A stretch of DNA of 62,156 nt, filler included. It is 12 parts of 12 records of this genome, joined end to end, with 100 filler letters (N's around TTAATTAATTAA, not from the genome) between each part and the next. Parts side by side here need not be neighbours in the genome. Positions count along the whole stretch, not along the records: positions 10,893 to 17,357 come from SRR15195285_5778; 11 more parts are not named here. The stretch is one strand, 5' to 3'. A program made the position numbers and the translations under genes. Shown here piece by piece: positions 1 to 62,156 of the stretch. Each line of letters begins with the position of its first letter. Position 1 is the first letter of the stretch. The notes under the pieces were generated by a model. That model was not told the origin of the DNA. It did no database searches and worked only from the letters and a program-made list of their open reading frames with translations.

Positions 1-27
1 AGAGAGAGAGAGAGAGAGAGAGAGAGA
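1..27. repeat. (AG)n microsatellite at the contig start
   Basis: Pure AG dinucleotide run; it lies inside the intron of the truncated cathepsin gene. Confidence 0.95.
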
Positions 28-87
28 CGCGACGGCAATAAACAGGTGAGAGGGAGAATGACGGCGCGTTCATGGGCAGGCTCGCAC

Positions 88-1137
88 CTGAACGGCATCA
101 GAAGAGCCGTCAATCCCGATCGCGACTGGTCCAAAGCGAACGGCAGCCTCCAACTGTAGCTCGGACCCCACCGGTACATCTGTGTAGTTGTCAATCGTCG
201 CGACGGTGCGGTTCTCACCTGCTTTCCAGCATTGTTTTTGTCCAGTATTCTTGCGGCCGTCAGTGTAGTTGTAGTCCGCATCTGAGTCCAGACCCTTTGC
301 CATAATATATATAAAGCCAGACGTCACCACGCCACCTAGACACGCACCCTGATTGGAGCAGTCCATGAGTTGCTGCTCTGAAAGGTCGATCAGCTCGCCT
401 GTCGCCAGCTGCCACGCGCCCTCCACGGCCCCAACAGCAGCGAACGCCCAGCACCCACCACACTGACCTTGATTTTTGATGGACGTCACAGCACCCTTCG
501 TCACCCAATTCAACTCGTTCGGGTCCGTCCGCCCACCGCACGCATCCAATGGGCCACCAGATTTGGTGGCTCCATCAGTCTTGGAGTAAAGTGTGCAGCC
601 AGTTCCGAACTTGTAGTTGTAGTTCTGGCAGGTCGGGTTTTGGGCGCAGGCAGAGCAGCACTCCGTGGCATCTGGCTCCTGCGTGAAGCCAATCACTGTA
701 CCGCTGGTGTACTGTGTCAAGTTGTGGTTGTACAGTGAGCAGGTAGCGTTAGGGGTGCGCGTCGCGGGCGGAGCCTCGTGTAGTACAGTGACACTCGACT
801 CATCGCGTGTCGGCGACGGCCACGTTTCGGCGTTCGAACGCGCGTAGTCTCGCGCCCATTCCTCATTCTCTAGGTCCGTGAAGTCGTTGACGCCAAGCCT
901 GTACGTGGAACGGCCGGCGTCCGCCCCAGCATTGTGGGAGCGGATGAATTCCAGATTTGCCGCAAAGATTCTGCGCCGATGGTCTTCCTCGCTGGCGTCC
1001 GCATACTCCCGGCGGAAGAGCTGCTTGAACTCGGCCCACTCGACAACCTCTGGGATCTCGCTGTGGCTCATGCAGAGCGACCCTGGGGGGGCAGCCAGGA
1101 ATAGGGCGAGTGCGCCGATTGTCAGCTTGGATCTCAT
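88..1137 (-). CDS. Papain-family (C1A, cathepsin L-like) cysteine protease with I29 prodomain and inserted PAN/apple domain; 3' truncated
   Basis: ATG 1137 begins a signal-like MRSKLTIGALALFLAA. The I29 prodomain has ERFNIN-like (EEDHRRRIFAANLEFIRSHN) and GNFD-like (LGVNDFTD) motifs. Mature domain: NWVTKGAVTSIKNQGQCGGCWAF, LSEQQLMDCS, GPVAIGI. The exon ends at CAG|GTGCGA (intron from 87); the catalytic His/Asn exon is off-contig. Confidence 0.92.
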
Positions 1138-1483
1138 GTGACGCCACCACGTCAGTGCTGCTACGTTACCACGGTCGGTACGCAGCGGCTGCTTTAGTAC
1201 GCCATACGGAGCACGCAGGCGGCCCATCGTCGGATCGCCGGGTCGGTCCGCCGCGCCGCGATCGGGCCGGCGCCGATCCGGATCCGCGGCGCGCGCCGCG
1301 ACGACGCGGCGCCGGCGCCGGGCATGCCTGACGTGAACGGCGCGCGCACCGCGCGCGGTCGCCGCCACGACGGGTCGTGGCGGCGGGGGCGCGTCGCGTA
1401 CTTTAACTTGTACGACGTATACCGACCACTAGTCTACGAGCCGTACTCTTCGATTGCGCCATTCCCCCCAGGTGCAGGACAAG

Positions 1484-3312
1484 ATGAGCAGCGGTGACGA
1501 CGTCGACTCGCGAGGATTGGCGGGCTTGCGCTCTGGAAGGCGCTTGCTGCGCCGCACTCTGACGCAGCGCAGCAAAATCCTGGTACGGCCTGAACCATCC
1601 CTATTGGTCTCGTGCATAGCTAAGGGTGGTTGCATGGGCACGTTCAGTGCGTTGACAGTGTGATTCTCCTCCGTTTTGCAGGTGACTTCGGGGTTAGAGC
1701 ATCTACTTCAAAATGGAGCCAACCGCGAAACTCGTCCCGTCGAAGGGCAGGGCTTCCGCTGCGAGGTGTCCACAGGCGTTTGGTCGCACCACACTCCTAT
1801 CACTGGAAACGCCGAAGCGAAGCCTAAAGGCTACGCTTCTGGCGCGGGCAAGAAGGTTCGTACACATCAGCGGCCCACCCGGAACTGCCTCGCGGCCCCT
1901 CCATACGGTGGTGGATTCGACCCGTTCGACATCGACAACACGCACCTGACGCCGCCGGCAGATTACTCCGTCCCAGACCCAGCTGGTTCCGGACCATGGC
2001 TGATTCGCTGCTTCGAGAACAAATTTCCAGTACTTCGTGCAGCCAACAAATCGAGCGGCTCCGAAGAGCTGTATGCTTCTTTTGTCGACGATCTGTTCCC
2101 ACAGGTGTCTGCGATCGGTCGGCATGAGGTTGTTGTTCAGCACTGGCGCTACAACATGTGCGAAGCGCTCAGCACACCTGAAGAGAATCAGCTGCTGTGG
2201 GCGGCGCTGCATATACGCTTCATGGAGCTGTCAAAGATTGCGCGTTTTGTAAACCTGTTGGAAAATCACGGCCCACGATCCGGCGGCAGTCTGCCTCACC
2301 CACACTCGCAGCTGCTGGCGCTGCCAATCATCCCAGGTGAGCAACAGAGGTATTATAAGATCGCATACGATTTCTACGAAAAGAACCAGCAGTCCGTCTT
2401 CGCGGCTATCATGGAACGCACACTCGAGCATGCAGCGAGTGATCGGAGTGATGGAATGAGCGCAGCGTACGATCGTTCTGTGGCGCAGACCGAGCATTTC
2501 GTAGCGCTAGTTCCACACGCAGTTGAGAGGCCCCACGAGGTCTGGGTGGTCCCGAGGCGCCACACTTCATCATTTGTAGCAGCCTCTGTAGAGGAGGTTC
2601 AAGACCTGGGACTGATGATGCGCAAAGTCCTTGGCATGATGTACGGTCAAAACTATGGCCATAGCCCCCAACACTGCGAGTAGTGACTTTGGTTCATACC
2701 GTCTACAATCATCGTGTGCGTACAGAACTGATCATGCAAGCGCTGGACTGATACTTTGAGCTACTGCCCGCTGCTGCTGCTGCAGGTACACTGCCCTGGA
2801 CGATCCAGACTACAACATTATGCTTCGGAACGCGCCCTGCGACCCGTCCACTGCGTTTCCGATGGAAGCAGACCCGTCCGAGGCACCAATGGACAACTGG
2901 TGCGTACCCGAGACTGACAGCGTGATTACCATTCTGCCGTAGATGGGACCGATACTCAGGTGCTTGGAGCTCAGCAACTCGGTTGCACGGCTGATCTTCC
3001 TGCTTTCACAGGTACTGCTGGCATCTTGTAATCATTCCTCATGGTGCAGGTGAATGGTATGGACTAGCAGACTGCCCAACTGCATTTGCATGTGATTTTG
3101 TTTAGTGAACGATGGGCGTCTGTGGCAGGGCTGGCATCAAGGGCTACGGAGGGTTCACTGCCTGTATGGGTACACCAGAGCAGCACGCTGCGCAACTACG
3201 AGCATGTGCCGATGTAGACCTCCTCGAGATGGTTGCGACAGAGGAGGAACGAAAGACAGTCGCCAAACGAACGCAGCACTGCGTAAGGAACAATTCCTGC
3301 AAGTCTCGTTAG
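1484..3312 (+). CDS. GALT: Galactose-1-phosphate uridylyltransferase (GalT family), 5 exons
   Basis: Exons 1484-1582, 1682-2640, 2786-2899, 3012-3056, 3129-3312; all introns GT-AG and phase-consistent. Motifs ENKFP, GRHEVVV, NHG..SGGSLPHPHSQ (catalytic HPH), HEVWVVP, DPDYN, WHLVIIP, PEQHAAQLR. Confidence 0.9.
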
Positions 3313-3551
3313 CTTAGTTTCCCTTGAGGTAGACACTCCACGGACAGTGGTTGACAACAGCACGATCGCAAAACTACAGGTTGTGTTCGGTGCCGATGCA
3401 GGTGACTTTAACGGCAGCAGCTTCCTTGCTTGCTGTATTGAGCGCGTGGCTACCGAAGTAAGGGGAAGGCAAGCATCGAAATGCGCCCAGAGAGCACATG
3501 TAGACGTGTGTAGTAGCAAGGAACGTCGATACGACTTCGCATCTTGTACAC

Positions 3552-4642
3552 TCAGTGCCCGTTGCAGTCCGTCTTCACGTCGCGTAGCGTGCTAGCAAGT
3601 GGGGACGCTGCCATGACTGGGTCATCTGCACACCTGACCATCGCCATAACGCATCTGTGTAACAAGAACAACAACGGTTCAGCAAACACGTTGCGCAGGA
3701 GCGCGACAGCTATCGAAAACGTTAGGAGGCTGCGAGGTAGACAACGCGCGGGTGTGGTGTGGTGTGGTGTATGGCGTGTGTGCCTTGTCAGATGGCTTAC
3801 GGATCGTTGCAGTCGACGTTGTCCGCCAGCGCGGTGATCCTCTGCACAGTGCATAACTCTTGCATTCCCGTTGGATTGCACGTTCGCTCCACAACCCCCC
3901 CGACCTTTCCCGTTGGTGTGCACTGGGCAGAGTCTGCGTTGGGCCATTGTCCGTCAACACAGGATACCTCAGAACCACTCGGCTGAACACTAGGGACGCA
4001 GTCGTCGACCTCACACGCGCCCTGGTCGCACAGCAAGGTCGCTCGCAGACCGTCTGCTTGCACATCCCACTGACCATCCACTACGGTTGGCAGTGGCGCA
4101 CAGACGTTCGCCGGGCATCTGTCGACGGCTGCTTTGATCGCCTTCACCGTCTGTTCGCCTTCACCCATCATGAGTTCGAGAGTGCTCCGGCAGTCGTGAA
4201 AATACGGCACGAGCACGGCTGCGCAGCCGGCATCACAGGCAGCAGGCTCACCAGAACTGCAATCTTCGCCAGGATCACCGCAGCACTCGGCGTGGACTAA
4301 TGCGACACGGTTGTCAAGATCGGCCATTAGACAGGGACTAATTGGACAACGTTCTGCCGCTCCCTGTACACTCACTAGCGCATCTTTGTCCATAACTAAC
4401 TGGCAGTCTTGTAAGTACGGTACTAGCACAGCTGCGCATCCTGCGTTGCAAGTTGCAGGCTGGCCGCTGCTGCAGTCCTCTGTTGGTTCGTCGCAGCAAG
4501 CTACAGCGACCTGACTTGCCCGGTCCGGAAGGTCTTCCTCCGCACACGGGCCAGCTGTGACATAAGTTGCGGAGTGGCACGCCGCGAGCATAACAGCAAG
4601 CCTTGTACGGCTGCCACCCCAACGAGGGTGCTCGCAACGCAT
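3552..4642 (-). CDS. Secreted Cys-rich protein with two tandem CC-x-P-x-EDCSSG repeats and a Sushi/CCP-like domain
   Basis: Repeats CCDEPTEDCSSGQPATCNAGCAAVLVPYLQDC and CCGDPGEDCSSGEPAACDAGCAAVLVPYFHDC, then Sushi-like CAPLP..G...C..G...C..GQW...C. Predicted intron 3800-3655 (GTAAG..ACACAG); the last exon ends at TGA 3552. Confidence 0.7.
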
Positions 4643-4800
4643 ACCTCACAAACCGCCGCTCTCGCGCTTCGTTGCCGCCCAGATTCTCCTCAACGCGCGC
4701 ACGCACACCTCCTCTCACCACGCTGCCTTGCACTGCTCGAAGCGTAAACTGGGCGCGAGCAAGCTGCACAGGCCTGCCACCACCGATCTTCCCTTCCCTC

Positions 4801-4824
4801 GGGGGGGGGGGGGGGGGGGGGGGG
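4801..4824. repeat. Poly-G run at the contig end
   Basis: 24 G immediately before the spacer; may be a sequencing artefact. Confidence 0.8.
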
Positions 4825-4924
4825 NNNNNNNNNNNNNNNNNNNNNNNNNNNNNNNNNNNNNNNNNNNNTTAATTAATTAANNNNNNNNNNNNNNNNNNNN
4901 NNNNNNNNNNNNNNNNNNNNNNNN
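4825..4924. other. Artificial contig spacer
   Basis: N44-TTAATTAATTAA-N44; stop codons in all six frames. Confidence 0.99.
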
Positions 4925-5293
4925 TCGTCCGAATTTTAGATCCATGACACCCTCTGGTAGTGTCCGTGACCAACAGGCGTGGCAGTTGGGCGGGCGCAGG
5001 ACGGCAGCTCCGGTTGCGTACGCACCCCCCAAGAGCTATAGGAGCTGCTGCTGCTGTGGGAGCCGTCGGAGGCGATGTGAACGCCGCGTGTGCACACACT
5101 GCGGACTGAGGGTTCTGAGTCCGGCAGCAGCAGCAGCAGCTGCAGGAGCTACGGTCGACGAGCGGCAAGTTGGCTGCCCGATGTGAACGTGTGCGGCCGC
5201 CGCCGTCGCCGCCGCTGCACCGTGTAGGCAACGGACTAGGGATCCTGGCTCCGCTCTGCCACGGGTGACCCAGCCACTTCGGAGACTGTCCGG

Positions 5294-7354
5294 ATGGATA
5301 CGATCGAGCCGTGGGCGTCTGTCTCCGATGCACGCATGCTGCACCAGCAGATGCGCTCGCCACGGTCGCCGTTGTCCGAAACGGTGTCACACTCGCGCTC
5401 GGAGCCGTCTCTGAGCAGGACCAACCCCGTGCGGTCGTCCAGTAAGCACAGAAGGCGGGGGTCCGGCAGCTCTCGGTCCGGGCTGCCAGCAATCAGCTCG
5501 CCGGAGCAGACTGGTACGCCAGCGTTTGCAATGCTGCAGGCGCAGACCGCTGTCGCACAGGTGCGGTCGCTTGCTCGGCTCTCGACGGAGAAGAATGACG
5601 AGATCATCAAGTTTGGCGAGCACGTCAACGCTGAGCTGCGGGCGTTGCGCAGTCGAATGGAGGGTCAGCGACAGGAAGATGCCAAGCACGAGACACTCGA
5701 ACACAGGGTGGCCAAAGCAGGCGGTGCCGTCGATGACATGCGCGAGGAGTTGTCCCAGCTCGCGCAGAAGCGGCAGAAGAAGTCACAGCTCCTGATTGAC
5801 CTCACAGATGAGCTGAGAGGCGTGAAGGCGACAGTGAAGGGAATGAAAAGCGGAGCTGCAGATAGCCCTGATGCTATTCGCCTAGGGATTGCAACGGCCA
5901 AGTACGAGAATGTGGAAGCGGACCGACTGCAGATGGTGGAATACAGTCGAACACTGGACACGTTGCACCGACGCGCACGCAACTCATGCGGCAGTGTGCA
6001 GACGGACATCAGCCAGCTGCAAACGGTGATCGGCGACGCGACAGGCGAAATTGATTCGATGCGGGAAACCTTGCGGCTCCTGCAGGCAGTCCATGTCTCC
6101 ACCAACAATGAGCGCAACGCATATCTCAAGAGTCTAGTCATGGACAAGATGGTGCACGCTGAGCAGCTGAAAATGCGTCAGCGAATGATCTCCATGGAGC
6201 GGCAAGTTGACGTTGACAACAAGAAAAGGGAAGAGGCACGCATCCAGGCGTTGAATCAGCCGCAAGAAAAGGAGCGGCGCAAACAGCTTGCCGAAGCCAC
6301 GAAGATAGGGTTTGAAAAGAAAGCTCTCGCGAAGGTTCGCGCAGAGACCGTAGCACGTGAGCAAGCGCTGGAAGCTGGGATGCGGCGTTTGGAGGTGGAG
6401 ACTGGCATAACGACAGCTGGTGATCTGATCTTACGCTGGGGGCAGCATGATGCAACGAGCTCCGAGTTGCAGAACACAGCTGTGGGCACAAAGAGAAGGT
6501 TACACGAAGTTCAGGCCGAGAAAGAGCGACTCAGCGGGGATCTCGAAAGCCTGACAATCAAAGAGAACCAATCTACCGACCAGGAACAGCATGAGATAGC
6601 AGCGGTAGGACCAGCCACAAGGATGGCATCATTTGAGCAGCAGACCACCCTCCTCCAAGCGGCGGAAGAGATGGTCTGTGAGCGTACGGAAGCAGCCTTG
6701 AAACTCGAGGCCTTGATAGTGCGTGTGCGAGAGACGCTGCTAGCCCTACTACTACGAGTGAGTCCAAAAGAGACACGATCCACACACTGGGTGGCTGAGC
6801 GGTGGGATGCAGATCCTCTTGATGTGATGAGCGAGATTGCAATGGTCGTTCACGCCATGGGCACTGAAGTTTGCGACGGTGAGATGCCGACACAGGAGTA
6901 CGTGGATGCGCGGATTGGGGAAAAGAGTGAGTGGAAGAGCGTCATCTTCTCGAACATGCAGTCGGATGACTTCCAGAAGTACAACACGAGAGTGGCCCCA
7001 ATCAACCTACATCACGGAAACTACTCTGGGCTGCAAATTCTTAGCGAGAAGGCGGGACATGCACCGACCGCTGTCGTAGCAGAAGACCACCGGGCGCACT
7101 TGGGCCGTGGTGATTTGAAGGCCGCTGGAATCCTTGCAAAAGCGAGATCGGCTGGGATGATCGAAGAGCACGCTGACAAGGATCCATATGGAATGCGCGC
7201 GGGTAAAAGAGGCAAGAAGCACACGCAGAAGAAACAGGCTCGCGCTAAAGTGTTGTTGGCTGCCCCAGTGCCTTCGGCTACACACGAAGAGCCCCATGGT
7301 CACGAGTCATTGCCCAAATTTGTGGACTTGGGCGGACCTGACTTTGAAGTGTGA
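5294..7354 (+). CDS. Long coiled-coil protein, possibly related to outer dynein arm docking complex subunits (CCDC151/CCDC114-like)
   Basis: Uninterrupted 686-aa ORF, helical and E/K/R/Q-rich. The segment EAGMRRLEVETGITTAGDLILRW resembles the (A/E)TG(I/V)..... block of ODA-DC proteins. The family assignment is weak; the CDS itself is well supported. Confidence 0.65.
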   Translation: MDTIEPWASVSDARMLHQQMRSPRSPLSETVSHSRSEPSLSRTNPVRSSSKHRRRGSGSSRSGLPAISSPEQTGTPAFAMLQAQTAVAQVRSLARLSTEKNDEIIKFGEHVNAELRALRSRMEGQRQEDAKHETLEHRVAKAGGAVDDMREELSQLAQKRQKKSQLLIDLTDELRGVKATVKGMKSGAADSPDAIRLGIATAKYENVEADRLQMVEYSRTLDTLHRRARNSCGSVQTDISQLQTVIGDATGEIDSMRETLRLLQAVHVSTNNERNAYLKSLVMDKMVHAEQLKMRQRMISMERQVDVDNKKREEARIQALNQPQEKERRKQLAEATKIGFEKKALAKVRAETVAREQALEAGMRRLEVETGITTAGDLILRWGQHDATSSELQNTAVGTKRRLHEVQAEKERLSGDLESLTIKENQSTDQEQHEIAAVGPATRMASFEQQTTLLQAAEEMVCERTEAALKLEALIVRVRETLLALLLRVSPKETRSTHWVAERWDADPLDVMSEIAMVVHAMGTEVCDGEMPTQEYVDARIGEKSEWKSVIFSNMQSDDFQKYNTRVAPINLHHGNYSGLQILSEKAGHAPTAVVAEDHRAHLGRGDLKAAGILAKARSAGMIEEHADKDPYGMRAGKRGKKHTQKKQARAKVLLAAPVPSATHEEPHGHESLPKFVDLGGPDFEV

Positions 7355-7970
7355 CGGCAGAGCAAGAGGCGGCGACCGACTTTGATCGTATTCTGTGTAG
7401 CGGCACCATCTGGGTTTGTTGAATTACTCAGTTGCAAAAACGTATGTTATAATGCTTTATCAACGGCCAGAGGCCTTCTGACGTGGCTACTGTACACATG
7501 AAATCAGTGATTGAGAACCATGAGGCTCAATCATGTGTGAGCTCCAAACTCGAGCATCTACGCAGACGTACAGGTGTATCTCGAATGTCCTATCCGAACC
7601 ATATATGTGCACCGATGTAGCGTAAACTAATCTCCCGGCCAGGCGGCCGTGATATTTGTCGCGGTCATCTCGCAGCGGCAAAGCGTGCTGAGGAGAAGAG
7701 CTAGGGCCAGAGGGGCGCGATTGTTCGCGTAGCTGCGCAGTTGGAGTGGAGAACACCCTGACTGTACACTATCTTCTCGTGCCCAATCATTCGTATGTAT
7801 TAGAATACAATCAGTGCTCGACTGTACACACGTTTACATACAGTGTGTGATCGCGTGTAAACGTGTGCACTGAATGATTGTACATTGGGGTTGACACTCG
7901 CGCACTAAGCTAGAGCTTGCTAGCGTAAGGTACTTCTCATCCTACGCACCCGTCATCCTCAACGTTGCCT

Positions 7971-10792
7971 TCATAGGAACAGACATGCCATGAAAGCACC
8001 CAGGGCAAGCCCAAGTGGTGACGTACATGCACATGTGGCTTTCGTGGCGCTGGAGGTCTTATCCGGCAAATGTGTGGTGCATCCGAGTTGAACGTAACCT
8101 TCGTAATCGCAGACTGGATCTGAGTTGCACGGGTGAGACGTGCACGCCGGGTTCTCTTTGCAGCAGGCTCCGAAGTCTGAGTATGTCGTCAGGTCACACG
8201 TAGTCTGCCATTCCTGGATTGCCACACGCCCATTGCCATCACAGAAAGATGCTGAAGCGCTCGCATCGTAAATGTGGGCAACTATCGCATTAAAGTCTGC
8301 AGCTGCTGAGCCACACTCTGCATCAGTCACCGCCACCATCGTGCCGTCACCGAATTTATCGCCACAAGTGGCTAGTGCCGTGCAGCACGCAGTTTTGTCC
8401 GCCGCGACTCCACTGATGTCACATGCGGCCCCTGCGCAAAAAGATGCCGAAGCGGTCGTATTGGCAAAGGCACCCGGGTAACAATCCAAATCGGTATAGT
8501 CAGTGCCACACGTGGCTTGTGCGACACAGCAGGTCGTCTTGTCCACTGCAACTCCACTGATGTCACACGTGGCACCTGCACAGGTAGACGCTGAAGCGGT
8601 CACGTCGTACGAGAATCCCTCGCCGCAATCTTCATCGCTGACCGCCGCAGTGCCATCGCCATCGCCATCGGCATCACCGCAAGTGGCCATATGTGTAACC
8701 ACAACATTATCCACGGACCATGGCGGGTCACTAGACAGCTCGCCGAGATACCGGTAATTGTCGTCAAATGCTAGTGGCTCCGCAGATATGAGCAGTTCTG
8801 AATCCAATGGCGGCTCTCCAGCCTCCCACCTGTTGGTTTGTTGCCAACCCTCAATGGGACTGAAACTTATCGTAAAATCTACGATGGTCCAAGGTGTGTC
8901 TGACGTGCCCGCCGGAGAAATGGAGTGTATGGTGACAGCGCAAAAGTCATCTTGTCTTGCGCAAAAGTCACCCAGTGCTGGGATTGCCTCTTCAGCGTTG
9001 CTCTCGAACTCCAGTTCAAACTCGGCCCGCGCCATGCTGCCTGCAGGTATGGTCGATATGCCCATGGCTTCGTATCGTGCATAAGCTCGGACCTGCGTGA
9101 AACCTGGCGGCGGCGGCGGCGATGGCAACAGTGTCGCTCTGCAGCACTCAGCAGCACTGCACCGCTGCTCCTTATATCCGCCATCAATGCTATCATCGCC
9201 ATTCATACCGCATAGAAAGCTCGGGTCGTCCACAAAAGACTCTGTGCCGCTCAGCGAATAGGCTCCCGTTCCGTCTCGGGTTTGGCCCATTCGCGCTCTG
9301 AGCGAGTGAACGCCAGTACCGTCACCCCAGTTGTCCAGATCGCTGCAATCAAAGCGATTGCCCTCTCCGTCGCCGTCAGAGTCAGCGCATGTGCGACTTC
9401 CTCGGATGAGGTCATTGTGGCCACACGTGTTGACATTGGGAATTTCGTGCTCGCAATTGCACGCCACGATTGCAGCGCACAGAGGGTTGGCCATGCACTC
9501 CGAACCGCTCCCGACTGTAACGTACCAAGTCGAACCAGTTTTCCAATACCAATCTCCGTTGCATCCTCCGCAGCTCTGCGCCGCTAGACGGTCACGCGAG
9601 CAGGCATCGTCTGAGTCGCACGCGGCTTCTTGGTCCGCACACGGATCAATATCGCAATCTGGTGAAGGGCATGTCGCCAGCACATCTGCGTACATTGCTT
9701 CGACCGCGGCCAACTCGGAGTTTTCGTCAAGGCCGTGCTGACCTGCGGCCGGCGTCGTACATGAGTCCTTGCAACCCACAGTGAGGGTGTCTGTATACAG
9801 GCTGGAGCATTCGTAGTGCTCCGCGATGGTCGAGGCCGCAGTGATGCACGTCTCCATCTGGCTAAATATGTCGCAATCCGACGCTGTGGCGACACAGCGA
9901 GGCGGATTCAGTCCACAGTCTGCTCGCATCTTCGCCATCTCTGCTGGAGTCTGCGCCGGCCCCTGATTGGACCAGAGCAAACACATGGCACAGCGATCCG
10001 ACGGCGGTGTGTTGTCGCTGTACAGGGCCGCCCAATCGGACGCTCCGCTGCAATCCTCCACGTGCGTGCGAGTGTTGTAAAGACGGTTGTCCGGGGGAAA
10101 GCTGTCTCCTCCTGGGCCGCACTCTAACAATCCAGGTATTGACAGAGCACCAATGTCCATGTCGAAGTCCACGGCGTTCAGCGTGCAGACTGCGCACGCG
10201 TTGTCGTCCGTGCCCGAAACTCCTGTCTGTGCCTCATAACCAATATTGATCGTATCGGAGAGCGAACAGAACCCTCCTTGGCCGACGGGGGGTGCGCACG
10301 AGTTCAGGGCGGCAAAAAAGTCTTCCGAATACCAGGTACAGTCGCTGACTCCAGACGTACCACACGCTGTCGCCACGCAAGCCGAACCTGCGCACCCATC
10401 GTCGCATCGATTTGTTTGAGAGAGCACAGCAGAGTCTAGCGGCGAATTGGAAGGGAGGGAGAGGGACGAGGGAGGCGTCAGTTAGCTAGCCAGCCAAGAA
10501 TCGGTTCTCCTTGCCAGCTTACACGAAGCACTGACGACCGGCTCAACATAACAATACAACTCGCCGCTCTGAGTGCCACTTTGATCTAGGCACGTTGTGC
10601 TGGTTGGGTCGATGCCCGTACCCGGCTGGACACCCCAGGGAGTGCACGCCGCGCCAGATGACGTGGTCGTGAGGCTTGCACACTCAGGAAAGCAGTCTAA
10701 ACTGTCGCCACAAGATTCCAATGTACGTTGTATCAGGTTCGTAATGTCGTCTGCGTTGCAAGCATCAGGCCCTGGCGGCGCCGGCGGTGGCG
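7971..10792 (-). CDS. Large extracellular Cys-rich repeat protein; 5' truncated
   Basis: 818-aa exon plus an upstream exon joined by intron 10522-10436 (T|GTAAG...pyrimidine tract...CTAG). Repeats of the form ATCGD..GDG...VSD.DC...D..ASAS.CAGA.CD.....DK..CC; Pro-rich linkers; short hydrophobic C-terminus. Confidence 0.8.
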
Positions 10793-10892
10793 NNNNNNNN
10801 NNNNNNNNNNNNNNNNNNNNNNNNNNNNNNNNNNNNTTAATTAATTAANNNNNNNNNNNNNNNNNNNNNNNNNNNNNNNNNNNNNNNNNNNN
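10793..10892. other. Artificial contig spacer
   Basis: N44-TTAATTAATTAA-N44. Confidence 0.99.
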
Positions 10893-10995
10893 TTTTCCAG
10901 TACAGACTGCACAAACATTGAACAGGAAAGCACCCCGCCGCTTGCTTTTGCCTGAAATGAGTCTGAAAATCGTACTGGGGCGGAACGGCGCCAGC

Positions 10996-13900
10996 ATGGC
11001 GATGGAGAAGGCGGGCCCGCCTGAGGTGGGGAGGCGGGTGGAGGTCGACGCGCAGCATGTGAGTGCCCCCTCCCCTGTGCACAGCAGCGTAGAACCAGCA
11101 GGGCGGCTGGGCAGGGGAGCGGGGCGGCTGGGCATCGTCGGTGGTAGCCCATGCGTCAGACGCATGTTTGCGGAGCTGATGGCAATAGGACGGCGGCGGC
11201 TCCGCGCCTTCCCTCCGTCCGGTTGTTCCGCCCTGCCACTCCTCAGCTCTCTGTGGGGTCAGATTGCTGCAGTCAATCCATCAGTCAGCCTGAAACCACA
11301 CTGTATGCGAGTGTATGGGCGCATGCCGAGTTTTCTTGGCACCGTTTGACGCTGTAGACAGTACGGGATGGCTCCTGACCGCGATCCCATAGGACGGCTC
11401 CGCACCTTCCCAGCCACCCACATAGCTATTCGAATACTGAGAGGGAGGCGGCGTTTCTCATCGTCTACTGGTGTTTTGGCGCACGCAGGGCGGACAGGTC
11501 ATGTATAAGGGCAGGATCAAAGGGAGAAAAGGCGAGTGGCTCGGGCTGCAGATGGACGAGACGGTCGGCGACTGCGACGGGACCGTCGGCGAGGATCGGT
11601 ATTTCACATGCGAAGATACACAGGGCTTGTTCATCAAGTGGGAATCTGGAAGGGTAGTAGCAACGCCGGACAGAGCTGTCATCCCTCAGCCCGTGCTGGA
11701 ACACATGCTGATGCTGTTCGAGGCGTGCGACGCTAGCCGAACCGGTGGCCTCGATGTCGGCGAGCTGCTGCAGGCAATGCAACTGCTCGGCCAGGGAGTG
11801 ACGAAGAAAGATGCCCAGGCGATTTTCAAGCGAATCGTTAACGACGCAGACCGCGTGTCGTCGCTTAAAACTGGGATCGAATTCGATGAATTCAGGCGAG
11901 TCATGGAGGAGCAGTGGTTGGGTGTTGACCTGGACGCAGTTGTGCGGTCAATCCAAGAAGAAGAACAAGCAGAGCTGGAAAAGCAGGAGGCAGCGAGGCT
12001 GGCAGCGCTAGAGCAGGACTTGGCGATTGACGTGATGGGAGTGACTGTCGATCTGAACTACTTTGGCGCGGGGACCAACGTGGGGCTCCTCGTCGTGTAC
12101 AGCTGCATGGCTCTTGCGGTGACAGGGCAGGTGTATTTGCACGTGCCAGAAGACATGCTGACTTTCTTCATGGTCGCCGTGCTCGGCGGCAGCGCCGCAC
12201 TCTTTGGCATCGGCGGTGTTGCCATCAAAACTCAAAATTGGCCTCTTGTGAAGCTGTATTCAGTTTTGCTGTTCTTCGCGGCGGGGATGCAGTTCGCAGT
12301 CTGCATTGCGTTCAAGGTAGGGCTGTTGCAAATGAGCACCTCCGTCGTAGCTGCTGTCATGGATAGAGAGTGTGGCACCTGTGTCGGGGCTGAGCGCTGC
12401 GCCACCGTGAGTAGCAGCGTTCTTCCGGCACAAGCTGACGCTGAACTAGGTGATCAGCCTTGGTACTGCTGCTGCGCACACAACGAATGTCGGGGCACAG
12501 AGCTGGCAATCCAAGCACAAGCAACCTGTGAGGACAGCTGTGCGCTGGCAGACCTGACAGACAGTGACACTGCTTCCCGGGCCAGCTGCATCGCCCAAGG
12601 TGATGCGGCTGGACCACCGGCGAGCACATGTGTTTACCTTGGGGCTACTGACGCAGTTTGCAACCGAGGATCATCCTGCCCACAGGATGATCCGACCCAC
12701 CCAACACTCCATGACGAATGTTACACGACGGCGGGAGTGGCTATCGGTGGGGATCTTCCATCGTGCCCAGCGATGACCGGGCTAGATTCTGCGGCTGCGA
12801 GCGTAACCTGCTTGGCAGCTGCAGGTTGCGAGTATACGCCTGGAACAGCCAAGACTTGCACGCAGAATGAGGAGGTGTCCTGCGGGGATCACGCGCAAAG
12901 CGAGTCGGCTTGTACTAGTACGGGCGTTTGCGTCTACACTCCGGCGGTATATGGCAGCCACGTTGCTGATCTGTCAGCCGAGGAGGTGGAAACGATGCAG
13001 ATGTGTCAAACTCGGGACGAGTACCTAGACTTCGCCCGGGTGCACGCTTATCCTATGTTGTCTGTGCTTGGCGACGATCAATGTTTTGACCGCATCGACG
13101 ACCCGAACGAAGCCAGCGGGTATGCCGGTAAGCTGCTCTGCCACTGTACTGCAAACGCTCAGCGCCGCTCACGACAGCTGCCCTGTAAACGTCGATGCCG
13201 TTGTCTGCTGACAGGGCTCGCGGGATGCCTGGAGTCTTACCAATCGAGCATGCAAGTGTGGTACTTGGTCATTCAAATGCTGATGCTTCCGATTGTACTG
13301 CTAGCAGCTTACGTTGGCTGGGTGCTTCCCGATATATACATCCAAAAAGTTACGCAGTCCCAGGCCCAGGGAGTAGACAGTTTTTTATCAACCTTAAATT
13401 TCTCGAACCCCATTGACGAGGAAGCTGGAAACGGCGACGGGACTAAGGAGGGCAAGGACGAAGTCCTATCAGAGGCGTCCACGATTGCAGAGGCTTTGAT
13501 ACAGGCGAAGCAGGTGTGTGGAAACCTATTGAATCGCCCCCATTTGCATCAGCAGGGTTGATGGTTGATGTGAAGACTTCATTACCGTCAACTGCAGACT
13601 AACGGACTGTGTTCTTATGACCAGGCAAAAAAGGACAGGGTCAGGCAAAAGGAGCTACAGACGCTCGGTCCATACTTGTCAGGTCAGTATAAGCCGACGA
13701 ATGCAGACATAGCGAAGGCCACGGCTAGTGTATCTAGTGGGGCAAGAGTAGCTGGCACAGTCCCTGGGTCGCAAGCGGAAAAGGCTGGCGTGCGTAGAGG
13801 TTGGCTGTTGCACAGCATTAATAGCAAGGTTGTGAGCAGCCAGCGTCCCGAGAAGGTGGTTTCGATGTTGCGTGACGCGGGGCGGCCGCTGTTGGTAGGC

Positions 13901-14140
13901 TTTCATCAGCCATACCAACGTTCAAACACCGGGCCTATAGAGATCGCCTTCAAAGAACCTGGGGAATTAGGCCTTCAATTCGAAGGCACAACTAGAATCG
14001 GTCAAGATGCAGACGATACTCCGGTCAAGCGTGCTAATCCATTGGCGGCTGAATTGACTAGATCCAGCCAGGCTAAAGACGATTCTCCGATCAAAGTGGC
14101 CAACCCATTGATGAATCAATCAGTGGATAATGAGGAGTAG
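10996..14140 (+). CDS. Membrane protein: CAP-Gly + EF-hand + tetraspanin-like 4TM with large Cys-rich loop + PDZ; 4 exons
   Basis: Exons 10996-11058, 11489-13127, 13215-13513, 13625-14140. Splicing rebuilds CAP-Gly VGRRVEVDAQH|GGQVMYKG...GEWLGLQMDETVGDCDGTVGEDRYF. EF loop DASRTGGLDVGEL; four hydrophobic helices; PDZ-like ARVAGTVPGSQAEKAGVRRGWLLHSIN...RPLLVGF. Confidence 0.85.
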
Positions 14141-14206
14141 TACGCCTGGTGGTGAGCACCAATGTAGTACGGCTGAATTCAATCCAGAAATGCGATGCTA
14201 ACTAAA

Positions 14207-17028
14207 CTAAAACATTTCCGCCTCAGCCATCGACCTGATTCGTGCAACACGCTACCACTTCAGCAAGAGGAGAGAGGAGGAACGTAGAACATCTGGTCGC
14301 GCTTACCGCAACACCATTCTGCAGGCTTCGTCAATGTCCATAGCTGAAGTGTCAACTTTGAGGTCTGGTGCTGGTGGCTCTTCGTAAGGATCATCAATAC
14401 CAGTGAAGCCTTTGATTTCGCCAGCGCGTGCCTTCTTGTATAGACCTTTTGGGTCACGTTCCTCCTGCAGCGATGGTTTACAGCGCATTAGATGCAAGCA
14501 AGACATATGGAACAACACGCAGTAAAACTCTGCCAGCGTATATCTTCAGCGCCTATCTTCTAGAAACGAGCGAGCACGCCAACACATGGCGTGGTGCGTA
14601 CCGCGACCGAGAGCGGCACATGCACGTGGCATTCAATAAATGGCAACCCAGCGGCAGTATGGAGCTTCCGTGCCGCCTCACGGTCTTTCCGGTACGGTGA
14701 GATGAATGACACTAGGCAGATCATCCCAGCGTCAGCAAAAAGCTTGCCCACCCTGCACAGACCAACGGTTGCAAATGAAAGGTAATCTATGGTGCAACCA
14801 ACCCAGCAAGGCGTTTTCATCATAATTGTACCCCAAAAGACCATGGGCAGAATGGTCTCACTCTGCTATTCTTCGAATGTTCTCCGTACGGTCGGCAATG
14901 GAAAATCCTAGGCCGGCATTCAGTCCAAGACGCACGTTGTCACCATCAAGTCGGTACGCAGGTCGAGACCTAGCAAGCAATTTAGCTTCCAACGCCGCAG
15001 CCAGTGTGCTTTTTCCACTCGCAGAAAGTCCCGTGAGCCACACAGTGCCACCACGCTGCCGCAGACATGTCTGTACACAAACCATACCACACCCAAGCAG
15101 AAGTTAGTACAGAGCTACCATCAAGGCCTTAGCTAGTCGAACAACTCACTCAACGCGCAAAGGCATGGCAGCAACATTCATTACCTGCCGATCCTGGCGG
15201 CTAGAAATCGACTCATGCGCGGTGAGGTTGCTTCCCGAGCTTACTTCGGCGCCCCCAGCGGCAGCTACTTTAGACAAGTCTTCGACAGCAGCTTTCTCAG
15301 CTGCAAGGGCCTGCTCGAAGTAGCCATCTGGTACTGCAGTGACTGAGTTGTGACTCCTTTCATATTCCACCACCTCTGAAGCGACCAAGCCATACACGAT
15401 GGCAATGTAAGCTATGTGGCTGGGGACATAAGCGAGCGCCACATTTGGTGTACGAGCAAATCCAAAAGTCAATATGCACACTGACCATACAGGGGGCGGT
15501 GATGAAACTTTGCGCTCTGTGCACCACCCCCATTCCACGGTGGCAACTGCATGCTCACGTCTGCGTTGATCCGTTTGTTAAGAGCCCTGGTGTCCAGCTT
15601 GAGCGCGAGTGGCTCAGCCACCTGCTCGATGGCAACATCAGGAAAACATCACGAAGGCGCTTCGTCCCAACACAATTACAAGGCACAGCTTTCCTACCTC
15701 TGCGATCCATTTGAGCAATGCCACATTGCCTTCGACGCCATCCGCAGGTTGCCCGATTACAAACTCCGCGTGCCTGCCAAGCCCCATGGCAGGTTACTCA
15801 ACGCAAGACGCATCCCCAATCGCATACATGATTGCAATGGTGCAAGAACAATGAATGCAGCTCAGTGATGTGAGACCTCACTCGAGTCCGGACGCGTAGA
15901 AACGCCCAGGCTTCGGACACGGGACTTCAATGCACGAAACGGTGAAACCTGAGTGAACAATTGGCTCGTGCAGCTGAATGGTCGCTATCGGCCGCCCCCC
16001 GATCATACCTGGCGCCATCGCAAGTGAAAACCATCGCTCTGGGCGCAGCCACGCATAGTTTGGCAACAGTGCTGCTTATCTTACTTTCCACTCCAAGCAC
16101 GCCAAACTGCGAAAGCAGCGCAGCACAGATCTCTCTATACTGCGCCACAGACGAGCAGCGGAAACAAATGTGATCGAGCTCATATCCTCTCGCAAGCACG
16201 TCCAGGCCGTTGGTGGCCAGCGAAGCGACCAGAGCGTCGATGAACCCGCAGTAATTGCCGATCAAGTGCTCCAAAAGTGGCAGCTCGTGGCTGCGCGTTC
16301 CGAAACCACTACGCGTCGCTCCTAGCGGAGCCCTAGTCGGTGATGTGGTGGTGCTCCACGTCCACTGTGGGTCGTGCACAAATGGGCCGTACAGGAGTAG
16401 CGATGCGGCTTCCTGTGGCAGCTGCGACTCAATCTCGTAGTTTGACGAGCCTTGCAGTCGATTGAACTTCGACTCCCATCGGGAGAAGTGGGAACAGGCG
16501 AGGAGGTGACCTTCAAAGCGGTCCGCGGAGGCAGTGCAGCTGTATAGGGGCCGGTAGACTACCTTGAAGTCTTTCACCTGTGTCACACCATCCTCACGTC
16601 AGTGTTGGGGGGTACAGCAGGCGGTGTGCTGGTAATCGTAGCTCGTGTCTTCCTTGACGTCAGCAGACTGGCTAAAAGAGATGCAGGAGTTTTGTTCAAG
16701 CCAGTATTTGGGCTGTACAGCAGCGAGGTGCAAAGAGCTGACCTCGTGGTCCCAAGCATGGCCGAGGACCTGGTAGTACTTGCCCTTCAGCTCCCACACC
16801 TCAACGGTGGACGCTGCAGCTGGCTGCTGCTTGATTCGTACCTGCTCCACACACGCAATGCATGTTACCCTTGAGCAGCTGTCTCAAAACAGTACAGAAT
16901 TACAGTGTAAAAAGTCATCAGCTTGGTCAAGATCTTTCTGTACACGGAGTAGGTACGCAAGACAGTGCGGCGACTGCACCCAGCGCGGCTGCACCTGCAG
17001 CACCAGCGAAGGCTGCTGCTGCTGCCAT
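14207..17028 (-). CDS. cysC: Fusion protein: hydrophobic N-terminus + DUF1653-like + YecM-type VOC domain + adenylyl-sulfate (APS) kinase; 11 exons
   Basis: Exons 17028-16957, 16841-16743, 16577-16085, 16008-15882, 15773-15698, 15621-15486, 15375-15185, 15070-14862, 14752-14602, 14464-14307, 14234-14207; all GT-AG and in phase. APS kinase: [68 protein letters not shown]. YecM-like: [46 protein letters not shown]. Confidence 0.85.
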
Positions 17029-17357
17029 ATCCGCTCGCACGCAGTCGGCGGCGACGAACGCGCACGGCAGCAGACTATTGACGTCAGCGAAGCTGCGTGA
17101 GAGATGAGTGCTCCGGTCGCACGCAGTCTTTTTCGGCTCGCCGGCAGCGCGAGTCACGATGATCGCCGCCGGCGCCGGCGCGGCGCCGCGCGTGCGGATC
17201 GCGCGCCATCCATCGCGATCGTATCCCGCGCGGGCAAGCAAGCGCGCGGCGGCGGTCGGTCACAGCGATCATGAATGCCGAACGTGATTTGCCGGTATTT
17301 TCGCGCTTTTTCAACACTTTTCAAAAAGAGATCAGATACAGTCGATACAGTACGTGG

Positions 17358-17457
17358 NNNNNNNNNNNNNNNNNNNNNNNNNNNNNNNNNNNNNNNNNNN
17401 NTTAATTAATTAANNNNNNNNNNNNNNNNNNNNNNNNNNNNNNNNNNNNNNNNNNNN
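17358..17457. other. Artificial contig spacer
   Basis: N44-TTAATTAATTAA-N44. Confidence 0.99.
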
Positions 17458-17628
17458 GCAGTCTGATCGACGCGTTTGGCGCAGTATATATGCCCTCTCC
17501 GTCGACGAGTCTCGTAGGGGCGCTGGCAGGTGCACTCTGGGGGCCGCCGTCCAGGGGGCGTCCACGCACTACTCGGCCGCGGACGCGTCATCGTCGCCCG
17601 TGCGTGCCACCGCGCGCCACACGCACGC

Positions 17629-19230
17629 ATGGACAGCCGGCGGCTCGAGGAGCACCGATATCGATGGCGTACACTGTACCTCTTGACCGGACACGTCGTC
17701 AACAGTTCATCTAGGCGGCTGCAAACTCCACCGCTGGGCCCAGGGCGGCACACTGTTGCTGGGCATCCCACGGTGCTGCCTGACCTCGATGAACTCTCGG
17801 TCCTGGACAACGCTGTAGCCACTGCCGATGCAGTGGCTCTTCCGAACCGTGGACCACTGCGCTTGGTGAACGGCAGGCCAGACCCCGCAATTCTCGAAGC
17901 ATACAATGAATATGGATTCTATATCCTGGAAGGTACTCGTCGACTTGCACTGCCCCCACACATTGTGCATTCGTGCACGAAGCAGATGAAGTTTATGGCT
18001 GACTCTCCGTCCCGAATGTACCGTGCGTGTTTGCGAAGGTGCGGTAGCTGGCCAGGAGCTAGTTGAGCTGCAGTCTGATGTCGAACGTATACTCGAGCAT
18101 GCGGAGGCTTTGCACCACGCTGGTCAGGACGATCAGGCGTTGGTGACGAATGCTCCACAATGGTTCGCAGGAATGCGAACTGGCCGCATGCCACCTCTTG
18201 GGCAGGACGGTCGTCCCGATGGTCGCAATCCAGTCAGTATGGACACCTTCCCGTTGCTTGCCGATGCCCCAGACAGTGTACTTCGATCTGTTAGTTCATG
18301 GGGCAGGCTCAGTGCTGCTGGTCTGCGGCTACTCGGACACCCACAGTTGCTAGCAATTGCTGAGGCTGTAAACGGGCCCGACTTCACTCCATTCGGAGGA
18401 GCAAACGAGGAGATGATTGTCAAAGTCCCGCGATACGGATCGTCTGTTGCCTGGGTAAACTGCCAAGTACTCGCCTCGTCCCAGCGCTAGGGTTGCAAGT
18501 GTGCTACTGTTTCTGCGCATGCGTGCATTCGAACCAGATTCAGCGAGTGACTGTTCTTGCTTCTTGCATTGCAGCACCAGGATGGCACAACCAAAGTTGG
18601 CCGTGATGCCAGCCGGGGCGATCACGGATTCAACTTCTTCTGTCAAGTATTTGGATGCACTGCCGAGAATGGAGTGTGGACAGTTCCAGGATCACACAGA
18701 TGGGGGCACATTGACCTGGTGAGTCTGGTTGAACGGTATGGCGAGCGGCTGCCGGGAGCATTGCCATGCATTTGTAAGCCAGGGGACATCGTCATGCAAT
18801 CTCGGAACGCGCTACATGGCTCGTGAGTAGCGATGCGGCGGTGATGTCAGTGAACCTGCGGTCGCTTGGTGGTGTGTTGCTCATGGTGCTGCAGTATGTG
18901 CACTGATGCTGTCGTTGTCATGATTGTGATGTGTCTTCTGCCAGTTTTGCGAATAAATCTGAGCAGCGGCGGGTGACGCTCAACTTTGGCTTCTTCAGAC
19001 GCTCGGAAGTTGTTGGTGCCCGGCCCATGCACACCGAGCAGCGGGTGCAGGCGCTCTGCGAGATGATACCACTAGCTGTGGCATTTCGACAGCATTCGCG
19101 TGGGGCGCAAGCTGGTGAGATTCCGTTCGTGTACCAACCGCATGCATCGCAACAATTGGAATTCAAGTGGGAAGGTTGGGATGCACCAGCAACTGTGGCT
19201 GCACTGAATGCTCCAGGAGTTGGGTATTGA
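17629..19230 (+). CDS. Phytanoyl-CoA dioxygenase (PhyH) family Fe(II)/2-oxoglutarate dioxygenase; 4 exons
   Basis: Exons 17629-17932, 18039-18454, 18575-18822, 18945-19230. Motifs YNEYGFYILEG, VAW|HQDG (HxD), ENGVWTVPGSH, KPGDIV, LHGS|FAN.S..RR. Confidence 0.9.
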
Positions 19231-19982
19231 TCACCACTGGAGTGAACAACACAACATTGTGTGTTTACGGAGAAAACGGCCGAGTTCCAGCAACAGTTGT
19301 TATACTGACTGGGCCGGAGTGGTGGTCATTTGCCGCACCGGCACAGCCGTCCACATGTCAGACACAACTCGTGGGTCCAGCGGCTGAGTCGCCACTGCAG
19401 TCTAGAATGCAAGCCCACGATAGCGGGACACCTCAAATAAAAACCTCTCGGCGTCTCGAGCATGCATGATTGTGACCCTGAATTGAATTCACACTCGTAC
19501 TATCATAGTAGGTCATTGGTCCCCACTTGAGACTCTTTCGGATTGCAGCTAAACTAGGTTGTAGCTGATGACGATAGCGGGGCAGTTGCATTTGACGCTC
19601 GAGCAAGATACTAGTAATTATAGGCGTGCAGCCTAGATCTAGTTCCCGGCGGTCGTTTGGACCTTGTGGATCTCGGCTCGAGGACAATTCCTGGGCATAA
19701 GGCTGCGCATGCTTCAAGAATGAACCTCTGTTTGCGCAAGAAATAGAAGGAAAAAAAGTGCAACCATAACATTTCGTCGCTCTGCAATTCTGAGATATTC
19801 TCTCCTGTGTAGTACCTGCAACCTCGCCTCGTTGCGTTGCAATTGAAACAGTTGAGCGTCGCCATGCGGTCATCGTCTCGAATACGCCAACCAAGGGTTC
19901 GCTCGGTCGTAGTCTTCCTGCCGCTGCCATCGTAGCGAGGTTGGTTCAATGCTCGAAGCTGAGCAAACCCTTCAAATGCTCG

Positions 19983-20912
19983 TCACAGCCGGTGGAATCT
20001 AATATCTTGTGGTCCATGGTATCCGCTCGCCTGCACATCTAGAGAAAACTCAAAGCCATCGAGGACGATTGGGGCGAGACCGACATTGCACCACCTGCGC
20101 GGATCGTAGTCGGACACCGGTGGGTGAGGTAATGCCACCGCATGCAAGCAAAAAAAGTCGGAAGCTGTGGTGTTGTCACGAATCGCCCCACACGCGGCCA
20201 TGCCTAGCTGACGACGACAGACTGCACCGTCAGGCCACTGCCACGATTTCAAAGGAAGCGTGCGGCTAATGTGCTGCTCGACGTCCAGGATCCAAGATGG
20301 CCGCAAGACGATTATCCGTAGTCCAAACGCATCGTAGAATTGCCGGCACATCTCCTCCTGTAGCCGCTTGTGAATACCATATAGGTCGCCATCTGTTCGT
20401 CGCACGTCCTGGTCCATGAATACGCTCCCACGCTGCTCCTTACCTGGGAGGTGCGGTACGCCTGGCCAGTGATGGTCGGCAGAACCGATGTGAACAACTC
20501 GGACAATGCCATCTTGGTGTCGCGCTGCCTCTAGTATGTTCCACAGACCTTTCAAGTTCACAAGCCACGAGTCCTCATCTGACATGTAATCTAGACTTGA
20601 ATACTGGCCCGCTGCACCAGGGATGTCGGCTGTCGCCGCAAATTTAGGCGATCTGGGAAAGAGCATAGTGCAGTGAACGATGGCATGACAACCTATCAAG
20701 TAGCGCTCAGCGAGATCGTGGTCAGCAATGCTGCCATACACTCGTTCCAGCCGCGGGCTGTCCATCAAGCTCTCATCGTTCTTCACCAGCTGCCCAGGCA
20801 GCCACGCCTCTGAATTCAGATCCCAAGCTCTGACGCTGTGTCCAGCATTCAGAAGCTCCTCGACCACGGCGCGGCCCGTGAATCCTGCTCCACCACATAC
20901 AAGCACACGCAT
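19983..20912 (-). CDS. NAD-dependent epimerase/dehydratase (extended SDR)
   Basis: MRVLVCGGAGFTG Rossmann motif, VNLKGLWNILEAA, YGIHK catalytic YxxxK, IIVLRP. An alternative ATG lies at 20966. Confidence 0.88.
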   Translation of the reverse strand: MRVLVCGGAGFTGRAVVEELLNAGHSVRAWDLNSEAWLPGQLVKNDESLMDSPRLERVYGSIADHDLAERYLIGCHAIVHCTMLFPRSPKFAATADIPGAAGQYSSLDYMSDEDSWLVNLKGLWNILEAARHQDGIVRVVHIGSADHHWPGVPHLPGKEQRGSVFMDQDVRRTDGDLYGIHKRLQEEMCRQFYDAFGLRIIVLRPSWILDVEQHISRTLPLKSWQWPDGAVCRRQLGMAACGAIRDNTTASDFFCLHAVALPHPPVSDYDPRRWCNVGLAPIVLDGFEFSLDVQASGYHGPQDIRFHRL

Positions 20913-21437
20913 AATGCGCCACCGCAACTCTCGTTCAGCGATACTCCACCGACTTACTGCGCTCACGATGGACAGTGGTGCCGGCGGTGGTGGCGCGACG
21001 ACGACTGTGGGCGGGGCAGAGGCTAGGCGCTAGCCTCGCCGGCTATATATCGAAGGCCGGGACGCAGCTTGCGCATGCATGCATGCGCGCGCGCGTCGTC
21101 GATCAGTCCTGAAGCCTGAACCCTCAGAGATTATAGTGCCCAGGTTGGGTAGTCTCTGCACCTACGCAAGCGGCCAAGCGCCGGAGGACACCGTAGCACG
21201 AGGCGGACCCTCGTGGCGGAGCAGCCGGCCGGCCTTAGCCCTCCTGTGCGGTGCACGTGCTGTGAATTGACTGCATGATACACACGCAGAACCCACTGAG
21301 AAATACAGTCGCGCGCCCGTCCGCCCGCCTCCAGTCGGCAGTCGCAGCGATTGTCTGTCGGCGATGATACGGAATTCCGTACTATTCGCACTCCGCTGAG
21401 ATTACGGGCTGGGGGGAGAATCACCAAACCAAATCGC

Positions 21438-21652
21438 CCAAAAACACGGTAGAGAGCCGAGGGTCTCCTGCATACACCGTGTGGCTGGGCGGACCGCGGC
21501 GGCCTCGTACAGCACGTGGAGCGTGCGCGGGGACTGACCGCGGTGGGCAGAATTTTGGACAAAAGAAGAGAGGAGCGAGAGCCCCTTGCGAAAAAGGGGA
21601 TCTGGCCAAAAACACGGAAAGTGAGCCGACAGTCTCCTGCACAGACCGAGTG
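21438..21652. repeat. Imperfect ~46-nt direct repeat, two copies 168 nt apart
   Basis: ccaaaaacacggtagagagccgagggtctcctgcatacaccgtgtg (21438) versus ccaaaaacacggaaagtgagccgacagtctcctgcacagaccgagtg (21606). Confidence 0.8.
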
Positions 21653-21838
21653 TTTGGTGCAGCAGCACTGCGCCTCTCCCGTGCACGCAGCACGCAGCGT
21701 GCGGTGGGGCGGCAGCGGCGCGGGGACCGACTGCACCGAGGCGAGTTTGGCTGCACAGAGTGACTTTTTGTGGAGCGGAAGCGCCGCAAAGCTTCTCACT
21801 GGCGCAGGAGGGGCTTGCTTGGCGAGGAGGAGGGGCAG

Positions 21839-24390
21839 ATGAACGACCGCATGGCCGAACTGCAGGCGGACTGGACGCCGGGGGAGTGGCCGGACGATGC
21901 AGCCGGCACTGGTGCGAGAGAGCAGCATGATGAGCCAGGCTGCTATGGCCGTGTGACCGCCTGATCTTGGCTTGACCGTAAACGCTTGCTGGTGCTGGTG
22001 CGCTTGCTGGTGCTGGTGCTGTCGCAGGCGCGGAGTTCAGCAACCCTGCCTTTGTCGAAGGCTCCGCATTCGACGACGCAGAGCTTGCTGGGCCCCAGGT
22101 TTCGAGCGATGAGGTACGCCTGAGCGCTCGCCCCCGACGTCTCGCCCCCGACGCTAGAACAGCGCGGCCTCGGGCTCTTTCAAACATCCTTCATTCAAAC
22201 AACGCTCACACCTGCGCGCGATGAACTACGCTGTTAGGACACGACCGACCACATCAGCGTGGTCGTGACCGTATCACTGGATCGTGGCGACGAATCGCAC
22301 ACGCTGTTCGTTTCACAGCACAGCAAAGTGCAAGAACTGCGCGCCATGATCGGGCGCTGCGCCGGGGTGCACGCCGACGGCTTTCAATTGAAAGCGCTTG
22401 ATGTGGACGACTGGGGGATCGACTTCAGCAACGAGTTCGAGTCACTGACATCTCTAGGGGTGCACAACAAAATGCAGCTGATAGCCACGGGTGCGACACT
22501 TTCCACGAGCTCGCCACCTTCCACGCCGCCGCGCATCGGCGGAGGTCACGACGATATCGAGAACGCGGGCTACACGCGAGTTAGTTCGACCGGGAGTACG
22601 GGTGTGAACTTTCCGGGTGACTGTACACCGCCGTCGCGGCAGCGCACTGGTGGCGTCGGAGTGAGCACTGGAGTAGGCACTAGCACTGGCGGCTCTTGGG
22701 TGTCCAACTGGAACAAGAAGGCAGACTGCGGATTCGTCGGGCTGTCGAACCAGGGCGCCACGTGCTACCTGAACTCGCTGCTCCAGTCGCTCTTCATGAC
22801 CTACGAGCTACGGAAGGGCCTATACCAGTGGGAATATGACGACCAAAAGTACGAGGCATTGGAAGAATGCGTCCCTGCACAGCTACAGCGGCTGTTCGTT
22901 AACCTGCAGACATCGGAAGAGCGAGCGGTCGAGACAACAGCACTAACCGCAGCCTTTGGCTGGACAGACGCGGATGCGTTCGAGCAGCAGGACGTAAACG
23001 AGCTGCTCGTCATCTTGTACGACGCGCTGGAGCAAAAGTTCAAGGGGACGCCGCAGGCAGGCCTCATCAAAGCATTGTACTCGGGCGAGTACGACGACTG
23101 CGTTATATGCAAGTGCTGCGGAAACAAAGCAGGTAATCAAGCTGTACGAAGATTGCGCTCGAATCACTCCATAGAAGCTAACGTGTGCGTGCCGGCGCTT
23201 AACTTGGTGCACAGGTGCCGGTGCTAGTGGGTTTACGTCTCTAGACTTAGCTATCAGCGAGTTTGGTTCTACCGAGAAAATCGGCTCGATCCAAGAGGGC
23301 CTGAGGCAATATTTCAAGAGTGAAATTCTCGACGGGGACAACCAGTACCACTGCGAGAAATGTGAGGAAGACGGTCGCGGCCCAAAGCAGGACGCGGAGA
23401 AAGGTCTGAAGCTATCAAAGGTGCCGTACATCTTGTCGATTGGTCTCAAGCGTTTTGACTACGACTGGGAGCGCGACTGTCGGATCAAGGTTGATGATGA
23501 GGTCATCTTCCCGGACGTGTTGGACATGGCAGAGTTTCTGGACATGGAACCCGCTCCAGCACCAGAGCCAGAGTCGGCGCCCGCTCTGCAGCCTGAGACG
23601 AGCTCTAGTGGCGAGGTTGTAGAGGTTGGTGCGGGGGTCGAGGAGGGCACGCCGCCTGTCGAGCACTGTGGCTTCGGTACGCGTGGATTTTCATCTGCCT
23701 ACACGCCCCATCGTTGGCGTTGATCCGGATTGATCTGTCCACCACTGTGCCTTGGATGTGTGCCATTGTGCAGGGAAAGACGGTGCAGAGATCCGGGCAG
23801 CGGACGTAGAAACAGCTAGAGCGAACGGCAAGCTTGAGTACGAGCTCTTTGCTGTGCTGATACACTCCGGTTCAGCCATCGGCGGCCACTACTACTGCTA
23901 CTGCCGCGACGGTGAGGGTTCCTGGTATGAGTTCAACGACGCGTCGATCTCTGAGATAGATGAAGAGGAGGTTGGCAAAGCTTATGGCGGGACGACAACT
24001 AATCGTCGTGGTGGGTATAGCTGGTCGTATGCGTCCAGTGCGTCAGCTTACATGCTGATGTACCGACGCAAGGATGACGCCCTAAATATCAACGCAGTCG
24101 AGAAGGACGACCTGCCAGCTCGGCTGTCAGAGGAAATTGCGGCCGCCGCAGCCAAGGAGGCTGAAGCCAGGGCAGAAGAAGCTGCTGAAAATGAGCGCAG
24201 GCGAACATTGCTAGAGTACAATAAGGCGTACAGCGACAACCGTGCTGCTGATGTCGACATTCCGAAAACATCGACGTTGTCTGAGACGGTAACACTGCTT
24301 CGAGCGGAGCTGGTACGAGCCTAATTGTACTCGCATAGTCCTTGGAGCTGATATATTTGACAGAAAAGCTGGTTGTGTGCACAGGCCGTG
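21839..24390 (+). CDS. Ubiquitin-specific protease (USP47/USP7-like C19) with N-terminal ubiquitin-like domain; 3' truncated
   Basis: Exons 21839-21911, 22028-22113, 22238-23132, 23215-23676, 23774-24312, then the contig ends. Cys box GFVGLSNQGATCYLNSLLQSL, FEQQDVNE, LDGDNQYHCEKC, LKRFDYD; His box HSGSAIGGHYY, WYEFND. The first exons are less certain. Confidence 0.9.
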
Positions 24391-24490
24391 NNNNNNNNNN
24401 NNNNNNNNNNNNNNNNNNNNNNNNNNNNNNNNNNTTAATTAATTAANNNNNNNNNNNNNNNNNNNNNNNNNNNNNNNNNNNNNNNNNNNN
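24391..24490. other. Artificial contig spacer
   Basis: N44-TTAATTAATTAA-N44. Confidence 0.99.
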
Positions 24491-26871
24491 TTGACCTCCT
24501 TGAGCTCTTCAGGTGTTAGGTCCGGCGTGAGGGTCGACTGCATCTGATCGAGCAGGAGGTGCGTCGCGTTGCAGCCGATGAGCGTGCGCTCGCGCCCGTC
24601 CGGGGACGCCAGCACGCTGACGCTTGCCGCCGCCGGGGCGCCGCCTACCGTAATCTGCGCTGAGCCTTCATCGTCGTCGATGTGCACGGTGCATGTGAAT
24701 TGGATCTCGAGCTGCCTGCCTCTAACCGGCAGACACGCGGCTGTCTTCGGCGCTGGCCCCGCCACGTGGAAGTGGTCGTCCGGCTTGCGGAGGGAGGCAA
24801 GCTCAGGGACGGGCACCATCCGCAGGCTGCCGTCCGGCCGCAGGGAGAGATCACGCGGCAGGACCTGCGAACCAAACGCCTCCATCACTGGCCACGTCGG
24901 CCCTGCTGCTGGAGCCTCCTCCGAATGGCTGTCGGAATTATCCACTGAGAGAGCCCGCCGACGCCAGGGACCTTGCCACAGCACACCACGAAAACTTGAG
25001 GTTACAATCTGCACAGGCGGAAATACCTTGCACTGGCAACAGTGGGCAACCTGCTCTTCTGTTTGTCTACTACCTACACGCTGCTGTTCTGTCCGCATGA
25101 TTGTGTCAGCACAAGAGATTGAATGTGCTGTTTTTACCTTCTGCACCATTCGCGCCTTGGCGGCTCCATGGCATGTTCCAGCCGAAGAAAACTCGACGAC
25201 CAGTCGGATCATTGGCCGCATTGCCGCCCGTTTTCCCAGCCGCAACGTACCCATAATCCAGCACACCAATGGTCCCCGGAGTCGTTGTGTCAGGAACGAA
25301 CACCGTCCCGTTGAAGTCGCCAATCATATACTCGTCCCAGTGGTGCTGGCCGCCGGTGACCCAGTGACTCCCTTGCAGAATTTTGCTTGTCACAAACATC
25401 CACTTGCCGTTCGGTCCGATTGGAAAGAAATCACTGCGGCATCCGACATATTATGCAGAGTGCGCGTGGACACAGGCGGACAAGCGGGTGTCAACGCATT
25501 CGTCGCGAAATGGGGGCTTGCTAGTACCAGATAGTATAGCTCCTGCTACGGCTGCTATACGTAGCAGCAGAGCAGGCGTTTGACTAGTTCTCGCTGCCGC
25601 GTAGACTTGACTTACGGGCATTCGAACATGTTGCTGATCGAGTGCATCGGGCAGGTCGGGCAGTCGCGCATCTCGCTCGCCCAGGTGTTGTCATTGCGTA
25701 GAGTGCGCCCCGCAGTCTGGTTCGTGGCGTAGATAGCGTTGACGAAATTCCAATCGGTAAGCGTCGAGTTCGTCGCCTTGTACAACCGCAGCTCGCCCTG
25801 CATCCACGGGTTGTTGCAAAGCGGGCAGTCTAGGATTGCCGGAGCTGCGGCGGTGCTGGCGTTCTTGCCAGCCCCGAGAACGATGAACCACTCGCCCTTG
25901 AACTTGAACGGCCGCGCCGGGTCGCCGTTGCGAAAGACATTCTTCGGGCCCATACCGTGGGCAGAGTGCGGATCGCCCTGGCCCAGGTCAGCGCCGGACC
26001 AGTGGGACATGTACGGGTCGCTCTTGAGGTCAGTGAAGTGGTAGCCACCGCCAAATGTAACCGCAAGGCCAGCATCGGTCACGCCGATCCCGCCGGTTTC
26101 GCCGAAGCGGATGTTCGTCGGGCGGCGAGTCCAACGCACGAGGTCCGGACTAGTGTAGACGCTGCCGCCCTGCGGACCGCCCGAGCCGTCCGGAAACACA
26201 AACCAGGTGCCGTTGATCTCGATGCACCCGCTCGGATCCGATTGCCGGTAGGGACCGTCGTTGAGGTGGTAGCGGGGCGACATGGCGGTCGAGGCCACGC
26301 CCTGTGGAGGCGGAGGCGCAGGCGAGGGACCGGCACCGACGCCAGCCGGCGGGCGGCAGGACCCAGGGCGCGTGGCGTTGACCACTCCCATGCAGTTCGC
26401 GAAGCCCGTCCACAGATCAACAATCAGGTTGTAGCCGTCGATTGCCGCATACTGCTGGTCGTCGTCGTCCGCGATGCAGTTGTAGAACTGCAGGTTTTTG
26501 CTCATGCCATCCGCGTCCATGCACTCCGTCCCGTCTGTCAGCACGCTGAGGTCACGGACCAGCGCTCGATTGTGCTCGCTGTGCAAGCTCAGCTGCAGGG
26601 GTTTCCCCACACTGCATTCATCCACGTACAGGTAGGACCCCTTGGGCCAGCCCTTGTATAGGCAGAGGTCCGGCCTCGCCTTCAGCCTCAGCTCCGAGGC
26701 TGCATTGAAGACGTGGCCACCGTGGCCAGCTGAACGCGGCTCCCAGAGCCACTGCTGCGACGCCGCCTCGCTGGAATCGCATGCGCACAGCTGCACCGGC
26801 ATCTTAGTCTCGACGCCCTGCACCGCATCCATCAGCGCGGCGAGGCCCAGCGCACCGAGCAGGAGGGCCAT
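24491..26871 (-). CDS. Secreted GH32-like glycoside hydrolase with N-terminal ricin-B-like lectin; 3' truncated
   Basis: Signal peptide MALLLGALGLAAL; ricin-like QLCACD...QQW and QFYNC...DQQY. GH32 motifs PRYH...QSDPSG, FRNGDP, MFECP|DFFP, LDYG, RRVFFGW, QVLPRDL, PVPELASLR. Introns 25615-25434 and 25137-24972. Confidence 0.85.
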
Positions 26872-27234
26872 CTGCTTCGGCTGCCGCTCTGCGTGGCGGC
26901 CTCGCGCGCTAAATTTTTGGCTAATTCAAACTGATTATCGGCGCGCGGGGTTCATAACCCACGGCGCGGCGCGGACGGCGGTTTGCGCAATTTGCGTGCG
27001 GTGCGGCCGCACGCGTGCGGCGCGGTACGGTGCCGGCGCGGTATCTGCTCAGCCAGTGCCCCCTGCCCCGCGCCGGCCGCGGTCGCGTCGCGCGTGGACG
27101 CGATTTTCGACGGCGACCGGCGTCTTCCTTTTTCCACCACGCGTTCGGTTTTCTCGCGTGCTGTTCGCCGTACAGGAGCGCCCCAAGCTCGCCTGTACCG
27201 CGAGCTCACTCTCTGCGCCCCAGACGCAACACCG

Positions 27235-28581
27235 ATGCCAGCAGCCGCACCGCTCACACTGCTCGTCGTCGCGGCCAGCAGCAGCGCCAGCAGCAGCGGC
27301 CCAGCGCAGGCCCAGCGCTGGACGCTCGTCAACAGGACGCAGGGCGCCGTGCTCGGCCCACATCTTGCGGGCGAGCACGGCATCCGCAGCGGCTTCGAGG
27401 GCGGCCAGTATTTCCGCACGGAGGACGGAGTGTATCACTACTTTGCCACCGAGATGGTCAACGACGGCAGTGAGATGTGGGTCGGCACGCGTGGTGGCCA
27501 CTGGACGGCGACAGACCCCTCCGTCCCGGACGTCGCTGCACAGAAGGCCGGCTGCACGACGACACGCCAGCCGTGCCCCGGTCACCAGGGGCGGAGCTAC
27601 TGCCCCTCGGATAAGACGTCCGGTCAGTGCGACAAGCCACTGACGCCCGGGCCCTGCCCTCCCTGCCCTCCAGCGCCGCCCACGCCGCAGCCCACGAAGA
27701 AGCACGGGGGCTGGCAGCGGCAGGGGACCCTGTTCAATTCGAGCGGCATCTTCAATGGCTCCGACCGTGCCGGCGCCAAGTGGGCGCCGATGGTCAACTA
27801 CGGGTGGAGCCCCGAGAACAAGAGCGACGTCTACACGCTCTGGTATGTTGGCTATCGCACGGGCGCTCTGCCGAACAGCTCCACGCCAAGTGGGCACTGG
27901 GCAAACTGGGACGGCCAGGTGCGGCGCATGGTCTCGACCGTCGCCGGAAACAGCTCCGCTGCGCTTGCTGGGCCGTACGTCGACATGGGCGTCGTGTTTG
28001 ACACCGAGCAGCCTGACGTGGCTTCCTTCGAGGGCCTGCAAGGAGATGATTCTGTGAACTGCTACCAGCTACAGAACGGCTCCTGGATCATGTTCGTCGG
28101 CACGACCCTCGACGCCTGCCCGGACAAGAGCTCGCCACGGCAAGGCTGCAAGCAGGGGTTCCAGCGAAACGGTCGCACAGTGGCATTCGCGAGTAGCCCG
28201 ACTCTCGGCGGGCCGTGGAAGCGGCTTGGCATGCAGCAGACGACAATCCAGCCACTTCCGACAGGCACTGGGTCGAAAAAGTCAGGCATGGACCCAAACA
28301 TGGAGAACCCGGTGGTTACGAAGAGCCCCTGGCAGACGGGTTACCACGCTGTCTACGCTGACTTGCTGAACGGTAGCATCGGCATCACTTTCTCTGCGAG
28401 TGGCGAGCCATCGAACTGGACAATCGGGCAGCACCTGCCGATCCGAGGTCGCACTGGACTTGGCTTGGTGCCAGAGCCCACGGTGTGTCGCGGCTGCTAC
28501 AGCATCATGTACACGGCGAGCCGAGTTTACTACGCGATGGTGCGGAATGAAAACGAGGCGAAGGGGATGCTCGGGGCATGA
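27235..28581 (+). CDS. Secreted protein, probable five-bladed beta-propeller glycosidase-like fold, with a small Cys-rich insert
   Basis: Signal-like MPAAAPLTLLVVAASS; GFEGG, YHYFATE, WAPM, LAGPY.D.G, GLQGDDS, S.TLGGPWKR, MENP. Intronless. The fold is inferred. Confidence 0.65.
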   Translation: MPAAAPLTLLVVAASSSASSSGPAQAQRWTLVNRTQGAVLGPHLAGEHGIRSGFEGGQYFRTEDGVYHYFATEMVNDGSEMWVGTRGGHWTATDPSVPDVAAQKAGCTTTRQPCPGHQGRSYCPSDKTSGQCDKPLTPGPCPPCPPAPPTPQPTKKHGGWQRQGTLFNSSGIFNGSDRAGAKWAPMVNYGWSPENKSDVYTLWYVGYRTGALPNSSTPSGHWANWDGQVRRMVSTVAGNSSAALAGPYVDMGVVFDTEQPDVASFEGLQGDDSVNCYQLQNGSWIMFVGTTLDACPDKSSPRQGCKQGFQRNGRTVAFASSPTLGGPWKRLGMQQTTIQPLPTGTGSKKSGMDPNMENPVVTKSPWQTGYHAVYADLLNGSIGITFSASGEPSNWTIGQHLPIRGRTGLGLVPEPTVCRGCYSIMYTASRVYYAMVRNENEAKGMLGA

Positions 28582-28830
28582 TGGATCGGGGACACACAAC
28601 ACAGGTTCAGCAACGTATACGAGCGCGCAGATGCCGAGCAAGAAAGTACGCGCCCGCCAGCGCAAAGTTGCCAAGACACGTACGGCGGCCTCGTGCTGCT
28701 ATGGTACTCAAATCATTTCACCAAATCCCCATCAACTGGACCCAACTCAGACTCTGCATGTACATTCAGACTCACTCACAACACTAAAACACAACCTGGG
28801 CACTGACACCGGGCATAAGGCCTTATGCCC

Positions 28831-28930
28831 NNNNNNNNNNNNNNNNNNNNNNNNNNNNNNNNNNNNNNNNNNNNTTAATTAATTAANNNNNNNNNNNNNN
28901 NNNNNNNNNNNNNNNNNNNNNNNNNNNNNN
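28831..28930. other. Artificial contig spacer
   Basis: N44-TTAATTAATTAA-N44. Confidence 0.99.
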
Positions 28931-29038
28931 TTGGCACCGATCATATATGGGCTATGCTTGCCCCCCTGTACCCAGGTACGTACTAGATCTAGATCTAGTA
29001 CCTAGAGGTAGTAAATCACCCCAAGTTCTGCGAACTGA

Positions 29039-29115
29039 GCATGTCTGGGGGTGTCTCATTTTCACTGGTGAATACGGTATGCGGGCGCCGTCCACGAAGT
29101 TCCCGTGGACAGATT
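29039..29115. repeat. Dispersed non-coding element, copy A (homologous to 42407-42482)
   Basis: Hand alignment to copy B: 29/36 identities in the 5' block and 24/28 in the 3' block. Contains the hairpin GTCCACG-aagttcc-CGTGGAC. Confidence 0.75.
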
Positions 29116-29185
29116 TTGCCCCAGCAAGGATTGAATTCCCGTGCTTTTGCTTCCGTGGGCCCAAACGGTCGCGTCCGAACCATCG

Positions 29186-29221
29186 ATGCGGTGGATGGTC
29201 CCAATGCGATGGATGGTCCCA
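29186..29221. repeat. 18-nt tandem duplication
   Basis: atgcggtggatggtccca / atgcgatggatggtccca, one mismatch. Confidence 0.8.
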
Positions 29222-29453
29222 ATCCGCGGGTGACCTGGCTGGTGGCTGCTGCAGCTGAGTGCTTCAACGCCGCCGCCGCGCCGGCCGGGCGCGTCGCGCG
29301 CGTGCGCGCGCGGCAGCGCGTGCTCGCGTGCGCGCAGCGCGTGCTGCAGTCGGCTCCGTCGATGTAACCGGTCGCTAGGTGCGATGTGGTTCAGCTGAGC
29401 TAGCCGCAGTGCGGCGGAGTCGATCCATCCCGGGCCATCCATCCGCGTCCGCC

Positions 29454-31682
29454 ATGGAGCAGCAGGGGTTCGGAGGGATGGTGGCCGAAGCGGCGGGCTA
29501 CAGAAGCCGACGAAGCCGCAAAAATGGCGGGGCTGCGTCCACGCGGGGATCGGTGCTGGGCGGTGATCATGCGGACGCTGAAACGCGCTTCGACATCGAT
29601 AGCCCGTGGCTGCACGGGAAAGATGTGGAGAAGCTGCGCGCCATCCGCGAGCAGCTGTCGTCGAGCACCCGCATCACGACCGAGATCAAGACGTCGCTAG
29701 CCGAGTTTGACCACAAGCTTACTGGCTTGGAGAAGTTGGTGAAGCCAGTGCAGGACGAAACTCGGATGCTCAAGAACGCACACACGAACATCCAGCGCTC
29801 GCTCTCGAGCATGGAGTCCGTTGCTGCTCACTTCCGCACGGCTGCAGATGTCTCCACCACGCTCCGTGGCCAGGGTCTCCGCGGCAGCTCAACGCAGCAC
29901 AGTGGAGCGACGTACAACAAGTATCTGCGGGATGTAGACAGGGTCAAGGCCTCGATGGACTACTTCCGCGGGTCTGCCGCGTCGTTCAAGAGCGCACCCG
30001 AGGCGGCACGTGAACTCGATGCCCTGTACTCACACGCGATGGAGGAGTGCCTGCAGGAATACACGAACATACTGCAGGCCGAGAGCAGCCGTCCGACAGA
30101 CTTGCGCGAGGACACGCTCACAGGAGACACGAGTGGCCTGGTCGTGATCCGGCATGACGCGCTAGTGCACCTGCAGGCGCTGTGTCCACGGCTACAATCG
30201 AGTGGCACCGTCGAGCATGAACAGCTCTACGCCCGAGTGCGTGGCGATTGGATTGTCGCGACGTTGGCAACGTCAGTGGAAGGCATGATCGGCAGCGCCG
30301 AGCTGCTTACCAGGGCAGCACAGCGATACCAACGCGGGAGCCATCCGATGATTGGCTATATGGACAGCTGTCTGCGCTTGCTGCAAGCCGAGCAGGCCGT
30401 CGTCGAGGCACTGTTTGGAGAAGCGTCGGCATCCGAGCGGGTGTTCGGCAAAACTTGCGAGCCGGCAATGCAGCAGTTGGCATACCAGGCGAGGGAAATG
30501 ATCGAGCTTGGCTATGGAGATTCAGCGAAAGCCAAGCCTGCTGCAGTTGCCGACCAGCTTTTTGTTGCGTTGGACCTGTTCGAGCACTCGAGCCGACAGG
30601 CCGCGGACTTCGAGACCGTGCTCCGTAGCTGCGATCGTGGCTCTAGAGAGTCGTGTATGAGCTTGGTATCCAAGGCAAAACGCGGCTTTCATGGCAGCGC
30701 AGAGCATTCGTTTCGCGGTTTCTTTGCGCTCCTCCAGGATCAGGCAGCATGGGATCGAAGTCCTGCCGAGGGCGCTACTGTCCACGAGCTCACGACGACG
30801 ACGCTGAGCTTTGCGCGTCGGCTGCTCGGCTACACTGACATCCTGGAAGGCTCAGACCTCAGCCCACTCCTGCTAGCGGTGGTCGGCGGTGATGTGAGAT
30901 CCGCCAGCGTGCCTGGTGCACTGCGCTCGGCGCTTCAGATAGGCGCGCATTATATGCTGCAGCATTCCACAAGAGGGTACAAAAGTGGCGGTGGGCGCGA
31001 GGAACTGTCTGGCCTGTTTGCGCTGAACAATCTCGTCTATATTGCACGCAGCGTGCGGGCAGAGCCGCAGCTGGGCCGTCTTGTCGGCGAGGAGTTCATG
31101 CTGGCTCTGAAACAAAATAGGCGTAGACTTGTAAAGGAGTTCACTAACGCACGATGGGGAAACATTGCAGAGATCCTGAGAGGTAGCGAGCAGAGCGAGG
31201 GCGGAGCGGAGCCGCTGCTGGGGAAGAACCAGGCAGCGATGAAAAAGGAACTCAAATCGAGATTCAAAGCGATCAATGCGATGTTCACTCGAGGTGAGTG
31301 CCAAGTTTCTCGGTGCATCCACCTGCAGCGGTAGCAGCAGGATTTCTTCGTTCGGACCAAGGAATGTGTGCGCTTGGGTACTAATTATGCTTTCTGTCGC
31401 TGATTGCCAATCTGCACAGCATCGGCTACAGCGGCTGGTGTGGGCCCAGCGCGTGTTTCAGGAGATCGCTACACAATACCCGAGAGGGAGCTACGGGTGG
31501 AGCTGTGCAAAGCAGCGGTAGACCGGGTGCTTCCTGCCTACACTGCTTTCTTTGAGCGTTTCAGCACGTTCGGCTTCTCCAACCCTGCAAAGCACGTGAA
31601 GTTCGAGCCGAAGGAGATCGAAGCAGCGTTGCGAAACTACTACCAGACACCACAAGATCAGGCGCCGCGCCTGACTGTATAA
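29454..31682 (+). CDS. EXO70: Exocyst complex subunit Exo70
   Basis: L..FDHKL..LE..VKP...T..LK.AH.NI N-terminus; GATVHELT; LFALNNLVYI; KELKSRFKAIN; YTIPERELRVEL...VLPAYTAFFERF...NPAKHVKF. One intron from 31294, acceptor 31419 or 31461. Confidence 0.9.
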
Positions 31683-32061
31683 TGCAGAGTTCCTGCATCA
31701 GCGTCATGACCGCAGCTTTTTCGTACGATCTAGTCAAAGCAACCCAGTGATCCCAGATAGCATGACTACCGCCCGGTGCCTCAAGACGCTGCCAGCTCGC
31801 GGTCCCGGCTCTACAGGTGCAAAGACTCGAGCTGGCACGTGCTACAGCTGGAACGGCGTGCAGACTGTGCGGCCATCTCCTGGCTCAGCTGGTGCAGTCG
31901 GGGCTGCACGCGCTGTTGCGCTGAGATCAGAGCTGCGATTCAAGAGTGTCTAGCGCGATCGGTACCTGCACGACCCAGCCAGTCCACCTGCCAGAGTTGG
32001 CTCGACGAGGCCGCACACATATACAGCGTACAATGCGGAGAAAATGCAGAGCACAGCAGAT

Positions 32062-32394
32062 TTAGTAGTCATCACCACCGAAGCCACCCATGTCAACCTC
32101 AACCTCCTCAGACGTCGTCTTCTTTTTCTCTTCAGCAGCGTCATCACCGCCGCCGCCGCCACCGCCGCCACCACCACCGCCGCCGCCGCCGCCGCCAGCA
32201 CCCAAATCCTTCATTTTCTCAGCGCCCGCCGCCAGCACTTCGGCCAGGTCCTTGCCGTCCATGTCGCCGCAGAGCGCCTTGGCAGCGTCCTCGTCCATTT
32301 CCACACCCGCAGCCGCGGCAATCGCACCCATGTTGGCGGAGTTCGCGGGCTTGCCAGCCAGCTGGCACAGCATGTACATGGCTGCTTCCTTCAT
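32062..32394 (-). CDS. RPLP2: 60S acidic ribosomal protein P2
   Basis: 110 aa: MK.AAMYML..LAG, GVE.D, GKDLAEVLAAG.EK, Gly hinge, acidic tail EEKKK...EEVEVDMGGFGGDDY. Confidence 0.88.
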   Translation of the reverse strand: MKEAAMYMLCQLAGKPANSANMGAIAAAAGVEMDEDAAKALCGDMDGKDLAEVLAAGAEKMKDLGAGGGGGGGGGGGGGGGGGDDAAEEKKKTTSEEVEVDMGGFGGDDY

Positions 32395-32791
32395 CTCGGC
32401 TAGGGTCGCTTTTGTGGCGCTATTCTCCGCGCAAAGGCTGCAGCTTCAACCCCCAGGCGCGCTCAGCCGGCGGCTCCGGCCGGGAGTCAAGTGTCTGCCC
32501 TGGTCGAGAGAGAACGATCAGAGAAAACGATTGCCGAATCGATCACCGGTATTTGTACAATTCTGCAGAAGCCATTCAGTACGATACGCACGTGTACATC
32601 ATGCATCAATGGTACATCATACTTTATGGATCGATAGTACACGTAGCCCGTACAGTACTGTACTACTGGTACGTGGTAGTAGTAGTAGTACAAAATACGG
32701 CTGGATTTATGTAAACTGCTGTTGGTCAGGACAAACGAAGAGTTCCACACTCGGAAGCGCCCGACGCAACTGCGACGGCTCGGTATCCTAC

Positions 32792-32891
32792 NNNNNNNNN
32801 NNNNNNNNNNNNNNNNNNNNNNNNNNNNNNNNNNNTTAATTAATTAANNNNNNNNNNNNNNNNNNNNNNNNNNNNNNNNNNNNNNNNNNNN
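32792..32891. other. Artificial contig spacer
   Basis: N44-TTAATTAATTAA-N44. Confidence 0.99.
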
Positions 32892-33061
32892 AGAATTATC
32901 GTACAAAAGTTGGCCGGATTCGCGAGCGCGTGCATGTACCGTAGCGAGCGTCGGTCTCGCGCGCGCGCGTGCCCGCGCGGTATCTCTAGCTAGCTAGAGA
33001 GACCTCTGGAGTGTATCCTACCGCGCTGAGAGGCACGCGCAGCTCACAAACACCCGCCAGC

Positions 33062-36000
33062 ATGTCGGATCAGGAAGAAGCGGCCTCTGGAGGCGCGCCG
33101 AGCAGCGTGCGTGTGTCTAATCTACGCAGCTTCGCTGCTGCTGCAGACGCTGCTGCTGCTGCTGCTGCTAGTGCTGGGAAAGCCGAGGCTGGCAGCGGCT
33201 CGGGCTCGGAGACGGAGGAGCTGGACTCGGACACGGAAGCGAAGATGCAGGCGACGTGGGTTGCTCAGCGGAGACCGACCGAGACTAAGCGGAAGCGGAA
33301 GCGCGTCGAGATCGTCTCGCCGGCGATGCAGGGAGCGCAGCAGGCGACGCAGCAGGCTGCTGCTGAGTCACACAGCGCAGCTCCAGGTGCGATCGGCGGT
33401 GCACGGCCATCTAGGAACGGGTGCAATGCAGAGGCTGCACCGCAGGCCCAGCCAGCTTTCACCGAACGTGCCATCGGCGGGATCAGCATCGCGTTCCCAG
33501 CCGGTCTCAAACCACACGCTCCGCAGATGGCCGTGATGGCCAAGGTGGTCACGGCACTGCGGCTGAAGAAACACGCCCTGCTTGAGGCGCCCACAGGCAC
33601 CGGGAAATCGCTGGCGCTTCTTTCAGCAGCGCTGGCGTGGCAATCTGCCGAGGCTAAGAAGCTCCACGCCGCAGCCGGTGGCGACATGAGCACCTCGCGT
33701 CAGGCTACGGCGCTGCGTGAGAAGGCGGTGTTGTTGAATCGGGCAGCAGCTAGCGACCGGACGGATGGTACCACAACTGGCATGCGTGGTGTTGAAGAGG
33801 CCACTGTAGCCGCTGTAGGTGGTGGTGACCATGCTGACGCACCACCAGCGCCACCCAGAATTTTCGTGTGCTCACGGACACATTCTCAGATAGCTCAGCT
33901 GCTCACGGAGCTCAAGCGGACGCCGTACGAGCCTGAGATGACCGTGTTGGGCTCACGCTCTCGGTACTGCTGCAACGCTGAGGTACAAAACAGCGAAAAC
34001 AGCGTTGATGCCATGTGTGCCCAGGCAGTAAAAGCTCGGACGTGCAGCTTTCATGCCAAGGCGGATCTGCTGGCGTACGAGCTGAGTAAGCTCCGGGTGT
34101 GGGACATGAGAGACATCGAGGATCTGAGAGCTGAGGATGGAGGCGGCGGAGGTTGCCCTTTTTTCGCTACGCGACAGCTTGCAGAGGGCGCGTCACTGAT
34201 CTTTGCGCCGTACAACTACATCTTCGACGCTGGGGTCAGGGAAGCTCTGCAGATCGACGTGAAAGGCGCAGCCATCATAATCGACGAAGGTCCGAACAAA
34301 GCTGTGTAGTTTCAGGTGTGAGCTTCACGTCTGACATACATTTGGCTGTGTGATAGGCCATAACTTGGAGGATGTGTGTCGCGAGTCGGCGAGTTTCGAT
34401 ATTACTGCGACGGCACTGTCTACATGCAACCGGGAAATCGAGGCTATGAGCAAGAGGTCCGTTCCTACAAACAGTTCTCTCTGCGTTGTTCCAGGCTGAT
34501 TTGGCAACCCGGTCTGAGCCGAGATGCTTCGTCCAGGTTCCCGCAGCTGGAGTACGTTGCAGTGTTTGTTCGACGTTTTAGCGAGTGGTTCGAGCGTGTG
34601 ACCACAGAAGTTGGCTCACGGCACGGTGGGGAGCGGATACAAACTCCAGGAGTTTCTGTTGCTGAATTGAGTGCGGCGATTGGTTTGCCGCCGACACTGC
34701 CGTACGAGCGGCTCTGCAAGCTAGGGTTTGAGGCGAGTTGCAATGTGCAGGAGATCCTGACAGAGCAAGGCGCGGCTGGCTGGGGCGCAGCCAGTCTCCT
34801 AGCGGCTGAGAAGCTGTGCTGGCGGTGCATGGATATGCTGACTGCAAAACCCGAAGACTACCGGATTGTTGTGCGGTCCGGAGATCGAGGGTCATTCAGC
34901 AGCTTTGGTCGTGGCGGTCGCGGTCGCGGTCGTGGTGGGTTTGGGAACGGTGCTGCACGACGTGGCGGTGGTGGTAGTGGAGGCAAGGAGGCTTCGTTCC
35001 ATATCTGGTGTCTGAACTCGGCTGTTTCCTTTGTCCCCGTTGCTGAGCAAGCACGCTGCGTCATCATCACCTCGGGAACCCTCGCACCAATGGCGGTGAG
35101 ATCAAGCAAACGGACGTGCCATCGTTTTCATGAACTTCTTGCAAATCAAAACAAAACGTCATTGTTGTGGCAGGGGATGCAAGGTGAGCTGGGCGCGAGC
35201 TTTCCACTGAAACTAGAAGCGCAGCATGTCATCCCATCGCGGCAGCTGCATGTCGAAGCGTTAGCAGAGCTCGGCGAAGTAGTTTATAAGAACTATTCCG
35301 GTCACCGGGGTGCGGCGTTCAACGACCAGCTTGGCGGTGAGCCTGGCACAACATCTTGCGCGTTGGAAACAAGTGGAAACCTGAAAACAAGTTTTCTATG
35401 TGCAATTGATAGGGATACTACTCTCGCGATTGCCTCATATACCAAATGGTTCTCTGTGTTTTTTCTCCTCCTATTCGTTAATGGAGAGGGCAGTAGAACG
35501 TTGGCAAGGTGTGCACCATGGTGCACATATCTGAAGCATGTTCCTGCTGATGACCCGTGTACTCAAGTGGTCGTGTCGATTTGGTAGAGACCACGATTTG
35601 GGACAAGCTATCAGAAGTAAAGCATGTCGTACAGGAAGGTAGGGGCGCTGACAGCTTTGCTGATACCATCGAAGAGTATTACAACGCCGTCCCAAGTGGG
35701 GCTTTGCTGCTTGCAGTGTGCCGTGGTAAGGTCAGCGAGGGCCTGGATTTCAAAGCAGAAAAGGCGCGTGCAGTTTTTGTAGTGGGGATACCTTTTCCGT
35801 CCTACCAGGTGCGTAATGACCTATGCAGGCCCATGCGAATCTTTACAGTCAATGCATCGGCGGGCCCACTGATAGACAAGGTGTGCATTTGTAGGACACG
35901 AAGGTCAAGCTCAAGCAGGAATTCAATGACAGTGCGCAGGCGCGCGTGAAACGTGGAGGGGCAGTTTCTCCGGATGGTTTGGTGCTCCCTGGAGGCAGTT

Positions 36001-36854
36001 GGTACAGGCAGCAGGGATACCGAGCCTACAACCAAGCTATTGGACGCTGCATCAGAAACCTGGCAGATTACGGCGCGGTGCTGCTAGTTGACGCTCGTTT
36101 TCACACAAACTCTGAGGGAGCACACCGTCACCGCGAGCAACTATCGCGGTGGCTTCGTTCTCAGGTCAAACAGTTCCATCCGAGCGAATCGCCGAAGGCG
36201 CTTGCTGACTTCTTCGCGGAACTTAAAGAAAATCCACCTATCGGAGCCAGCTCTACCAGCCCCAGCAAGGCTGCGACCAGAGGAACGACAGAGCGCACAG
36301 TCGCTGACAAGGATCAATATAATGCACCAAGTGCTCCAACGGCACTGGAACAGTTTGCTTCAATGTTTCATCCTCCAGCTGGTGCACCTGATCATGATCC
36401 CAATGTTACAGAATCAGAAGGGCGTGGCGATGAGTTTCAATCTGCAGCAGGAAACACGACGGCAGCGGTGGGGGAGACGCAAAATACACACGAGCAGGAA
36501 TGCACTGCTGTGATCTTCGAAAGAGGGGCGCTCGGCCTCGAGTTTGTTCAGCAGGCTGACCGCGTTGTCGTCTCTGCTGTGCGGCCAGGCTTGGCAGCGA
36601 AACTCCCTTTCCCAAAGATTAAAAAGGGTATGCAGCTGCTGCGAGTGTCTTGTGAGACAGCCGACGAGCTGACAGGACTAGACGTCAATGGTGCAGCTAG
36701 TAAGTGGCACAATGCTGGTGGCGAGCTTGTAGTACGCCCCCCTGCTGCGACGTGGGCAGCGAAGCTTGCGCGGATGCCAAGGCCGCTTACTCTCGTCATG
36801 ACCCAGCCCAAGCTGAAGGCTGGGATGCAGACGACAATAGAATCTATGTTCTGA
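33062..36854 (+). CDS. XPD-family Fe-S DNA helicase (FANCJ/RTEL1-like), multi-exon, with C-terminal PDZ-like domain and PIP-box-like tail
   Basis: HALLEAPTGTGKSLALL, SRTHSQIAQ, four Fe-S cysteines (RYC, MCA, TCSF, CPFF), FAPYNY, IIDE|GHNLED (intron 34290-34356), WCLN, ITSGTLAP, FFSSY, AVCRGKVSEGLDF, GIPFP, NQAIGRCIR...DYGAVLLVDARF. About 7 exons. Confidence 0.92.
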
Positions 36855-36943
36855 TGGCTTGTCCAATGATTCGTTTTCGCTGGATCCAGTCCATATTAAA
36901 CGCAAACCAATTAAACTCTCTCTTCTACGGTACCCATGCGTGT

Positions 36944-37043
36944 NNNNNNNNNNNNNNNNNNNNNNNNNNNNNNNNNNNNNNNNNNNNTTAATTAATTAAN
37001 NNNNNNNNNNNNNNNNNNNNNNNNNNNNNNNNNNNNNNNNNNN
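36944..37043. other. Artificial contig spacer
   Basis: N44-TTAATTAATTAA-N44. Confidence 0.99.
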
Positions 37044-37167
37044 TCCCCACCCCGCAAAAGAACACAACCCTGGCCGCATGATGGGGCGCGCCCTGCGAGC
37101 TGCGTGCTGCGATGCCAGCCCAGGGCGGCGGCGCGCACGCGCGCTGGAGCCGCTCTGCACACTTACT

Positions 37168-40100
37168 ATGATTATGAACCTGCTGCTGCTGCTAGCGATG
37201 CTCCCAGCCGCTGTGTCTATGGTCACTGCCAACCATATCACCTATACCAAGTTTACCGACATGGGCAGTCACCTAAACGGCGCGAAACGCGGTGCTTGCC
37301 CAGACGGAAGCTGCCAGTCGCTCCGCTGCGGCGTCACAAAGCCATGCGGCAAAGTGGGCTGTGCTGGCGCTGGACCGCAAGCCTGCAATATCACTGCGCT
37401 ACAGCAAGCATGCACCGCTGATTTAAAGTGTGGTGGTTTCAACTCAGACGGCTGGCTGAAGCCGTGCGTAAGCGTGGGCTGCGGTGCAACGCGCACGCAT
37501 ATGCGTGGAGTCGACACGTACGCCAGCTCGCGGCCGCCACCTCCTCCATCTCCGCCAGCGCCCCCGTCCCCACCTCCACCTATCGATCCGCTACCTAGCA
37601 TCGAGGATTGGCACTATCCGAGGGAGGAGCAGGCGGAGATGACAGACCTGCTCATGCTTAACCTGCGGGTCGCAGCGCTACACGTCACATCCAACGCCAC
37701 AGGGACGCTCACCATGCGTGCTGCCAACGGCAGCACAGCGAGTGTCAGTAAGGCCGGTGATCAGCTTTTCGGCTGGCAACTACGTGGATTTCTCACTGGG
37801 GGTAGCGATGCCACTCCGCTTGCCATCTTGCGCCACGACGCGCAACGTTGGGGACTTGTGGCTTTCCTTGGAGAGGGTTCCAGGCTCGGCCCAGGTGGTG
37901 CGTCTGGGAGCTTTGTACTCCGCAAAGGCGTTGGCCGCATCGATGCTGTGCGTCGACCGCATTATAATCTCGTGGATGTCGATAGCAGCTATTTCAAAAA
38001 AGCCGTCGAAGATCCTGATGATTTCATTCGGCAAGGGATGCAGCACGACTCCGCGTTCAACGAGACCACCTACGTTGCGGCAGCCTCTAGGCTGCCGCCT
38101 GCACATGACTATGCAATCATTGGCAACGTAAGGTCACACACTAAGTTTTCTGTCGCACAAGATGGCCGGGTTAAGCTTGCGAATTTTAGCATTTACTCGC
38201 CAACACTGCAAGGAAATGTGACGGATGCTGGGCGTCACACACACTTTGGTGGTGGTCCACTCGGAACGGTACTGTTGTTTGATCCGCGCGTGTACCTCAG
38301 CTGGTGGCCACAGGACAACTTTACTGATTACAAGACCAGTATTCTTGGTCGTTACACACGCGCTGTGACCTTGGCAGCATGGGATCAATCAGAACAACGT
38401 GGCTTTGGGCTGACAGTAGTACCGAACACGCAACGAGGCATAGAGACGAATCCGTACGATACTTCGGAGCTGCTGGTTGAGCTCGAGGAGCATGGCACCC
38501 CTGCACGGTAAGGCTTGAATACCTTTCCTTGAACAAATACTAGAGCGAATCGTTCGTGTTGGCACCCAGTCTTCGGCGCGCTGACAGTCAACCGCATCGG
38601 TGCGGTGTTTCAGCTACTTTGCAGTGCGTGGTTGTGTCACCGCCAGCTCAAACGTGGACTCAGCTTGCGATGGAACTGGCTGTCGCGATTTCCACCGATG
38701 CAGTGCCCCAGTAGACTCAACGACGGTAGAGCTGACCGAGCCCGGTGAAGGAGCAGCACTCTTTCACGCCAATTTGTACAAACACTGCGGCGAATGGCGC
38801 GATCTGTTTGATAGTGGAGGTGAGAGCCACGACAAGTTCACTCTTGAAAAAAGAACAATGTTGCTCCTGAGATGCTTGTCGCGTGACATTAGGATTGCAG
38901 CTCGAGCTTGAATATGATGCGAGCGAAGCTGCGCGGGTGATTGACATGGCTCGGTGTGCCTGTCACGATACATAGCACTGTTTAAATGCTCGCACATCGA
39001 CGGTACACAGCTTGTCATAGATTCATATGGACATTTGTGTCCGTGAAAATTGTAGCTGTCTCAGGAAACTCAGGTTCATTGATCGGACAGGGGCACGATG
39101 GCGGCGGCAATGACCACGTGGATCGGTCTGCGACCGAACTATGGAGATGGTAATTATAGTGAGGAGTCCTGAGACTGACACGAACACAGCTGAATCACTT
39201 GTGCATCATATGTGTGCAGGTACCAACTACTGGAGCGTGAATGCGAAGGATCGAGGTTCTTTGCCACTTGAGTCATACGCGCTAGATCATGCCTTGCTCC
39301 TCTGGGGCTTTGTCGACGCTGCTGCTGAGCGCATCGAATGGTACTTGCAGAATTACGTGCGCGCCGCCGACGGTGCGTGTGTCAGAGTGTCACTTTTGTA
39401 CCACCAAGGCCATGTATCGGAATCAAGGACGGTTTTGGCACGCTACTCGTAGGCATGACGCCGCAATCCCTTTCACCTGGAAATAACGGTACTGGCTCGT
39501 CTGCCGGCCCGCCTGGCTCGTTGGACCTGAAACACTGGGAGGACGCTGTCTTCTTTGCGGATAGCTTTGCGGACTACGGCCGCTGGGTGGAGCTCTGGGT
39601 CGATACGGCACGTGCTAAAGAAGCTGCTGGCGATACTACCTGGATCAAACGAACATGGCCGCAGGTGCGTCTTATGGCACAGTATATGCTCTCCCTCCGG
39701 GGCAACGCTACCACGTCGGGGATTGGAAAAGGTCTAATCTACGGCCCAGCAGAGCACGACACCGCACGTTTCGAGACAAATTGGTTCTCGATTTCAGGTG
39801 CAAAAATGTCCATTCAAAGTGACTGTGTGTGGATTGTTGTCCACTAACGTCAAATAATGAGCCGCTGCACTGATACGATCGCATGAATTTCCAATGATGT
39901 AAACAGGCTGGACATGGCGAGGCTTCGTGCAATTGTATCGCTTTTTAGCAGACACAGCAGCAGTTTCTGAGCCAGCCCTCGCAGCGCACCTCGTGTCCGA
40001 AGCCATTGCATTCAAGAAGGATATTGACGCTGCAAGGGACGCTTCGCTTGTCCGGGACGCGAAGGGACGGCCGTTCTTCATCCCTCCATTTGCCTCTGCG

Positions 40101-41383
40101 AACTTTACTCCTTACCAGAGTATGACGCAAGGTATGCTTAACAAGAGTCCAAGATGTAGAGTTACTGCTATCCATGCCACTGTGGCTTGATCGCATCACT
40201 CAACCAAGTGTCGTTCGATGCACTGCAGGTGGAGGTTTTGGTGGCGGAGCATCGTATAGTAATTTTCGGTATTTCAGCGAGATGTTGTCGTCTGAGTTTC
40301 TCGGATCTGAGATCGACTCTGCCTTGAACAGCTTCCGTGAGAGTCATGGCGGTACGTTGAGTGGTATGACGAGGTTCCGTGACCACCTTGACGACATGCC
40401 GTGAGTCACCGCGAGCAGCACTACACGCACATTTAGTCGATTGCGAATGTTAGAACTGGTCTGGTGTGCATGACATGCTACTCAGTAAGCAGTTTGGCAG
40501 TTGGTATGGTTGTATAGCTGCAGGGCTTTGGACTTACTGCATTGTCCCTCTATTCGTGTGTGCAGAGCCAATGGCTATGCATATTCTGCCATTGCCACCG
40601 ATCGTATCACCTCTTTCCTCTCTCTGATGTTTGGTCATATTGCCAACTACCAAGCCCATGGAACCTTCAACGCACCGGAGCAGCTGGGGTTGTACGGCGA
40701 CGGCGGTTCCCGCAATGTTTGGACGTACTCTGACAGTTACCGCCAAATGCTTGGCAGTACCAGAACGGAGGTGTGCATAATTGTCGAATTCAGTGCGATT
40801 TAAGAACAACTTTGGAGCCTAACGATTGTTTTTGCAACAGGTTGATATCGATATGTGCGTTCCCTCGACAACATTGATCGCATTTATGCTACGTTGGATG
40901 TTGGTCTGGGAGGAACGCGATGCCGACACGGTGTGGCTGCTCAAGGCCGCCCCGCGCCGGTTGTATCAACAAAGCTCCCTTACCTATTTGGTGGGTAACT
41001 TGGCCGACGAGATGCAGACGCAAGATTTGGTAAATGTCAGAGCCGCACCGACACGATTCGGTGATATTAGCTACACATTGGGTTCAGTTCATGGTATGGC
41101 GAGCGAAAACGCTAGTGCGATGTTTCTCTGCAACGTGACACTGGGGCTGCACGGACGTGGCTTCGTCAACACCCACGGCCTTCGGGTGGTGATGCGGCTG
41201 CGTGATCCCAATGGGCAGAAGGCAATCTCGTCTGCCGCAATTTCAAGTAGCAGCAATAGCCAAGTGGCCGTTGCGCAGGTTGACAAAGTTGCGGAGACTG
41301 TAACTGTAGAAGTCCCAAGGCAACTGATTGCCAGGGGTCGCACGACCAAAGTCTCCTTTAGTGTTGTTGTCCACTTTGCGTGA
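37168..41383 (+). CDS. Large secreted protein, about 10 exons, probable (alpha/alpha)6 six-hairpin glycosidase-like enzyme
   Basis: Signal peptide MNLLLLLAMLPAAVS, Cys module, Pro linker. A phase-consistent GT-AG exon chain (first exon ends 38507, last runs 40841-41383) gives PNYGD|GTNYW, DSFADYGRW, GLIYGPAEHD, WTWRG, YSNFRYFSEML, HLDDMP, RWMLVWEE, WLLKAAPRR, AAPTRFG. Function is inferred. Confidence 0.72.
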
Positions 41384-41893
41384 CACCAGGCATAATCTGT
41401 TGTGCTACATATTCAAGGAGGAGAAGACTACAAATCGTAGTTTTCATGTTGCCTTGGAATATGAATGCCAGGATCAGCATTTAATCAATTCCCACACTGG
41501 CAAGTACCTGGTAGTGTGAATATTGAAGATTCCATGAAGCATTCGAACTGTACTCTACTTCAGTGACAACTATTGCTACGTCATGTCGAATGCAAAGTTG
41601 ATATTGGTCACAAGATAGTGAACCTCAGTGTCTGATTAACAGAATGGAAGCAGAAGTGGTTGCGAGAGAATCTTTGCCGCAGCACTTGCGGCACGCTGTA
41701 GACTGACGAGATAAAGAGATAAATAAGCATTCATTTCTCCTACATGCCACGTAGCTGCTCCTTCCCTGGTTCAGCTAACTATAGATAGTTGCCACAGAGA
41801 GTATTCAGGTTGCAAGCATTTCTTGAATTGGGTCTTCTAAACATGAACCACTGCTCTTGAATTAGGGTGCGCCCGCATTTAGGACAGATCTAT

Positions 41894-41993
41894 NNNNNNN
41901 NNNNNNNNNNNNNNNNNNNNNNNNNNNNNNNNNNNNNTTAATTAATTAANNNNNNNNNNNNNNNNNNNNNNNNNNNNNNNNNNNNNNNNNNNN
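41894..41993. other. Artificial contig spacer
   Basis: N44-TTAATTAATTAA-N44. Confidence 0.99.
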
Positions 41994-42406
41994 GGAAAAC
42001 TGACTGCGGTTCGAGGAGGGCAATGTTCTTGTCACTTTTTTGGGAAGCCGTTTGGAAACTGGTTGGCAGACCCTGGTTCCGCACACTCCCTCAATCTCGT
42101 AATGCATACATTGATTATATCAATTTTGAACATATACTATCGAGAATTTAATGCGAGTTTGAAGGGACGGAGTTGGGAGAGTGCATGCCCGAAATTGTGT
42201 CTGCAATTGCTCCGCGCATCTTCCTCTACTTTTGTCAATGCTACGGTAAAATACTGGATTCTGAGAACCCACTGAGAAATCGTGCCCACCTGGAGTCCCC
42301 TCCCTTTTCGCGCATCACTGACTAATAAATACATCGATATGTAAAATATGAGTCGGTTCGAATGAGTTCCATTTCCAACCAGGAGGGTTGCTGACTCGTG
42401 CATTGC

Positions 42407-42482
42407 GCATGTTTCGAGGTGTCCAATTTTCACCGGTTAATATCAGCGCCCAATCCATCCATGCAGTTCCTGTGGACAGATT
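42407..42482. repeat. Dispersed non-coding element, copy B (homologous to 29039-29115)
   Basis: gcatgtttcgaggtgtccaattttcaccggttaata...ccatccatgcagttcctgtggacagatt, colinear with copy A. Confidence 0.75.
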
Positions 42483-42897
42483 GCGCGCAAGAACAAACAA
42501 TTCACGTATCTACCCATTTTGGAACCGTTCGGAGGGTCTGTCCCGAGGGATCTACCGTGCAGTTGGCGTAATCGGAGGTTTTACGGACCGTCTGGCGGAA
42601 AAACAGAATGGAAAGTCGTCGAGGAACTCCTATCTATACAGCTGTAGGAGCAAGGAGCAGCTGGTGGTCGTGGTGGTGGAGGTCCTGGTCCTGCTCCTGC
42701 TCTTCTTCCTCCTCCCTTAGGGGGTTTGGATTTTGTTTTCCCTATTAGGATCGCCCACCATCCGGTCGTACAAGGAGCGTGCAGGGGGGGTGGGGGGAGG
42801 GGTGCTGGGCCAGGGGCTGGGTCAGTGCTTGTTGTTGGTCGCTTCTGGGGTGGGAGGCGCCGACCCTACAGCAAGCGCCGGCGGCAGCAGCGCGGCG

Positions 42898-44313
42898 ATG
42901 GGGGCAGCGGATGTGCTCGGCAGCCCGCGGCGATGCCTGGACATGGAGCGGGCCGTAGGTGACGAGCGGATTGGGAGGACGATCCTCACGTGCCTGCTCG
43001 ACGCGCCGCAGCCGGACTTCGTGGCGTCCGTTGCCGCGCCGCAGAGGAAGCTTCTCGGCAACAAGCTCGCGATGCGGAAGGGCGGCGGCGGCGCAGGCGG
43101 CGGCGGCGAGAGCAGCCCCATCTTCACGCCGACCACATCGCCGACGCTGAGCGCGTCATCGGCCGACGTCGGCTGTGACGAAGAGTGCTACCTCCTCGCC
43201 GACTTCGAGCTGGACGGCCTCGAGGAGTTGGATGCAACGCCTGCCGAGTCCGACTTTGAAGCGGCACTGCAGCTCGAGCCCTTGAACGGCAAGGACGGTG
43301 CACAGCTCAAGATGACCGAAGATAGCGCACAGCTGATCGTCGACGTGTACGAGGGTCTCGTCGGGGGCGGGTCGATCGCGAGCATCAGTACCGAGTCGGT
43401 GTCCGGCACGTACGTCGTGCGCGGTCCCGACGGCATGAGCCTAGCGATCTTCAAGCCGTGTGACGAGGAGGCTGGCACGAACGGTGGCGACATGACGGCA
43501 CTGTCGGCGTCGGTGCAACGCGGCTGCGCTCCGGGCGAAGGCGCCAAGCGGGAGTACCTGGCCTACATGGTAGACCAGCAGTCACCGGCTGGCTTCCGTG
43601 CAGGAGTTCCGGCAACCGCTCTCGTACGTCTGCGGCACCCCACGATGTTCGCCGGGCTGCCGAAGGAGGGATCACTCATGCGCTTCGTGAACAACCGTGG
43701 TGGTGCGGAAGACTTCGGGCCTTCCTGTTTCTCGGAGGCAAACGTGCACCGCCTGGCCCTCTTCGATCTGCGTACGCTCAATCTCGATCGCCACGGCGGG
43801 AACATCCTCGTCGACTCGACTACAGGCGACCTCGTCCCGATCGACCACGGGTGTGCCTTCCCCACCGAACTCGGCGAGCCGTGGCTGGACTGGCGACTGT
43901 GGCGACAGGCGGAGACGGAGCTGTCTTCTGAGACGCGTACCTTCATCCAGGGTCTCGATCCCCTCGCGGCAGCCTCGCTGTCCGCGGAACTTGGCCTGCC
44001 AGACGGCGTGTGGCGTACCGTCGCTGTAATGACGCTGCTGATCCAGGCCTGCCTCGGGGGAGGCCAGATGACTCTGCGCCAGGTGGCAGAGCTGACCATG
44101 AACCGTTGGTCCGAAGGCACAAAGGACGCCGAGGTTAGCTTCGTTGAGAAGCTCGGAACCGACTTGGTGGCTGCAGATCGCGCAGCCAAAGCTGTCGCAT
44201 CGGAGGAGTGGCCCTGGCCGGGCAACAACGGGCAGTCGACTTTTGTTGAACGCTGCCGACTGGCCATTGAGGGTCGGCGGCAGGTTGCAGCATTGACGCA
44301 GGCGGTGGATTGA
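42898..44313 (+). CDS. Type II phosphatidylinositol 4-kinase (PI4K-gamma-like)
   Basis: SGTY, AIFKPCDEE, GEGAKREYLAY, GVPAT, GSLMRFV, FDLRTLNLDRHGGNIL, LVPIDHG. Intronless; start at ATG 42898 or 42943. Confidence 0.9.
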   Translation: MGAADVLGSPRRCLDMERAVGDERIGRTILTCLLDAPQPDFVASVAAPQRKLLGNKLAMRKGGGGAGGGGESSPIFTPTTSPTLSASSADVGCDEECYLLADFELDGLEELDATPAESDFEAALQLEPLNGKDGAQLKMTEDSAQLIVDVYEGLVGGGSIASISTESVSGTYVVRGPDGMSLAIFKPCDEEAGTNGGDMTALSASVQRGCAPGEGAKREYLAYMVDQQSPAGFRAGVPATALVRLRHPTMFAGLPKEGSLMRFVNNRGGAEDFGPSCFSEANVHRLALFDLRTLNLDRHGGNILVDSTTGDLVPIDHGCAFPTELGEPWLDWRLWRQAETELSSETRTFIQGLDPLAAASLSAELGLPDGVWRTVAVMTLLIQACLGGGQMTLRQVAELTMNRWSEGTKDAEVSFVEKLGTDLVAADRAAKAVASEEWPWPGNNGQSTFVERCRLAIEGRRQVAALTQAVD

Positions 44314-44535
44314 TCGGGGCATGAAGTTGAATAGATTCGGTTCAGAGTGCAGACAGCTACGCGCGCCCGCCTCTTCCTTCTCCTGCTGTGCTAGCTCCTC
44401 AGACGTTGCGATCCTTCCAAGCTCCTGTCTCCTCGCTGTTTCGCTGTCTACCACGCTTGCACTGACTCAGTCGCCCAGATTGTGAGCCGATCCCCGCCTT
44501 CTCGGTCACCACGCACGTAGGCCGTTTGCGCGTGT

Positions 44536-46668
44536 CTACGATTTGAACTCAGGTCGTAGCTGTAGGTACCGCTCCCAACGGTGCGTCGACAGGCGCTCTG
44601 CCACCTCATACTGCTCAGCAGTAAATCCAGCCTCACAGAGGACCGTCATGAAGAACACACTCGCTTCCAGCCACGTTGCAGGCTCAAGCGCCGCAGCTTC
44701 GGCTGCTAGGCTTTCCACCGATGGCATGAATGCCACCCCGTTGCTCTTCTGACAACATACACGGTACTCGTTCAAGAATGACCACAGAGGTCCAGCTTCT
44801 GAAGTGTCAATCGCGCCCGCGTCGTTTCGGAAGAGCTTACACAAGTCGAAGCCGCGGTAGTTTACACCCGAAAGCTCAAAGTCAATCAGCACGGCATCAC
44901 TGTAGCCGTCATCCTGATCGATCTCTGATCTGCTACGTCGAGCCAGAACGTTTGTCGGCTTCAAATCGCCGTGCCCAAGCACCACCTCGTAGCCTGCGCG
45001 CTCGATTAGAGCACGTTCGCGAGCACATACCTGAACAACCTCTTGCACGTTCCATGTACGGGACGCGGGAGCCGCAGGCAACTTGCCAGCCGCTGTGTGT
45101 TGCACCAAACGTCTCAGCATAGTGTCAACTGACACCCATACCATCGGCGTGCGTGGAATACCCGGCGGAAGTCGCGAGGGCGGAATGCAGTGCAGGTTTG
45201 CAACTGCGCGAGCCACAGACTTGACTGTTGCACGTGATCCACTCGTCCCGACATCTGCTTCCGTCAGCTCAACCTTCCCGTCGCAAAATTCGTGAACCAC
45301 ACCGCGCTGGGAAGAGAACATCTGCCGCGGACTGCCGTGTGCTTCGATCAAGCGATCGGTGGCAAAGGCAGACGCGGTAGATCGAGCGCGGCTCAACGCA
45401 GAGAACTCTTTGACAACCAGATCTAACTCGTCGTCCCGTCCGTGGCCATCTATGTGGACGCGATGCACACGATTGCAGAATCCAGCCGTCATCGGAACGA
45501 TTCGACGCAGCTCCGATCTAGTAGCAGCGGTGGGCAACTTGCCTGCGGCCACAGCAGCGGCAAGAAGCTGTTCTACACCACAAAAGTTCTCGCTGGCCGT
45601 GTCTTCACTGCCATCCTGCTTGCCTAGCTCAGTTACATCAGTCGGCACTGTGTCACTAGGATCTTCCTCGTTATCATCTTTCTGAGGCACGTGATCAACT
45701 ACAACCTCTGGCTCAGGCTCGGGGTCAGATCGCTCGAGTCTGCTAGCCGAAGTACCAGCCGACCCGAGCCATTGCCTCCGCCAGGTCCACGGGAACTCAA
45801 GCACTCCTGGTGCAGCTCGCCTGCAAGGATCAGCTTCTGCACTCGTAGATGCTGCCTTTGCTTTCGGGCGTTCTGGGTCCAGGAAGAGCTCGTACTGCGG
45901 AAGCGGTTGTGGGTGCTGCCGGCGCGCGTCCCATTGGCCATAGATCTGCTTGACCAGCAAGACTGCGCTGAAAACACAGAGCATAGACAGCAAACTGACC
46001 AGCAGAACCTTCTCCAACAGCGGCACGTCGTCCATCTCGAGGGATACCCAGACCATGTATGGATGCACACCAAAGCGAATGATGAAGAAGGAAATCCAGT
46101 AGAACACGGAGAGCGACTGCCGCACAATTGAGCGCACAATCTGGCCAGTGCCTCTACCCGGTTGGAGCTGTAGTAGATAGGAAGCAAAGTGACGGCGACC
46201 GACAAGTATTACCGTGTTGATCTCGACGATGGCGACGGTCGCAGTAAAGTGCGCGTGCTCCGGCCAGCGCAGCGGGTGACTCAGCAGTGCGAGCACCCCC
46301 ACATGGTGAGTGAGCACTAGAGCTGGCTGTGGCACCGCCTCTGGCCGCGCCCAGATCCACGCCAGGTCGAGAAGGACATAGACCAGGAAGAGTGTAGTGA
46401 AGAGCGACGGGTCAAACGCGCCCGCCAAGCACGCCGCATCGCACAAGACGAGCAGCGGGAGTAGGCACAAGTTGAATGTGTCGTGCTGCGCGACCCGAAC
46501 CGGGTCAGCGCGCGGCAGCCCTCGCTCTTGTCGCCGCAGCGGCACCGTCCGGCCGTGCCAGAAGCCGAGAACGCCCCCCACCGCCCCCACGGCCAACACG
46601 ATGGCACTCACCGCCTGCGAGCGGAGCGAGCCATCCAAGCCCAGCGCGGCGACATCCGCAGCCACCAT
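44536..46668 (-). CDS. TLC-domain membrane protein fused to a choline/ethanolamine kinase domain
   Basis: Single 710-aa ORF. TLC-like: YVLLDL, LTHHV, VEINT, SFFIIRF. Kinase: AGFCNRVHRV, VHEF, GHGDLKPTNVL (Brenner motif), LIDFELSG.NYRGFDL. Confidence 0.85.
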   Translation of the reverse strand: MVAADVAALGLDGSLRSQAVSAIVLAVGAVGGVLGFWHGRTVPLRRQERGLPRADPVRVAQHDTFNLCLLPLLVLCDAACLAGAFDPSLFTTLFLVYVLLDLAWIWARPEAVPQPALVLTHHVGVLALLSHPLRWPEHAHFTATVAIVEINTVILVGRRHFASYLLQLQPGRGTGQIVRSIVRQSLSVFYWISFFIIRFGVHPYMVWVSLEMDDVPLLEKVLLVSLLSMLCVFSAVLLVKQIYGQWDARRQHPQPLPQYELFLDPERPKAKAASTSAEADPCRRAAPGVLEFPWTWRRQWLGSAGTSASRLERSDPEPEPEVVVDHVPQKDDNEEDPSDTVPTDVTELGKQDGSEDTASENFCGVEQLLAAAVAAGKLPTAATRSELRRIVPMTAGFCNRVHRVHIDGHGRDDELDLVVKEFSALSRARSTASAFATDRLIEAHGSPRQMFSSQRGVVHEFCDGKVELTEADVGTSGSRATVKSVARAVANLHCIPPSRLPPGIPRTPMVWVSVDTMLRRLVQHTAAGKLPAAPASRTWNVQEVVQVCARERALIERAGYEVVLGHGDLKPTNVLARRSRSEIDQDDGYSDAVLIDFELSGVNYRGFDLCKLFRNDAGAIDTSEAGPLWSFLNEYRVCCQKSNGVAFMPSVESLAAEAAALEPATWLEASVFFMTVLCEAGFTAEQYEVAERLSTHRWERYLQLRPEFKS

Positions 46669-46713
46669 CCTTCACCGCAGCGCACAGGCTGGGTCAGAAT
46701 TCAATCCACAGGC

Positions 46714-46813
46714 NNNNNNNNNNNNNNNNNNNNNNNNNNNNNNNNNNNNNNNNNNNNTTAATTAATTAANNNNNNNNNNNNNNNNNNNNNNNNNNNNNNN
46801 NNNNNNNNNNNNN
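46714..46813. other. Artificial contig spacer
   Basis: N44-TTAATTAATTAA-N44. Confidence 0.99.
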
Positions 46814-46882
46814 GGGGTGTGGGCGGCGGATTGCTGAAAAGTATCGCCAGCGTGTTCGGACGAACATACGCGGCAGGCTGCG

Positions 46883-48245
46883 ATGCGGACTCGGAGTGCG
46901 TCGCGCAATGCGTCGGCGGCGGCGGCGTCGATCGCCGAGAACGCCCGCGCCCTGCGCAGCAAGCGTGCGGCGGCGTCGGATGCGGGCGGGGCGGCGGCCG
47001 CGAAGCGGCGGAAGCCGCTGGGAAATATCTCCAACGCGAACAAGAATGGAGCGGTACGCAGCCAGCCGGCACCCAGCCTCGCACCTCCCTCATGCCACGC
47101 CTCTGTGGCTGACCTCTCCCCGCCTGACACGCTTGCCTTGCTCCTGTGGTGCAGCGCAAACGTGCTCCGTCGCGGCGGAAGTCGGCGAAGAGTGGCGCCT
47201 CGGCGCGCGCGGCTGCTCTCATGCAACAGCTAGTTCCCTTCCAGGAGAAGGAGGAGCCGCTACCGTCCGGCGTTCGTGACATCGATGCGGGCGAGGAGGA
47301 CGATCCCACCCTGGTGTCCTGCTACGCCCGGCCCGTGTACAAGCACCTTATGGAGGTTGAGGTTCGTTCCGCAGCCCCCTAGGCAACGCTCGTGCATTTC
47401 ACCTGCGCAGTGTGCTGAACCTGCCAGCCACCGACACGCGAGAACCTTTTCCGCACGCGTCGCTCGCTGCTCACTCTACACCTGCCGCGTGTGCACCACA
47501 GCAAAAGTACCGCCCAGACCCGCAGTACATGACACACCAGAATGACATCAACGCCAATATGCGCGGCATTCTGGTCGACTGGCTGGTGGAAGTATCGGAA
47601 GAGTACAAGCTACACACAGAGACTCTGTTCCTGTCGATCAACTACATCGATCGGTTCCTCAGCCGGAACAATGTGCAGCGTGGCAAGCTGCAGCTAGTTG
47701 GCATCACCTGCATGCTGGTGGCGGCCAAGTACGAAGAGATCTACCCGCCTTCGGTCGAGGACTTCGTCTACATCTCGGACAATGCCTACTCCCGCGAGCA
47801 GGTCATCGCCGAGGAGGTCAAGCTGCTCAACGCGTTGAAGTTCCACTGCACCGTGGCGACTTCGCGCCAGTTCCTGCGCCGGTTTGCAAAGGCGGCCCGC
47901 GCTGATCACACGACACACGAGATGGCACACTACTTGGCCGAGCTGTCGCTGCTAGACATTAACTTTGTCAAATTCCCGCCGTCCGTCATAGCCGCGGCAT
48001 CCATTCTGATCGCGATCAACACAACCCGCCTCTTCGGCTCCGGGAACCTTAACTGGGACACGACGATGCAGTACTATACTACTTACAGCTTCGAGGACCT
48101 CGAGCCCTGCGCCAACGCGCTGCTCACTGCAGGCAAGTCGTCGTACAACGGCAGCAGCCAGTTCCGCGCCGTGAAGGAGAAGTACTCGCAGAGCAAGTTC
48201 GACATGGTCGCGAACAGGCGACTCTGCGACTCACTGTCGAAATAG
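46883..48245 (+). CDS. CCNA: A-type cyclin; 3 exons
   Basis: Exons 46883-47053, 47155-47361, 47502-48245. D-box RKPLGNISN; cyclin box MRGILVDWLVEVSEEYKL; LQLVGITCMLVAAKYEEIYPP; AVKEKY. Confidence 0.93.
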
Positions 48246-48599
48246 ACTTTCGTCGGCGGTGTGCGCACGACAGGATGAGGCAGGCGCAGGGGAGCGGACG
48301 GCAGTCTCGTCTCCTGTGCCCGAAACTTAGCAACGGGCTCATGCGGTTGTTGTGGATGGATAGTCGGTCCAAGCAGTGACAAGGCCCGAGACCAGCCTAC
48401 CTATTATCGGGGGCTGGTCGTCGTATAACGTTGTCTCGGCACAACTGTGACAAACAATAAGAACACACATATTCTACATATAAATTGCCAAGGCACCCGG
48501 ATACTGTGTCTTCGGGAACGCCAAGGATTCGCAGAGAGCCACTGGCACGTGGCCTGAGCTATAACTGCTCGCACTCGCAAAACTCGTATCGCGCGCCCA

Positions 48600-49910
48600 T
48601 CACATCACCGCACACGAGCGGCCCGTGCGAGGGCCTGCTGGCGTACCCGCCGGCGTACCGCCAGCAGTATCACCACCGCCCACAGCGGCACCATCTGTGG
48701 CCCAAGCGGGAAGACTCGCACCTGTGAACGAGACGGTACCTGATATGCAAAGCACTGGGAGTCAACCTGGCAGCTGAGGACCTCGCGTGACACCGGTCAG
48801 TGACAGCTATGTGAGATTTGAGCGAGCATCGTGTGAACTTTGCCAAGTCCAGCGCATTCGGGGATGAGTGCGCACCGTGCGCGAGTGGAGGACACTCCGG
48901 ACCACCGTACGCATCCGGTACGGCAGTGGCACTGATTGACTCGATGACGAAAGAGTCTTCACCTACTATTACGACATCATACGACCCGTTGAAGTTCCGC
49001 CTATGGCGCAGAATTTTGGCCACCACCTGTTTTCACACGCCACTCAAGCCTATTAGTTGTTGCATCAATGTCGATAGCGGTCCTGGTCCTAAGGCAGTGT
49101 GGGACAAGGGCGTACCCCAACACCACCAGCAGCTGGGTTGCCCGAGGTGACAAACCCAAACCGACCATCGTTTTCCTCGACAACACGAGCCGCGAGCCAG
49201 CGGTAGCGAGGCTCAAACAGATGCATTGCAGACGCGCTGCGCACGCCGAAGCTCGGTGCTCGCATGACGAAAAATAGGAGCTCTCGTTGACTGGCAAGTT
49301 CTCTCTCGAAAGCCTCGCGCTCTGCTTGGGCTGCCTCGGCTCGTTCTTTCAGAAGCTCCGGAGGATACTGGCCTGCGATTGCATCTGCGCGGCTCTGTGC
49401 CAATACCAGATCCTCGGGTTGCTGTGGTCTAGGATGTGGCGATCGGCAGAGCGGACAGCCAGCTGCACGATTGTGCAATGCTTTGAAGGCACACATTCGA
49501 CTGCGACCAGCACAGTGCAGCACCATTCATAGCCGTGGCACTTTATGAACATGCTGTGGTACGCCGTGTGCAATAGGGTTTTGCCAGGTGTGGCGAGGCA
49601 CGCACCAGAATGTGTGGCCACAGCCGAGCTCCACTGGGTCGCATAGCACGCACAGACAGACTGCACACTCGTCGGCACCGTCGCTCAAGGCTGTGCCATC
49701 GTCGGTAGCACCTTCACCAACACTTGGCGGAGCTGGCTCTAGCTGACAAACCCCACTCTCGGCCGAAGTCTCCGCCACTTCTTCGTCAGCCACCTGGTCA
49801 GAGGTAGCACTGACGGCTTCTCCCGTGGGCGTGGCGGAGTCCTGCTCCGCTGCTGCAACCACTGACGCCTCCGACTCCGCCGGCACGCCTTCCTCCTCCG
49901 CCGCCTCCAT
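48600..49910 (-). CDS. RING finger + LON substrate-binding domain protein (LONRF-like) ending in CAAX; 4 exons
   Basis: Exons 49910-49606, 49500-49116, 49026-48876, 48739-48600. C3HC4 RING CAVC...PVELGCGHTFC|RMC...CPLCR; LON motif HLFEPRY...FG, GSYDVVIVG..SF; C-terminus RSCAVM*. Confidence 0.85.
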
Positions 49911-50381
49911 GCGATCGACTCTATCTGCTCCACGCCATCACCGCGGCACCACAGCGTCCTCTCAGAACTCAAACCTCGGCCAGGCAGCCGCTGCTGTGCA
50001 CCACAGGCTTGGTCACCACATGGGAGGCTGACGTGGGTGCTGCCGAAAGTCCCTAGCCTCTACACGTACTGTAGCTCTACGTCGATCTTGCATGGTCGCG
50101 CGATCACAACATTCTATTCATAAGGATCCTAAGAACATCACATCATTCACCGCCGCCACATCGCTCGGACATTCGACAAATGCACTCCCGGATGCAGTCA
50201 CTGCTGTCACTCACGACGAATCAGAGCTCACCCTCTCGGACACAGTTGATGCCGATTGTGACATGTGAGGTCCACAGCGCACACCAGCGGTAGGCCTTCT
50301 ACCGACTTTTTCAAATGACTCCGGCGCTTATACCGCGATGAACCGCTATACTACTGTAAAGAACCTACCTTAAGCAACGCA

Positions 50382-50481
50382 NNNNNNNNNNNNNNNNNNN
50401 NNNNNNNNNNNNNNNNNNNNNNNNNTTAATTAATTAANNNNNNNNNNNNNNNNNNNNNNNNNNNNNNNNNNNNNNNNNNNN
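50382..50481. other. Artificial contig spacer
   Basis: N44-TTAATTAATTAA-N44. Confidence 0.99.
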
Positions 50482-51128
50482 GTACTCTAACGTAGGGAAA
50501 GGCCAATACATGTAGCTATGAATAGTAACAAGTAAGTCGCGTGCACGGCTGCACTCCGGATACGGAATCATCATGTCCATCACAGTGGGCAGATTCAACA
50601 CTCCGCCGAGTGAAAACAACACAAATTTCACGAGGAATGCGCAACAAAAAGCAGCGACTCCAGGCGGTCAGAGGGGAGAGGGCGAGAGGGGTGCACTGCA
50701 TTTCTCAGTGATTCTTCAAAGTTCAATGCACCCTCTGAAGAGTCATGGTCCCGCACCCGGACGATGAACGACGGAACGCAACGGTCAGCGGGCTGGTGCG
50801 GGCTGCGGAGGACCTCTACGCTCTAGCCACTGTATCGAGCGCACGCGCACGCGCACACACTGGTCAGTCGGTAGGGCATCATGATGGCTGTTCCGTAGGC
50901 GGGCCGGCGCGTGGTGGGTAGGACTAGTTCCGAGGGCGATGGATATATAGACGCAGCGCCTCGCCGATGCTGGGGCGGTGCCGAGCGTCGTCCAGGGTGT
51001 GGCTCAGGCCTGAGCTGTCGGGGTGGCGTTGACGCGTGCTGGGTGAACTCCCTCGCGCTCGCTCTTTCTTTCTGGGTGGCGATGCGCTTGGGGCACGGTG
51101 CGGTCAGCGGCATTAGGCTGGGCTAACG

Positions 51129-51938
51129 ATGGCGCTGCCGAACGCCCTGTGCATCGAGGGCTTGCGCCCGCCACGCTCGGCGCTGGCGGTGATGCTCGAG
51201 TCGGCGACGATGATCTTCCTACGCCAGTCGGTCGAAATCTTCGGCGCGACCATCGGGTTCGATGCGGACTTAAGCTACGCGCTCCTCAATGCGACTGGCG
51301 AGAAACTGGGCAAGGCAGCCGAGCATAGTGGCTGCTGTGCGCGCCGTGTGCTCAGCGGTCGCCGCCCGTTCGAGGTCATCGTCAGCGCGGCGACACCTGG
51401 CGACCCTCCGGTGCTGCGGTTCGTGCGCCCTTATCGTGGCACCTCCCCTGGGTGCTGCTGGTCTCTGCAGCAATTGCGCGTCTACAGCCTGCAGGAGGTG
51501 GGTGGTGAGACGGAGCTCGGGATAGTGCAGCAACAGATGAGCTGCTGCGGCGGTTCCTGCTGCGTCGGGCCGCTTCTCGGCGTACATGATGCGCAGGGCC
51601 ATGAGCTGTTCACGGTGCACGGACCCTGCGTTTTCTGCGATGGGCCTTGCTGCGACATCACCTTCGAGGTGCGCGCACGTGGCGAGGCGGTCGGTGAGAT
51701 ACGACGTCACGGTGCCTCACTCACACCTGCGATGGACCCAGTCGGCTCTTCGACGCCCTTCGGGGACGACGACGAGTGCACCGTCGGCCTCACAATGCCG
51801 AACGGCGCGCCGATTTTGCACCGCGCTTTACTGCTTGGGGCGCTGATGCTCATCGACATCTTGTATTTTGATGCGTTCGGCCATGCTGACGCCGGTCTTG
51901 CTTCTGTGGGCGAGAAAGACAATGCCTACCATTATTGA
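51129..51938 (+). CDS. Phospholipid scramblase family protein
   Basis: AAEHSGCCARR...RRPF, VLRFVRP, LGIVQQ, LFTVHGPC, VGEI, RALLLGALMLIDILYF; Cys clusters typical of PLSCR proteins. Confidence 0.88.
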   Translation: MALPNALCIEGLRPPRSALAVMLESATMIFLRQSVEIFGATIGFDADLSYALLNATGEKLGKAAEHSGCCARRVLSGRRPFEVIVSAATPGDPPVLRFVRPYRGTSPGCCWSLQQLRVYSLQEVGGETELGIVQQQMSCCGGSCCVGPLLGVHDAQGHELFTVHGPCVFCDGPCCDITFEVRARGEAVGEIRRHGASLTPAMDPVGSSTPFGDDDECTVGLTMPNGAPILHRALLLGALMLIDILYFDAFGHADAGLASVGEKDNAYHY

Positions 51939-52264
51939 ATATTGATGGATGCGTAGCTTGGCAACGCGGCTGGCTGGCCAGGACGCTGAAAGGAATGCTG
52001 CTCGGGCTCAGTCAGCCGATTCGAACGCAACGAAATGCTTCTCAGCACGGCAGAGGAGGCCAATCGCGATAGCAGCACGGAGGCACACTGCATTACACAC
52101 TGTAGAGAGACGCTAGGTGGTTCCAATTGATCGAACTGCATTTATCGATTATGATTACTGTGAAAGACACTGTCCTGTCCTGTGGTGCTACTGCAGGCAC
52201 ACCGCCTTCGAGTGCTGGATACGACCGTTCCTTCGGGGTTCCGGACGTTGCACCTACTGCTGGG

Positions 52265-53910
52265 TTACTGAATGGAACCGCCATTTCTGACATGACCATC
52301 TGCGTCGACACTCGAATCAACATCTCTGTGCCTTGCTGAGAGTAGGTGCTCGCTCATGCTACTGCCGGTGCCGGTACCGGTGACATAGCTATCTAGGGAC
52401 GCAACACTGTCGCTAGTGGCCCTCTCGGTACTCGGCGTCCAATCGGCAAACGCTTCACTTGGCCTGCCACCACTTTGAACTTTGTGTCCGCGCCCGAGCA
52501 TAGTGTGACAGACCCCAAGAATGGCAACAGCAGCGATCCCAAGCGCAGCTACCGCCGCAATGTTACCATACAAGCTGTTTTCATGCGCAATATCGAGCTC
52601 TGGGCGCGGGTTCTCAGGCAGACCAGCCCATCTCGCAACCCATTCGCAGCTGGTGCCGTCATCTTTGCTACTGTTGTCGTAGACTCGCTGAGGGTTGGGC
52701 TGCTCCCCTTTGGTCATCACAAACGTGATGGTCATCGAGCTATTCGGGTTGCTGCTGCACTTCATACCCTCAGCATTTGCTTGGAATCTCAACTCCAGCT
52801 CGAGACCAATTCCACCCTTGTCCTTGCGTCCCCACAGAGGACACTCGCTACTTGTGCCCGAATCACCGGCGCCGCAGACCGTGAACGGCTCGCAAAAGTT
52901 CTCATCAGTTTCGGAGTACCTCAGAAGCGAGACGTTCTCAGCGCTCGGACCTTCCGCCCACTCTCTGCATCCACGTGGTAGCTTATCGTCATTTAAAAGC
53001 TCGGACATCGGGATGGGGCCGCACAGACGGAACGCATAGACGTGGCAGACCCCCTCGGGTCCTTTTCGATCACAGGCAGTGTCATGGGCGTGGATGGTAG
53101 AGTTCTGCAGGAATGAGAGGTCAGTCCCACGGCAACCGCACGCGCCACATTGTTTCCAGTCGCCTTTGGGTGGCGGAGGCGTCGGACTGCATGCACTGCC
53201 GCAGGTCCCGTCTGGGTATCGGCCGCTTTCGTCGTTTTCAACGCACTGCTTGGTATCGTTCGTGTCGTGTTCGCACTGGTAGTTGTGGCACTTGTCCTCG
53301 CAGTCCTGCAGAGCGCGGGTATGGGTGTCAGGTCCGTCGAAGGCGGCGCGCCAGCGGGAGCAGGCTGCAGCGGCGAGGAGGCGGCGGAGACGAGGCGAGG
53401 CAGCGCCGGCGCAGTCGGGCGCACATCCGCGAAGTATGTCCCGTGTAAGTCGTCCGGTATGCACTGAGAGCCGTCGCAGCGGTACAGGTGGCAGCCGTTC
53501 TTGCAGTCGGTCCTCGTCGCGTACGTGCCGAAGGGATCCGGGATGCACTGGATGTCTGACCCCCGACCAGTGCACTTGTACATCGAGCATTCATTCCCGC
53601 AGTCCTCCGTGTGGTAAATCCGCCCATCCTCTCCTTCCGACGGCCACCCCGCCAGGCAGACCGCGGCGCCATGCTCCGCACCGCAGTGGTACACCTGCGG
53701 TGCAGGGGCAGGCCCCCAGCTCCCGCTGCCACTCCCCTCTTCATCGTCCTCCCAGTCCGAGCCTTCACATGCCACCGCCGCCAGCCACAGCAGTGCCACC
53801 CCACCACCCCTCCCCACGCCCCTCCCCCACCCCTCGCCGCGCCCTGCACTGCGGTATGCGCCAGCGTGGCGCCGCCCAGCGCCGATCGCACGCATCCCGC
53901 GATGGGCCAT
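52265..53910 (-). CDS. Type I membrane protein with short Cys-rich repeats and a possible MRH (mannose-6-phosphate receptor homology)-like domain
   Basis: Exons 53910-53425 and 53305-52265. Signal-like VALLWLAAVA; four Y.C....C.....G.Y....C...C repeats; HVYAFRLCGPI; TM helix IAAVAALGIAAVAILGV; Ser-rich tail. Confidence 0.7.
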
Positions 53911-53930
53911 CGTCGACCACCGACCGGGAC

Positions 53931-53973
53931 CGAGTGAGTGAGTGAGTGAGTGAGCCGAGAGCGAGCGAGCGAG
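53931..53973. repeat. (GAGT)n and (GAGC)n tetranucleotide microsatellites
   Basis: gagtgagtgagtgagtgagtgag...gagcgagcgagcgagcg immediately upstream of the minus-strand ATG. Confidence 0.85.
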
Positions 53974-54209
53974 CGCGGACACTGCCCGGGAGTGGTCAGT
54001 CTGCAGCACCGAGCACCCGTGCCTGCTGCTCGCTCGGTGGCGGCGGAATGAATGAGTGACTGAGAATCAGTGAGGTTCCGTGAGATCACGAATGCGACTC
54101 CAACAAGGGGCATTTCCATTTGAGAGAGAGAGGATCGATTCGATCAACCGCGGAACGCAGGCGCCGTCCCCTCAGGGTGTCCAATGGATCTATTTTTCAT
54201 CCGAAATGA

Positions 54210-54309
54210 NNNNNNNNNNNNNNNNNNNNNNNNNNNNNNNNNNNNNNNNNNNNTTAATTAATTAANNNNNNNNNNNNNNNNNNNNNNNNNNNNNNNNNNN
54301 NNNNNNNNN
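54210..54309. other. Artificial contig spacer
   Basis: N44-TTAATTAATTAA-N44. Confidence 0.99.
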
Positions 54310-54403
54310 CCTCCCTCCCTCCCTCCCTCCCTCCCTCCCAACACACGCACACGCACGCACGCACCCACACCCACCCACCCACCCACCCACCACCCACACA
54401 CAC
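54310..54403. repeat. Compound microsatellite (CCCT)n/(CACG)n/(CACC)n/(CA)n
   Basis: Directly visible at the contig start. Confidence 0.9.
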
Positions 54404-54450
54404 AGTCTGCATCTACACTTAATTACCGTAATTATCTTATTATGTGAATT

Positions 54451-57400
54451 CTACCGGCCTCGAGAAATGCTCTCTGCGTTTGTCACCGTGTCCGAGTCGG
54501 TCTGGAAAGCTGCACCATTATCAATCTGCACGCATTCCACCTCGTGGAATTGATTTGTCGTGCAAGACTCTGTCGTGAGCTCGTCGATCCGCACGGGAGG
54601 GCCATTGGACAGACTGACCTGATTCAGTCGGAACTCGTTGTCCGCCATTGCCTGCAACACTTCCGACTGTCGTGCCGCCGTGAGAGTCGCCGTTGCAGCT
54701 CTGGCGACATCGAGGCGGTTCTGCACAGACGTTTGGTGATCGTACAAAGCTCGCTGCGTTTCGATGTGCTGCTCTAGGTTGGCAGTTTTCGCGCGTTCCG
54801 AAGACAGCAAATCCTGCTGAATCGCAGCAGCATTGGCATCTAACTTGCGGTGAAGTGCCTCAACTTTAGCGTCGAGTGACAGCTTGCTCGATAGAATCTG
54901 GGCAGCCACAGCATCCACTGTCGACTCAAGCAACGTATGTGTTCGCAGAGCTTTCGCTGTTTGAGTCGTTTCCAACTGCGCAAGTTCCGCTTCAGCAGCG
55001 GCAAGCCGCATCGTGTTGGCGACGGACGTCTTGGCCTGTCTCTGTGTAGACTCCATTGTTCTGTACGATTGGAATGCAGCGCTCGGCTCAAAAGCTGCAC
55101 CAGCAGAGGTATAACTTTTTGCACCAGTGGCTGAGTCTGTGCCCTGCGTTGGATCGGTAACATCGCACTCAGTGCCGATGAATCCATCGTAGCAGATGCA
55201 GTACCCGTCATGGCACAGCCCATTTCCGCTACATGCACCACTGCCGTCGGGAGAACAGCCCCCGCTGCGCTTTGTTCGGAACTGCACTTGCGTGGCGTCA
55301 AGCAACGTTCCGTCAGCGGACGTAAGATACAGCTGCAGGACATGATCGACCTGAGGAATGAGATCAATGAGGGACACTGTGAAATACGTGTCCGAGCCTT
55401 CTCTCGGGGTGCCACTTGCGCCCATATGCACGACGCCACTGATTCGATCAGGCCACGGTTTGCCATCCACACGGATCCTGACCTTGCCGTACGCTGGAGC
55501 ATTCCTCACTTCGTACGGGACAGTGATCGCTGCACTTTCATCATACGGCGTGGCGACAACCCCATTGCTGACAGTGTGGCCCATAATGACTGTTGGTAAC
55601 ACTAAAAGAGGGTTAGCGTCACTCGCGTCGCCCATGAAAGCTTCTATTGAGCAGTCGTCTCCAGCATAGTCTGCATCGCAGTAGCATCGCTCCACACCAC
55701 CGTCTGCCACACAGCTGCCGCGGCCGTTGCAGGCAGATAGTGACGCACAGGTTCCCACCACTGTTGCTGTGTCTGTGGTCAGACTAGCGGCCTGTTGCGC
55801 CTTAAAGAGTGTGAACACCACATCCTGCGTTGTGGATGAAAGCAGACTCAGATAAACCACTTGGTCGCCGAAAGTGTAGTGTGGCACTGCAATCGACTGC
55901 GTGGCTCCTGAAGCGCTGACTGTGGCAGTAACATCGTAGCCCCGTTCTGGCGAGACGTACTCTTCGCGGCTAGATCCGTACACTGTCAGGGAATCTGCTG
56001 TCATCATTTCCAGCGTCAACGTGACGTCTAGATCATGCTCGTCTTCGTGATTCGCCTTCCACGTCGCAGTCAGCGGCTCGTACCAATCTGTTCCCCACGC
56101 ATCCTGAGGTGAAGCGAGGTCGCTGGTGCGGGAGCCAGCACCAGAACGACTAGGCACCGACATGGTGACATCCTCAGGGCCCAACGGCACAGCCATGAAA
56201 TAGTAGGTGTCTGCGGTGAGACTAGCGGTGATCGGATTGGAGAAAGCAGTCTCATATGGAACACCGTTTGGCGCTGTCTCAGCCCCTGGAAGCTGTGTAG
56301 CTGCTACTGATATATCGTAGCTCGCAGCCTGCAACCCATACACGCCAAGATATATCTTGAGCTCATTTTTACTGATCATGCTGAAAGGTATTGGAACCGT
56401 CAATGTTTTCGGTGTACTGGAAGTCCAAGCGATACTGGATGTTGGGTACTTGCCGCTGTGTCCTATCGCGAGGTCACGGGTCGGCAGCTTCGTGTCGCTG
56501 TGGAACAGCTGCACGTTGCCAGAGTGAAGCAGGAGAGTGACAGTGGCCGATTTTGTTGAAGGTGATACTAGCACCTCGTAGTAGTTGAAATTCCCTGTAT
56601 CAACCGTTGAGTACCGCCGTTCCTCAGAAGTATCTCCGTTGGCGACATCCAAGAGCTCTGACTCCAGTCGATACCGGTAAACTTTAGCTTTGATGGTGTA
56701 AGTCGACTCGCCTAGATACGGCCCAATGTTCGCAGTCGACCCAGTTGGAACCGCCACATTCGTGTCGTCAGCACCACCGACAACGCTGATGTACAGCCGG
56801 CGATCTTCATCCGATTTGACTGTATGGATCAGCGTTGCTGTGCCGCCTGCGCTGGTGGCAGCAGATGCTTTCCAGTACCCCAAATCGGAGCCACCGAGAC
56901 TCCGCAGGGGGCTGGGGTATCGCTCAGTCGTTGATGTGTAAACGTTCAGAGTACCGGTTTGTACAACGACAGTCACCTCAATATCGGCGTCATTTGGTGC
57001 GTCCGAAATCACGTACTCGTAAAAGTCCGACCGTCCAGTTAGAACGGGCGAGGTTACCACCATCACACTGTCATCTGGAAGAAGACTTCGTGCTGGAGAG
57101 AAGTCCTTCTTGAGTGCGAGCAGCTCAAAGCGGGAGAACTTGCTTGCTCCATGCACCGCCACGTACAGTGATCGATGCGTGTTGAGATGCTCGAACGGGA
57201 TCGAAGATACGTAAAAGTTGGATACGCTTGAGGCGCTGTACGGTGCAGACAGGTACGAGGCCGTCACACTCACATCAGGCAATCCATCTGCAGACACGAG
57301 CATGTCGACTTCACCTGTATCTACACGCAGAGTAAGCTCGACTGAATGAGTGCTCTCTTCATAGTAGTACTGGTAGTACTGCACTTCACCTGCCTGGATC

Positions 57401-60400
57401 GCGTCTTCCGCTTCGCTCCAAGACTCCACTGCGCACTCACGCGGCAAGGAGTACGTCGCTGCTGGCCAGTGATTAATCGCATCGAAAACATCGGTGCAAC
57501 CACAATACTTCACATCGTAAACTCGCGTTGCACGCTTGTTGCCACGAGCGTTGGACGCCACGACGGAAATCGTTTGCGTGCCCAGGCTAACAAAAGTGTG
57601 CTCCATTGCCCGGCAATCGTGCGCAGAAAATGTTGGTTGGGTGCCGTAGTGGGTGTCAGAGTCGGTAGTCGGGATTGACGATCCAGAAATGCACGATCCG
57701 AGTTGACTGCCATCTGCTCTTTCCCATCTGTATCGAATGTTGGATCCACTACTAGACGCACTGAAGGTTGTCGCCCGACCGTCTTGGTATATACACGGCG
57801 GCCCAGATGCGATCTCAAGATCATCAATTGCCACGTCTAGGGTATAAAATGCGAGCGACTCTGGGCTCACGGGGCTCTCTCCCGCTAAATTGCTGAACGC
57901 TGTTACAAATTTGTATTTTGTTCCAGCGCGAAGGTTCTCTACGGTAACTGTGTTGTCTGCTGACGATGTGGAATCGTACGACGCCGGCGGCCTGATCTCA
58001 AGCCAGGTGGAGCCTGACAGCGAACCTGGAAGTGCCACAGAATTCGGTGCAGCCTCAAAGTACGTAGTTGGGTCTCGCGGAGCTTCTGTCCACACGTTGT
58101 CTCGGTCTCCGGACGAGTACGCCCCTATCCCTGCACGACTGGCAGGTTCCCACGTAGAGTCGACGGAGTGCCACGACGACGCGAAGAGCCGGTAAGACTG
58201 CAGAGTTGAGGTCGACGACGGCGGAAGCAGCTGCAATGTGATAGATGACGCATCCACGGACGCAACGACCGGAGCGCGCGGCGCTGGAGGGACTCCTAGA
58301 GTCGTGACCGTGAGCGTGGGGTGGCCGGCGAGCGACGCCTCCCCGACGGCATTTGATGCTACTACCATGAACGTGTACTGAGTGTTGGCCAGAAGTCCAG
58401 TGGCTGTGTACGCGGTGACAGATGAAGACAAAGCAGAGGCATCGGCGATGTCGCTATAAGTGGTCCCGCCGTCCGTGCTAATCCGAACCCTGTACGAATT
58501 GACAGGAGACCCAACCCCTGCTGTTGTGCACGTTTCAGCCGCGGAAGTAAGGTCCTTCGCAGCCAAATATTGCGTGCCCGCACAGTCAACGGTGCCGACC
58601 GTTGCCGGAGCTGACCAGGTCAGATGCACCTGGTTTGGTGAAGTTTGTGTCACAGCTGACTCTGAGCAGACAGTTTGGGCAGGAACGGTATGTGGACGTA
58701 GACCGTAGCTAGCGCTGCTCCATGCCGCAGCTGCGCCGAACACGTTGTAAGCTTTGACCTTGAAGAAGTAGTATACGCCAGGCGTGAGACCACGTACGGT
58801 GTGGGACCTCGACGCAGCTGTCCAGCTGGCTCCAGCTATCTGATTGCAGTCAGCTTCTGTCAGCGCAGTGGGATTCGAGCAAAACGCCTCAGTAAACACA
58901 CCGCCCAGCTCTTCAAAGTCAGTGTAATCAGCGATGTCGGTGTACGCGAAAGTATCGATATCAGACTCCGTCGCAGCGAAGTCACCGTCAGTCCCGGTTC
59001 TCATTTGCAGTCTGTACCCCAGGATTGGTGCCTTGTAGCCACCAAGGCGAGGCTCAGCCCAATTGACGGTTGCAGACGATGCTGACACATCAGTGAAAAA
59101 GATAGAAATTCCCGCAACTGCCTCTGGGACGTCGACGCTCCACACACAGGTACCGTCGTCCCTGGTCGCCGCTGGGTCGAAGTTTTTGGCTGTAGATATC
59201 GTGCAACCGCCATACTCAATTGGGCCCGATGCCACGGAGCCATAGCTTGGGTCGTTTTCCAAAGCGTTTGCGACCGCTGCCTGCAAGCTCAAGCTGTCGG
59301 TTCCGCCCGCAGGGATGAGCGCTACGTCTACAGTAGCAGCAGCTGTTTGTAGGCGCCGCCGGCTGCCGCCCTCCTGAGCGCGGCGCCGGCCTGACGCCGC
59401 GGCCACTCCACGAACCACAACCTGTTCTTTGCACGCAGCGTTGGCCATGCAAGTGCTGCCATACGAATCAAACTCAGATTGCGTGATCAACGTCAACGCT
59501 AGACAAATGTCGCGCCGGATTTCACACTTAAAAAGTTTCTGCGCGACCGAGCCTTCCACGAAGGCTGCAACATCTACCGAATCTTTGCCTACATACACCG
59601 GTGCTGCTTCTTCAAACACGCATGTCTCTTCGCGCGCATAGTCGTCAGCGACATCAGCATCGAAATTCGTCGCCGTCGGCACAGTACATCCTCCATTAGT
59701 ACAGATTTTGCAACCGTCTGGAGCTGCGGACCAAAAGTCATCAGTGTAATCACACATTGTGTTGTACTCGCTCCTGTACGTCCAGAATCTGTCCAGGGTG
59801 CAGCCCCACACTCGCTCGACGCACGTTAAGGAGCCGTACGCCCAGACGTTGGTGGCGTCATCATCGGTGCACGCACTTTCGGTGGCCACATCAACTTCAG
59901 AACCGGTTGTGGCGGTGCATGATCCAGCACACCCAGGGTCCGCTCCATCTGCATGAACCCATACCTGACCCTCAGTTGCGATGCATGATTTTTCGTTGAT
60001 AGCGTCAATCGTCGACCACGTGTTTGTTTTGTCGTCTTCTGCGCACAACGCTGGTGTGGTACCAGCGCTCACGGTAAGCCCGCTTGCTGCACGGCAGGAG
60101 CCACAAGTACCACACGCAGTGTTTGCTGTTTCATCATAGTTGAGGGCTACGCCTTTCGTGCAGCCAGTTGTCACGGCGATGCAGGAGTCAGGGTCTGACA
60201 GTGTGACGTCACAGTCGTACGTACTGGAGCATGAGTTGGAGCACTGAGCAAGGTGTCGCGAGTCTCTGTGACACGAGGCTTTGCAAGGACAAGAGCACTG
60301 CCCCCATGTTGCTCCATCCTCCTGCAAGCACATGTTGTAGTTGAACATGGTGTCGTCCCTGCAGCCTGATACAAACGCTACACAGCTGCCATCATCAGCG

Positions 60401-62154
60401 GTCGCATCGGGCTGGTAGTTTTGCGCAGCGGAGTCCGTGCATCCAAAGATGCAGGTTCCACTCACGTATGCCTGCTGATAACCCATGAGAAGGCTCTGGT
60501 GCTCGGGAGTAGTCTGTGCCTGCCGTCGGCTGCTTTCTGGCGGTTGTGACAGCCCGAGCCTCTCCAGAACGAGCGAGCCCCAGTAATCTTTCAACACTCC
60601 TTCTGTGTCCATGTTGGCATCGACGGAAGCACGCTGTTCATGGCCCTCAGCCCTGCGCCTGCCAGTGAAGGTTGTGGCGGTGACCTGCCAGTCTACAACG
60701 CCAATCCATTCTGCTGGATCCCACTCGGATGGGGTCCAGATGTTCCCGGCTGACGTCCACGTGTGCCCTGCCGAAGTCCAAATCCCAGGTTCGGCCAACG
60801 CGGCGCATTCAGCTGCTGTTGACGCAGTGGCATTTGAGCATGTGCCAGCAGTAGTGCAATTAGCCTCAATTTCAAAGTCTAAATTCGAGCAGGAACCAGC
60901 GCTGAGACAGGAAAACTCGTTATGAGGCTCTCCGTCAGAGCATGTTCCCAGAGCGATGCACTCGTCCTCACCTAGAGTGAAGAGCTCCTCGTCTGATAGT
61001 TCATCTAAGGCCCCGTTCACGTCTGTACACCAGCCGATTCCTCGAGTGATGTTGCTTTCGGCGTCTTCTGGCACGCCGGTACATTGCTCCTGAGTGTAGC
61101 CGAATTGTTCTTCACCAGCGCGCCAGTCTAGTGTTACTGTATGGTCCGACGCACAAAAACCGTTCGGTTTCCAAACCGCTATTTCCCAGACAGCAGCGAT
61201 CCAGGTTGCCGGCAACCACACGGCATCTGCCGATGTCCATACAGCGGGGGTCCAGATGGCTCCGTTGACCATCGCACAAAGCTCAGCTGTTGTCGCCGTT
61301 TCATCAGAGCAGCTGCCGAGGAAATCACAAGCTGACGACGTCACGTCCACGATCGTGACAGCGCCGCCTTGAGTAATGACGCATTCCCCCAGCGCCTCGC
61401 AGTGTGCTTGCGTTGGGGCGCTTTTGGTTGGTGTGCACCTGCCCGGGTCAGACGCCCATGATCCAGATGCAGCCGTGCACGTCTCCGTGTCGTTAGCGGG
61501 CAGCGTACACAGCCCTGCGACCGAGCACTCTGTTGCGTTCGTGTCAGCAAATGTGGTGTAATGCGTATTGTCTGTGGTTTGAACGGTGACGGCACACATC
61601 CCGGCGACGCCACAGTCATCCTCTATTGAACAAGTCCCGGCCATGTGGCTGTGCACGTCGCACACATCGCGCTTCAACCTGTTGCCAAGAGGCAGCGAGG
61701 TCGCCGTACACGTGCCGTCCGTCGACCACGTTCCTTGTGCATCCCCGCACACGCCGTCGTCCACAGGGAGAGTACAGGTACCAAGGGTGAGGCAGTGGGT
61801 CTCACTAGTCCCTTGGACCACCGAGCAGGTACCGTGGGGAATCCACGATGCCACAACCCAGGTTGCTGAGTGCCACTCTGTGACAGCTTCGGTCCACACA
61901 CCGCTGTGCCAGACGCGTTCGGTCCCACGAAGTTGATCCTGGACTACAGCGTCAGCGGATTCAGCCACCCGTTCGTCTTCTCCATCAACCACACGCGGCA
62001 AGCTACTGTCAGCCCGCGAAAAGTCTGGGGAGTCTGACCATGCGACTCTTCCCAGTGCTTCGCACTCCTCCCTGCCAAGCTCGAGCAGAGACCAGTCGCC
62101 ATCGCACTCCTCTTCTAGCGTTATCGCGCCGTTTGTTGAGCAAGATCCTAAATT
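54451..62154 (-). CDS. Giant extracellular protein (>2,560 aa): Cys/Trp repeats, GCxD repeats, 3 FN3, PKD-like, beta-sandwich repeats, 2 EGF-like, C-terminal coiled coil; 5' truncated
   Basis: The frame stays open from the window end (NLGSCSTNG...) to TAG 54451. GCTDSAAQNYQPDATADDGSC-type repeats; FN3 motifs (GLTPGVYYFFKVKAYN, GLLANTQYTFMVVASN, NLRAGTKYKF); EGF motifs CNGRGSC..CYCDADYAGDDC and CSGNGLC..CICYDGFIGTEC. Confidence 0.9.
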   Translation of the reverse strand, partial: NLGSCSTNGAITLEEECDGDWSLLELGREECEALGRVAWSDSPDFSRADSSLPRVVDGEDERVAESADAVVQDQLRGTERVWHSGVWTEAVTEWHSATWVVASWIPHGTCSVVQGTSETHCLTLGTCTLPVDDGVCGDAQGTWSTDGTCTATSLPLGNRLKRDVCDVHSHMAGTCSIEDDCGVAGMCAVTVQTTDNTHYTTFADTNATECSVAGLCTLPANDTETCTAASGSWASDPGRCTPTKSAPTQAHCEALGECVITQGGAVTIVDVTSSACDFLGSCSDETATTAELCAMVNGAIWTPAVWTSADAVWLPATWIAAVWEIAVWKPNGFCASDHTVTLDWRAGEEQFGYTQEQCTGVPEDAESNITRGIGWCTDVNGALDELSDEELFTLGEDECIALGTCSDGEPHNEFSCLSAGSCSNLDFEIEANCTTAGTCSNATASTAAECAALAEPGIWTSAGHTWTSAGNIWTPSEWDPAEWIGVVDWQVTATTFTGRRRAEGHEQRASVDANMDTEGVLKDYWGSLVLERLGLSQPPESSRRQAQTTPEHQSLLMGYQQAYVSGTCIFGCTDSAAQNYQPDATADDGSCVAFVSGCRDDTMFNYNMCLQEDGATWGQCSCPCKASCHRDSRHLAQCSNSCSSTYDCDVTLSDPDSCIAVTTGCTKGVALNYDETANTACGTCGSCRAASGLTVSAGTTPALCAEDDKTNTWSTIDAINEKSCIATEGQVWVHADGADPGCAGSCTATTGSEVDVATESACTDDDATNVWAYGSLTCVERVWGCTLDRFWTYRSEYNTMCDYTDDFWSAAPDGCKICTNGGCTVPTATNFDADVADDYAREETCVFEEAAPVYVGKDSVDVAAFVEGSVAQKLFKCEIRRDICLALTLITQSEFDSYGSTCMANAACKEQVVVRGVAAASGRRRAQEGGSRRRLQTAAATVDVALIPAGGTDSLSLQAAVANALENDPSYGSVASGPIEYGGCTISTAKNFDPAATRDDGTCVWSVDVPEAVAGISIFFTDVSASSATVNWAEPRLGGYKAPILGYRLQMRTGTDGDFAATESDIDTFAYTDIADYTDFEELGGVFTEAFCSNPTALTEADCNQIAGASWTAASRSHTVRGLTPGVYYFFKVKAYNVFGAAAAWSSASYGLRPHTVPAQTVCSESAVTQTSPNQVHLTWSAPATVGTVDCAGTQYLAAKDLTSAAETCTTAGVGSPVNSYRVRISTDGGTTYSDIADASALSSSVTAYTATGLLANTQYTFMVVASNAVGEASLAGHPTLTVTTLGVPPAPRAPVVASVDASSITLQLLPPSSTSTLQSYRLFASSWHSVDSTWEPASRAGIGAYSSGDRDNVWTEAPRDPTTYFEAAPNSVALPGSLSGSTWLEIRPPASYDSTSSADNTVTVENLRAGTKYKFVTAFSNLAGESPVSPESLAFYTLDVAIDDLEIASGPPCIYQDGRATTFSASSSGSNIRYRWERADGSQLGSCISGSSIPTTDSDTHYGTQPTFSAHDCRAMEHTFVSLGTQTISVVASNARGNKRATRVYDVKYCGCTDVFDAINHWPAATYSLPRECAVESWSEAEDAIQAGEVQYYQYYYEESTHSVELTLRVDTGEVDMLVSADGLPDVSVTASYLSAPYSASSVSNFYVSSIPFEHLNTHRSLYVAVHGASKFSRFELLALKKDFSPARSLLPDDSVMVVTSPVLTGRSDFYEYVISDAPNDADIEVTVVVQTGTLNVYTSTTERYPSPLRSLGGSDLGYWKASAATSAGGTATLIHTVKSDEDRRLYISVVGGADDTNVAVPTGSTANIGPYLGESTYTIKAKVYRYRLESELLDVANGDTSEERRYSTVDTGNFNYYEVLVSPSTKSATVTLLLHSGNVQLFHSDTKLPTRDLAIGHSGKYPTSSIAWTSSTPKTLTVPIPFSMISKNELKIYLGVYGLQAASYDISVAATQLPGAETAPNGVPYETAFSNPITASLTADTYYFMAVPLGPEDVTMSVPSRSGAGSRTSDLASPQDAWGTDWYEPLTATWKANHEDEHDLDVTLTLEMMTADSLTVYGSSREEYVSPERGYDVTATVSASGATQSIAVPHYTFGDQVVYLSLLSSTTQDVVFTLFKAQQAASLTTDTATVVGTCASLSACNGRGSCVADGGVERCYCDADYAGDDCSIEAFMGDASDANPLLVLPTVIMGHTVSNGVVATPYDESAAITVPYEVRNAPAYGKVRIRVDGKPWPDRISGVVHMGASGTPREGSDTYFTVSLIDLIPQVDHVLQLYLTSADGTLLDATQVQFRTKRSGGCSPDGSGACSGNGLCHDGYCICYDGFIGTECDVTDPTQGTDSATGAKSYTSAGAAFEPSAAFQSYRTMESTQRQAKTSVANTMRLAAAEAELAQLETTQTAKALRTHTLLESTVDAVAAQILSSKLSLDAKVEALHRKLDANAAAIQQDLLSSERAKTANLEQHIETQRALYDHQTSVQNRLDVARAATATLTAARQSEVLQAMADNEFRLNQVSLSNGPPVRIDELTTESCTTNQFHEVECVQIDNGAAFQTDSDTVTNAESISRGR

Positions 62155-62156
62155 AT

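Follow-up and report, generated by a model that had tools for sequence, protein, structure and literature searches.

A three-exon gene of a marine planktonic eukaryote encodes a four-transmembrane protein that combines CAP-Gly, EF-hand and PDZ domains

To our knowledge, all CAP-Gly proteins described so far are cytoskeletal regulators that are either soluble or lipid-anchored. CLIP-170, p150Glued, TBCB, TBCE and CYLD are soluble proteins, and CLIPR-59 is held at membranes by a lipid anchor. Two known links between membrane proteins and modules of this kind are built differently. The tail of the tetraspanin CD63 is bound in trans by the PDZ protein syntenin, and STIM1, a single-pass membrane protein with a lumenal EF-hand, reaches microtubule plus ends via EB1 by means of an SxIP motif. 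Tetraspanin EC2 loops contain 4-8 Cys in roughly 70-130 aa. According to the portion of PMC6895871 available to us, tetraspanins carry a CCG motif in EC2 and have three short intracellular regions.

The window, by which we mean the whole stretch of DNA analyzed (62,156 nucleotides, composed of 12 parts joined by filler), contains at positions 10996-14140 of the plus strand a three-exon gene whose frames, read from the sequence, run from an ATG at 10996 to a stop codon ending at 14140 and specify a protein of 867 aa. Our observations establish that a marine planktonic eukaryote expresses this locus as one nuclear gene and that its product is a polytopic membrane protein belonging to a small, lineage-restricted family. 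From the N terminus, the protein comprises a CAP-Gly domain (with GDCDG), an EF-hand pair, a charged helix, three transmembrane (TM) segments, a 290-aa loop of disulfide type, TM4 with the sequence AAYVGWVLPDIY, an N-P-hydrophobic-acidic motif and a PDZ domain; at the C terminus, the motif recurs twice. The best overall explanation, to which we assign a probability of about 0.6, is a single three-exon gene for a CAP-Gly/EF-hand/four-TM/PDZ protein of this family. The gene is organized as follows.

10996..11058, plus strand: exon 1, 21 codons, with the start codon and the first CAP-Gly strand (read from the sequence)
11059..11488, plus strand: intron 1, GTGAGT..CAG, phase 0 (read from the sequence)
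11489..13513, plus strand: exon 2, 675 codons (P0001), with the rest of the CAP-Gly domain, the EF-hand pair, the charged helix, TM1-3, the Cys-rich loop, TM4 and the proximal tail (translation)
13514..13624, plus strand: intron 2, GT..AG, phase 0, 111 nt (RNA contig support)
13625..14140, plus strand: exon 3, 171 codons plus stop (P0002), with the PDZ domain and acidic tail (translation and homologues)

An initial annotation of this DNA had proposed a single chain with three junctions. The single chain is borne out by the transcripts and by relatives whose single open reading frames (ORFs) keep the domain order, and two introns rather than three junctions are found, 11059-11488 and 13514-13624. 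One metatranscriptome contig (X3 record 9) joins 13513 exactly to 13625, in frame, with 91 letters on its shorter side and 0 mismatches, linking the exon of TM4 and its tail to the PDZ exon. RNA contigs at least 99% identical to the gene match parts of exon 2. Contigs of the X1 set start at 11493 and end at 13512, positions that adjoin the splice sites and offer a weak hint only. Another RNA-library contig (X4 record 16) spans 13563-13778 unspliced, and because it crosses the acceptor of intron 2, a second, PDZ-less product may be made too, in the form of the public gene model P0003, which reads through intron 2, ends at the stop at 13561, and lacks both exon 1 and the PDZ exon.

Among the RNA contigs of four runs, none falls on 10900-11230 and none covers exon 1 or its junction to exon 2, so intron 1 is placed by conservation. 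The CAP-Gly Pfam match in exon 2 begins only at profile position 13 of 65; with exon 1 joined to exon 2, the alignment to the single-ORF CAP-Gly of the relative L002 is free of gaps, and a peptide comparable to exon 1 is kept upstream in P0008. The exon 1 frame, read onward into intron 1, reaches a stop at 11349, and an in-frame Q (CAG) lies four residues ahead of the conserved V-x-Y-K/V-G in the window and in all of P0005-P0008. A second possible in-frame ATG for exon 1 occurs at 10957. Short RNA pieces at 11233-11287 were discarded as cover for the gene; with their loose ends and mismatches, they look like a repeat of another organism.

It is very improbable that two or three neighboring genes (CAP-Gly/EF-hand, four-TM and PDZ) have been misread as one, and this reading has largely been refuted already. 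The public model that omits exon 1 and the PDZ exon, the contig left unspliced at intron 2, and an exon 1 bare of RNA cover are what such an artefact might leave, but CAP-Gly, EF-hand, TM1-4 and tail occupy one 675-codon exon in the window and one ORF in L002, TM4 and PDZ share one ORF in L004, and the spliced contig connects exons 2 and 3 in frame.

The family is small, with 26 cluster representatives in an exhaustive search of 1.84 billion proteins. The ORFs of relatives are 52-80% identical to those of the window, and near-identical pieces of the gene are present in RNA libraries; the gene is thus more than a chance arrangement. In the distant relative L002 (31% identity), a CAP-Gly domain (62 bits, profile positions 1-63), EF-hands (44-50 bits) and four TM segments lie in one uninterrupted ORF, with residues 6-645 of which exon 2 is colinear. 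L004 has TM2-TM4 plus a PDZ domain in one ORF, the latter scoring 24.6 bits, above the cut-off of 23.2. L001 is the syntenic orthologue, with an APS kinase downstream as in the window. Conservation across the family extends to the TM core, the CCC, the signature AAYVGWVLPDIY of TM4 and the NP motif. L005, a candidate from a metagenome scan, was rejected because it is a bacterial sequence that fits the TM4 pattern by chance, and a fragment alignment (A4) was too patchy to be used.

All modules named by the initial annotation are present: a CAP-Gly domain with GKNDG changed to GDCDG, an EF-hand, three close TM helices with the quoted TM2-TM3 link and a fourth helix, a Cys-rich loop (claimed at about 280 aa) with CCC and a GC ahead of TM4, a PDZ domain, and a duplicated DDxPxKxANPL tail motif. 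Their positions are given below.

11567..11581, plus strand: GDCDG at the site of the CAP-Gly motif GKNDG (aligned residue by residue with CAP-Gly structures)
11699..11905, plus strand: EF-hand pair, residues 71-139 of P0001 (Pfam EF-hand_7, E 6.6e-6)
about 12077-12139, plus strand: TM1 (Kyte-Doolittle scan)
between TM1 and TM2, plus strand: outer turn HVPED, 5-6 residues (Kyte-Doolittle scan)
about 12155-12226, plus strand: TM2 (Kyte-Doolittle scan)
between TM2 and TM3, plus strand: inner turn KTQNWP, 6 residues (Kyte-Doolittle scan)
about 12245-12313, plus strand: TM3, with a hydrophobic extension to 12358 (Kyte-Doolittle scan)
12359..13255, plus strand: Cys-rich, probably extracytosolic loop between TM3 and TM4, about 290-299 aa with 29 Cys
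13256..13324, plus strand: TM4 (hydropathy)
13304-13339, plus strand: family signature AAYVGWVLPDIY after TM4 (alignment of 16 sequences)
13400..13417, plus strand: proximal tail motif FSNPID, N-P-hydrophobic-acidic (alignment A2)
13664-13684, plus strand: TLGPYLSG, candidate carboxylate-binding loop, conserved, before the PDZ core
13733..13891, plus strand: PDZ core (Pfam match, profile 24-76 of 81)
13961-13978, plus strand: GELGLQ, candidate carboxylate-binding loop after the PDZ core, within the conserved PIEIxFxxPGELGLQ
14012-14044, plus strand: DDxPxKxANPL, copy 1, kept in 3/6 aligned sequences (only the window protein and the two relatives nearest to it)
14078-14110, plus strand: DDxPxKxANPL, copy 2 and last, kept in 6/6 aligned sequences

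The CAP-Gly domain is secure. Exon 2 alone matches PF01302 at 51.7 bits (Pfam cut-off 26.5, E 8.6e-14), and matches in the Protein Data Bank (PDB) extend down to 1e-8, the best being the TBCB-like F53F4.3, CLIP-170 and dynactin p150. The ligand loop has changed: GDCDG falls precisely where CAP-Gly domains of known structure have GKNDG, a motif that is absent here with the loss of both Lys and Asn. GDCDG is invariant in 6/6 close relatives (P0003-P0008), and L002 has GDNDG at this place. The part of PMC3806363 that we consulted states that GKNDG is "almost always" retained by tubulin-binding CAP-Gly domains, its Asn forming a hydrogen bond to the EE[Y/F] tail. The link to microtubules put forward in the initial annotation appears doubtful because the motif that binds tubulin tails is replaced, without its Lys and Asn. 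We see close to an even chance that tubulin and EB tails are not ligands of the domain and that its Lys-to-Asp loop would instead read another C-terminal or proline-rich peptide, maybe the protein's own acidic NP-motif tail, as an autoinhibitory clamp, or a lineage-specific partner. The whole family has GDCDG or GDNDG for GKNDG, and a replacement so consistent, unlike a random one, points to a specificity that is retained but different. Against this, the rest of the core is kept, hydrophobic and glycine positions included, and among domains with variant loops, that same part of PMC3806363 describes continued binding only with Gly at position 3.

The EF-hand match (PF13499) reaches 26.8 bits in the window protein, just under the cut-off of 30, and 43.7 bits in L002, clearly above it, with other EF models there at 44-50 bits; 4/6 homologues have a precomputed match to PF13499. 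Troponin C and centrin are the PDB matches of this part. Calcium-binding loops follow a 12-residue consensus, D-x-[DNS]-x-[DNST]-G-x-[ILV]-[DSTN]-x-x-E. The first loop, DASRTGGLDVGE (11729-11764), is canonical and fits it at positions 1, 3, 5, 6, 8, 9 and 12; the second, which contains an insertion and lacks Asp at position 1, is degenerate. Calcium regulation of the protein is plausible, with one canonical loop that relatives conserve.

A short charged helix separates the EF-hand pair from the membrane part, in which the Kyte-Doolittle scan found four hydrophobic segments, at residues ~215-237, 243-267, 274-305 and 607-634, the first three closely spaced. The block of TM1-3 (12077..12313) is the most strongly conserved in the family. 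In the Cys-rich loop, the motifs DRECGTC, WYCCCAxNxC (WYCCC at 12461-12475) and C-x2-YQS ahead of TM4, where the GC begins at 13223, are conserved; the center is variable. The loop has no N-glycosylation sequon and matches no Pfam family at E<=1. In the signature that follows TM4, Y, G, W and P are invariant (alignment A2, 16 sequences). The segments fit the claimed four-TM topology with both ends in the cytosol and the large loop on the extracellular or lumenal side, an orientation that we infer because CAP-Gly is a cytosolic module and 29 Cys need an oxidizing compartment. The role of extracellular sensor that had been suggested for the loop is purely conjectural.

Is this membrane core a tetraspanin, as the initial annotation supposed? 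Tetraspanin identity could not be demonstrated. On TM1-3 of the window protein, PF00335 scores 8.1 bits (E 2.6), far below its cut-off of 32.1, and a profile of TM1-3 (A5) found 0 matches to PDB sequences at E<=10. No canonical tetraspanin was among the 26 matches of the exhaustive search. AlphaFold modeled the TM region, from a 7-sequence alignment, with very low confidence (pLDDT 37.4), and the Foldseek comparison of this model with the PDB, which yielded no match at E<=0.001 and only hits at E >=4 (SemiSWEET, STING and others), is meaningless for a model so poor. The resemblance in topology, four TM segments and a large TM3-TM4 loop, is a lead to a putative homology.

A true but highly divergent tetraspanin, sharing descent with PF00335 but since equipped with long cytosolic domains and an enlarged EC2, is a serious possibility, somewhat short of even. 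Besides the four TM segments, the tiny TM2-TM3 turn and the large Cys-rich TM3-TM4 loop, it would account for the adjacent Cys early in that loop, the conserved Cys ~10 residues ahead of TM4, and two conserved residues, Asn of TM1 and Gln of TM3, which may resemble the polar TM residues of tetraspanins. PF00335 is also the commonest weak Pfam match, found in 5/10 TM1-3 parts (best member 14.6 bits, E 0.026, in register). Among Atlas language-model neighbors, whose scores under 0.9 count as no more than leads, the top three named clusters for the TM part of L002 are all tetraspanin (0.80-0.81), and tetraspanins rank 2-3 at 0.75 for that of the window. The top neighbor of the latter is a Nucleocytoviricota cluster (0.78); kinship with these viruses was dropped after viral contigs searched with the TM1-3 and TM4 alignments gave no relative. 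However, every tetraspanin score is far below significance, and the P0023 match lies out of register. All members with sequence at this site have WYCCC-A or CCC-Y and not CCG, EC1 is ~6 residues and EC2 ~290 aa, and the intracellular ends of ~210 aa (N) and ~230 aa (C) both carry folded domains, leaving only the TM2-TM3 turn short, against the short intracellular regions described in the portion of PMC6895871 available to us.

The same silence of Pfam, PDB and exhaustive sequence searches, none of which gave a significant link to a known TM family, is what would be expected if the core were an independent four-TM family that converged on tetraspanin topology, making the protein the founder of a new membrane-protein family with known cytosolic modules. 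We rate this as having nearly even odds. The family has invariant motifs of its own (DRECGTC, WYCCC and AAYVGWVLPDIY), which we do not recognize from tetraspanins, and one member has a CD20-like match (E 0.057) as weak as the tetraspanin ones. Yet the weak matches gather on tetraspanin across different members and two methods; matches due to hydrophobicity by chance should be spread over many families.

Beyond TM4, the proximal tail motif is well conserved, with N81 invariant and P82 at >=90% (A2, 16 sequences). The PDZ assignment draws on the homologues of exon 3. In the window protein, PDZ_6 (PF17820) scores 24.1 bits (cut-off 27, E 3e-5) and PDZ (PF00595) 22.3 bits (cut-off 23.2), both just below threshold, and PF00595 is matched by 5/6 exon-3 homologues, with a best E of 6.1e-6. 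The family profile finds DegQ (3.9e-5) and the SNX27 PDZ domain (6.7e-5) in the PDB. Five homologues of exon 3 share 52-98% identity with it, and none of 1041 candidates passed when the PDZ exon was compared with longer proteins, a comparison that therefore yielded no full-length homologue. Scanning 40 aa around PIEIxFxxPGELGLQ gave no Pfam family. AlphaFold, given the single sequence of the PDZ exon, returned a model of very low confidence (pLDDT 34.7), and neither this model nor that of the TM region lends structural support to any part of the protein. Within the family, the PDZ domain is patchy, being absent from the syntenic orthologue L001 and from L002.

From these parts, we infer a mechanism whose every functional step is conditional and which, as a whole, is the most likely scheme in our judgment, at odds well short of even. 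The protein would be a membrane scaffold whose Cys-rich ectodomain engages a ligand or matrix and whose two cytosolic ends bring in partners. A C-terminal peptide may sit in the CAP-Gly groove, possibly a tubulin or EB tail and possibly another, because GKNDG has lost its Lys and Asn; the EF-hand could place this binding under Ca2+ control. The PDZ domain and NP-hydrophobic-acidic motifs might bind sorting or scaffolding proteins. A bolder reading, which we consider unlikely, is that no integral-membrane CAP-Gly family precedes this one and that its members are surface receptors of marine picoplankton derived from tetraspanins, in which one polypeptide would wire a disulfide-rich ectodomain to a Ca2+-gated CAP-Gly clamp (for tubulin/EB or a lineage-specific tail), a PDZ domain and NP-motif sorting signals. 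Were it true, a single protein would directly couple the cell surface or an internal lumen to a minimal microtubule cytoskeleton in very small cells.

The combination of CAP-Gly, EF-hand, four TM segments and PDZ represents a new architecture assembled from known modules. In keeping with the initial annotation, which knew it from no described protein, no description was found in the literature listings consulted. The architecture is invisible in catalogues because public model P0003 is truncated at both ends, missing all of the PDZ exon as well as the first strand of CAP-Gly. With CAP-Gly at the head of a polytopic membrane protein that is conserved to ~30% identity in marine planktonic eukaryotes, this would constitute a new membrane coupling to the cytoskeleton or trafficking machinery; if its core is a tetraspanin, it would be a rare one in having large folded domains in the cytosol and an EC2 expanded threefold. 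The surprise is limited because domain shuffling is common in protists and the function is putative.

Set beside the known systems, the protein has partial counterparts. Like STIM1, it is a membrane protein that joins a Ca2+-binding EF-hand with a module of the microtubule-tip machinery; STIM1 differs in being single-pass, with a lumenal EF-hand and SxIP instead of CAP-Gly, and beyond the EF-hand the two have no sequence relation (a faint PF25578 match in L002 has E 0.12). As in the CD63-syntenin pair, a four-TM scaffold has a PDZ domain functionally coupled to its C-terminal side in the cytosol, in trans there and as part of the same chain here. With tetraspanins (PF00335; CD81, CD9, CD63), it shares four TM helices, a probable N-in/C-in orientation, the very short TM2-TM3 turn, a large TM3-TM4 loop with adjacent Cys and a Cys shortly ahead of TM4, weak in-register Pfam matches, and language-model neighbors. 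It differs from them in having no significant sequence match, CCC in place of CCG, an EC1 of ~6 residues, an EC2 of ~290 aa with 29 Cys, and cytosolic ends of ~210 and 230 aa with folded domains, where the portion of PMC6895871 available to us describes short tails. Its CAP-Gly domain, well above the Pfam cut-off, aligns it with CLIP-170, p150Glued, TBCB, TBCE, CLIPR-59 and CYLD; unlike theirs, this domain has GDCDG for the GKNDG loop and heads an integral four-TM protein.

The four-TM gene lies at 10996-14140 on the plus strand, the coordinates proposed by the initial annotation being matched by our reading of the exons and stop codon, and its product is 867 amino acids long. CAP-Gly, EF-hand pair, four-TM core and PDZ domain follow one another in an order that is conserved among relatives. 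Both copies of the proposed duplicated tail were located.

10996 to GTGAGT at 11059, plus strand: exon 1, 21 codons, starting with ATG and ending before GTGAGT (sequence reading)
11489-13513, plus strand: exon 2, 675 codons, preceded by a CAG acceptor (sequence reading)
13514-13624, plus strand: intron 2, GT..AG, 111 nt (sequence and RNA contig)
13625 to the stop ending at 14140, plus strand: exon 3, 171 codons (sequence reading)
14012-14044, plus strand: tail motif DDxPxKxANPL, first copy (sequence reading)
14078-14110, plus strand: tail motif DDxPxKxANPL, second copy (sequence reading)
14303-15103, minus strand: adenylyl-sulfate (APS) kinase gene, three exon-like ORF pieces (PF01583, 51.8-87.2 bits)

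Comparison of 10900-14300 with four RNA-library runs from three studies found a contig (run X3, record 9) that skips exactly 13514-13624 at GT..AG, shows no difference from the window on either flank (the shorter one 91 letters), and joins the TM4-tail exon to the PDZ exon in frame. A single contig of run X4 (record 16) runs unspliced across the intron 2 acceptor, so intron retention is possible, as is the presence of pre-mRNA or DNA in the library. Readthrough would stop the protein 16 codons into intron 2, the form given by the public protein model (P0003), which is truncated at both ends. The RNA check of the junctions therefore bore out the joining of exons 2 and 3 but not exon 1, which no contig of the four runs covered; conservation points to the exon 1 junction. 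Within intron 1, 22- to 37-nt pieces of several metatranscriptome contigs match 11233-11287 with mismatches and extend beyond it in long loose ends to either side; this stretch looks like a small repeated element common to other loci or organisms.

A scan of metagenome contigs reduced 243 pattern matches to five loci, one of which was dropped as a chance bacterial match. Locus L002 (31% identity) has a CAP-Gly domain (62 bits), two good EF-hands (44-50 bits) and four TM segments in one ORF, which closes with a short tail. One ORF of L004 (30% identity) holds TM2-TM4, the tail motif, a PDZ domain above the Pfam cut-off (24.6 versus 23.2), a Lys-rich segment and another tail motif. Gene order is shared by L001, a syntenic orthologue: an APS kinase gene lies downstream on the other strand, the tail-to-tail arrangement seen in the window. 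Its intron after '...RQAKQ' is also that of the window gene, and its last exon begins alike. Given these relatives and the in-frame RNA join, it is very unlikely that neighbouring genes were misread as one. At 1849-2091 L001 keeps the last-exon start and the C-terminal NPL motif and lacks the PDZ core; the PDZ domain has therefore been lost or gained among closely related species, and its presence across the family is patchy.

Among the proposed cytosolic modules, CAP-Gly exceeded its Pfam cut-off, whereas the EF-hand and PDZ domains fell slightly below theirs and scored higher in relatives. Exon 2 alone gave a CAP-Gly score of 51.7 bits (cut-off 26.5, E 8.6e-14) beginning at profile position 13 of 65; exon 1 supplies the first strand that this match lacks, and with exons 1 and 2 joined the N terminus aligns ungapped to the single-ORF CAP-Gly of L002. 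The EF-hand pair (26.8 bits, cut-off 30, E 6.6e-6) matched troponin C and centrin in the PDB; by direct reading, the first loop has the canonical 12-residue form, whereas the second is degenerate. Exon 3 scored 24.1 bits for PDZ_6 and 22.3 bits for PDZ. PF00595 was matched by five of six exon 3 homologues (best E 6.1e-6), and their profile found the DegQ/DegP and SNX27 PDZ domains of the PDB at 4e-5 to 7e-5. The family's two versions of the PDZ domain are only weakly alignable (hhalign E 0.024) and share a GW at the position that GD occupies in typical PDZ domains. Immediately behind the PDZ core, 'GPIEIxFxxPGELGLQ' (13961-13978; residues ~103-118 of the exon 3 product P0002) ranks with the best-conserved segments of exon 3. 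It resembles the first strand and GLGF loop of a PDZ domain set after the core, and could reflect circular permutation, be left over from a second PDZ domain, or serve as a closing strand of the kind found in HtrA-type PDZ domains.

A Kyte-Doolittle scan placed four hydrophobic segments at residues ~215-237, 243-267, 274-305 and 607-634. The Cys-rich loop between the last two, announced as roughly 280 residues with CCC, counts 290 residues and 29 Cys, includes WYCCC, and contains no N-glycosylation sequon. That this core is a true tetraspanin homologue is a tentative reading, to which we give somewhat under even odds. The topology agrees, the TM2-TM3 turn is tiny, the large loop has adjacent cysteines near its beginning and a Cys a little ahead of TM4, and PF00335 was the commonest weak Pfam match of the TM1-3 parts (5 of 10; best E 0.026, in register). 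Protein-language-model neighbours were likewise tetraspanin clusters (window ranks 2-3 at 0.75; L002 top three at 0.80-0.81), all below the meaningful level of 0.9. However, the window itself reached 8.1 bits for PF00335, where the cut-off is 32.1, the TM1-3 profile had no PDB match at E<=10, the hallmark CCG is CCC throughout the family, EC1 has ~6 residues, and the intracellular regions are not short, unlike those in the tetraspanin definition (PMC6895871). Two AlphaFold models were unusable (pLDDT 37.4 and 34.7); Foldseek returned no match with the former, a model too poor to weigh. With weak matches on one side, these objections on the other and unusable models, the core is called tetraspanin-like in topology.

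Word-indexed search of 5.8 billion proteins gave six relatives of exon 2 (53-100% identity, all partial models) and five of exon 3. When the TM region was run exhaustively with HMMER against 1.84 billion representatives, no more than 26 proteins came up at E<=0.001; each was a family fragment and none a canonical tetraspanin. The family conserves the TM1-3 block, DRECGTC after TM3, WYCCC, Cys-x2-YQS before TM4, the signature AAYVGWVLPDIY at the TM4 end, and an N-P-hydrophobic-acidic motif 20-35 residues past TM4, just beyond which several distant members terminate, and which recurs at the very C terminus. The N-P-hydrophobic-acidic motifs may resemble endocytic NPF-acidic signals. The first DDxPxKxANPL copy occurs in three of six aligned sequences (the window protein plus the two relatives closest to it), the last in all six.

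The window's DNA is eukaryotic: its ORFs are long, its introns are of the spliceosomal type, and GC content is 0.47-0.67 per 2 kb. Eleven identical artificial linkers (N44-TTAATTAATTAA-N44, a six-frame stop spacer) split the window into 12 short contigs of ~4-8 kb; genes flanking a linker are not true neighbours, and those close to one may be cut. The four-TM gene sits in contig 10893-17357, ~100 nt from its left edge. The window's other contigs carry ordinary eukaryotic housekeeping genes.

4825-4924, 10793-10892, 17358-17457, 24391-24490, 28831-28930, 32792-32891, 36944-37043, 41894-41993, 46714-46813, 50382-50481, 54210-54309: linkers (read from sequence)
70-1425: papain-family protease with I29 propeptide (Pfam)
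22238-23224: UCH deubiquitinase (Pfam)
29379-31331: Exo70 (Pfam)
32990-34306: DEAD_2 helicase (Pfam)
42721-44310: PI3/PI4-kinase (Pfam)
44539-46671: choline/ethanolamine kinase (Pfam)

The contig that precedes the linker at 10793-10892 has an 836-codon Cys-rich ORF (7971-10481, minus strand) that repeats 'ASASxCxGAxCDISGVAxDKTxCC'-like units and matches no Pfam family at E<=1e-5, a second Cys-rich protein unrelated to the four-TM protein. An open frame of 2567 codons with fibronectin type III and PKD domains (54451-62154, minus strand) runs off the window end and probably encodes a giant surface protein.

Both termini of the four-TM protein would be intracellular, because CAP-Gly is a cytosolic module and a loop with 29 cysteines calls for an oxidising environment. 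The protein may act as a scaffold, its ectodomain contacting a ligand or matrix and its cytosolic ends recruiting partners, with one putative Ca2+-binding loop beside CAP-Gly. Listings from full-text literature searches showed no paper in which CAP-Gly is joined to a four-TM or tetraspanin core, in keeping with the initial view of the architecture as undescribed; we regard it as a new combination of known modules with an unassigned membrane core.

PMC3806363 describes GKNDG as almost always conserved, its Asn bonding the EE[Y/F] tail. The change of this motif noted initially was confirmed in residue alignments: every family member has Asp in place of Lys, and the window's clade also has Cys in place of Asn. 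Conservation of the change suggests a groove that is kept with a different preference; binding of tubulin or EB tails may thus occur but is not implied. Compared with the CAP-Gly domains of TBCB-like proteins, CLIP-170 and p150, the rest of the core is kept, whereas the ligand loop reads GDCDG exactly where theirs reads GKNDG.
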